DNA from: an uncultured Actinomycetota bacterium
GTDB lineage: Bacteria; Actinomycetota; Actinomycetes; Mycobacteriales; Mycobacteriaceae
Direction of reading: 5' to 3'
Length of the DNA stretch: 32,000 nt
Assembly (NCBI GenBank): GCA_963758775.1
Contig: CAVWWU010000010.1
Location: 1,325,346-1,357,345, forward strand
Shown here: positions 1 through 32,000 of the stretch, in pieces
Position numbering within the stretch: position 1 is the stretch's first letter
Layout of the letters: each line of letters starts with the position of its first letter
Position numbers and translations under genes: made by a program
The notes under the pieces: generated by a model
What the model was told of the DNA's origin: nothing
Databases searched by the model: none
What the model saw: the letters and a program-made list of their open reading frames with translations, nothing else

Positions 1-1
1 G

Positions 2-295
2 CGGATCGGCAGGTTCTTGGGCGGTCCCGGCGGTCGAACGGGCTGGTCGGCGGTGTTCGAGGACCTGTCGCGGCGGGCGCAACCACGACCCGAAACCACC
101 GGCGAGGCCGGCGACGGGGTGTGGGCCATCTACACGGTGGACGGCGACGGAGCCGCCCACGTCGAAGAGGTCTACGCCAGCGAACTTGAAGCGCTGCGGG
201 CGAACAAGAACAACGTCGACCCGAAGCGCAAGGTGCGCTTCCTGCCGTACGGAATCGCGGTCAGCGTCCTCGACGACTCGGAAGAATCCGCCTGA
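2..295 (+). CDS. 3' end of a conserved hypothetical protein, 5'-truncated by the window edge
   Basis: The frame is open from nt 2 to TGA at 293-295. Third codon positions are G/C-rich. No motif recognised (...VWAIYTVDGDGAAHVEEVYASELEALRANKNNVDPKRKVRFLPYG...). Confidence 0.45.
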   Translation, partial: RIGRFLGGPGGRTGWSAVFEDLSRRAQPRPETTGEAGDGVWAIYTVDGDGAAHVEEVYASELEALRANKNNVDPKRKVRFLPYGIAVSVLDDSEESA

Positions 296-309
296 CCTTT
301 TCCGGTCAG
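292..309. terminator. Short hairpin between convergent stop codons (CTGACC-ttttcc-GGTCAG)
   Basis: 6-bp inverted repeat at 292-297 / 304-309. Its arms contain the TGA of the + gene (293-295) and the TGA of the - gene (306-308). The stem is weak and there is no U-tract. Confidence 0.25.
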
Positions 310-1037
310 CCCTGCTGCACGACGTTTCCCTCGCCGGACTTGCTGATCTTCGGCGAGCCGGCGTGATAGGTCACCTTGTTGTTGAAGCCGGACGCGTCGA
401 TGGTGTCGACCGAGTCGACCGTGACCACGTTCTGCACGCCCGACACCGTGAGGCTGGTGCAGTGGCCGGTGATCGTGACCGTGTTCGAGACCCCGCTGAC
501 GTCGACGGTGTTGACGTTGCAGGCGATCGTCTGATTCTCGCTGATTCCCGCCACCGTGAGGTTGCCACCGGGAGGCGCCGTCGAGGACGCGGGAGGGGTG
601 GGCGCCAGCGTTATCGTCAGGCTCGGCGCTGACCTGGGAGCTGTACTGGGAAACGTCCTCGGCGCGGGGGTGATTCGGGAACTGCTGGGTGGGCTCGACA
701 GCGTCACGGAGCCGGAACGGGAGAACTGGTTGCCGATAAAAACGGCGATGCCACCGACCAGGGCCAGCACGCCGACCACCACCACCGTGCCCAGGATCCA
801 CCACGCGCGATTACCGCCCGACGGCGGTCGCGGCGATGACATGTACGGGCCGCCGCCGTAGCTTCCCGGGGCCCCGAAACTTCCTGCCGGCGGCACGGGC
901 GCGCCGGACCAGGGCGGCGCCTGGTAGCTGTATCCGCCGGCCGGTTGCGCGCCACCGAGTTCGGAGGCGCTTGCCGCATCGGACAGTGGCTGCTCGAGCT
1001 CCCGGATCCGGCGTTCCGGGTCATCCTCTGCGTTCAT
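306..1037 (-). CDS. Membrane-anchored DUF3060-type protein: Pro/Gly-rich N-region, one TM helix, C-terminal DUF3060-like repeats
   Basis: The C-terminus has repeated 'G..N.V.I.G.C' blocks (NTVTITGHCTSLTVSGVQNVVTVDSVDTIDASGFNNKVTY). TM segment is WWILGTVVVVGVLALVGGIAVFI. I chose the start at MNAEDDPERRIRELEQ (ATG 1037) rather than ORF-track 1109, so the gene does not overlap the divergent gene. Confidence 0.75.
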   Translation of the reverse strand: MNAEDDPERRIRELEQPLSDAASASELGGAQPAGGYSYQAPPWSGAPVPPAGSFGAPGSYGGGPYMSSPRPPSGGNRAWWILGTVVVVGVLALVGGIAVFIGNQFSRSGSVTLSSPPSSSRITPAPRTFPSTAPRSAPSLTITLAPTPPASSTAPPGGNLTVAGISENQTIACNVNTVDVSGVSNTVTITGHCTSLTVSGVQNVVTVDSVDTIDASGFNNKVTYHAGSPKISKSGEGNVVQQG

Positions 1038-1085
1038 GCACAGATGCTCCCACCGGATCGTGGTCAATGGGTAAGTTTCTGCACT

Positions 1086-2093
1086 GTGCCCGATTTGCTG
1101 AATCGCCAAATCCTGTTGCGTCGCCGCCCGAACGGGCTGGTGCAGCCCGAGGACACCGAGCTGATCACCGCGCCGGCCCCCGAGCCGGCCGAAGGCGAGG
1201 CGCTGGTCCGTACGACCTATGTGGGCGTCGACGCCGCCGCCCGCACCTGGCTCGACGGGCAGCCGGGTTACCTTCCGCCCGTCGAACTGGGTGACGTCAT
1301 CCGGGCCGCCGGGATCGGCGAGGTGGTGGCGTCACGCTGCGACGCGTACGCCGTCGGGGACGTGGTCACCACGCTGACCGGGTTCCAGGAATATGTGATC
1401 GTCCGCGACGACCTGTTCACCACGCCCACCCCGAGTCCCGATGTCGACCAGCTCGCGGTGATGTCGGTGTACGGCCCGACGGGCGCCACCGCCTATTTCG
1501 GGATGACCGGCATCGGCCGGCCCCAGCCCGGGGAGACCGTGGTCGTGTCGGCGGCCGCGGGCGCCACCGGATCGGTGGCGGGGCAGATCGCCAAGATCGC
1601 CGGCGCGCGTGTGGTCGGCATCGCCGGCGGCCCGGCGAAATGCCGCGCCGTCGTCGAGGATTTCGGCTTCGACGCCTGCATCGACCACCGCGAGGACGGC
1701 CTGCCGGCGGCGCTCAAGACGCATTGCCCCCGCGGGGTCGACGTCTACTTCGACAACGTCGGCGGCCCTATCCTCGACGCGGTGCTGGGCCGGCTGGCGC
1801 ACAAGGCGCGCGTCGTGCTGTGCGGCGTCATCTCCAGCTACCTGACGGGCCAGCACCCGGGCCCGGCCAACTACGTGAGCCTGCTGGCCAAGTCCGCGCT
1901 CATGCAGGGGTTCAACGCGCTGGAGGAGTGGAGCCGCTTCGACGAAGCCTTCGCCGCGCTGCATCAATGGGAGCTGGAGGGCCGGCTCAAACACCGCGAG
2001 ACCGTGTTTGAGGGCATCGAGTCCTGCGTCGATGCCCTCAACGGCCTGTTCACCGGCGCCAACATCGGCAAGATGCTGGTCCGGCTCAGTTAG
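1086..2093 (+). CDS. NADP-dependent oxidoreductase, MDR superfamily (YncB/CurA, alkenal/one reductase-like)
   Basis: Cofactor motif AAAGATGSVAGQIAKIAGARVVGIAGG. N-terminus is NRQILLRRRPNGLVQPEDTEL and C-terminus is NGLFTGANIGKMLVRL, both typical of this family. Start is GTG 1086 (or TTG 1095). The ORF-track start at 945 would overlap the divergent gene. Confidence 0.85.
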   Translation: MPDLLNRQILLRRRPNGLVQPEDTELITAPAPEPAEGEALVRTTYVGVDAAARTWLDGQPGYLPPVELGDVIRAAGIGEVVASRCDAYAVGDVVTTLTGFQEYVIVRDDLFTTPTPSPDVDQLAVMSVYGPTGATAYFGMTGIGRPQPGETVVVSAAAGATGSVAGQIAKIAGARVVGIAGGPAKCRAVVEDFGFDACIDHREDGLPAALKTHCPRGVDVYFDNVGGPILDAVLGRLAHKARVVLCGVISSYLTGQHPGPANYVSLLAKSALMQGFNALEEWSRFDEAFAALHQWELEGRLKHRETVFEGIESCVDALNGLFTGANIGKMLVRLS

Positions 2094-2737
2094 CTCTCAC
2101 TCAGCGCGCGGTACAGCGTCTTCTTGGCGTCCTTGAGGGCTTCCAGCACCTTGGTCCGCGTCTCGCCGAGCAGTTGCTTCTGCTCATCGGTGCCGGTCCA
2201 GGTGATCGTGCGGGCCAACCCGGCGAGTTCGAAGAGCTCCCGGCGGATCTTGAACACGTCGCCGAACTGAGCCGCCCGCGCCAGGAACGCCTGCGCCGTC
2301 TCGGCGCTGATGCCCTTCCACGCCAGGAAGTTCTTGCCGAACTCGGTCAGCGTGGCCACTCCGTTGTCGACCGTGACCGCGCCCCGGCCGGCGAGCAGCC
2401 CGATGGCGAGCTCGGCCACCTCCTGCGGAGGGGTGAAGGCGCCATCGGTCTTCTCCGACACGCGCTGCACGACCTGCGCCGCGTCGGCCGGCCCGTCGAG
2501 CAGCATTGCCGCGGTCGCCAGGCTGGCCCGCTTCAGGCGCCGCGGGCCGCCATGTTTGCCGAAGGGGCCGCCAAAACCGGGGCCATGACCGTGACCGCCG
2601 AAGCCCGGGCCGCCCGGGCCGCCGAAACCAGGCGCGCCCCAGCCGGGGCCGCCAAAGCCGGGTCCGCCGAAGCCCGGGCCACCGAAGCCTGGCCCTCCGA
2701 AGCCCCCAAATCCACCGAAAAATCCGCCACCAGACAT
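2090..2737 (-). CDS. PadR-like winged-helix protein with a Gly/Phe-rich N-terminal tail
   Basis: The first ~65 aa are (G)nF/PGFGG repeats. This is followed by RRLKRASLATAAMLLDGPADAAQVVQRVSEKTDGAFTPPQEVAELAIGLLAGRGAVTVDNGVATLTEFG, which resembles the actinobacterial PadR layout. The family call is from recollection. Its stop overlaps the stop of the convergent gene (2090-2093). Confidence 0.6.
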   Translation of the reverse strand: MSGGGFFGGFGGFGGPGFGGPGFGGPGFGGPGWGAPGFGGPGGPGFGGHGHGPGFGGPFGKHGGPRRLKRASLATAAMLLDGPADAAQVVQRVSEKTDGAFTPPQEVAELAIGLLAGRGAVTVDNGVATLTEFGKNFLAWKGISAETAQAFLARAAQFGDVFKIRRELFELAGLARTITWTGTDEQKQLLGETRTKVLEALKDAKKTLYRALSES

Positions 2738-2960
2738 CGTTGTCGTTTCCTTTCCATGAGTCCATGTGGGATATCAACTTCCTTGATACCACCGCCTCCG
2801 TCAATGTCAACCAACTTGATGGTGACCAGTGGCTGATATCGTCGCCGCGGGCCTGTCAGCGGTGCGCAGCGGGCCGCCGCGTGGTTTCATAACACCGCCC
2901 GCGGAATTTGCTTGGGGGATGACGCCGAGGTCGGCGTCCTGGTGGATTGGTGGTACGTGT

Positions 2961-3755
2961 ATGGATCGTCGCAGCATGTTGATGATGGCGGGGATGGGCA
3001 TGCTTGCCGGTGCGATCAACCTCCCCGAATCCCCACAGGCCACGGCTGCGCCCGGCGGATACATCTTCCAGGACGAATTCGACGGTCCGGCGGGCTCGCC
3101 TCCCGATCCGGCCAAGTGGACGATCCAGACCTGGCAGGACGACGTGTTCCCGCCGGTTGCGGGCATCTATCGCGACGACCGCCGAAACGTCTTTCAGGAC
3201 GGCAACTCCAACCTCGTCTTGGCCGCGACCCAGGAAAACGGCGAGTACTTCAGCGGGAAACTGCGCGGCAACTTCCGCAGCATGATCAACCAGACCTGGG
3301 AAGCGCGGATCAAGCTGGACTGCTTGTTCCCCGGCCTGTGGCCCTCGTTCTGGGGGGTCAACGAAGATCCGCTGCCGGACGGCGAGGTCGACATCTTCGA
3401 GTGGTACGGCAACGGCTCGTGGCCGCCGGGGACCACGGTGCACGCGGCATCAAACGGGAAAACCTGGGAGGGACGATCGATTCCCGGCCTGGTGGATGGC
3501 GGTTGGCACACCTGGCGCATGCACTGGGGCACGGAAGGGTTCCAATTCTCGCGCGATGGAGCGCAGTACTTCAGCGTCCCCAACAAGCCCATCCCCGTGC
3601 ACGGCAACCCGACCGACCTGCGCTGGCCGTTCAACAACCCCGGCTACTGGATGACGCCCATGTTCACCCTTGCGGTGGGTGGGGTTGGCGCCGGCGATCC
3701 GGCCGCGGGCACCTATCCGGCGACGATGCTCGTCGACTACGTGCGCATCTGGTAG
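2961..3755 (+). CDS. Secreted glycoside hydrolase family 16 (beta-glucanase/laminarinase-like) with a Tat-type signal
   Basis: GH16 catalytic motif E-x-D-x-x-E is present as GEVDIFEW. The N-terminus is MDRRSMLMMAGMGMLAGAINLPESPQATA, with a twin-arginine and an AxA-like site. Start is ATG 2961 (residue 45 of ORF 2829..3755). Confidence 0.85.
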   Translation: MDRRSMLMMAGMGMLAGAINLPESPQATAAPGGYIFQDEFDGPAGSPPDPAKWTIQTWQDDVFPPVAGIYRDDRRNVFQDGNSNLVLAATQENGEYFSGKLRGNFRSMINQTWEARIKLDCLFPGLWPSFWGVNEDPLPDGEVDIFEWYGNGSWPPGTTVHAASNGKTWEGRSIPGLVDGGWHTWRMHWGTEGFQFSRDGAQYFSVPNKPIPVHGNPTDLRWPFNNPGYWMTPMFTLAVGGVGAGDPAAGTYPATMLVDYVRIW

Positions 3756-5237
3756 CTACCGCGTCGCCTTGATGACCTGAACCAGGTTGAACTGCCAGCG
3801 TTCGACGAGCCGGAAACCCAGATCGTGCGGAACGGCGAACGCCGGTGTCACGCCGTAGACGGGACCGGGCGGTAGCGCCACGCCCTGCTCGTGGGCCGGC
3901 ACCGAGTTGTCGGCCTGGGTGATGATCCAGACCACGCGGCACTGGCTCAACGGCGTGGCGACCACCTCGGGAATGAGGTTGGTGTCGAACACGTCGTTGC
4001 GGTCGGTCGCCCGCTGCCACAGGGTGAGGTCGACCAGTTTCCGGTACGCATCGGGGCGCGCCGCAAGCAGCGGCCGCATCGGGGCGGGCATGAACGTCAC
4101 CGTGTCGTTGACGAGTAGGCAATCCCCCGGCGCCGCCTTGGCGGTGATCAGGTCGGCGACCTGGCTGTAGTCCATGCCGTATTTGGCGTACGGGTTACGT
4201 TGCGCTCTAAGGTAATTCGGCGCCGCGGCGATGGCGAAAAGAGATATCAGAGCGGTTGCCTGCCATGGTTTTGCCGCTAACGCGCCGACACAGACCCCGA
4301 GGATCAGCGCCATCGCCGGTGCGGTGAAGGACAGATACCGCGGCGTGTACACCGGGTGCACCACCGCGGCGGCAAGCACGATCAGCGCAGTCGGTATCAC
4401 GATCCACGCCACGGCCAAGGCAATAAGCTGCCGATCGAGTTTCGGAGATGTCCAGCGCCACAGCGCAATCGCCGCCAGGATGACCAGCGCCGACAGCACC
4501 GCGAACGGCGGGCAACGCTCAAAGTACTGCTGTACCAGCACGTCTTCGATGGTCCGGTGTCCGATTGGTGCGATCCATTTGATCTGCTGCACCTGCCCGA
4601 CGACCTCGATCACGAACGGCGCCAACGCGCACACCGTCAAACCCGACGTTACGGCGAACGGGGCGAGGCGAGTGCGGCGGAAGGCGCACATGAAGATGAT
4701 GTGCGCCAGTAACACCAGCGCCAGATACATGTCGAGCAGGATCGACAATGCCAGGACGGCCCCGTAAGACAGCCACCACCAACGACTTTCGCGCCGTCCG
4801 GCGGCGATGAGCAGCACGGTGAGCCACACGGCGGCCATCATCGACAGGGCATAGGGACGGGCCTCGATACCCGCCCACGTCGTGCGGGGCAGGATTCCGC
4901 ACAGCGCACCGGCGCTCAAAGCCACAGTGCGCGATGAGAACTGCTTGCCCAGCACGACGATTCCCGCCGCCGCGCCGCCGACGGCGAGGCCGCTCGGAGC
5001 GCGCGACCAGAACTCCGTGGGCGGAAAGATCTGAAACCAGCCGTGCATGAACAGGTAGTACAAGCCGTGGACGGCGTCGACATTGGCCAGCATCCGCCAC
5101 AGCTGACCCAGCGAGCGGCCGTAGGACGCGGAAATCGTGGCGGCCTCGTCGTACCAGAAGGACGGGCGGGCGGCGCCGGCCAGACTCACCACGGCGGCCA
5201 GCGCTCCGACAATCAACGGGTCAAGGCGCCGCGACAC
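3756..5237 (-). CDS. Polytopic GT-C fold membrane glycosyl/mannosyltransferase (GT39 / PMT_2-like)
   Basis: About 11 hydrophobic segments. First-loop acidic motif is SFWYDEAAT. A C-terminal soluble domain follows. Sequence is typical of mycobacterial 'glycosyltransferase family 39' proteins. Confidence 0.75.
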   Translation of the reverse strand: MSRRLDPLIVGALAAVVSLAGAARPSFWYDEAATISASYGRSLGQLWRMLANVDAVHGLYYLFMHGWFQIFPPTEFWSRAPSGLAVGGAAAGIVVLGKQFSSRTVALSAGALCGILPRTTWAGIEARPYALSMMAAVWLTVLLIAAGRRESRWWWLSYGAVLALSILLDMYLALVLLAHIIFMCAFRRTRLAPFAVTSGLTVCALAPFVIEVVGQVQQIKWIAPIGHRTIEDVLVQQYFERCPPFAVLSALVILAAIALWRWTSPKLDRQLIALAVAWIVIPTALIVLAAAVVHPVYTPRYLSFTAPAMALILGVCVGALAAKPWQATALISLFAIAAAPNYLRAQRNPYAKYGMDYSQVADLITAKAAPGDCLLVNDTVTFMPAPMRPLLAARPDAYRKLVDLTLWQRATDRNDVFDTNLIPEVVATPLSQCRVVWIITQADNSVPAHEQGVALPPGPVYGVTPAFAVPHDLGFRLVERWQFNLVQVIKATR

Positions 5238-5272
5238 ATCGCTATGGTGTCATTCGAACGTATGATCGATCG

Positions 5273-5581
5273 ATGGTTCCGCTCGGGTCGATCGGGTACA
5301 ACGGTCAGCCGGTCCGCAGCCCGTTTCGGGTGGTGCGCCCTCCGATCGCGGTGCTCGTCGACCTGACCGCCGTCTTCCCGCGTGAGCCGCACCGCTCGGG
5401 CCGGTACCAACCCAACGGTCTGCAGTTGCACAAGGTGGTGGAGGGGCGGCTGAGTTGCTGGGGGATCTGCGAGCAGGGCGACTGGTGGGGCCTGGTGACC
5501 TACCCGATCGTCTATGGATCCCAGCAGAAAACCGTGACGCACTGGATACCGGCCTGGACGCTGCGCCGTAAGGGCCGGTAA
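5273..5581 (+). CDS. Small conserved hypothetical protein (Trp-rich C-terminus)
   Basis: G/C-rich third codon positions. It ends 14 nt before the next gene on the same strand. No motif recognised (…CWGICEQGDWWGLVTYPIVYGSQQKTVTHWIPAWTL). The start is uncertain; an internal GTG is possible. Confidence 0.5.
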   Translation: MVPLGSIGYNGQPVRSPFRVVRPPIAVLVDLTAVFPREPHRSGRYQPNGLQLHKVVEGRLSCWGICEQGDWWGLVTYPIVYGSQQKTVTHWIPAWTLRRKGR

Positions 5582-5595
5582 GCGATGATGCTGCC

Positions 5596-6267
5596 GTGAC
5601 CGACAACTGGATCGCTGTGCTGACCAAGCTCATTCCACTCGGACTGGTGATTGCGCTCTCACCGATCACTGTCATTCCCGCGGTACTGGTCCTGCACACA
5701 CCCCGGCCGCGGCCGACCAGCCTCGCCTTCCTCACCGGCTGGTTGTTTGGCCTAGTCGCGCTCACCGCGGCGTTCGTCGGGGCCTCCGACCTGCTCGACG
5801 GCTTGCATGCCGCCCCGCCGAGATGGGCGTCCTGGCTGCGCGTGGTCCTCGGTTCGGTGCTGATCGCTTTCGGCGTCTATACCTGGCTGACTCGGCGCCG
5901 GCACCGCAAGACGCCGGGCTGGTTGAGTTCGTTCGGCAAACTTACGCCCGCGCGCGCCGGGGTGACCGGAGCAGTGCTGGTGGCGGTTCGACCCGAGGTG
6001 CTGATCATGTGCGCGGCGGCGGGCCTGGCGATCGGCACCGGTGGGCTGGCCGTCCCGGCCGCCTGGACGTCCGGCCTGGTCTTCGTCGTCGTCGCCGCGT
6101 CAACGGTTGCCATCCCTATCCTGGGGTTCCTCGCCGCGGGCGACCGCCTCGACGACACGCTGGAACGGCTCAAGGTTTGGATGGAGGAAAACCATGCCGC
6201 GATGATGGCGGTCATCTTGGTTGTGATCGGATTGATCGTTCTCTACAACGGGATTCACGCTCTGTAG
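5596..6267 (+). CDS. Gap/Sap-like (GAP family, SfLAP-type) integral membrane protein, copy 1
   Basis: N-terminus is W..VL..LIPLGLVIALSPITVIPAVLVLHTPRPRP, with 6 predicted TM segments. It is clearly paralogous to the next gene. GTG start. Confidence 0.8.
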   Translation: MTDNWIAVLTKLIPLGLVIALSPITVIPAVLVLHTPRPRPTSLAFLTGWLFGLVALTAAFVGASDLLDGLHAAPPRWASWLRVVLGSVLIAFGVYTWLTRRRHRKTPGWLSSFGKLTPARAGVTGAVLVAVRPEVLIMCAAAGLAIGTGGLAVPAAWTSGLVFVVVAASTVAIPILGFLAAGDRLDDTLERLKVWMEENHAAMMAVILVVIGLIVLYNGIHAL

Positions 6268-6295
6268 CGACTCGCAGATGGGAAGATAGCTGCCC

Positions 6296-6976
6296 GTGAC
6301 TCACAGTTGGAGTTCTGTGCTGGGCGCGCTCATCCCGCTCGGGTTCGTTATCGCTCTCTCGCCGATCACGGTGATCCCGGCGGTCTTGGTGTTGCAGTCG
6401 CCGCGGCCGCGGCCGGCCGGACTGGCTTTCCTGGCCGGCTGGGCGTCGGGCCTGGCCACGCTGACGGCGGTCGCCGTCGCTGGATCCGGCCTGCTCGGCG
6501 GGCTGCACAAACCGGCGCCGCGGTGGGCATCCTGGCTGCGCGTCATCCTCGGGGCGGCCCTCATCATCTACGGCATCTACCAGTGGTCTACCCGGCAACG
6601 CCACACCGAACAGCCGGGCTGGATGCGTTCGTTCGCCACCATCACCACGCCGCGTGCGGCGCTGACCGGCGTGATGCTGGCCGTGATACGGCCCGACGTG
6701 CTGTTCATTTGCATTCCGGCCGGATTGGCAATCGGTGGAAGTGGGATGGATGTCGCCGATGACTGGATCGCCGCCGCGTTCTTCGTCGCCATCGCGGCCT
6801 CGTCGGTCGCCGTGCCCATCCTGGCGTACGCGGCAGCCGGCAGCCGCCTCGACGATCCAATGGCACGGCTCAAGGATTGGATGGACAAAAACAACGCAGC
6901 GCTGATGGCGGCGATTTTTATCGTGATCGGTGTGATGGTGTTCTACAACGGAGCCAACGCCCTGTGGGGGCTTTAG
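6296..6976 (+). CDS. Gap/Sap-like (GAP family) integral membrane protein, copy 2
   Basis: Collinear with copy 1 (WSSVLGALIPLGFVIALSPITVIPAVLVLQSPRPRP ... RLDDPMARLKDWMDKNNAALMA). GTG start, 28 nt after copy 1. Confidence 0.8.
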   Translation: MTHSWSSVLGALIPLGFVIALSPITVIPAVLVLQSPRPRPAGLAFLAGWASGLATLTAVAVAGSGLLGGLHKPAPRWASWLRVILGAALIIYGIYQWSTRQRHTEQPGWMRSFATITTPRAALTGVMLAVIRPDVLFICIPAGLAIGGSGMDVADDWIAAAFFVAIAASSVAVPILAYAAAGSRLDDPMARLKDWMDKNNAALMAAIFIVIGVMVFYNGANALWGL

Positions 6977-7008
6977 GCGTCGCGAAAATGTAGGGAAATC
7001 CCTGATTC

Positions 7009-7028
7009 ATTGCGGGTCCGCACGCAAT
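7009..7028 (+). terminator. Candidate stem-loop downstream of the Gap-like pair (ATTGCG-N8-CGCAAT)
   Basis: 6-bp inverted repeat starting 33 nt after the stop at 6976. No U-tract, which is common in mycobacteria. Weak. Confidence 0.25.
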
Positions 7029-7061
7029 AGCGTCAAGCCGTCGGCAACCTCCGGCCTCCAC

Positions 7062-7886
7062 GTGACCCTAGGGACGATCATGTCAGTCACCCCCTCACCC
7101 AAATTGCTTTGTGCCGCAGCGGCGGCGTCGCTCAGCGCGACGAGTTTGATGTTTGCGGCGCTCGCTGGCGCCAGTCCGATGCGCCCGCTCGACCCGCCCG
7201 GCGGCTGCGACAGTTACACCATGCCCGCCGGGCTCATCATCAAGCAGAGCGACGGCACTGTCATTACCGTCAACAATGGTGCGGGCGCGGACTTGAGCGG
7301 TGCGCAGGCGTCGTACACGACCAACGGCAAGGTGACGACCGGCAACGCGCACGGGGGCTCCGCGGGAGGAGTCAACCTCAACTTCTCCATCGACTGGAAC
7401 AACGGCCCGGGCGCCGGCGCCACCACCACCTACACCGGCGTTGTCACCAAAACCGGCAACGGGCAGGGCAACACCAGCAGCACCAAAGGTCCCTCGCTGG
7501 TCTGGTCCACCTCCCCGCAGACCTTCGGTTGCGTGATGAACAACCCGGCGCCTCAGCAACAACAGCAACAGCAAGCGCCGGTGGCCAACCCCAACCCCGC
7601 GCCGCCCGCGGGGCCGTCCATCAATGTGACCCCGCACCAGGGCAACCAGAACATCACCTTCGACGTGCAAAACACCTCGGCGGAGGACCTGAAATGCGTT
7701 TACAACGCGAAGAAACTCAGCGGTCAGATTGGGCCGCCGACAACGACGAAGAACTTCTCGCTGAAACCGAACGCGTCAACGACGCTGTCATTCGTCGAGA
7801 TTCCTGTCGGAACCACGTACCAGGTGGATATTTCGTGCACCGGCTCAGACGGCGGTGCGGTCTACTCGCATAACTTCAGCGGGTAG
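7062..7886 (+). CDS. Secreted protein of unknown function: two Cys-paired domains joined by a polyQ/Pro linker
   Basis: Signal-like N-terminus (KLLCAAAAASLSATSLMFAALAGASP). One Cys pair per half (C..C in GGCDSY...FGCVM, and LKCVY...ISCTG). Q7 run encoded at 7554-7574. G/C-rich third positions. Start is GTG 7062 or ATG 7080. Confidence 0.65.
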   Translation: MTLGTIMSVTPSPKLLCAAAAASLSATSLMFAALAGASPMRPLDPPGGCDSYTMPAGLIIKQSDGTVITVNNGAGADLSGAQASYTTNGKVTTGNAHGGSAGGVNLNFSIDWNNGPGAGATTTYTGVVTKTGNGQGNTSSTKGPSLVWSTSPQTFGCVMNNPAPQQQQQQQAPVANPNPAPPAGPSINVTPHQGNQNITFDVQNTSAEDLKCVYNAKKLSGQIGPPTTTKNFSLKPNASTTLSFVEIPVGTTYQVDISCTGSDGGAVYSHNFSG

Positions 7887-7901
7887 CTCCAATTCCGTTG
7901 C

Positions 7902-8990
7902 TCACCAGACAAAGACGGGCTTGACGACCTTGCCGGAGAGCACGTCGGCGACGGCGGTGTTGATGTCGCTGAACGCGTAGGTCGCGATCAGATCGTCGAC
8001 GTCGAATTCGCCGGACGCGTTCAGCTCGATCAGGCGCGGCACCATCTCGAGCGGGTCGGAGTCGCCCTCGATGCTGGACCTGATCACCTTGCCCGACTGC
8101 AGCAGGTCGATGGCGTCGATGGTGTACTCCTCGGCGCCGAGGCCGAGCGCGATCAGCGTGCCGCGGCTGCGCAGTGATTGCTGGGCCTGCTTGACGACGG
8201 CCGAGATCGCGGTGGTGTCGATCGCGTAGCTCGCGCCTCCGTCGGTTAGCTGTCGCACCTGCTCGACAACGTCTGTGGCGCTTGGGTCTACGCCGATCGC
8301 GCCGAACCTGGCCGCGGCATCGCGACGGCTCTGCAGCAGGTCGACCGCGACGATCGTGCCGACCTTCAGGTGCTTGGCGGCCGCGAGTGCGGCCAGGCCG
8401 ACCGCACCGGCGCCGTACACCACCAGGCTGTCGGCCGGGCTCGGCTTGAGCACGTTGAGCACGGTGCCGGCGCCGGTCTGAAAGCCGCACCCGTACGGCG
8501 CCACCCTGGTCAGGTCGACGGACTTGTCGACGACGACGCAGTTGTCGGCGTACGCGATCGCGTGCGCCGAAAGGCTGGACTGGCCAAAGAAGTTGCCGAA
8601 GACGGGCGAGCCGTCGCGGCTGTAGGTCGTCGAGCCGTCGGCGCGCATGCCCATATAGTTCAACATCATTGCGTTGCCGCAATAGCCGACGAGTCCGTTG
8701 GCGCAGACGGCGCAGGCGCGACAGGAGCGGAAGCTGAGCACCACATGGTCGCCGACCTGAACGCCGCTGACGCCCGGGCCCACCGCCTCGACGACGCCGG
8801 AACCCTCGTGGCCAAACACCCTCGGGAACATGACTTCCGGCAAAGTGTCCTTGAGGTGAAGATCGGTGTGGCAGAGCCCCGTTGCGACGATCCGGACGAG
8901 GATTTCGTCGTCGCGCGGGCCGTCGAGTTCTACCTCCTCCAGCGAAAATTCGTCGCCCTGCTGGTTGACAATCGCCACGGTTGTCTTCAT
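7902..8990 (-). CDS. Zn-dependent alcohol dehydrogenase (aryl/benzyl-alcohol dehydrogenase-like, MDR)
   Basis: Motifs present: GLCHTDLH, GHEGSGVVEAVG, structural-Zn cluster CRACAVCANGLVGYC, and Rossmann VVYGAGAVGLAA. AGGAG lies 9 nt upstream of the ATG. Confidence 0.9.
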   Translation of the reverse strand: MKTTVAIVNQQGDEFSLEEVELDGPRDDEILVRIVATGLCHTDLHLKDTLPEVMFPRVFGHEGSGVVEAVGPGVSGVQVGDHVVLSFRSCRACAVCANGLVGYCGNAMMLNYMGMRADGSTTYSRDGSPVFGNFFGQSSLSAHAIAYADNCVVVDKSVDLTRVAPYGCGFQTGAGTVLNVLKPSPADSLVVYGAGAVGLAALAAAKHLKVGTIVAVDLLQSRRDAAARFGAIGVDPSATDVVEQVRQLTDGGASYAIDTTAISAVVKQAQQSLRSRGTLIALGLGAEEYTIDAIDLLQSGKVIRSSIEGDSDPLEMVPRLIELNASGEFDVDDLIATYAFSDINTAVADVLSGKVVKPVFVW

Positions 8991-9080
8991 CGACTCACAG
9001 CTCCTACCTAATCGGAAACGTAACCATTGGTCCTTGGTGCAGATCTACCATGAACCGGGGTCTTGCGGCGGGAGTCGGAC

Positions 9081-9311
9081 ATGTCTTCGCATCTGACCAC
9101 TGCACCCGAGGCGTTGACGGCGGCTTCTGCGGACGATCCCGGTGCTGGCCCTGTTTCGTCGGGCGGGGCACCGGTGGAAACGGCGGTCCTGGTGGTGCCG
9201 GCGGCGCTGCATCCCCGTAGGGGCGCTGCGGGTGATCCGCCTATCCGCGTTGTGCGACTGACGATTTCGTGCTTTCGTCGGCGGCTAGCGGTGGCCGCCG
9301 CCGCCCGATGA
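9081..9311 (+). pseudogene. Possible degenerate PE / PE_PGRS remnant
   Basis: GGAG-N6-ATG. The N-terminus MSSHLTTAPEALTAASADDPGAGP resembles the PE start M-S-F-V-x-x-x-P-E-A-L-x-x-A-A. The rest does not look like a PE domain. Another frame here reads GTGGNGGPGGAGGAA, which is PGRS-like. The ORF overlaps the 3' end of the convergent gene. Confidence 0.3.
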
Positions 9312-11042
9312 ACCACCACCGAAGCCGCCACCACCGAAGCCGCCGCCGCCGAAGCCGCCGCCGAGGCCGCCGCCGCCGAAGCCGCCGGACGGGCCACCAC
9401 CGAAGCCGCCGCCTCCGAAGGGTCCGCCGCCGCCCCCGCCGAACGGACCACCGCCGCCACCAAAGGGTCCGCCGCCCAGCGGACCGCCCGGGGCTGGGCC
9501 GGGCGCAGTAACGGGTCCGGCGCCGGGCCCGCCGGGGCCGGTCGGCGCACCGCCACCGGGAAGTCCGCCGCCACCGATCGGGGCGCCACCTTCGTGAGGT
9601 GCGCCAACACCGGGTGGCGTACCTCCCTCGGGAGGTGCTTCGCCGGGAGCTCCGTGGCTTGGGCCAGGCCCGCTAGCGGGTCCACCGTCGGGCCCGCTGG
9701 CCGGGGGAGGAGCGTGGACCGGTCCTGGGCCGTGCGAGTTGTTGGGAGGCGCACCGTGCTCGCCGGGATTGGGCCACGGCCCTTGCTGCGGATGGGGTTG
9801 ATGGATCGCCGGCGGGGACGGGTGTGGCGGAGCGTCGATCACCGGTGGGCTCGCGGGCAGGACGGGCACATGTATGTGAACCTGCGGAACGGGTAGGGGC
9901 GCGATCGGCGGGACCACCACCGAGATCGGAGGCGCAGGCGCAGCCGGAACCGGAGCTGCCGCAACAGGAGCCGGGGGCACTGGAGCCGCGGGCACCGGGG
10001 CCGGCGGAGCGGGAGCGGCCGGCGGCGGCGCGGTGGCGGGCGGACCCAAGGGCTTGGGCGCGGCCGCCTGCGTCGCCGCCACTTGCCCTGGCGCACGCTC
10101 GGAGCCTTGCTGAAATGGGGCGATCATGTTGCGAAGCGGGGACGGCAGCAGCCCGACGGTTGTGTGGACGCCGAGTGTCAGGGCTACCTCGAGCGCTATC
10201 ACCGCGGTGATGGCGACAACCGCCAACGAAGTTCCCACCAGTAGGACCGGTCTGCGACGCGGCTTGTCCGCTATGACGACAGTCGGCGCACCTTCCTCGT
10301 CGTCCATCGCGACGTCGTAGGCAAGCTCGTCATCGTCCAGCTCGGGGTCGCGTTGGTAGGCCAGCGCCGCCGTCGACGACGCGAACAACGGGGCGTTCGC
10401 CGAGGCCAGGGCCGCCCCACGGGCCAGTGCCGTCGCCGGCTCTTCGGGCGCGCTGACGGTCAGCGACGTCGCTTCTTCCAAAAGCGTCTTCATCGAGGCG
10501 ATGTCGACACCGCGGCCGACGAGAAACAGGCCATCCGGGGGCGTCGGCAGCTCGTCGAGCCCGGCGACCAGCTTGGTCAGTTCTGTGGCAGCTTCTTCGT
10601 GGAGCGCGGAGACGGAGCCGTCGGAAGTTTCGACGACGGCCAAAGTCGCGGTGTCCGGTTCGACGAAGACCATCGCGGTGCGCTCGTAACCCATTGCGCC
10701 ACCGACAAATTGAGTCAATGCGGTCGCGGCAAGAAACGCCGAGACCAGCATCACATTTTCCATCTTGTGGGCCGTCAGGGCCTCGCGCAACGCGGCCACT
10801 TCAAGCTGGTCGGTACACGCCACCCCGATGGCGGACAGTTCCAGGCCGGCGCTCGCCGCGTCGTCGCGAGTAGCCATGATGGCGGCGATCACCCGATCAG
10901 ACGCGCTGACGGTCGGGGAGTCGTCGTCGGCGAGGACGGCCATCTCGTTCTCGTTTACCGTTGTGCCATCGGCATTTTCGCCTTGCAACAGCACCATCTG
11001 AACGGACTCTGGCGCCATTGAAACTCCGAGCACGATGTCCAT
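9285..11042 (-). CDS. Membrane protein, paralog B: degenerate actin/Hsp70-like N-domain, TM helix, then a Pro-rich and Gly/Phe-rich tail
   Basis: GGGAGG-N7-ATG at 11042. The N-domain (~230 aa) is collinear with the neighbouring gene. TM helix is PRRRPVLLVGTSLAVVAITAVIALEVALTLG. The tail runs from AP-rich through PH-rich and GP-rich sections to (G)nF repeats ending GGGGHR*. Confidence 0.8.
   Translation of the reverse strand: MDIVLGVSMAPESVQMVLLQGENADGTTVNENEMAVLADDDSPTVSASDRVIAAIMATRDDAASAGLELSAIGVACTDQLEVAALREALTAHKMENVMLVSAFLAATALTQFVGGAMGYERTAMVFVEPDTATLAVVETSDGSVSALHEEAATELTKLVAGLDELPTPPDGLFLVGRGVDIASMKTLLEEATSLTVSAPEEPATALARGAALASANAPLFASSTAALAYQRDPELDDDELAYDVAMDDEEGAPTVVIADKPRRRPVLLVGTSLAVVAITAVIALEVALTLGVHTTVGLLPSPLRNMIAPFQQGSERAPGQVAATQAAAPKPLGPPATAPPPAAPAPPAPVPAAPVPPAPVAAAPVPAAPAPPISVVVPPIAPLPVPQVHIHVPVLPASPPVIDAPPHPSPPAIHQPHPQQGPWPNPGEHGAPPNNSHGPGPVHAPPPASGPDGGPASGPGPSHGAPGEAPPEGGTPPGVGAPHEGGAPIGGGGLPGGGAPTGPGGPGAGPVTAPGPAPGGPLGGGPFGGGGGPFGGGGGGPFGGGGFGGGPSGGFGGGGLGGGFGGGGFGGGGFGGGSSGGGGHR
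9288..9480 (-). repeat. Roughly 15-nt periodic GGC/GAA-type repeats encoding a (G4-5 F/L) low-complexity C-terminus
   Basis: The plus strand reads ...accaccgaagccgccaccaccgaagccgccgccgccgaagccgccgccgaggccgcc... This encodes ...GPFGGGGGPFGGGGGGPFGGGGFGGG...GFGGGGFGGGGFGGG. Confidence 0.55.
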
Positions 11043-11112
11043 GACCACGCCTCCCAAACCTCTTGCACCACGCCGGGTGCTAACCGATCGTCCCCAAAGA
11101 AGCTGTGTCGGA

Positions 11113-11143
11113 GTCCTGGCGTAGTTATGTGGCTTTTATGAAG
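11113..11143 (-). promoter_or_regulatory. Conserved 31-nt upstream element, copy 1 (candidate promoter or leader of paralog B)
   Basis: gtcctggcgtagttatgtggcttttatgaag matches 27/31 positions with 13358-13388, which lies upstream of paralog A. Its near edge is 71 nt upstream of the ATG at 11042. Confidence 0.4.
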
Positions 11144-13263
11144 CTCGACGGCACGCCGCGAGTAGCGAGGGCGGTGCCGGCCGCCCTCGCTACCGCCAAC
11201 GTCACCCGTCGTCGCCGGAGCTGGCACTGCCGCTGTCGCTGCTGCCGCCGCTGTCGCTGCTGCCGCCGCTGTCCGTGCTGCCGCCATTGTCGCTGGGCGA
11301 GCTGACGCTGCCGCTGTCGCTGGGTGAGCTGGCCGGCCCGCTGTCCGGGGCGCTGGCCGGACCGCTGCTGTCGGGGGCGCTGGCCGGACCGCTGCTGTCG
11401 GGGGCGCTGGCCGGACCCGCTGCTGTCCGGAACGCTGGCCGGTCCGCTGCTTTCGGGTACGTTGCCACCGCCGCTGGCCGGTCCGCTGCTTTCGGGGACG
11501 TTGGCGCCGCCGCTGGCCGGTCCGCTGCTTTCGGGGACGTTGGCGCCGCCGCTGCCCGGCCCGCCGCTTTCGGGGACGTTGCCACCACCGACAGGTCCGC
11601 CGCCGCTATGCGGCTCACCGCCGCCGACAGGTCCACTGCCGCTGTGCGGCTCACCGCCGCCGACCGGCCCACTGCCCTCAGGCGGGGCGCCGCCGGGCGT
11701 TCCGTGGCCCGGGCCGCCGCTATGGGGCTCGCCGCCGCCGACGGGTCCGCCCTCAGTCGGGGGGCCGCCGGGACCTCCATGGCCGGGTCCGGGGCCGCTG
11801 ATGGGTCCGCCACCGTGCGGCCCGCCGCCGGGACCACCGTGGCCCGGTCCCGGGCCGCTAGCCGGGCCGCCGTCTCCCGGATCGCCGGGGCGCCCACCGC
11901 CCCTGCCCGGATTGGGTTGCGGCCCTTGGTCCGGAGGAGGTTGATTCGGTGGCGGCGCCTGCGGTGGGGAAACCTGGATCGGCTGCGATGAGTCGGCAGG
12001 CGGCGACGGTTGCATCGGCGCCTGAACCGCCGGCGGGCTCGCCGGCGCGTCGGGCGTCGGTACCTGCGGCAACGGAGCCGGCGCCAGCGGGGGGATCACC
12101 ACCGGAACCGGCACAGCCGGCCCCGCGGGACCCGGCACAGCCGCGGCCCCGGGCGCCGGGGCCGGCGGAGCCGCCGGCAGTGCGCCCACCGGCTGACCCA
12201 ACGGCTTGGCCACCGCCGCCTTCTTGGCCGCCACCGGTCCCAGCTGCGGCGCGATGGCCTGCTCGACTGGAGCGATGAAGTTCTGGATCGGGGCCGGCAA
12301 CAAGCCAACCGTGGTCCGCAGGCCAAGGCCCAGCGCGACCTCCAGCGCCAGCGCAGCGCTGATGACGCCCACCGTCACCGCACTTCCGACCAGTAAGACC
12401 CGCCTCCGACGGGGCGTCTCTTCCTCGGGAGCGTCGAGGATGACGGTGGGGGTACTGGCTTCTTCGTCTTCGACAGCGCTGTAGGCGACGTCATCCTCGC
12501 CTTCCTGGGTATCGGCGACGCCCAGATAGTCCGGAATGGCCGATGCGTCGAGGGAACCCGTGCCGGGGTCCTGCCCGTAGGCAAGCACCGTGGTCGCCGA
12601 CGCGAACAACGCCGCGGACGCCACGGCCGCACCGCGCGCCAGCGCCGTCTCCGGTTCTTCCGGTGCACTCACGGCAAGCGACGTCGCCGACTCCAATTGC
12701 GTTTTGATGGAAGCGATCTCGACGCCGCAGCCGACCAGAACCAGGCCGGCCGGGGGCTCGGGCAGCTCGTCGAGCCCGGCGACCAGATCCAGGAGCTCTG
12801 CGGTCGGTGCTTCGCGGACATCGGAGACGGAGCCGTCGGAGGTGTCGACGACGGCCAGCGTTGCCGTATCGGGTTCGACGAAGAGAACCGCGGTCCGGTC
12901 GTAACCCATTGTCCCGCCGACGAGTTGGGTCAGCGACGTTGCGGCCTGGAAAGCCGAGACCAGCGTGACACTCTCCAGCTCGTTGGTGGCCAGCGCGGCG
13001 CGCAGCTCCGCTGCTTCCGCTTCGAGCTGGTCGGTGCATGCCACCCCGACGGCGGACAGCTCCAAGCCCGCAGCGGTAGCGTCGTCGCGGGTGGCCAGGA
13101 TTGCGGCAAGCACCCGGTCGGACGCTCTGGCGGTCGGCGAGTCCTCGGCAATGGCGCTGATGAATTCTTTCTCGTCTACCGTTGCGCCATCGGCATTTTC
13201 ACCTTGAAGTAATACCATGTGAACCGAGTCAGGTGCCATCGAAATTCCAAGCACGATATCCAC
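11125..13263 (-). CDS. Membrane protein, paralog A: degenerate actin/Hsp70-like N-domain, TM helix, Pro-rich and Gly/Pro/Ser/Glu repeat tail. The 3' end is affected by a 1-nt frameshift; the alternative ancestral stop is at 11202.
   Basis: GGAGG-N7-GTG at 13263 (VDIVLGISMAPDSVHMVLLQGENADG). TM helix is PRRRRVLLVGSAVTVGVISAALALEVALGLG. After the CCC run at 11416-11418 the reading frame leaves the repeat frame and yields an Arg/Gln tail that runs into the next gene's upstream element. Confidence 0.75.
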   Translation of the reverse strand: MDIVLGISMAPDSVHMVLLQGENADGATVDEKEFISAIAEDSPTARASDRVLAAILATRDDATAAGLELSAVGVACTDQLEAEAAELRAALATNELESVTLVSAFQAATSLTQLVGGTMGYDRTAVLFVEPDTATLAVVDTSDGSVSDVREAPTAELLDLVAGLDELPEPPAGLVLVGCGVEIASIKTQLESATSLAVSAPEEPETALARGAAVASAALFASATTVLAYGQDPGTGSLDASAIPDYLGVADTQEGEDDVAYSAVEDEEASTPTVILDAPEEETPRRRRVLLVGSAVTVGVISAALALEVALGLGLRTTVGLLPAPIQNFIAPVEQAIAPQLGPVAAKKAAVAKPLGQPVGALPAAPPAPAPGAAAVPGPAGPAVPVPVVIPPLAPAPLPQVPTPDAPASPPAVQAPMQPSPPADSSQPIQVSPPQAPPPNQPPPDQGPQPNPGRGGGRPGDPGDGGPASGPGPGHGGPGGGPHGGGPISGPGPGHGGPGGPPTEGGPVGGGEPHSGGPGHGTPGGAPPEGSGPVGGGEPHSGSGPVGGGEPHSGGGPVGGGNVPESGGPGSGGANVPESSGPASGGANVPESSGPASGGGNVPESSGPASVPDSSGSGQRPRQQRSGQRPRQQRSGQRPGQRAGQLTQRQRQRQLAQRQWRQHGQRRQQRQRRQQRQRQCQLRRRRVTLAVARAAGTALATRGVPSSFIKAT
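11232..11661 (-). repeat. Nested in-frame tandem repeat arrays inside paralog A
   Basis: 18 bp x3 at 11232-11285 (GGSSDS). 27 bp x3 at 11347-11428 (DSSGPASAP), where the third unit is 28 bp. 39 bp x4 at 11434-11589 (GGANVPESSGPAS). 36 bp x2-3 from 11590 (GGGEPHSGxGPV). Units were read directly from the sequence. Confidence 0.85.
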
Positions 13264-13357
13264 GATCACGCCTCCTATATCTAGGCGGCCGTCCAGGTCT
13301 GAGGGGGACAGACGACGCGGACCGCAAACTGATCGTGGCGGGGCAAGCTGTGCCCGC

Positions 13358-13388
13358 GTCCTGCCGCAGTTATGGGGGTTTTATGAAG
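13358..13388 (-). promoter_or_regulatory. Conserved 31-nt upstream element, copy 2 (candidate promoter or leader of paralog A)
   Basis: gtcctgccgcagttatgggggttttatgaag matches 27/31 positions with 11113-11143. Its near edge is 95 nt upstream of the GTG at 13263. Confidence 0.4.
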
Positions 13389-13596
13389 TGGTCAGCGGTT
13401 CGGATCGCCAGCGCGGCCCGGTCAGTGTCGGATTTACCGCGAGCGCTGTCGGGATGAGCCCGACTGTCGCCACGTAGAGGTTCTCGGTGCCCCACACGTG
13501 CGCGAAGCCCAGTGCCATCCACTGCGCTGGCCACAGTGCAGATCGTGCCGCGGCGGATGCCGCCGCCGCTGCTTAACTATTCAGATCGCGTCACGG

Positions 13597-15567
13597 CTAG
13601 TCGGGTACGTCGAAATACGTTGTGCCAACCCCGCTTGGGCTGTAGGACATGTAGATCGGGATCTGCGAGAAGATGTAGTTGCCGGTGTTGAAGGTGCTGC
13701 CGGGCGCTTCGACCGACGTCGAAGGATAGACACTGGGGTCGAGGGTTGCAGTCTGCGTGTACAGCGGTACGAAACCGTTGTTCGTGGTGTTGATGGCCTC
13801 GACGGTGAACGTGACCCCGTCTGGAAGAGGCGCGCCCGGCAGGATCCCGGAGATGTTGTTGGGGAGCAGATTCTGGGGGATGTCGCCCCCCACGCCGCCG
13901 GTATCGATCGTCGACATGTTGACGGGCTGAAAGCCCGTGCTGACGCCGTCGTAGCTCACCGAGATATAGAGCTGACCAGTTTCCGGCGCTCCGGAGACGG
14001 ACCCGAAGGCGGTCAGCGGATTGTCACCGAACTGGAAATAGTGACTGGGTTGGTTGATCAGCACACCGTCACCCAGAGTGCTGGGCAACTGTTGGACGAA
14101 GCTGGTCGGGAAGTTCTCAGCCTCACTGCCACTTGTCGCCACGGTGTTGGCGCCCGTACCCAGGACGCCTTCCCAGTCGCTTTGCGGCTTTTCCACCCCG
14201 AGGCCGTTGGTTTCATTGGTGATGACGCCGATCGTCATCGGCTTGGTCACAATGCCATTGCCCAGGTTCAACTCGGCGGTGTAGGCGTCGTAGGTGGTGA
14301 TGGTCTGCAAGGCGGGGTCGGAGTCCGGGCCGAATTTGTATGTCTCTCCCACGTCGGTCGGAGTTCCGAGCTCTGCCACGTTTACGTCCTGTTCGGGAAT
14401 CAGGGTGGTGGTGGAGCCGGTGTCGATGAACGCCCTGGACACCGGGCCGTCGTCGACGGAAATGTCCAATTCAGGCCGGGTTTCATCCATGATCAGCTTG
14501 ACTGTCGCCGGGCCGCCTTCTGCACCGGCAGCGCCGGCGTGGCCGAACAGGCCGCCGCGACCACCAAGTCCACCGCTGGGCGCGGTCACGTTGCCCGAAT
14601 ACACCCCGCCGTCGCCGCCGTCGCCGCCGTTGCCGATCAACTGCCCGCCATGACCACCGTTGCCGCCGTCGGCGAATGCGCCGCCCTCGCCTCCGGCGCC
14701 TCCGCGGCCGATCCACTGAGCGTTCCCGCCGGCGCCGCCGGCCGAGAACGGGCCGCCGATTCCGCCGGTGCCACCAGCGCCCAGCAGTAGGCCGCCGGTC
14801 CCGCCGGTGCCACCGACACCGCCGCTTTCGATGGTGTCGTTGAGGTCGATGTTGAACGTTCCGCCTTGGCCGCCGGTGCCGCCTTTGCCGAATAACACGG
14901 CGTTGCCACCGGTTCCGCCGATTCCGCCGTTCAGGCCATCGCCTGCGGCGCCGCCGAGGCCACCGATGCCGCCGTTGCCGAACAGCAGGCCCCCGGTACC
15001 CCCGCGACCACCGGCGCCGCCGGTCCCGCCCATGCCGCCGACGCCGCCATTCCCGATCAGCCCAGCCGCGCCGCCGGCGCCGCCGGTGGCCCCGTCCGCG
15101 GTGCTGGCACCGCCGTGTCCGCCGTTGCCGATAAGGATCCCGCCGGCCCCGCCGGCCGTTCCCATACCTTGGGCGTTGGTGGTGCCGTTGACGCCGTTGC
15201 CGATCAGCGGCCGGCCGACCAGTAAGTCGGTTGGCGCATTGACGACCCCCAGCACTCCTTGCTCGAGGGCCTGTAGCGCCGGCGAGTTGGCCGCCTCGGC
15301 GAGCTGATAGGCCAGCGCACTGGAACCCAGCGTCTGGACGAAATCGGTGTGAAAGGCTGCGGCCTGCGCACCGAGCGCCTGATAGTTCGACCCGTACTCG
15401 GAGAACAACGCCGCGACTGCCGCGGAGATCTCATCACCGGCCGCGGCAACGACCCCGGTTGTGGGCGCGGCGGCGCCGGCCTGTGCCGCGCTGATCGCGG
15501 AGCGAAGGCTCTCCAGGCTTTTGGCCGCATCGGCAACGACTTCCGGCGCCGCAACGACATACGACAT
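13597..15567 (-). CDS. PE_PGRS protein with a C-terminal pepsin-like aspartic protease domain (PecA / PE_PGRS35-type)
   Basis: PE domain is MSYVVAAPEVVADAAKSLESLRSAISAAQAGAAAPTTGVVAAAGDEISAAVAALFS. PGRS GGxGG repeats follow. Two Asp-Thr-Gly motifs are present (AFIDTGSTTTLIP and STIDTGGVGGDIP). Start is ATG 15567 (residue 21 of the track ORF). Confidence 0.9.
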   Translation of the reverse strand: MSYVVAAPEVVADAAKSLESLRSAISAAQAGAAAPTTGVVAAAGDEISAAVAALFSEYGSNYQALGAQAAAFHTDFVQTLGSSALAYQLAEAANSPALQALEQGVLGVVNAPTDLLVGRPLIGNGVNGTTNAQGMGTAGGAGGILIGNGGHGGASTADGATGGAGGAAGLIGNGGVGGMGGTGGAGGRGGTGGLLFGNGGIGGLGGAAGDGLNGGIGGTGGNAVLFGKGGTGGQGGTFNIDLNDTIESGGVGGTGGTGGLLLGAGGTGGIGGPFSAGGAGGNAQWIGRGGAGGEGGAFADGGNGGHGGQLIGNGGDGGDGGVYSGNVTAPSGGLGGRGGLFGHAGAAGAEGGPATVKLIMDETRPELDISVDDGPVSRAFIDTGSTTTLIPEQDVNVAELGTPTDVGETYKFGPDSDPALQTITTYDAYTAELNLGNGIVTKPMTIGVITNETNGLGVEKPQSDWEGVLGTGANTVATSGSEAENFPTSFVQQLPSTLGDGVLINQPSHYFQFGDNPLTAFGSVSGAPETGQLYISVSYDGVSTGFQPVNMSTIDTGGVGGDIPQNLLPNNISGILPGAPLPDGVTFTVEAINTTNNGFVPLYTQTATLDPSVYPSTSVEAPGSTFNTGNYIFSQIPIYMSYSPSGVGTTYFDVPD

Positions 15568-15698
15568 CTGACCCCCCAAACGACTGCATAATCCGGTGAG
15601 ATTGGGCGGTCGCCCCCGATGCGACAAAACGGATATTAATGGCGCTGCTCAAAAATCGCGCGGCTTTTGGAGATCTTGTTTTGCCGATGTCGGCCGGG

Positions 15699-17024
15699 CT
15701 AGGCAGTGACTCGATAGACGTCGATCTCTTCGGGCAGGCCCTTGAGGCGTTGTGGTCCAAGGCTTTCGAAGGCCAAGCCCGATCCGGCGGACAAGTCGCG
15801 GACGGTGCGACTGGCCAACACCTCGCCCGCAGCGGCCAACGCGCCGATGCGGGCGCCGGTGTGCACCGCCATGCCGCTCCACTCATCGCCGCGGCGTTCG
15901 CATTCGCCGGTGTGGACGCCCGCACGGATCCGGATGCCGCGCGTGGCGAGGGCCGGGATGAGTTCCAGCGCGCACCGGGCGGCCTTGGTCGGCCCGTCGA
16001 AGAGCGCGAAGATCCCGTCTCCGGTGTGTTTCGCGCGCCGGCCGCCGAACTTCTCCAGCACCCAGTCGACGACCTTGTCATGCGCATCGAGCTGGCGACG
16101 CCACTGTGCATCGCCACGCGCACTGAGTTGTTCGGTGGAACCGACGATGTCGGTGAAGAGCACCGTCTTGATCACTCGTTCGTCGATAGCGGCAATCGAA
16201 GTACCGCAGACGAAGTCGAGGACGGCCGAACCCACCGCCTCATCCACGAGGGAGTGCGGACCCTCGGGCAGCGTCTTGAACTGCGACCCGGGAATGGCGG
16301 CCGCCATCGCCTTCGCGCCCTCCAACGGAGCGACTCGATCGTTCGACCGCACCAGGACAAGCGTTGGGGTGCGGATCGAACCGAGAATGCCGCGAACATC
16401 GATCTCCAGGAGCGCCTGCCACAGCCACGCGGCCATTGTCGGGCTCGCGCTCACCCGTTGGTACCGGCCATACAGGTCGCGAAATCCTGGTATATCGGCA
16501 ATCTCGCCGAAGAACAGCTCAGCGAGCGCGCCTGCGCCCCAATCATTTTCGATCTCTTCCAGATGCTCGGTCTTCTCTTCGGCGGTAAATCCCCAGGGGT
16601 GATCCGGCAACTCTTGAGAAAACCGTGCCAGCGCGCCGTACATCACCAGCGACTGAACGCGTTCCGGATACGTCGCCGCGAACAACAGGCTCATCGGACC
16701 GCCCTCGGACATGCCGAAAAGGGCGGGGCGATCGGCGTTGGTGGCGTCGAGAACGGCGTGAAGGTCATCCAGTCTCTCGTCGAGGGACGGGACGTGGGCG
16801 GCCGGATCGGAGAGGCCAGTGCCGCGTTTGTCCCACACGATGAGTCGGGTTGCCTCCGCCAGCTGTTCGGTGACGGCGGTGATCGGGCTGGCCGGCTCGT
16901 CGTTGAGCTCGACGTTGCTGAACCAACCGGGGTTCCACACCAGCGTCGTGTCGCCCTCTCCGAACTCGCGGTACGCGAGCCGCACGGAGCCGTTGCGTGC
17001 ATAGCGCACCCGCCGGTCACTCAT
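15699..17024 (-). CDS. Alpha/beta-hydrolase fused to a class III adenylate/guanylate cyclase domain (LipJ/Rv1900c-like architecture)
   Basis: The N-half carries the GxSxG nucleophile elbow FGMSEGG. The C-half carries cyclase motifs VLFTDIVGSTE, HTGDGIFALFDGP and RIRAGVHTGE. Start is ATG 17024 (MSDRRVRYARNG). Confidence 0.85.
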   Translation of the reverse strand: MSDRRVRYARNGSVRLAYREFGEGDTTLVWNPGWFSNVELNDEPASPITAVTEQLAEATRLIVWDKRGTGLSDPAAHVPSLDERLDDLHAVLDATNADRPALFGMSEGGPMSLLFAATYPERVQSLVMYGALARFSQELPDHPWGFTAEEKTEHLEEIENDWGAGALAELFFGEIADIPGFRDLYGRYQRVSASPTMAAWLWQALLEIDVRGILGSIRTPTLVLVRSNDRVAPLEGAKAMAAAIPGSQFKTLPEGPHSLVDEAVGSAVLDFVCGTSIAAIDERVIKTVLFTDIVGSTEQLSARGDAQWRRQLDAHDKVVDWVLEKFGGRRAKHTGDGIFALFDGPTKAARCALELIPALATRGIRIRAGVHTGECERRGDEWSGMAVHTGARIGALAAAGEVLASRTVRDLSAGSGLAFESLGPQRLKGLPEEIDVYRVTA

Positions 17025-17074
17025 ATCGACATCTTGGCACCACCAGCCGCGATGGGAGGTACCGTGCATCACAA

Positions 17075-18946
17075 ATGTCCGGCTACCGAGAACTGTTCAC
17101 GGCGAGCATCATCGACCCCGAATCCTTCTGGGCGCAGGCCGCACGGGCCGTCACGTGGCTGCAACCGCCGCAGCGGGTGCTCGACGACAGCCATCCGCCG
17201 TTCTACCGGTGGTTCCCCGACGCCACACTCAACACCTGCGCCAACGCGCTGGACCGGCACGTCGCCGACGGCCGCGCCGAGCAGGCGGCGCTGATCTACG
17301 ACTCGCCGGTGACCGGCAGCCAGCGCACCTACACCTACGGCGAGCTGCTGGAGCAGACCGCCCGGTTCGCCGGTGCATTGCGTGCACTCGGCGTCGCCAA
17401 GGGCGACCGCGTGGTGCTCTACCTGCCGATGATTCCCGAGGCGGTCATCGCCATGCTGGCCTGCGCGCGGCTCGGCGCCGTGCACTCGGTGGTGTTCGGC
17501 GGCTTCGCCGCACACGAGCTCGCCACGCGCATCGACGACGCGCGCCCGACCGTCATCGTCACCGCGTCGTGCGGAATCGAGCCGTCGGGATTGGTGGAGT
17601 ACAAGCCGATGCTGGACGCGGCGCTCGAGTCCGCGCACCACAAACCGGGCAGCTGCGTCGTCGTGCAGCGGGATCAGCACCGCTGCGCGCTCACCGCGGG
17701 GCGCGACGTGGAGTGGCAGGCCGTGATGGCCGACAGCGAGCCCGCCGAGGCGGTGGAGGTGGCGGCCACAGACCCGTTGTATGTGCTGTACACGTCGGGC
17801 ACGACTGGCAAACCGAAGGGCATCGTGCGCGACAACGGCGGGCACGCCGTCGCGCTGCTGTGGAGCATGCGGCACATTTACGACATCCAGCCCGGCGAAA
17901 TCTTCTGGGCGGCATCGGATGTCGGCTGGGTCGTTGGGCATTCCTACATCGTCTACGGGCCGCTGCTGCTCGGCGCCACGACGCTGCTCTACGAGGGCAA
18001 GCCGGTTGGCACACCGGATCCGGGCGCATACTGGCGAGTGGCGTCCGAGCATCGGGTCAAGGCATTGTTCACCGCGCCCACCGCGATCCGCGCGATCCGC
18101 AAGGAAGACCCGGAGGGCGTGCACGTGGAGAAGCACGACCTGTCCGCGCTGCAGTACCTGTTCCAGGCAGGCGAACGCCTCGACCCCGACACCTACTCGT
18201 GGGTGTCCGGCAAGCTCGGCATCCCGGTCGTCGACCACTGGTGGCAGACCGAAACCGGCTGGGCCATCGCCGCCAATCCGATGGGTGTGCAACGGTTTCC
18301 GATCAAGCCGGGCTCACCGACGCTGCCGATGCCGGGCTACGACGTGTGCGTGCTGCGCGCCGACGGGTCTTCGTGCGACGCCGGGGAAGAGGGCGCGATC
18401 TGCGTGAGACTGCCGCTGCCGCCGGGTACGCTGCCCACGCTCTGGGGCGACGACGCCCGCTACGAGGCCTCGTATCTGCGCGAGCATCCCGGCTACTACC
18501 TGACCGGGGACGGCGGATATCTCGACGACGACGGGTACCTCTACGTGCTGGGCCGCATCGACGACGTGATCAACGTTTCCGGACATCGCCTGTCCACGGG
18601 CCCCATCGAGGCGCTCGTGGCCGCGCACCCGGCGGTCGCCGAATGCGCCGTCATCGGAGTCGCCGACGACATCAAGGGGCAGGTTCCGCGCGCGCTCGTC
18701 GTGCTCAAGCGCGGCGCGTCGGCCGACGGCCTGGCCGAGGATCTCATCGCGGCGGTGCGCCGTGAGATCGGACCCGTGGCCTGCTTCAAACAGGTGGATG
18801 TCGTTCCGGCTTTGCCGAAAACGCGGTCGGGCAAGATCCTGCGGAAAACGATGCGCGACATAAGCCAGGGCAAAGACGGGCCCGTGCCGTCGACCATCGA
18901 GGATCCCAAAGTGCTGCAATTGATTCGCCCGGTACTGCAGGCATAG
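17075..18946 (+). CDS. prpE: Propionate--CoA ligase-type acyl-CoA synthetase (PrpE/ACSS3-like)
   Basis: N-terminus is SIIDPESFWAQAARAVTWLQPPQRVLDDSHPPFYRWFPDATLNTCANALDRH. AMP-binding motif is YTSGTTGKPKG. PrpE-type block is FGGFAAHELATRIDDARPTVIVTASCGIEPSGLVEYKP. Start is ATG 17075. Confidence 0.8.
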   Translation: MSGYRELFTASIIDPESFWAQAARAVTWLQPPQRVLDDSHPPFYRWFPDATLNTCANALDRHVADGRAEQAALIYDSPVTGSQRTYTYGELLEQTARFAGALRALGVAKGDRVVLYLPMIPEAVIAMLACARLGAVHSVVFGGFAAHELATRIDDARPTVIVTASCGIEPSGLVEYKPMLDAALESAHHKPGSCVVVQRDQHRCALTAGRDVEWQAVMADSEPAEAVEVAATDPLYVLYTSGTTGKPKGIVRDNGGHAVALLWSMRHIYDIQPGEIFWAASDVGWVVGHSYIVYGPLLLGATTLLYEGKPVGTPDPGAYWRVASEHRVKALFTAPTAIRAIRKEDPEGVHVEKHDLSALQYLFQAGERLDPDTYSWVSGKLGIPVVDHWWQTETGWAIAANPMGVQRFPIKPGSPTLPMPGYDVCVLRADGSSCDAGEEGAICVRLPLPPGTLPTLWGDDARYEASYLREHPGYYLTGDGGYLDDDGYLYVLGRIDDVINVSGHRLSTGPIEALVAAHPAVAECAVIGVADDIKGQVPRALVVLKRGASADGLAEDLIAAVRREIGPVACFKQVDVVPALPKTRSGKILRKTMRDISQGKDGPVPSTIEDPKVLQLIRPVLQA

Positions 18947-19923
18947 TGCGCAGGACCATTGACTGGGACGGCGACGCGGTCACGATCATCGACCAGACCG
19001 TGCTGCCCCGCCAGTATCGCGTTCTCACGCTGCGGACCGTCGACGAGTTGATCGACGCGATCCGGCGCCTGGCGGTGCGCGGCGCCCCGGCGCTGGGCGC
19101 GGCGGGCGCGCTGGGTGTGGTGCTCGCGATGCGCGAGGCGGGCGACATCCGGGATTTGCAAGAACGAGCCGAACGGGTCGCGAAGGCCCGACCCACCGCC
19201 GTCAACCTCAGCTGGGGAGTCGCGCGTGCGCTGGGCAAGCTCGACGAGGGCGTCGACGCCGTGCTCGCCGAGGCATTGGAAATCCTCGACGAGGACGAAC
19301 GCCTCAACCGCGCCGCTTCGGCCCACGCCGCCGAAATTGTTCTCGCACAATGTGATCGACGTCCGCTGCGGCTGCTCACCCACTGCAACGCCGGTCATCT
19401 CGCCACCGTCTCCTGGGGAAGCGCGCTCGGCGTCGTCTGGCACCTGCACGAGCGCGGACTGGTCGAGTCGGTGTTCGTTGACGAGACACGTCCGCTGCTG
19501 CAGGGCGCCCGGCTCACGGCGTGGGAGCTGGCGCAGGCCGGCGTGCCCTACCGGGTGCAGCCGGACGGCGCGGCGGCGGCGGCGATGGCGCGCGGCCTCG
19601 TCGACTGCGTGCTCGTCGGCGCCGATCGGATCGCGGCCAACGGCGACGTCGCCAACAAGATCGGCACCTACGGGCTGGCCATCGCGGCGCAGCATCACGA
19701 CGTGCCGCTGGTGGTGGTCGCACCCTCGTCCACGGTCGACGCCTCGCTGGCCACCGGCGCCGAGATCGCCATCGAGGAACGCGCGCCCGACGAGCTCAGG
19801 GCGTTCACCGGCACCGCGATCACCCCGGCCGACGCGGACGTCTTCAACCCGGCCTTCGACGTGACCCCGGCCGCGCTGATCACCGCCGTCGTCACCGAGC
19901 ACGGTCGGTATCAGCCGCGCTAA
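18946..19923 (+). CDS. mtnA: S-methyl-5-thioribose-1-phosphate isomerase (eIF-2B alpha/beta/delta-like family)
   Basis: Motifs present: VRGAPALGAAGA, THCNAGHLAT (catalytic Cys) and GADRIAANGDVANKIGTY (catalytic Asp). GTG start shares its G with the prpE TAG stop (TAGTG). Confidence 0.85.
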   Translation: MRRTIDWDGDAVTIIDQTVLPRQYRVLTLRTVDELIDAIRRLAVRGAPALGAAGALGVVLAMREAGDIRDLQERAERVAKARPTAVNLSWGVARALGKLDEGVDAVLAEALEILDEDERLNRAASAHAAEIVLAQCDRRPLRLLTHCNAGHLATVSWGSALGVVWHLHERGLVESVFVDETRPLLQGARLTAWELAQAGVPYRVQPDGAAAAAMARGLVDCVLVGADRIAANGDVANKIGTYGLAIAAQHHDVPLVVVAPSSTVDASLATGAEIAIEERAPDELRAFTGTAITPADADVFNPAFDVTPAALITAVVTEHGRYQPR

Positions 19924-20462
19924 CCCGCCGCGTTGGGGAGCAAAGGTGGGCACTTGCCGGCCGCGTCGGTGGCCAGCTCGAAGTGCCACAGCTCGTTGGC
20001 GTAAATCCGGCACAACCCGAAGCGGGATCCGTTGGTGATGAGCCATTGGTCGGCACCCTGCCCGCCGACGTCGACGGCCTGGCCCGTGACGTGTTTGGAC
20101 GCCTCGGGTGTCTGGACGTATTGGCGCGCCGCCGCGTAGCTGCCGTACGTCTGAATCGCGTTGTCCAGCAGGCGCTGCTGAAATTCCGGTGAGCGCCAGC
20201 CCGAGGTGATCGTCATGGTGATGCCGTCGGTCGAGGCCGCCGTGGCGGCACTCTGAATGGCGCTCAACAACGCCGGGTCCAGGCGCCCGACCGCCGCGTA
20301 CTGCACGTCGAACGGCGTCATCGTGTGCCCGTCGGGCGGCGCGGAGCCGTCGCCGGGGTCGACGGGCGGTGCCTGGGGAATGCCGCGATCCGCCGTCGCC
20401 GCGGGCGCATGCCACGCCAGCGCGACCGCCACGGCCGTCACCGTCGCCGCAACCCATCGCAT
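19920..20462 (-). CDS. Secreted M15 family (VanY-like) D,D-carboxypeptidase / cell-wall metallopeptidase
   Basis: Signal-like N-terminus (RWVAATVTAVAVALAWHAPAATA). Zn-binding motifs are SKHVTGQAVD (SxHxxGxAxD) and ELWHFE (ExxH). The 3' end overlaps mtnA by 4 nt. Confidence 0.8.
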   Translation of the reverse strand: MRWVAATVTAVAVALAWHAPAATADRGIPQAPPVDPGDGSAPPDGHTMTPFDVQYAAVGRLDPALLSAIQSAATAASTDGITMTITSGWRSPEFQQRLLDNAIQTYGSYAAARQYVQTPEASKHVTGQAVDVGGQGADQWLITNGSRFGLCRIYANELWHFELATDAAGKCPPLLPNAAG

Positions 20463-20507
20463 GCGAACCACCGTAACTTCCGGGCCTCGCGTCTCGTCCT
20501 GCTATAC

Positions 20508-20962
20508 ATGCCCAACCCGTTGCTGCTCGCCACCCACATCACCATCGCGATCGCGCTCACGATCACCGTCGGAGTGCAAACCGCCGAGGTGGCCCGGCTG
20601 CGAACCGGCTCGGGATCCGTCGTGCCGGCGCTGCGGGCGCGCTGTGGTGGGTGCCGGTGCTGGCGCTGCTGACCTTCATCACCGGCATCGCCCTGATCGC
20701 CGACGGCAGCAGACGTGGACCCTGGGTGGGCGCGGGAGTGCTTTCCACGGTGATCATCGCGGCCGCCTCGGGGTGGCTGCGGATTCGACTGCGACGAGCC
20801 GCCGGTCCGAGTGGTCTCCTCGGCGCCGTGCAATGGGGAGTGCCGGCCGTCACCCTGGCCGCCGCGTTCCTGATGGCCGACCGACCGCAAAGCGTCGTGC
20901 TGGCTTTCGGGACGGTCGTCGCGGCCTTGGCCGTAGCGGTCCTCGGCTCTGGGCAGCGATGA
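20508..20962 (+). pseudogene. Small polytopic membrane protein, either frameshifted or two overlapping small ORFs (20508..20672 and 20651..20962)
   Basis: Frame 1 reads MPNPLLLATHITIAIALTITVGVQTAEVARLR...ALRAR and then decays into CGGCRCWRC*. The neighbouring frame continues LWWVPVLALLTFITGIALIADG... with three more hydrophobic segments. The junction is near 20630-20650. Confidence 0.35.
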
Positions 20963-20993
20963 GCCCGCGTGCGCCCGCGGGTCTACCTAGGGC

Positions 20994-21611
20994 ATGGGAC
21001 TCATTCACATCGCGCTGTTCGCCACCCTGGACCTCGTCGGGCAGGGTCCCGGCGGCCCCGACGAGGATCCGGAGGGATTCGCGTTCGGCGGCTGGCAGGC
21101 GCCGCTGGTCGACGAGGTCACCGGCGCGCAGGTCGATACCGTCTACCAGGGCACCGACGCCCTGCTGCTCGGCCGCCGAACGTACGACATCTTCGCCGCC
21201 TACTGGCCGTACCAGGAGGGCGGCGCGGACAATTCGATTGCGGCGCTGTTCAACAGCATCCCGAAATACGTGGCTTCGCACGGCAGACCAGAACTCTCGT
21301 GGGCCGTGTCGTCGCAGCTCGGCCCCGATCTGGTGGGCGCGGTGCGCGAGATCCGTGACCGGCACGAGCACGTGAAGGTCGTGGGGAGCCTGAACCTGGT
21401 GCAGACCCTGCTGCGCGAGCAGCTCTTCGACCGTCTTGATCTTTGGGTGCACCCGGTCGTGCTGGGAGTCGGGAAGAAGGTGTTCGACGGCGGCGCCGTG
21501 CCCACGAACGTCACGCTGCTCGAGCCGCCGGCCGCGGGACCGAAGGGCACCGTGTTCCTGCGCTACGGGCGTGCCGACGGTGTGCCCGCGGTCGGGGATA
21601 TGAGCGGCTGA
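20994..21611 (+). CDS. Dihydrofolate-reductase-like protein (RibD C-terminal domain family)
   Basis: MGLIHIALFATLDLV..., LLLGRRTYDIFAAYWP, KYVASH..., VKVVGSLNLVQTLLREQLFDRLDLWVHPVVLGVGKKVF. This layout is typical of RibD_C/YwjB proteins. Confidence 0.85.
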   Translation: MGLIHIALFATLDLVGQGPGGPDEDPEGFAFGGWQAPLVDEVTGAQVDTVYQGTDALLLGRRTYDIFAAYWPYQEGGADNSIAALFNSIPKYVASHGRPELSWAVSSQLGPDLVGAVREIRDRHEHVKVVGSLNLVQTLLREQLFDRLDLWVHPVVLGVGKKVFDGGAVPTNVTLLEPPAAGPKGTVFLRYGRADGVPAVGDMSG

Positions 21612-21613
21612 CG

Positions 21614-23485
21614 CTAGGTCAGCCCGTTCTTTCCTTTTGCGCCGATCAGTCCGCCGGTGCCTCCGGTGCCGGCAGTGCCCTCGGGGGTGCCGGGACCGGC
21701 GTTGCCGCCGTTCCCGCCAGCGCCGATCAGCGCCCCGCCGTTGCCGCCGTTGCCGCCGTCACCCCCGGCGCCGCTGGCGCCGAGTCCGCCGGCACCGCCA
21801 TTGCCGCCGCTGCTTTGAATAAGCCCACCGTTGCCGCCGTGGCCGCCGTCGCCGCCGGTGGTTGTGCCGTACCCGCCGGTGCCGCCGGCCCCGCCGTCGC
21901 CGGACAGCATCATGGCGTTGCCGCCGGCCCCGCCGTCACCGCCCGCGCCGTTGTTGCCGACCCCGCCGGTGCCGCCGGTCCCACCGGAGCCCACCAGCCC
22001 GCCGGTCCCGCCGGCCCCACCGGCTCCGCCGACCGAGCCGAGTCCGCCGGCGCCACCGGCGCCACCGGCCCCCAGCAGCCCGGCTGTTCCGCCCGCCCCG
22101 CCGTCACCGCCGGTGCCGGTGCCGCCGATCGCGGCGGAGCCGCCAGCACCGCCCGCGCCGCCGGTGCCGATGATGACCGCACCATTCCCGCCGCGACCGC
22201 CGTGACCGCCGGCGGTCTCGCCGAACCCGCCGAGCCCCCCGGTCCCGGCGTCGCCGTACAGCAGGGCGCCATTGCCGCCGGCGCCGCCGGCGCCGCCGGT
22301 CCCGTCTTGGCCGACCCCACCGGCCCCGCCTGCGCCGCCGTCGCCCCACAGGACCTGGCCGGCACCGCCGGCGCCGCCGGCCCCGCCGTTGATGCCGCCG
22401 AGCCCGCCGGCCCCGCCAGCCCCGCCGTCGCCGTACAGCACACCGCCTTGCCCGCCGGCCCCGCCTGCCCCGCCGGTAGTGCCGACGCTGGTCCCGCCGG
22501 CGCCGCCGGCGCCGCCGGACCCCACCAGCCCGCTGGTGCCGCCATGGCCACCGATACCGCCGAAGCTGTCAGTACCAAAGCCGCCGGCGCCGCCCGCGCT
22601 GCCGTTGCCGGTGAACAACGCACCATTGCCGCCGCGGCCGCCGTCTCCACCGGTGGCTTCGCCGAGCCCGCCGACGCCGCCCACCCCGCCGTCGCCGAAC
22701 ATAAAGCTGGCGTTGCGTCCGGCCCCGCCGGCCCCGCCCGCCCCGCCTTGGCCGGTCCCGCCCGCGCCGCCGGCCCCGCCGTCGCCGAACACCAGCCCGC
22801 CGGCCCCACCTGCCCCGCCGGCTCCGCCGTTGAGGGCGCCGAGGCCGCCGATCCCGCCGGCCCCACCTGCGCCCCACAGCAGCCCGCTGGCTCCGCCGGA
22901 TCCGCCTTTGCCACCGTTGCCGGTGGAGCTGGTGCCGCCGTCCCCACCGGCACCGCCGTAACCCCAAAGCCCGGCGGCCCCGCCGTTGCCGCCGTTCTGG
23001 CCGACCCCGTTCGCCCCGGACCCGCCGGCGCCGCCGTTGCCGTACAGCCAGCCCCCGGGTGCGCCGTTTTCTCCGGTGCCCGGAGCTCCGTTGGCGCCGT
23101 TGCCGATCAGCGGGCGCCCGGTGAGCGCCATGCTGGGGGCATTGACCGCGTGGAGCAGATCGTGCTGAATCGTGGCCGCCGGATTGCCTTTGAACGCAGC
23201 AACATTGGCGGCCTCGGCGCCGACATAGGATTGCGTGCTCGTGGTCAAGGTCTGCACGAACTCCGAATGAAACGCCGCCGCCTGCGCGCCGAGCGCCTCG
23301 AAGCCCTTGCCGTGGGTGGAGAAGACCGCCGCGATGGCCGCCGACACCTCGTCCTCGGCCGCGGCCAGCACCCCGGTCGTGCGGGTGGCCGCGGCGGCGT
23401 TTGCTGCGCTGAGCCTTGAGCCGAGACCGGCTAAATCTGTTGCTGCCGTGCTCAACATCTCCGGCACTGCAATTACCAACGACAT
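21614..23485 (-). CDS. PE_PGRS family protein
   Basis: GGGAGG-N6-ATG at 23485. PE domain is [56 protein letters not shown]. About 500 aa of GGAGG/GGNGG repeats follow. The ORF-track extension to 23986 overlaps the VOC gene and is rejected. Confidence 0.9.
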
Positions 23486-23546
23486 CTGGAACCTCCCAGG
23501 GCGAAGGCCCGAATCGTATCCCCTCAGCCCGATGGCGTGCGGCAAT

Positions 23547-23915
23547 TCACGCGCGGTCGTGGAGGGTGAGCTGATAGCCGTCGGGGTCGGCGAAGGTGAA
23601 TGTCCGACCGAAGGGGCCGTCGATCGGTGCGGACACGATGGCGTGACCGTCGGCGACCAGGGCGTCGTGAATGCCCTGGACGTTGGTGGCGTGCAGCCAG
23701 ATCGCGGTACCGATGCCGGGCTGAGTAACGGACGCGAGATCGCTGCCGGGAATGACGTCGCGCAGCGCGAACGCGATCGGCCTCGTGTCGAAGACGACGG
23801 CGTGCGGAGGACCGGCGTCCGAGCGGACCAGGCCGAGGTAGTGCTCGTAGAACGCCTGCGATGCGTCGAGGTCGCGCGCCTGCAGTGAGATGAAGTCGGG
23901 GCCGGTGACTGCCAT
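23547..23915 (-). CDS. VOC (glyoxalase/bleomycin-resistance/dioxygenase) family protein
   Basis: AGGAG-N7-ATG at 23915. Sequence [21 protein letters not shown] ... [14 protein letters not shown] is typical of single-domain VOC proteins. Confidence 0.85.
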
Positions 23916-23935
23916 GATAACGCTCCTTCGATACG

Positions 23936-23979
23936 TGTCAGTTTTCTGACATAGCCAATGTATGTCAGAATACTGACAT
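23936..23979. promoter_or_regulatory. Two perfect TGTCAG-N4-CTGACA palindromes (probable MarR operators) in the VOC/MarR divergent intergenic region
   Basis: Site 1 is TGTCAGttttCTGACA at 23936-23951. Site 2 is aTGTCAGaataCTGACAt at 23962-23979. Centres are 27 bp apart, and site 2 overlaps the marR ATG at 23978. Confidence 0.6.
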
Positions 23980-24436
23980 GAGTCAAGACGGTGCCGGCGT
24001 CGATCTGGAGACGTCACTGGGTTACCTGCTCAAAGAGGCGTCGAGCGTCCTGCGCGCAGCGATGGAGGAGGTGCTGCGGCCGCTCGGGATGAGCGTGACG
24101 CAGTACTCCTGTCTGGAGCTGCTGGCCCAACGCCCGGGCTTGTCGAACTCCGAACTGGCGCGGGGCGCGTTCGTGACACGACAGTCGATGAATGTTCTGC
24201 TGCAGGCCCTGGAACGGGAGGGCCACGTGACCAGGCCCGCGGAGGCGCCCGTCGGGAAGGCTCTTCCCGCACGGCTCACGCCTCGCGGCCGACGGAGCCT
24301 GGAGAAGGCGAGCGCGGCCGTCCGGTCCGTCGAAGTCAGAATGCTGGCCGGCATGACCGACGCCGAGCAGTCAACCGCGTTCCGGAGCCTGCAGAGCATG
24401 ATCCATTCCTTGCGCGATGGCAACGACGGCTCTTAA
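23978..24436 (+). CDS. MarR family transcriptional regulator
   Basis: Winged-HTH layout: [73 protein letters not shown]. Confidence 0.9.
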
Positions 24437-24724
24437 TTCGAGCCCTATGAGCGGCGGTAATTATGGAGCCGATGACGGGAAGCGAATCCGCGTATTGAGC
24501 TTGGGACGTATTTTCGAGGTCCGAACATGCATGCGGACACTTCCGCGGGGCTCTGACCAGCGACAGTGAGGGGACTGCGGCATAACCACGAAATTGCATA
24601 AATGCTCATGTCTGCGCGCGATCGGCAACCGTTCACTACGATCTGAATCCGTGTCGTCCCCGATTAGCTGGTCTCACCCAGCGAATGTCAGTCCGCTTTT
24701 TCTTCTCCGAGATGGTGGTGACCG

Positions 24725-25624
24725 ATGACCGTTGAAACCCCGCCCACACACGCCGCTTCGCCACCAAAGAAGCGATCACGCCTGGTACTCGGCATGGGCG
24801 TTCTCATCGCTTTCGTTGTGGTCTACGGCTTGTCGTTGTTCGGCTTTCATCTGCTGGGCCAATCTGCGGCGCCCCTTAAGGCCCCGGATCTCAACGCGGC
24901 CGACGACACTGTCGTCCTGGTACGCCTCGAGGAGCTCAAGACCGTCGCCAATCGTCTCTCGGTGAAGGTGCTCGTGTACCCGAAGGAAGAGATGTGGGAC
25001 TCGCGCTTGGACGTCTTGAAGCAGGACACCGCGGTGCGCATGGATCCGCCGAACGACCTGGGCGACCTGGTCTATCCGGCGGGCAAGTCGCCCGCGCAGG
25101 TAAGCACCACGGTCGAGGCCCACGGCGACCCTGAGATCTGGCCCTTTGACTCGTACAGGACCGACACCCTCTCCGCCGACGTACTCGTCGGGTCTGGCGA
25201 TGACCGCAAGTACAAACCCGCCCGCGTTGAGGTGGCCGGAAAATTGGAAGGCTGGGACGTCAGCGTTCAGCGGGTCGGTGAAGGCGGTCAGGAGGTCGGC
25301 GGCGGCGACAGCGTGATCATCACTCTGCACAGGTCCAAGGCCCCGCTGATCTTCGATCTGGGAATCTGCCTGGTCCTCTTCGCCCTGGCCGGCCTGGCGT
25401 TGGCGGTCGTTGTTCCGATGGCGACCGGCAAGCGAAACTTGGTGCCTCCGTTCGGCGGGTGGTTCGCCGCGCTGCTGTTCGCGGTCATCCCCATCCGCAA
25501 CTTCTTGCCGGGGGCTCCACCGCCGGGTGCCTGGATCGACCAAGCACTGGTGATCTGGGTGCTGATCGCACTCGTCGCGGCGATGGTGATCTACATGCGC
25601 ACGTGGTACAAGAGATCCCAATGA
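24725..25624 (+). CDS. Membrane protein, DUF4436-like (N-terminal TM, extracytoplasmic domain, two C-terminal TMs)
   Basis: TM segments are LVLGMGVLIAFVVVYGLSLFGF, LIFDLGICLVLFALAGLALAVVV and ALVIWVLIALVAAMVIY. The family name is from recollection of similar ~300-aa actinobacterial proteins and is unverified. Confidence 0.7.
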   Translation: MTVETPPTHAASPPKKRSRLVLGMGVLIAFVVVYGLSLFGFHLLGQSAAPLKAPDLNAADDTVVLVRLEELKTVANRLSVKVLVYPKEEMWDSRLDVLKQDTAVRMDPPNDLGDLVYPAGKSPAQVSTTVEAHGDPEIWPFDSYRTDTLSADVLVGSGDDRKYKPARVEVAGKLEGWDVSVQRVGEGGQEVGGGDSVIITLHRSKAPLIFDLGICLVLFALAGLALAVVVPMATGKRNLVPPFGGWFAALLFAVIPIRNFLPGAPPPGAWIDQALVIWVLIALVAAMVIYMRTWYKRSQ

Positions 25625-25794
25625 CGGGAATCGAGCTCGCGATTCGAGCAGCGTCGAACCGCGACGACCTAATTCGTACCGCCCGTGGGAGTTCCCGTGA
25701 CTGATCTTCTGCGGCGGATGCGATAACGCGACGCTCAAAGGTTCTGGACGTCAACCACCCTTGACCGAGCATGCCCGATCCTCGCGCGTCGTTG

Positions 25795-26643
25795 TCAGGC
25801 CCGCGGCGCGCCGTTCAACGCCGCTGTCAGCCCGCCGTCGACGCGCACGTCGCACCCTGAGACGAAGGACGCCTTGTCCGAGCAGAGGAACGCGATGGCG
25901 TCGGCGATGTCGCTCACCAGGCCGGGCAGCACGATGTCGGGTGCCGATCGGTCGCCGCCGATGGGAGTCAGCTCGGCCATCCGCTGCTTGATCGGGTTGT
26001 TACGCAGTTCGAGCCGACCCATGGCGGTGTCGATGAGGCCCGGCGAGACCGACACCACGCGTCCGCCGCGCGCGCCCCACAGCACCGCCGCACGCTCGCA
26101 CAGCCGGATGACGCCCCGCTTCGCGAGGCGGTACGTGATGCCGGGATCGGGCTCGGCACCGGTGAGCGCTCGGTACCGCGCCTCGAGGCGCGCATCCAAC
26201 GGCTCGTCGAGCAGGGCGTCCATGCTCGGCTCGAACGGTCCCAGGTGACCGGCGAGCGAGGCCAGACACACCGCCACGCTTCCTGGTGTGGCACACGACA
26301 GAAACACGTCGAGCAGTCGCGCGGTCGCTACCAGATCGACGCGCAGGATGTCTGCCCACGGGGCCATCGACGGCGACAGACCCGCGGTGTGAACCAACGA
26401 CCGCAGACCGCCGAGCGCGTGTGTACGGGCAGCGAGCTCGTCGACGAACCCTGGCTCACTCAGGTCGCCTGCGAGCGAGCACACCGTTGCCGTCGTCTCC
26501 GAACCGATGCGCGCGGCAGTCGACGCCAGCCGGTCGGCATCGAGGTCCGTCAAAAGCACGACGTCGACCGTCGCCGCCAAGGCCGACGCGCAGGCCGCTC
26601 CCATGGCGCCCCCGCCGCCGGTCACGACGGATACCGTTGTCAC
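25795..26643 (-). CDS. Short-chain dehydrogenase/reductase (SDR)
   Basis: VVTGGGGAMG (TGxxxGxG), catalytic YRLAK (YxxxK), and C-terminal FLCSDKASFVSGCDVRVDGG. GTG start at 26643 overlaps the upstream TGA (GTGA). The ORF-track extension to 27027 is rejected. Confidence 0.85.
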   Translation of the reverse strand: MTTVSVVTGGGGAMGAACASALAATVDVVLLTDLDADRLASTAARIGSETTATVCSLAGDLSEPGFVDELAARTHALGGLRSLVHTAGLSPSMAPWADILRVDLVATARLLDVFLSCATPGSVAVCLASLAGHLGPFEPSMDALLDEPLDARLEARYRALTGAEPDPGITYRLAKRGVIRLCERAAVLWGARGGRVVSVSPGLIDTAMGRLELRNNPIKQRMAELTPIGGDRSAPDIVLPGLVSDIADAIAFLCSDKASFVSGCDVRVDGGLTAALNGAPRA

Positions 26644-27884
26644 GAAAGGAAACTCGCCGTGTTGTGCTCCCCTATCGTCGCCCGTTCGCTGCGGAGGCGT
26701 TGTTGCGCGTCTCGATGCTCGCGGTGATCGGGCTTCGTGGGCAGTGCGAACCCGGTGTAGGCGACGCGCCGCTCTTGACTGATCGGGTGGGTGGAGCGGT
26801 GCAACGCACACGACATGTGCACCGTGAGGTCGCCGCGGTCCGCCCGGAGACTGACGGCGGGGAGATCGAGGCCCGAATCGACTTGGGCCATAGCGATGTT
26901 CGCTCGGTGCGAGCCCGCCATGACGTCGAGCCCGCCGTGTGCTTCGTCGACGGGTGTCAGGCAGACGCCGACGGTCAGGCCCGAGCAGTACATCGAATGG
27001 CCGCCGCGTTGACAGTCCTTGTGCCACGGCAGACAGACCAGACCGTCGGTAGAGGCGACCTTCTTGACGAGACCCTCGGCCGTCACGTCGGCGAAGTGCT
27101 CGCCGAACGGATCGCCTGGCCGGTGGCCATCGCCGAGGAGGTCACCGATCGCGAGGTAGCGCGGGTCGGTGAAGAGGTCGCGAAGCGTCGGCGACCGGTC
27201 GGCGAAGTCCAGGATGCGGGTCGGGTAGCGTTCCCCGGAATCGGTTGAGGCCCACCATGACTGACCATCCTCGGGGTGGGCGGCAACGACCGCGTCGGCG
27301 AGTTCTGCATCGATCGCGTCGATCTCGGCGTCGCTGAACACGCCCTGAAGGAGCAGGAACCCGGCCTCAGCGAGGAAGTGTGCGGCCTCGTCCTGTCGGT
27401 CTCCGAGGCGGAACCGCTGATCGAGGTCGAGCGGTGAACCGTCGAGCGCCAGCAGGGTGACGTCGCGGGGCCGGTACACGCCGCGGCCGTCGAGCACGGA
27501 CCGGAGCACGGCGTCCCAGGAGAAGAACGCGCCGTTCGAATCGCCATCGCCGTCGACCCGCCCCGCGACGATCAGCCCGATCGCGGTTCGCTTCTCGCGG
27601 ACGAAATCGGCGAACGCGTCGCGGTCGAGCGAGACGCGAAGCGCGGTGCCAGTCCCGCCGCGAACTGCCTCGATGGTCCGGTCGCCGCGCCGTAGCGTCC
27701 AGACCTCGCCGTCGACCGCGATGGCAAGCGGCGGAAGGTCGAGGCACGCCGCGTCGGAGGCGGCACGCTCACCGTGCTTGGCGACGGCGCTCGTCCACTC
27801 CGCCTCCCAGAACGTCGCCGCGTCGACGACATCACCAGAGTCGCTCACCGGCCGGGTACGGGTGTCGACGCTTGGCCTCGGCAT
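26640..27884 (-). CDS. Phytanoyl-CoA dioxygenase (PhyH)-like Fe(II)/2-oxoglutarate oxygenase with a ~150-aa N-terminal extension, possibly SCP2-like
   Basis: GGGAG-N6-ATG at 27884. HxD motif is LPWHKDC. Distal His region is LTVHMSCALHRS. The N-terminal block ALRVSLDRDAFADFVREKRTAIGLIVAGRVDGDGDSNGAFFSW resembles SCP2 sterol-carrier domains. Confidence 0.8.
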   Translation of the reverse strand: MPRPSVDTRTRPVSDSGDVVDAATFWEAEWTSAVAKHGERAASDAACLDLPPLAIAVDGEVWTLRRGDRTIEAVRGGTGTALRVSLDRDAFADFVREKRTAIGLIVAGRVDGDGDSNGAFFSWDAVLRSVLDGRGVYRPRDVTLLALDGSPLDLDQRFRLGDRQDEAAHFLAEAGFLLLQGVFSDAEIDAIDAELADAVVAAHPEDGQSWWASTDSGERYPTRILDFADRSPTLRDLFTDPRYLAIGDLLGDGHRPGDPFGEHFADVTAEGLVKKVASTDGLVCLPWHKDCQRGGHSMYCSGLTVGVCLTPVDEAHGGLDVMAGSHRANIAMAQVDSGLDLPAVSLRADRGDLTVHMSCALHRSTHPISQERRVAYTGFALPTKPDHREHRDAQQRLRSERATIGEHNTASFLS

Positions 27885-27924
27885 GACGCACTCCCACCAG
27901 TAGGCTTTAAGGCAAGTGCCTCAG

Positions 27925-27964
27925 ATAATAATCAACTTGACCTAGTCAGGCAACGGGTTTATGT
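27925..27964. promoter_or_regulatory. Divergent promoter/operator region between the PhyH-SDR and CMD-TetR operons
   Basis: Minus strand: TTGCCT (27953-27948), N17, TATTAT (27930-27925). Plus strand: TTGACC (27937-27942), N16, TATGTT (27959-27964). An imperfect palindrome CTTGACctaGTCAGG (27936-27950) overlaps both -35 boxes. The region is AT-rich. Confidence 0.4.
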
Positions 27965-28749
27965 TTCGTCGCGTGAGCGAGTGGGCGGATCGCGACGAGC
28001 GCCAGCGGGTCGCGATGGCGGAATACGAACACGTCATGCGTTCTCCGGCGCCCGCACCGATCGGTGCGTACATCGAAAGCGGCGTGATCGGTTTCGTCTT
28101 CGGCGAGATGTGGCGACGGGGCGTGCTCACCCCGCGGGATCGTCGCTGGATCACCCTCGCCTGTGTCGGCATGGCGGACGCGGCGCTCCCGATGGAGACC
28201 CACTGCTACGCCGCACTGAAGAGCGGCGAGGTGACCAAGGAAGAGTTCGACGAGTTCCTGCTCTTCTTCGGCACCCAGGCGGGTTGGCCCAAAGGATCGG
28301 CCATGCAGATCCACATGCTCGCCGCCTTCGCCAAGGTCGCCGACGAAGCGGGCGAACCCATGACCTTCGCGAGCTTTGTCCCGTGGGCCGACCCCGTTGC
28401 CGACGACGTTCGGCGCGCGCGGGGCGAGGCCGCATATGCGGCGGTGCATGGCGTGGCCCCTCAACTGCCACGCACCGCGTTCGCCGGCGCGGACCTCGAC
28501 TACCTGTACGGAGAGGTCTGGAGCCGCGACGAGTACCTCACCCCACGGGATAGGCGGCTGGTCGCCATCGCGTGCAGCGCGGCCATCGGGATCGACGCGG
28601 AGACGACCGATCAACTCGAATCCGCCTTGCGCAGCGGCGATCTCACGTTCGAGGAGCTACAAGAGGTCGTGGTGCACGTCGCGGTCTATCTCGGTTGGAT
28701 CGTCGCGCGTCGCCTCGATCGCCTGTTGGTCGCGGCAGAGGGTTCGTGA
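27961..28749 (+). CDS. Carboxymuconolactone decarboxylase (CMD/AhpD-like) family protein with two tandem CMD domains
   Basis: There are two repeats of the CMD pattern. Repeat 1 is GEMWRRGVLTPRDRRWITLA...EEFDEFLLFFGTQAGWPKG. Repeat 2 is GEVWSRDEYLTPRDRRLVAIA...EELQEVVVHVAVYLGWIVA. An alternative start at ATG 28015 applies if the plus-strand promoter call is right. Confidence 0.8.
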   Translation: MFRRVSEWADRDERQRVAMAEYEHVMRSPAPAPIGAYIESGVIGFVFGEMWRRGVLTPRDRRWITLACVGMADAALPMETHCYAALKSGEVTKEEFDEFLLFFGTQAGWPKGSAMQIHMLAAFAKVADEAGEPMTFASFVPWADPVADDVRRARGEAAYAAVHGVAPQLPRTAFAGADLDYLYGEVWSRDEYLTPRDRRLVAIACSAAIGIDAETTDQLESALRSGDLTFEELQEVVVHVAVYLGWIVARRLDRLLVAAEGS

Positions 28750-29414
28750 TGCTGAGCTCGTCGCTCGGATCAACGCCGTCGACCAAGGAAACGCTGGTGC
28801 TGGTCGCCGAGCGATTGTTCGCCGCACACGGCATCGACGGGGTGTCGACGCGACAGATCCTGCAGGAGGCGGGCGTCGCCAACAACTCGGCCGTGACCTA
28901 TTACTTCGAGTCGAAGGCGGGGCTTGTTCGGGCGATCGTCGACTACCGGGCGCCGTATCTCGCCGAACGCCGACGGTTGTTGTGGTCGCAGGCGCCGCCC
29001 GGAGAGCTGCGGGCAGGGATCGAGGCTCAGTTCCTCCCCGTCGCCGAGGTCGCCGAGTTCGAGGACAGCCACTACATGACGTTCCTCGAGCAACTCGACC
29101 TGCGGGGTTCGAACCAACCGACGTTCCAGCAGCTGCCCGCGGGTGCGGTCGACAGCTACCGCGACTACACGGACCGCATCGGAGCGCTGCTACCCCAGGT
29201 GCCGGAGCCCACGCTCTCGCGACGGCTGCTGCACGCAACGAGCCTGAGCCTGCGTGCGTGCGCCGCGCGAGAGCGGGGTCGTCACCGAGGGATCCAGCAG
29301 ATCCCGCTGGCGCTTCACGTCAATGAGTTGTTCGACGTCTTGATCGGCGTTCTCACCGCCGAGGTGTCGGAGCAGACACTCAGGGCGCTGTCGAACGGGT
29401 CGCCTTACCCGTAG
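28749..29414 (+). CDS. TetR/AcrR family transcriptional regulator
   Basis: HTH is TLVLVAERLFAAHGIDGVSTRQILQEAGVANNSAVTYYFESKAGL. The ATG shares its A with the upstream TGA (TGATG), so the two genes are translationally coupled. Confidence 0.85.
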   Translation: MLSSSLGSTPSTKETLVLVAERLFAAHGIDGVSTRQILQEAGVANNSAVTYYFESKAGLVRAIVDYRAPYLAERRRLLWSQAPPGELRAGIEAQFLPVAEVAEFEDSHYMTFLEQLDLRGSNQPTFQQLPAGAVDSYRDYTDRIGALLPQVPEPTLSRRLLHATSLSLRACAARERGRHRGIQQIPLALHVNELFDVLIGVLTAEVSEQTLRALSNGSPYP

Positions 29415-29429
29415 GTCCGGTGGTTGAGC

Positions 29430-29639
29430 TTGGGGTTGGTGGGTCGTGGTCCACTGTATGGCGAATTCGGTTGGGGTGAGGTCGCCGTGGGCGGAGTGGA
29501 GTCTGTTGGCGTTGTAGTCGCGGCGCCAGTCTTTGGCGTGCAGCCTGCCGTTAAATGACTCGATCCAGGCGTTCTGCCAGGGTGAGCCGGGATCGATGAT
29601 TAGTGGTGTCAAACCGACGATGAGGCGGGAGTAGCTGCA
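29430..29639 (-). mobile_element. Remnant of an IS transposase: C-terminal part of a DDE/rve integrase core (IS3/IS481-like), N-terminally truncated
   Basis: ...LIIDPGSPWQNAWIESFNGRL-HAK-DWRRDYNANRLHSAHGDLTPTEFA. The usual ~20 aa between FNGRL and DWR appear to be missing. No catalytic N-terminal part and no inverted repeats were identified. Confidence 0.6.
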
Positions 29640-29658
29640 TTATTGCTATCGTCCGGCG

Positions 29659-30186
29659 TTACTCGGCCGGCCAATGGATTCCGGCGATTGTCGCCAGCAG
29701 TCGGAGCATGCGGGCATCTTTTTCGGCAGGGACCGAAGAGGCGCTGAGCTCGGGAAATTGGCTGTGGAACGACGTCGGGCGATCGATGTCGATCCTGGTG
29801 TTTTCGCCGTCGCGCTGAGATACACAAAACCGCACCGGCGCCCCCAAGCCTGCAACCCCGGAGTACCGGAACAGACCCTGGCCGGTGATGACGCTGCCGA
29901 TCAGATAAAGCTTGGACTCAGTCGCAATGCCGCCAGGCCGCATCAGTGCACCCATGTCCAGCTGGAAGAACATTCCGAATCCGGTTGAGCCGTCTACCTG
30001 TTTGGCGTACGCGATGAACTTCTGCGGGTCGCCCGCGGCGGCTAGGTTGCTGAGCTTGTCGAGGTCGTAGGGCGCAAACATGCGCTCGACTTCAGCGGTG
30101 ACTTCGGCGAACGGCTTTTTCGACCGCATCGTGATGAGTTCAACGGTGAAGTCGGATTCCGTGATCTGTTCTTCCTGCAGCGCCAC
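29659..30186 (-). CDS. Hypothetical protein, possibly DUF302-like
   Basis: G/C-rich third positions. The pattern ...GFGMFFQLDMGALM...SKLYLIGSVITGQGLF...GLGAPVRFCVSQRDGENTRIDIDRPTS recalls DUF302. The family call is weak. GTG start. Confidence 0.5.
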   Translation of the reverse strand: MALQEEQITESDFTVELITMRSKKPFAEVTAEVERMFAPYDLDKLSNLAAAGDPQKFIAYAKQVDGSTGFGMFFQLDMGALMRPGGIATESKLYLIGSVITGQGLFRYSGVAGLGAPVRFCVSQRDGENTRIDIDRPTSFHSQFPELSASSVPAEKDARMLRLLATIAGIHWPAE

Positions 30187-30226
30187 CGTGTCATCCTTCG
30201 TCGTGCGGTTTGGTCCGGGTACCAGG

Positions 30227-30264
30227 GCTTGACCCGTTTGGCGGACCTCGGGTCAGGCGGTTTT
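30227..30264 (+). terminator. Stem-loop plus T-tract (intrinsic-terminator-like), oriented on the + strand
   Basis: 10-bp stem at 30227-30236 / 30249-30258 (gcttgacccg ... cgggtcaggc, with one G-U pair). Loop is 12 nt. It is followed by ggTTTTa at 30261-30264. It lies between the CGNR gene and the DUF302-like gene, both on the - strand. Confidence 0.35.
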
Positions 30265-30381
30265 AGGCCGTCTGAGTGAGTCAGTTGTCGAACTCGACTG
30301 GCTTCATCGTATCGAGCGCCGAGTGGTGTCGGCGTTGTCAGTGTTACTGCTACGTCGGCGTTTTCGTGTCAATGAGATCAA

Positions 30382-31023
30382 TTACTCATGTTTGGTCGGC
30401 GATGGTTTCGGGGTGTGATGCTGGTGGTAGTGGCGCTGGGCACGGGTGCGGTTGCCGCAGATGTTGGCGGTGCACCAGGTGCGGCGAGGGTTGGTCGCCA
30501 GGAACAGCATGGAGCATGCGGGGTTGGCGCAGCGTCGAAGTTGGCCGCGCAGTTGATCGTCGGTCAGCACGGTGATGGCGTCGTCGGCGATTGCTGCCAG
30601 GGCAGGGTGTCCGCCGTGTTCAAGGTGCCAGCGGATGCTGCGGTGCAGTGCGTTGTCGCGCAGCTCGAGTCGGCTGCTCATCGGAGCCGCGGCGGCGGCG
30701 GCGTTGATGTCGTCTACCGAGGTGAGTAGGGGCGTCGTGGATGCGAGGTGGGCGTCGAACGCCTCGCGGATGGCCTGACGTAAACGGCGGGTAGCGCTTA
30801 GATCGGGGACGGGAAACTCGCCTGCTACCGACAGCCGGGGAGCCTGTAGTTGCCACCATCGCTGGTATTGGTCGGCGTCGGCGAACAGGTCGGTGGGCGG
30901 GTCGGTGACGGTGACCACGGTGTCGGCGAGGTCCACCGCGAGTGAGGGTTCGCCTCCCATCGGAAACCCCGCCCGCTGCAGGAGCTGAAGCGACGGAGGC
31001 TTGGCGGTAATGCTCATTGACAA
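30382..31023 (-). CDS. CGNR zinc-finger domain protein (ABATE + zf-CGNR)
   Basis: The C-terminus is CANPACSMLFLATNPRRTWCTANICGNRTRAQRHY, which is the canonical C-x4-C...RRWC...CGNR signature. Confidence 0.85.
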   Translation of the reverse strand: MSMSITAKPPSLQLLQRAGFPMGGEPSLAVDLADTVVTVTDPPTDLFADADQYQRWWQLQAPRLSVAGEFPVPDLSATRRLRQAIREAFDAHLASTTPLLTSVDDINAAAAAAPMSSRLELRDNALHRSIRWHLEHGGHPALAAIADDAITVLTDDQLRGQLRRCANPACSMLFLATNPRRTWCTANICGNRTRAQRHYHQHHTPKPSPTKHE

Positions 31024-31176
31024 CCACTATCCATTAGGCCTGTGACATTCGCCTCGAAACATGCCGTTTTCAGGCACAAGTGATATCTCCTTGACACTGA
31101 CCTAATGCGTAAATATGCTTCTGACACGTTAGGAACGCTGGTTGGCTACCCCATCACTGTATTAGGAGCCTTTTCT

Positions 31177-31716
31177 ATGACGACTGATCGCTCGTCTGCA
31201 CCGACTGATGCCCGCCGTCCCGCCCGATCGCGACGATGGTCGTGGCTTGCGGTGCTGGTGGCCGCCCTAGTGGCTGCGGTCGCCGACGCGGCGTTCGCGT
31301 TCGCGGCCTATGTGTTGATCGCCGGCCGGTTCAATTTCGAGACGTTGCTGCAATACATTGCCAGCGGGTTGCTCGGAGACAGGGCGTTTGCGATTGGCGG
31401 GGCGGGGATCGCTACCGCCGCTTTGGGATTCGCCATGCATGCCACCCTGTCGGTGGCGTTCGCGGTCTTTTATGCCCTCGTGATCTCCCCCCGGGTGCAC
31501 ACCCTGACGACCGCCTGCATTGCTGGCGTGTCTTACGGCGCAGGCATCTGGGTGTTCATGAACGCCGTAGTACTGCCACTGGGGCGCTCTGCCCGCGAAC
31601 CCTTCTTGAGCAATTACTACCTGGCCTTCGGGGTGGATCACGCCCTACTGGTCGGTCTGCCCATCGCTCTGATCCTGTGGGCCTCGGCGACCCGCCGCAC
31701 CGGCGAGCGCGCATAG
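31177..31716 (+). CDS. Integral membrane protein of unknown function (4 predicted TM segments)
   Basis: AGGAG-N8-ATG at 31177. Hydrophobic segments are WLAVLVAALVAAVADAAFAFAAYVLI, IATAALGFAMHATLSVAFAVFYALVI, ACIAGVSYGAGIWVFMNAVVL and HALLVGLPIALILW. Confidence 0.7.
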   Translation: MTTDRSSAPTDARRPARSRRWSWLAVLVAALVAAVADAAFAFAAYVLIAGRFNFETLLQYIASGLLGDRAFAIGGAGIATAALGFAMHATLSVAFAVFYALVISPRVHTLTTACIAGVSYGAGIWVFMNAVVLPLGRSAREPFLSNYYLAFGVDHALLVGLPIALILWASATRRTGERA

Positions 31717-31774
31717 AGCTCATCGCGGAACCCCTGTTGATTAGCCCAGGTCCTCACCGTCAAGGAGCATGTTC

Positions 31775-32000
31775 ATGTCCGTTATCCGCCACCGCCACCT
31801 CAACATCGACGATCTACGCGTCTTCGTGCGCGAGGCGGGTGACCCGGCCAGCCCGACGCTGATCCTGTTACCCGGCTATCCATCGAGCAGCCGAGCATAT
31901 CTGCGGCTAATTGACCGGTTGGCCGACCATTGGCACACCGTGGCCATCGACTATCCCGGGTTCGGGTTGTCTGACCCACTGCCGGAATCTCCGACCTTCG
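31775..32000 (+). CDS. Alpha/beta hydrolase (epoxide hydrolase / haloalkane dehalogenase-like), 3'-truncated by the window edge
   Basis: Not in the ORF track because there is no stop in the window. My translation is MSVIRHRHLNIDDLRVFVREAGDPASPTLILLPGYPSSSRAYLRLIDRLADHWHTVAIDYPGFGLSDPLPESPTF. AAGGAG lies 7 nt upstream of the ATG at 31775. Confidence 0.7.
   Translation, partial: MSVIRHRHLNIDDLRVFVREAGDPASPTLILLPGYPSSSRAYLRLIDRLADHWHTVAIDYPGFGLSDPLPESPTF

Follow-up and report, generated by a model that had tools for sequence, protein, structure and literature searches.

Two adjacent paralogous genes of an uncultured mycobacterium, referred to here as P1 and P2, encode new members of DUF7159, a protein family that is already catalogued but uncharacterised. 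In each protein, a domain with a predicted actin/Hsp70-type (ASKHA) fold is followed by an acidic linker, a single transmembrane (TM) helix and a very long, predicted disordered tail. The evidence leaves us evenly balanced over the reading that we put forward, namely, that DUF7159 proteins are single-pass adaptors with a non-catalytic ASKHA domain inside the cell and the tail in the cell wall, acting in envelope biogenesis or homeostasis.

A tandem pair of DUF7159 genes

Within the window, that is, the entire stretch of 32,000 nucleotides that was analysed, both genes lie on the minus strand, as do all features described below; the original prediction gave no strand. P1 occupies positions 9285..11042 (585 aa plus stop), with an ATG start at 11042 and GGGAGG 8 nt upstream, and P2, as read, occupies 11125..13263 (712 aa), with a GTG start at 13263 and GGAGG upstream. 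The reading frames and the N-termini quoted for their products in the original prediction match these exactly. The two proteins are, as had been claimed, paralogs; they are 61% identical over 337 aa (BLASTP, E 1e-109) and collinear across the N-domain, the acidic linker, the RRR-flanked TM helix and the juxtamembrane motif TTVGLLPxPxxNxIAP. Nei-Gojobori dN/dS, at 0.25 in the N-domain and 0.35 across the linker, TM helix and juxtamembrane segment, indicates purifying selection on both copies.

Both proteins belong to the family catalogued in Pfam as PF23717 (DUF7159; 206 model positions, gathering cutoff 27 bits), with P1 matching model positions 1-198 (E 6e-14, 52.6 bits) and P2 positions 1-199 (E 7e-12, 45.9 bits). 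The existence of this Pfam entry had been overlooked; the accompanying statement that the architecture has no experimentally defined function still holds for the literature that could be searched. There are about 2,600-2,700 DUF7159 homologs and, among the matches listed, every one carries PF23717 and the named relatives are, without exception, Mycobacteriaceae, so that the family is apparently specific to the Mycobacterium family. In these homologs, too, the N-domain is followed by an acidic linker, an RRR-TM segment and a Pro/Gly tail. The best database identity to P1, among the matches listed, is 79-87%, and the copies of this species are thus not on record.

The locus is flanked by genes for a LipJ-like cyclase and a Zn-ADH. 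A conserved upstream element (CTTCATAAAAGCCACATAACT...CACAGCTT...ACGATCGG) is located at 11084..11143 for P1 and at 13329..13388 for P2, and aligns between these two genes and their orthologs in loci L001-L005. No secretion or pilus genes were found near P1 and P2 in the window, and no consistently adjacent partner gene was detected across the DUF7159 loci examined. The pair is not always tandem: the three closest syntenic loci carry a single copy, the P1 ortholog, and other genomes contain 1-3 copies in tandem or divergent arrangement.

The 3' end of P2 calls for a correction. As read, the last 96 codons encode an R/Q-rich sequence (SGQRPRQQRSGQRP...FIKAT*) downstream of a GGG run at 11416..11418 with one extra G, which takes P2 out of the repeat frame; the minus strand reads AGCAGCGGGTCCGGCCAGC at this site, and the next two repeats, just downstream, read AGCAGCGGTCCGGCCAGC. 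The SSGPASAPD repeats carry on in the +1 frame as far as a TGA at 11202-11204, which is probably the true end of the gene; without the extra G, the protein would have 686 aa. The previously given length of about 712 aa is correct for the reading frame as it stands, but the end is frameshifted. The as-read stop falls within the conserved upstream element of P1. R-rich, frame-shifted tails are common among DUF7159 database entries: repeat-rich tails are often frameshifted in assemblies, and the database lengths and C-termini are not to be trusted.

This insertion, which derails the last part of the tail, could also be taken to indicate that P2 is a duplicate on its way to becoming a pseudogene, with P1 as the only functional copy. 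Such a reading would accommodate the corrected C-terminus, SGDDG*, which is devoid of the GGHR end usual in DUF7159, as well as the occurrence of the P1 ortholog alone in the closest syntenic genomes. We nevertheless consider it very unlikely, given the low N-domain dN/dS of P2 vs P1, the intact start codon, ribosome-binding site, upstream element, TM helix and about 300 of the 371 aa of the tail, and the position of the frameshift in a G-run within a repeat array, where sequencing errors classically occur, with similar shifted tails recurring in the databases.

The N-terminal ASKHA-fold domain

The N-domain comprises aa 1-232 in both P1 (10347..11042) and P2 (12568..13263), and the two copies share about 70% identity (tblastn). 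AlphaFold2 (AF2) models P1 with pLDDT >90 for aa 1-220 as a beta-beta-beta-alpha-beta-alpha-beta-alpha unit that occurs twice, with strands E2-9, E13-20, E28-35, E68-76 and E97-101 and helices H47-64, H79-91 and H102-117 in the first half, and strands E121-127, E131-138, E144-151, E171-176 and E195-197 and helices H152-164, H181-191 and H202-215 in the second half. A Foldseek search of this model against the PDB yielded 296 matches at E<=1e-3. The best 50 (E 1e-8 to 1e-6, probability 1.00) are all ASKHA proteins and include HgdC-type activators, ROK, EutJ, PilM, Ppx/GppA, MreB, the DnaK nucleotide-binding domain and YeaZ. The predicted structure hence displays the two RNase-H-like subdomains and the similarity to solved members that define the fold, and the proposal of a minimal ASKHA core, previously made by eye, is borne out at high model confidence.

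At the sequence level, the similarity is far more tenuous, with all matches to the MreB/FtsA/EutJ/Hsp70 branch below threshold (E 0.07-0.4). In P1 and P2 alike, Pfam MreB_Mbl matches the C-terminal 45 residues only (12 bits vs a cutoff of 27); the HscA match covers 55 residues (13 bits vs a cutoff of 743); Pfam HSP70 produced no match at E<=1 for either protein; and PDB profile searches with the N-domain returned nothing significant. Sequence identity among the top Foldseek matches peaks at 17%, for EutJ (3h1q). DUF7159 resembles MreB in the core fold and in the C-terminal 'GxG...EEPxxAxAxGAA' segment, which aligns with MreB residues 279-323. Unlike MreB, FtsA, EutJ and Hsp70, it consists of a core of about 220 aa without IB/IIB-type insertions, has degenerate phosphate loops and uses a true TM helix rather than an amphipathic one as its membrane anchor. 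Membership in the Hsp70/DnaK family is ruled out by the lack of a Pfam HSP70 match and of an Hsp70-type C-terminal substrate-binding domain, the place of which is taken by the linker, TM helix and disordered tail. Membership in the MreB, FtsA or PilM families is ruled out as well, the match being sub-threshold and the domain, at about 220 aa, leaving no room for IB/IIB or 1C insertions.

The register of the nucleotide motifs was derived from an HMM alignment to MreB (1jce) and from the C-terminal MreB_Mbl match, except for phosphate-1, which was placed by the secondary structure of the model, not by superposition. Three of the alignments originally drawn by eye were recovered in the HMM alignment to Thermotoga maritima MreB, which is weak but consistent in register: EPDTAT with DIGGGT, VGxG with TGGG, and EEPxTALARGAA with EEPLTAVAKGAG. 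Where the phosphate-1 signature DxG(T/S)(T/S) would stand, the beta1-beta2 hairpin reads D-I-V-L-G-V-S-M-A-P-x-S, with no Asp two residues before a Gly at the strand end; variation at V4, L5, G6, S8 and P11 is almost nil across the family. The phosphate-2 signature DxGGGT is replaced by V-E128-P-D-T-A-T133-L (MreB, V-D-I-G-G-G-T-T), which retains the acidic residue and the Thr and has lost all three Gly. The adenosine motif, V-G176-(R/S)-G178-V-D, aligns with T-G-G-G-S-L of MreB and keeps two of the three Gly, which are invariant or nearly so, and Ser101 occupies the position of the 'EP' glutamate of Hsp70 and MreB. Across the family, T133, G176, A205-L206-A207 and G209-A210-A211 are invariant, and E128, P129, G178 and E200-E201-P202 nearly invariant. 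The Gly-rich phosphate loops are thus replaced, by VSMAP and EPDTAT, as had been noted at the outset, and among the canonical residues, only the adenosine GxG and the C-terminal EEPxxALARGAA helix remain.

Because the phosphate loops are replaced and only the GxG survives, the modelled domain is likely to be a non-catalytic adaptor. Judging by the retained E128, T133 and GxG, it may still bind a nucleotide and might even hydrolyse it slowly. Another reading is that the domain functions as a nucleotide-dependent ASKHA enzyme, for example an Hsp70-like ATPase or a kinase tethered to the membrane, with its activity coupled across the membrane to the tail. The conserved E128, T133, G176, G178 and G209 do cluster at the usual cleft positions, there are the sub-threshold matches to MreB_Mbl and HscA, and annotations derived from UniProt and quoted in papers assign 'ATP binding' and an 'Hsp70 family protein domain' to the probable relative Rv0312. 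Such an enzyme is unlikely, however, with a phosphate-1 region that lacks DxG and has a near-invariant Pro11 in the beta1-beta2 hairpin, a phosphate-2 region without glycine, Ser101 instead of the 'EP' Glu, and neither an HSP70 match, nor a substrate-binding domain, nor a significant PDB profile hit.

Linker, membrane helix and tail

In P1, the acidic linker (aa 233-264; 10251..10346), which has an AF2 pLDDT <50, contains the family motif LAY(S)AVxD(E/D)(D/E)AxAxT254-V-V-I (10272-10325), followed by RRR. Its key positions are strongly conserved (A241 and Y242 each in 69/71 sequences, D247 in 70/72, T254 in 67/68), and position +3 from T254 is I, V or L in 44 of 67 sequences. The TM helix spans aa 265-292 (10167..10250; AF2 helix 269-289) in P1 and aa 289-315 (12319..12399), preceded by RRRR, in P2; with Kyte-Doolittle 19-residue means of 2.62 and 2.36, respectively, it is the only such segment outside the fold in P1 and the only one in P2.

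The predicted N-in/C-out topology agrees with the earlier proposal and is supported by three lines of evidence. First, an RRR cluster directly precedes the helix, and the mean number of K+R across 416 family members is 2.7 in the N-terminal flank vs 1.65 in the C-terminal flank. Second, neither P1 nor P2 has a signal peptide. Third, in rare cases (3 of the 512 sequences seen: P0122, P0135 and P0169), the DUF7159 domain is fused directly to a LolD/MacB/FtsE-type nucleotide-binding domain, with the TM helix and tail dropped; since the ABC ATPase domain of these natural fusions is cytoplasmic, the DUF7159 domain can be placed in the cytoplasm as well. In the P0122 loci examined, the fusion gene is followed by a duplicated FtsX permease gene.

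The predicted extracytoplasmic tail spans aa 293-585 in P1 (9288..10166; 293 aa) and 371 aa in the corrected reading of P2 (11205..12318), and accounts for half or more of each protein. In P1, the juxtamembrane motif HTTVGLLPSPLRNMIAP is followed by a Pro/Ala-rich half and a Gly/Phe-rich half ending in GGGGHR (28% Gly, 26% Pro, 13% Ala); in corrected P2, Pro/Ala-rich and Gly/Pro/His segments are followed by NVPESSGPASGG and SSGPASAPD repeats and a Ser/Asp/Gly-rich end (24% Gly, 23% Pro, 14% Ser). The 293-371 aa tails are predicted to be disordered, AF2 assigning no secondary structure to that of P1 (pLDDT 35-64). The underlying DNA consists of tandem repeats with periods of 15 and 27 nt in P1 and of 27, 36, 39, 60 and 75 nt in P2. 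Family tails contain 34-42% Pro in their second to sixth tenths and 51-54% Gly in the last three tenths, and their length does vary, from 121 to 308 aa (median 161) among 17 clean tails ending in HR, HH or RH, which puts P1 and P2 at the long end.

These features raise the question of whether the tail itself is the functional part, a length-variable, Pro/Gly-rich wall or surface protein in the spirit of PE_PGRS or plant glycine-rich wall proteins, with the N-domain a mere anchor or oligomerisation plug. The size, repeat origin and variable length of the tail, the recurring GGGHGGFGGGHR-type Gly/His/Phe repeats at DUF7159 C-termini, and the short motifs and prolines conserved along family tails all fit such a role. 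In addition, a homolog from M. abscessus, MAB_4296c, appears in a surface-protein list (PMC11925935), which is weak support because such lists also include ribosomal proteins. On balance, a primary function in the tail seems rather unlikely, considering that the N-domain is the most conserved part of the protein (dN/dS 0.16-0.25, many invariant residues) and is what the ABC ATPase fusions retain, and that database tails are often frameshifted, much of this probably through sequencing error, while intact N-domains recur.

Relatives and a possible role in the envelope

Synteny and published descriptions indicate that M. tuberculosis Rv0312 and M. smegmatis MSMEG_0692 probably belong to DUF7159, as the original prediction had suspected for Rv0312. 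DUF7159 genes occupy the position syntenic to Rv0309-Rv0322 in M. avium, another Mycobacterium and M. abscessus. This core locus, near udgA, dcd and a YkuD gene, is paralogous to the P1/P2 locus and differs from it in these neighbours. Rv0312 has been described as a Pro/Thr-rich protein with one TM helix and an Hsp70-family domain, and MAP3800 is reported to be 68% identical to it; no protein named as from M. tuberculosis is among the best 120 matches in any of three lists.

The parallel with mycobacterial anti-sigma factors such as RsdA, in which a cytoplasmic domain is joined by one TM helix to a Pro/Ala-rich outside segment, suggests that DUF7159 proteins might be transmembrane signalling or anti-sigma-like regulators, the tail sensing the envelope state and the cytoplasmic domain sequestering or releasing a regulator. 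A family member is indeed a top SigD ChIP target. This kind of regulator is nonetheless most improbable here: Pfam detects no anti-sigma domain in P1 or P2, no sigma-factor or regulator gene lies beside them or in the related loci inspected, and no SigD promoter motif was found upstream of either gene or elsewhere in the window. Published data point to the envelope: MAB_4296c, co-transcribed with udgA, belongs to a set of nine genes that depend strongly on SigD in M. abscessus (PMC13537577), MSMEG_0692, the Rv0312 ortholog with one TM helix, was recovered exclusively in crosslinked complexes of FhaA, along with MviN, CwsA and TtfA (PMC11898655), and Rv0312 is in the MtrA regulon list (PMC11126594); the FhaA, SigD and MtrA data all come from other paralogs in other species than P1 and P2.

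Under the adaptor reading that we favour, the N-domain would be a docking or oligomerisation module, with no ATPase role, that brings cytoplasmic partners to the membrane. The natural fusions suggest a LolD/MacB/FtsE-type ABC ATPase as one candidate partner; another is the FHA protein FhaA, which, purely by extrapolation from the conserved linker motif, might bind phosphorylated Thr254-x-x-(I/V/L) directly ahead of the membrane. Outside, the Pro-rich rod and the Gly-rich end would extend into the cell wall.

The mode of action would be that of GspL or PilM-PilN, in which a cytoplasmic actin-fold domain is tied via a single TM helix to an envelope-side extension; the actin-fold domain of GspL no longer binds nucleotides and serves as a dock for an ATPase. 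DUF7159 shares this architecture, its domain is likewise found fused to an ATPase, and PilM is among the Foldseek matches to the P1 N-domain (E 3e-7). Unlike these proteins, DUF7159 has a disordered Pro/Gly tail instead of a folded periplasmic domain, and P1 and P2 show no sequence-level relationship to them (no Pfam T2SSL or PilM match). Assignment to the GspL-type adaptors was rejected, with no T2SSL match and no T2SS genes in the window; the likeness is architectural only. TonB, the Pro-rich segment of which is a periplasm-spanning linker, is similar in that its long Pro-rich segment comes after a single TM anchor on the N-terminal side; in DUF7159, this segment could be an extended spacer across the periplasm. 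DUF7159, however, lacks a folded C-terminal domain and ExbBD-like partners, and its folded part is cytoplasmic, the reverse of the TonB orientation.

The original idea of an envelope-spanning tether or signalling device is speculation. An extended version of the adaptor model appears improbable to us as a whole: DUF7159 proteins would be multi-paralog pseudo-ATPase scaffolds, the mycobacterial counterpart of FtsA, GspL and PilM, recruited to the elongation/division machinery and FhaA when a Ser/Thr kinase phosphorylates the conserved Thr of the linker, and/or docking type VII (FtsE/LolD/MacB-like) ABC ATPases, and their length-tunable, repeat-encoded tail would run through the periplasm into the arabinogalactan-mycolate layers, coupling cytoplasmic control to the outer envelope.

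The mycobacterial envelope is uniquely thick, and mycobacteria are not known to possess FtsA or MreB, which are the usual actin-like organisers. In DUF7159, an actin-fold domain would sit on the cytoplasmic side of the membrane, with a very long disordered extension reaching out from the opposite side. A genome can contain several copies, and scattered published data link family members to envelope control, through SigD in M. abscessus, FhaA crosslinks of the probable M. smegmatis member and the MtrA regulon for Rv0312. If the adaptor model is false, P1 and P2 are two further copies of an abundant DUF; if it is true, the family would provide a missing physical link from cytoplasmic regulation to the cell wall that is specific to this pathogen lineage.

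The N-domain of P1 and P2

The adjacent minus-strand genes P1 (9285..11042; 585 aa) and P2 (11125..13263; 712 aa as read) start with ATG at 11042, preceded by GGGAGG, and with GTG at 13263, preceded by GGAGG, respectively. Both ORFs lie where the original prediction placed them, with the exact N-terminal strings that it quoted, and the paralogy that it claimed is borne out by BLASTP, in which the two proteins share 61% identity over 337 aa (E 1e-109) and are collinear from the N-domain through the acidic linker and an Arg-flanked hydrophobic helix to the TTVGLLPxPxxNxIAP motif. The Nei-Gojobori dN/dS of P1 vs P2 is 0.25 for the N-domain and 0.35 for the linker, transmembrane (TM) and juxtamembrane portion, and that of P1 vs its closest orthologs is 0.16-0.17, so that both are maintained coding genes and not chance ORFs of GC-rich DNA.

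The AlphaFold2 model of P1 aa 1-335, built from a 72-sequence alignment, has pLDDT >90 over aa 1-220 and shows the order beta-beta-beta-alpha-beta-alpha-beta-alpha twice; a full-length run gives the same N-domain fold. Foldseek against the PDB yields 296 matches at E<=1e-3, and all 50 of the best 50 belong to the actin/Hsp70/sugar-kinase (ASKHA) superfamily (E 1e-8 to 1e-6, probability 1.00), so that the actin/Hsp70 fold originally read by eye is the right one. The ASKHA matches include HgdC/BcrAD-type activators, ROK kinases and repressors, EutJ, PilM and Ppx/GppA, as well as MreB, the DnaK nucleotide-binding domain, type III pantothenate kinase and YeaZ, with no family prominent over the others and with modest TM-scores, to which the disorder in one third of the model contributes. 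When PDB sequences were searched with profiles, whether or not these included the tails, the output was low-complexity noise and one sub-threshold MreB match, and nothing was significant.

A weak HMM alignment to Thermotoga maritima MreB equates V-E128-P-D-T-A-T133-L with V-D-I-G-G-G-T-T, V-G176-x-G178 with T-G-G-G, and EEPxTALARGAA with EEPLTAVAKGAG, in agreement with the motif register first proposed by eye. In the model, the beta1-beta2 hairpin has V-S-M-A-P-x-S, including a near-invariant Pro11, at the phosphate-1 site, where DxG is absent, and S101-A-F opens the helix after beta5, where Hsp70 and MreB have E-P; the family alignment shows little or no variation in E128, T133, GxG and the C-terminal helix motif. 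The Gly-rich nucleotide loops are indeed replaced, as had been predicted. An active ATPase would be the alternative reading of such a fold; because the canonical Asp/Glu and glycine loops are gone, the motif alignment and the model point instead to a non-catalytic ASKHA domain, for which residual nucleotide binding is possible.

Membrane topology, tail and linker

Each protein contains one TM-grade segment (P1 aa 265-292; P2 aa 289-315) with RRR directly on its N-side, and across 416 family members the mean number of K+R in 15 residues is 2.7 before the helix vs 1.65 after it. Neither protein has a signal peptide, since each begins with beta1 of the fold. A cytoplasmic location of the DUF7159 domain (the Pfam family PF23717, which covers the N-domain) is independently supported by natural fusions in the homologs P0122 (743 aa, 4 contigs), P0135 and P0169, in which this domain is directly joined to a LolD/MacB/FtsE-type ABC nucleotide-binding domain. 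All three fusion proteins lack the TM helix and the tail, and contain two or three repeats of the DUF7159 second half; P0122 consists of one full DUF7159 domain, two additional second-half copies and the ABC ATPase domain. The P0122 gene occupies 471-2702 of the metagenome contigs L012 and L013 and 1939-4170 of L014, and is followed at its loci by a gene for an 847-aa duplicated FtsX permease, with a large NRPS/PKS cluster on the opposite strand.

The tails (293 aa in P1; 371 aa in corrected P2) have pLDDT 35-64 in the full-length AlphaFold2 model and no predicted secondary structure. Where family members have clean C-termini, the Pro content is 34-42% in tail tenths 2-6 and the Gly content 51-54% in tenths 8-10; the Gly-rich end also holds His, Phe and Ser, and often terminates in GGHR. 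Tandem DNA repeats (P1, period 15/27 nt; P2, 27-75 nt) encode the tails, which accounts for their variation in length and for frameshifts. One rival explanation regards these proteins as wall proteins centred on the tail; the conservation within the N-domain and the ABC fusions without a tail speak against it. The linker, otherwise variable and acidic, contains about 10 residues before the Arg cluster a near-invariant motif, (D/E)(D/E)L-A-Y-S-A-V-P-D-(E/D)(D/E)-A-(D/E)-A-x-T-V-V-(I/V/L), with A241 in 69/71 sequences, Y242 in 69/71, D247 in 70/72, T254 in 67/68 and I/V/L at +3 in 44/67. The classic ligand of FHA domains is pT-x-x-(I/L/V).

Taken together, a bitopic arrangement is supported, in which the ASKHA domain, catalytically degenerate, is cytoplasmic and the tail is predicted to be disordered and outside. 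The N-domain would recruit cytoplasmic partners to the membrane, serving for docking or oligomerisation, and the Pro-rich rod and the Gly-rich end would reach into the wall. One candidate partner, suggested by the Rosetta-stone fusions, is a type VII ABC ATPase; another, suggested by the linker motif and interactome data, is FhaA, which might bind phosphorylated Thr254. Such a mode of working would be like that of GspL or PilM-PilN, although P1 and P2 are not members of those families. MSMEG_0692, the Mycobacterium smegmatis ortholog of Rv0312 with 1 TMH, was found only in formaldehyde-crosslinked FhaA complexes, accompanied by MviN, CwsA and TtfA (PMC11898655).

The 3' end of P2 and the upstream element

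In P2 as read, the NVPESSGPAS repeats of the tail turn abruptly into an R/Q-rich string (SGQRPRQQRSGQRP...FIKAT, then the stop), and the +1 frame keeps the repeats going (SSGPASAPDSSGPASAPDSS...SGDDG) up to the TGA at 11202-11204. The frame switches at AGCAGCGGGTCCGGCCAGC (11406-11424), within a 27-nt tandem array; the following two repeat units are AGCAGCGGTCCGGCCAGC, which points to one surplus G at 11416-11418 and a corrected length of 686 aa. Because the stop codon of the as-read frame is located within the conserved element upstream of P1, which has a second copy before P2, the as-read 3' end is argued to be non-coding. The surplus G is either a sequencing error or a real mutation; a rival reading takes P2 for a decaying copy, against which the N-domain dN/dS of 0.25 speaks. 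Just past the corrected stop, a third frame of the minus strand (11164-11199) encodes GGSEGGRHR, which resembles the usual family C-terminus (...GGESGGHR, then the stop); from the sequence, this end may have undergone more than one indel. R-rich shifted tails of the same sort occur in many database homologs. P0004, P0006, P0009, P0014, P0030, P0043 and others, along with L011 406-4563, have Arg/Trp/Cys-rich ends or are marked partial; such ends look typical of GC-rich Pro/Gly repeats translated out of frame. Deposited lengths and C-termini of DUF7159 proteins are unreliable.

The conserved element of ~60 nt (CTTCATAAAAcCCACATAACTnCGGCAGGACTCCGACACAGCTTCCCCGGCGACGATCAG; minus strand, 11084-11143 before P1 and 13329-13388 before P2) is also present upstream of the DUF7159 start in the orthologs at L001-L005, and partially (CTTCATAAG...ACATAA) before two more distant paralogs. 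Its invariant CACAGCUUCCC is able to pair with the Shine-Dalgarno sequence GGGAGGCGUG; its fold z-scores are not significant, and it matches neither Rfam nor the SigD motif. Rfam matches around P1 and P2 are at chance level, and sigma-70 and terminator scans were uninformative. Another rival explanation, an anti-sigma-like sensor, draws on the M. abscessus homolog MAB_4296c, which has the top SigD ChIP score among the entries covered of one study's intergenic-site table, is among nine strongly SigD-dependent genes of a regulon enriched for envelope functions, and is co-transcribed with udgA (PMC13537577). GTAACR-N15-18-CGAT, the SigD promoter motif, does not occur in the window, so that, by this motif test, the SigD link is not transferable to P1 and P2.

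The DUF7159 family and its loci

P1 and P2 match PF23717 above threshold, with the model spanned; the only other matches, one to MreB_Mbl over its C-terminal 45 residues and one to part of HscA, are sub-threshold. Word-indexed searches gave about 2,600-2,700 homologs, and when 1.84 billion cluster representatives at 50% identity were searched exhaustively with phmmer, only 636 matched at E<=1e-3. Among the matches listed by the word-indexed searches, every homolog carries PF23717, all named ones come from Mycobacterium, Mycolicibacterium or unclassified Mycobacteriaceae/Mycobacteriales, and the closest are 79-87% identical to P1, whose exact sequence has no database record by exact look-up. 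The family is thus a small one, restricted in lineage as judged by the names. Three homolog searches, with P1, an M. basiliense homolog and a Mycolicibacterium-type subfamily member as queries, each listed no M. tuberculosis or M. smegmatis protein among the best 120 matches, and cluster look-ups likewise gave no names of use; hence the membership of Rv0312, a probable one, stays indirect.

The pair is flanked by genes for a Zn-ADH (7902-8990, minus strand) and a LipJ-like hydrolase-cyclase (15699-17072, minus strand); P2 and the cyclase are separated by a PE-PGRS gene (13597-15627, minus strand), whose product carries an aspartyl-peptidase-like domain at its C-terminus (PE, PGRS, PE-PGRS_C). 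In uncultured Mycobacterium MAGs, the three loci of closest synteny (L001-L003) consist of cyclase, one DUF7159 gene, 79-85% identical in its domain to P1 and 67-73% to P2, and Zn-ADH; P2 and the PE-PGRS gene are both absent, and look like a lineage-specific addition. With one to three copies, tandem or divergent, at loci elsewhere, the tandem pairing is lineage-specific. Across five inspected loci, there is no recurrent operon partner. ORFs 17069-18292 and 18541-20457 (both minus strand) were rejected as conserved neighbours, being R-rich wrong-strand translations of plus-strand genes.

Nearby, tandem paralogs of Sap (sulfolipid-1-addressing protein, PF11139; 5596-6267 and 6296-6976, plus strand) are kept as a pair in L001-L003. 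The 274-aa ORF at 7062-7886 (plus strand), with a hydrophobic N-terminus and a seven-Gln run before a Pro-rich stretch, has no Pfam match and is 67% conserved in L001 and partly in L003. A second PE-PGRS gene (21614-23986, minus strand) explains the extreme GC (0.81) and the GC-skew dip at 22001-23000. A GH16 glucanase-like gene (2829-3755, plus strand) and a PMT_2-family glycosyltransferase gene (3756-5237, minus strand) also lie near P1 and P2; the M. tuberculosis GH16 gene Rv0315 is likewise near Rv0312, which may be coincidence.

On an M. avium subsp. paratuberculosis contig, three tandem DUF7159 genes lie directly upstream of udgA, followed by an MDMPI-family gene, an NTP-transferase gene (rmlA-like), a YibE/F-family gene, an aminotransferase gene (aspC-like) and a large Fe-S/CCG-domain gene, and a complete Mycobacterium chromosome has the order dcd ... 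DUF7159 ... YkuD. A core DUF7159 locus thus seems to exist near udgA, in a position that corresponds to the Rv0309-Rv0322 region of the H37Rv map, which includes Rv0312.

DUF7159 is named in one paper (PMC13537577), and no experiment in the literature searched defines a function for these proteins. MAB_4296c is in a list of M. abscessus biofilm surface proteins (PMC11925935), which is weak evidence, and a table of the M. avium subsp. paratuberculosis FurA regulon lists MAP3800, 68% identical to Rv0312, at a fold change of -10.9 (PMC4319475). Pfam had catalogued the family before, the probable M. tuberculosis member already bears an Hsp70-like/ATP-binding annotation, and P1 and P2 are fresh members of a kind known yet unstudied. 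What this analysis adds is a high-confidence model of a minimal ASKHA fold whose motif register is made explicit, the fusions to an ABC ATPase, the Thr motif of the linker, the core locus next to udgA and the frameshift in P2. P1 and P2 are no surprise, and offer a reasonable lead for envelope biologists.
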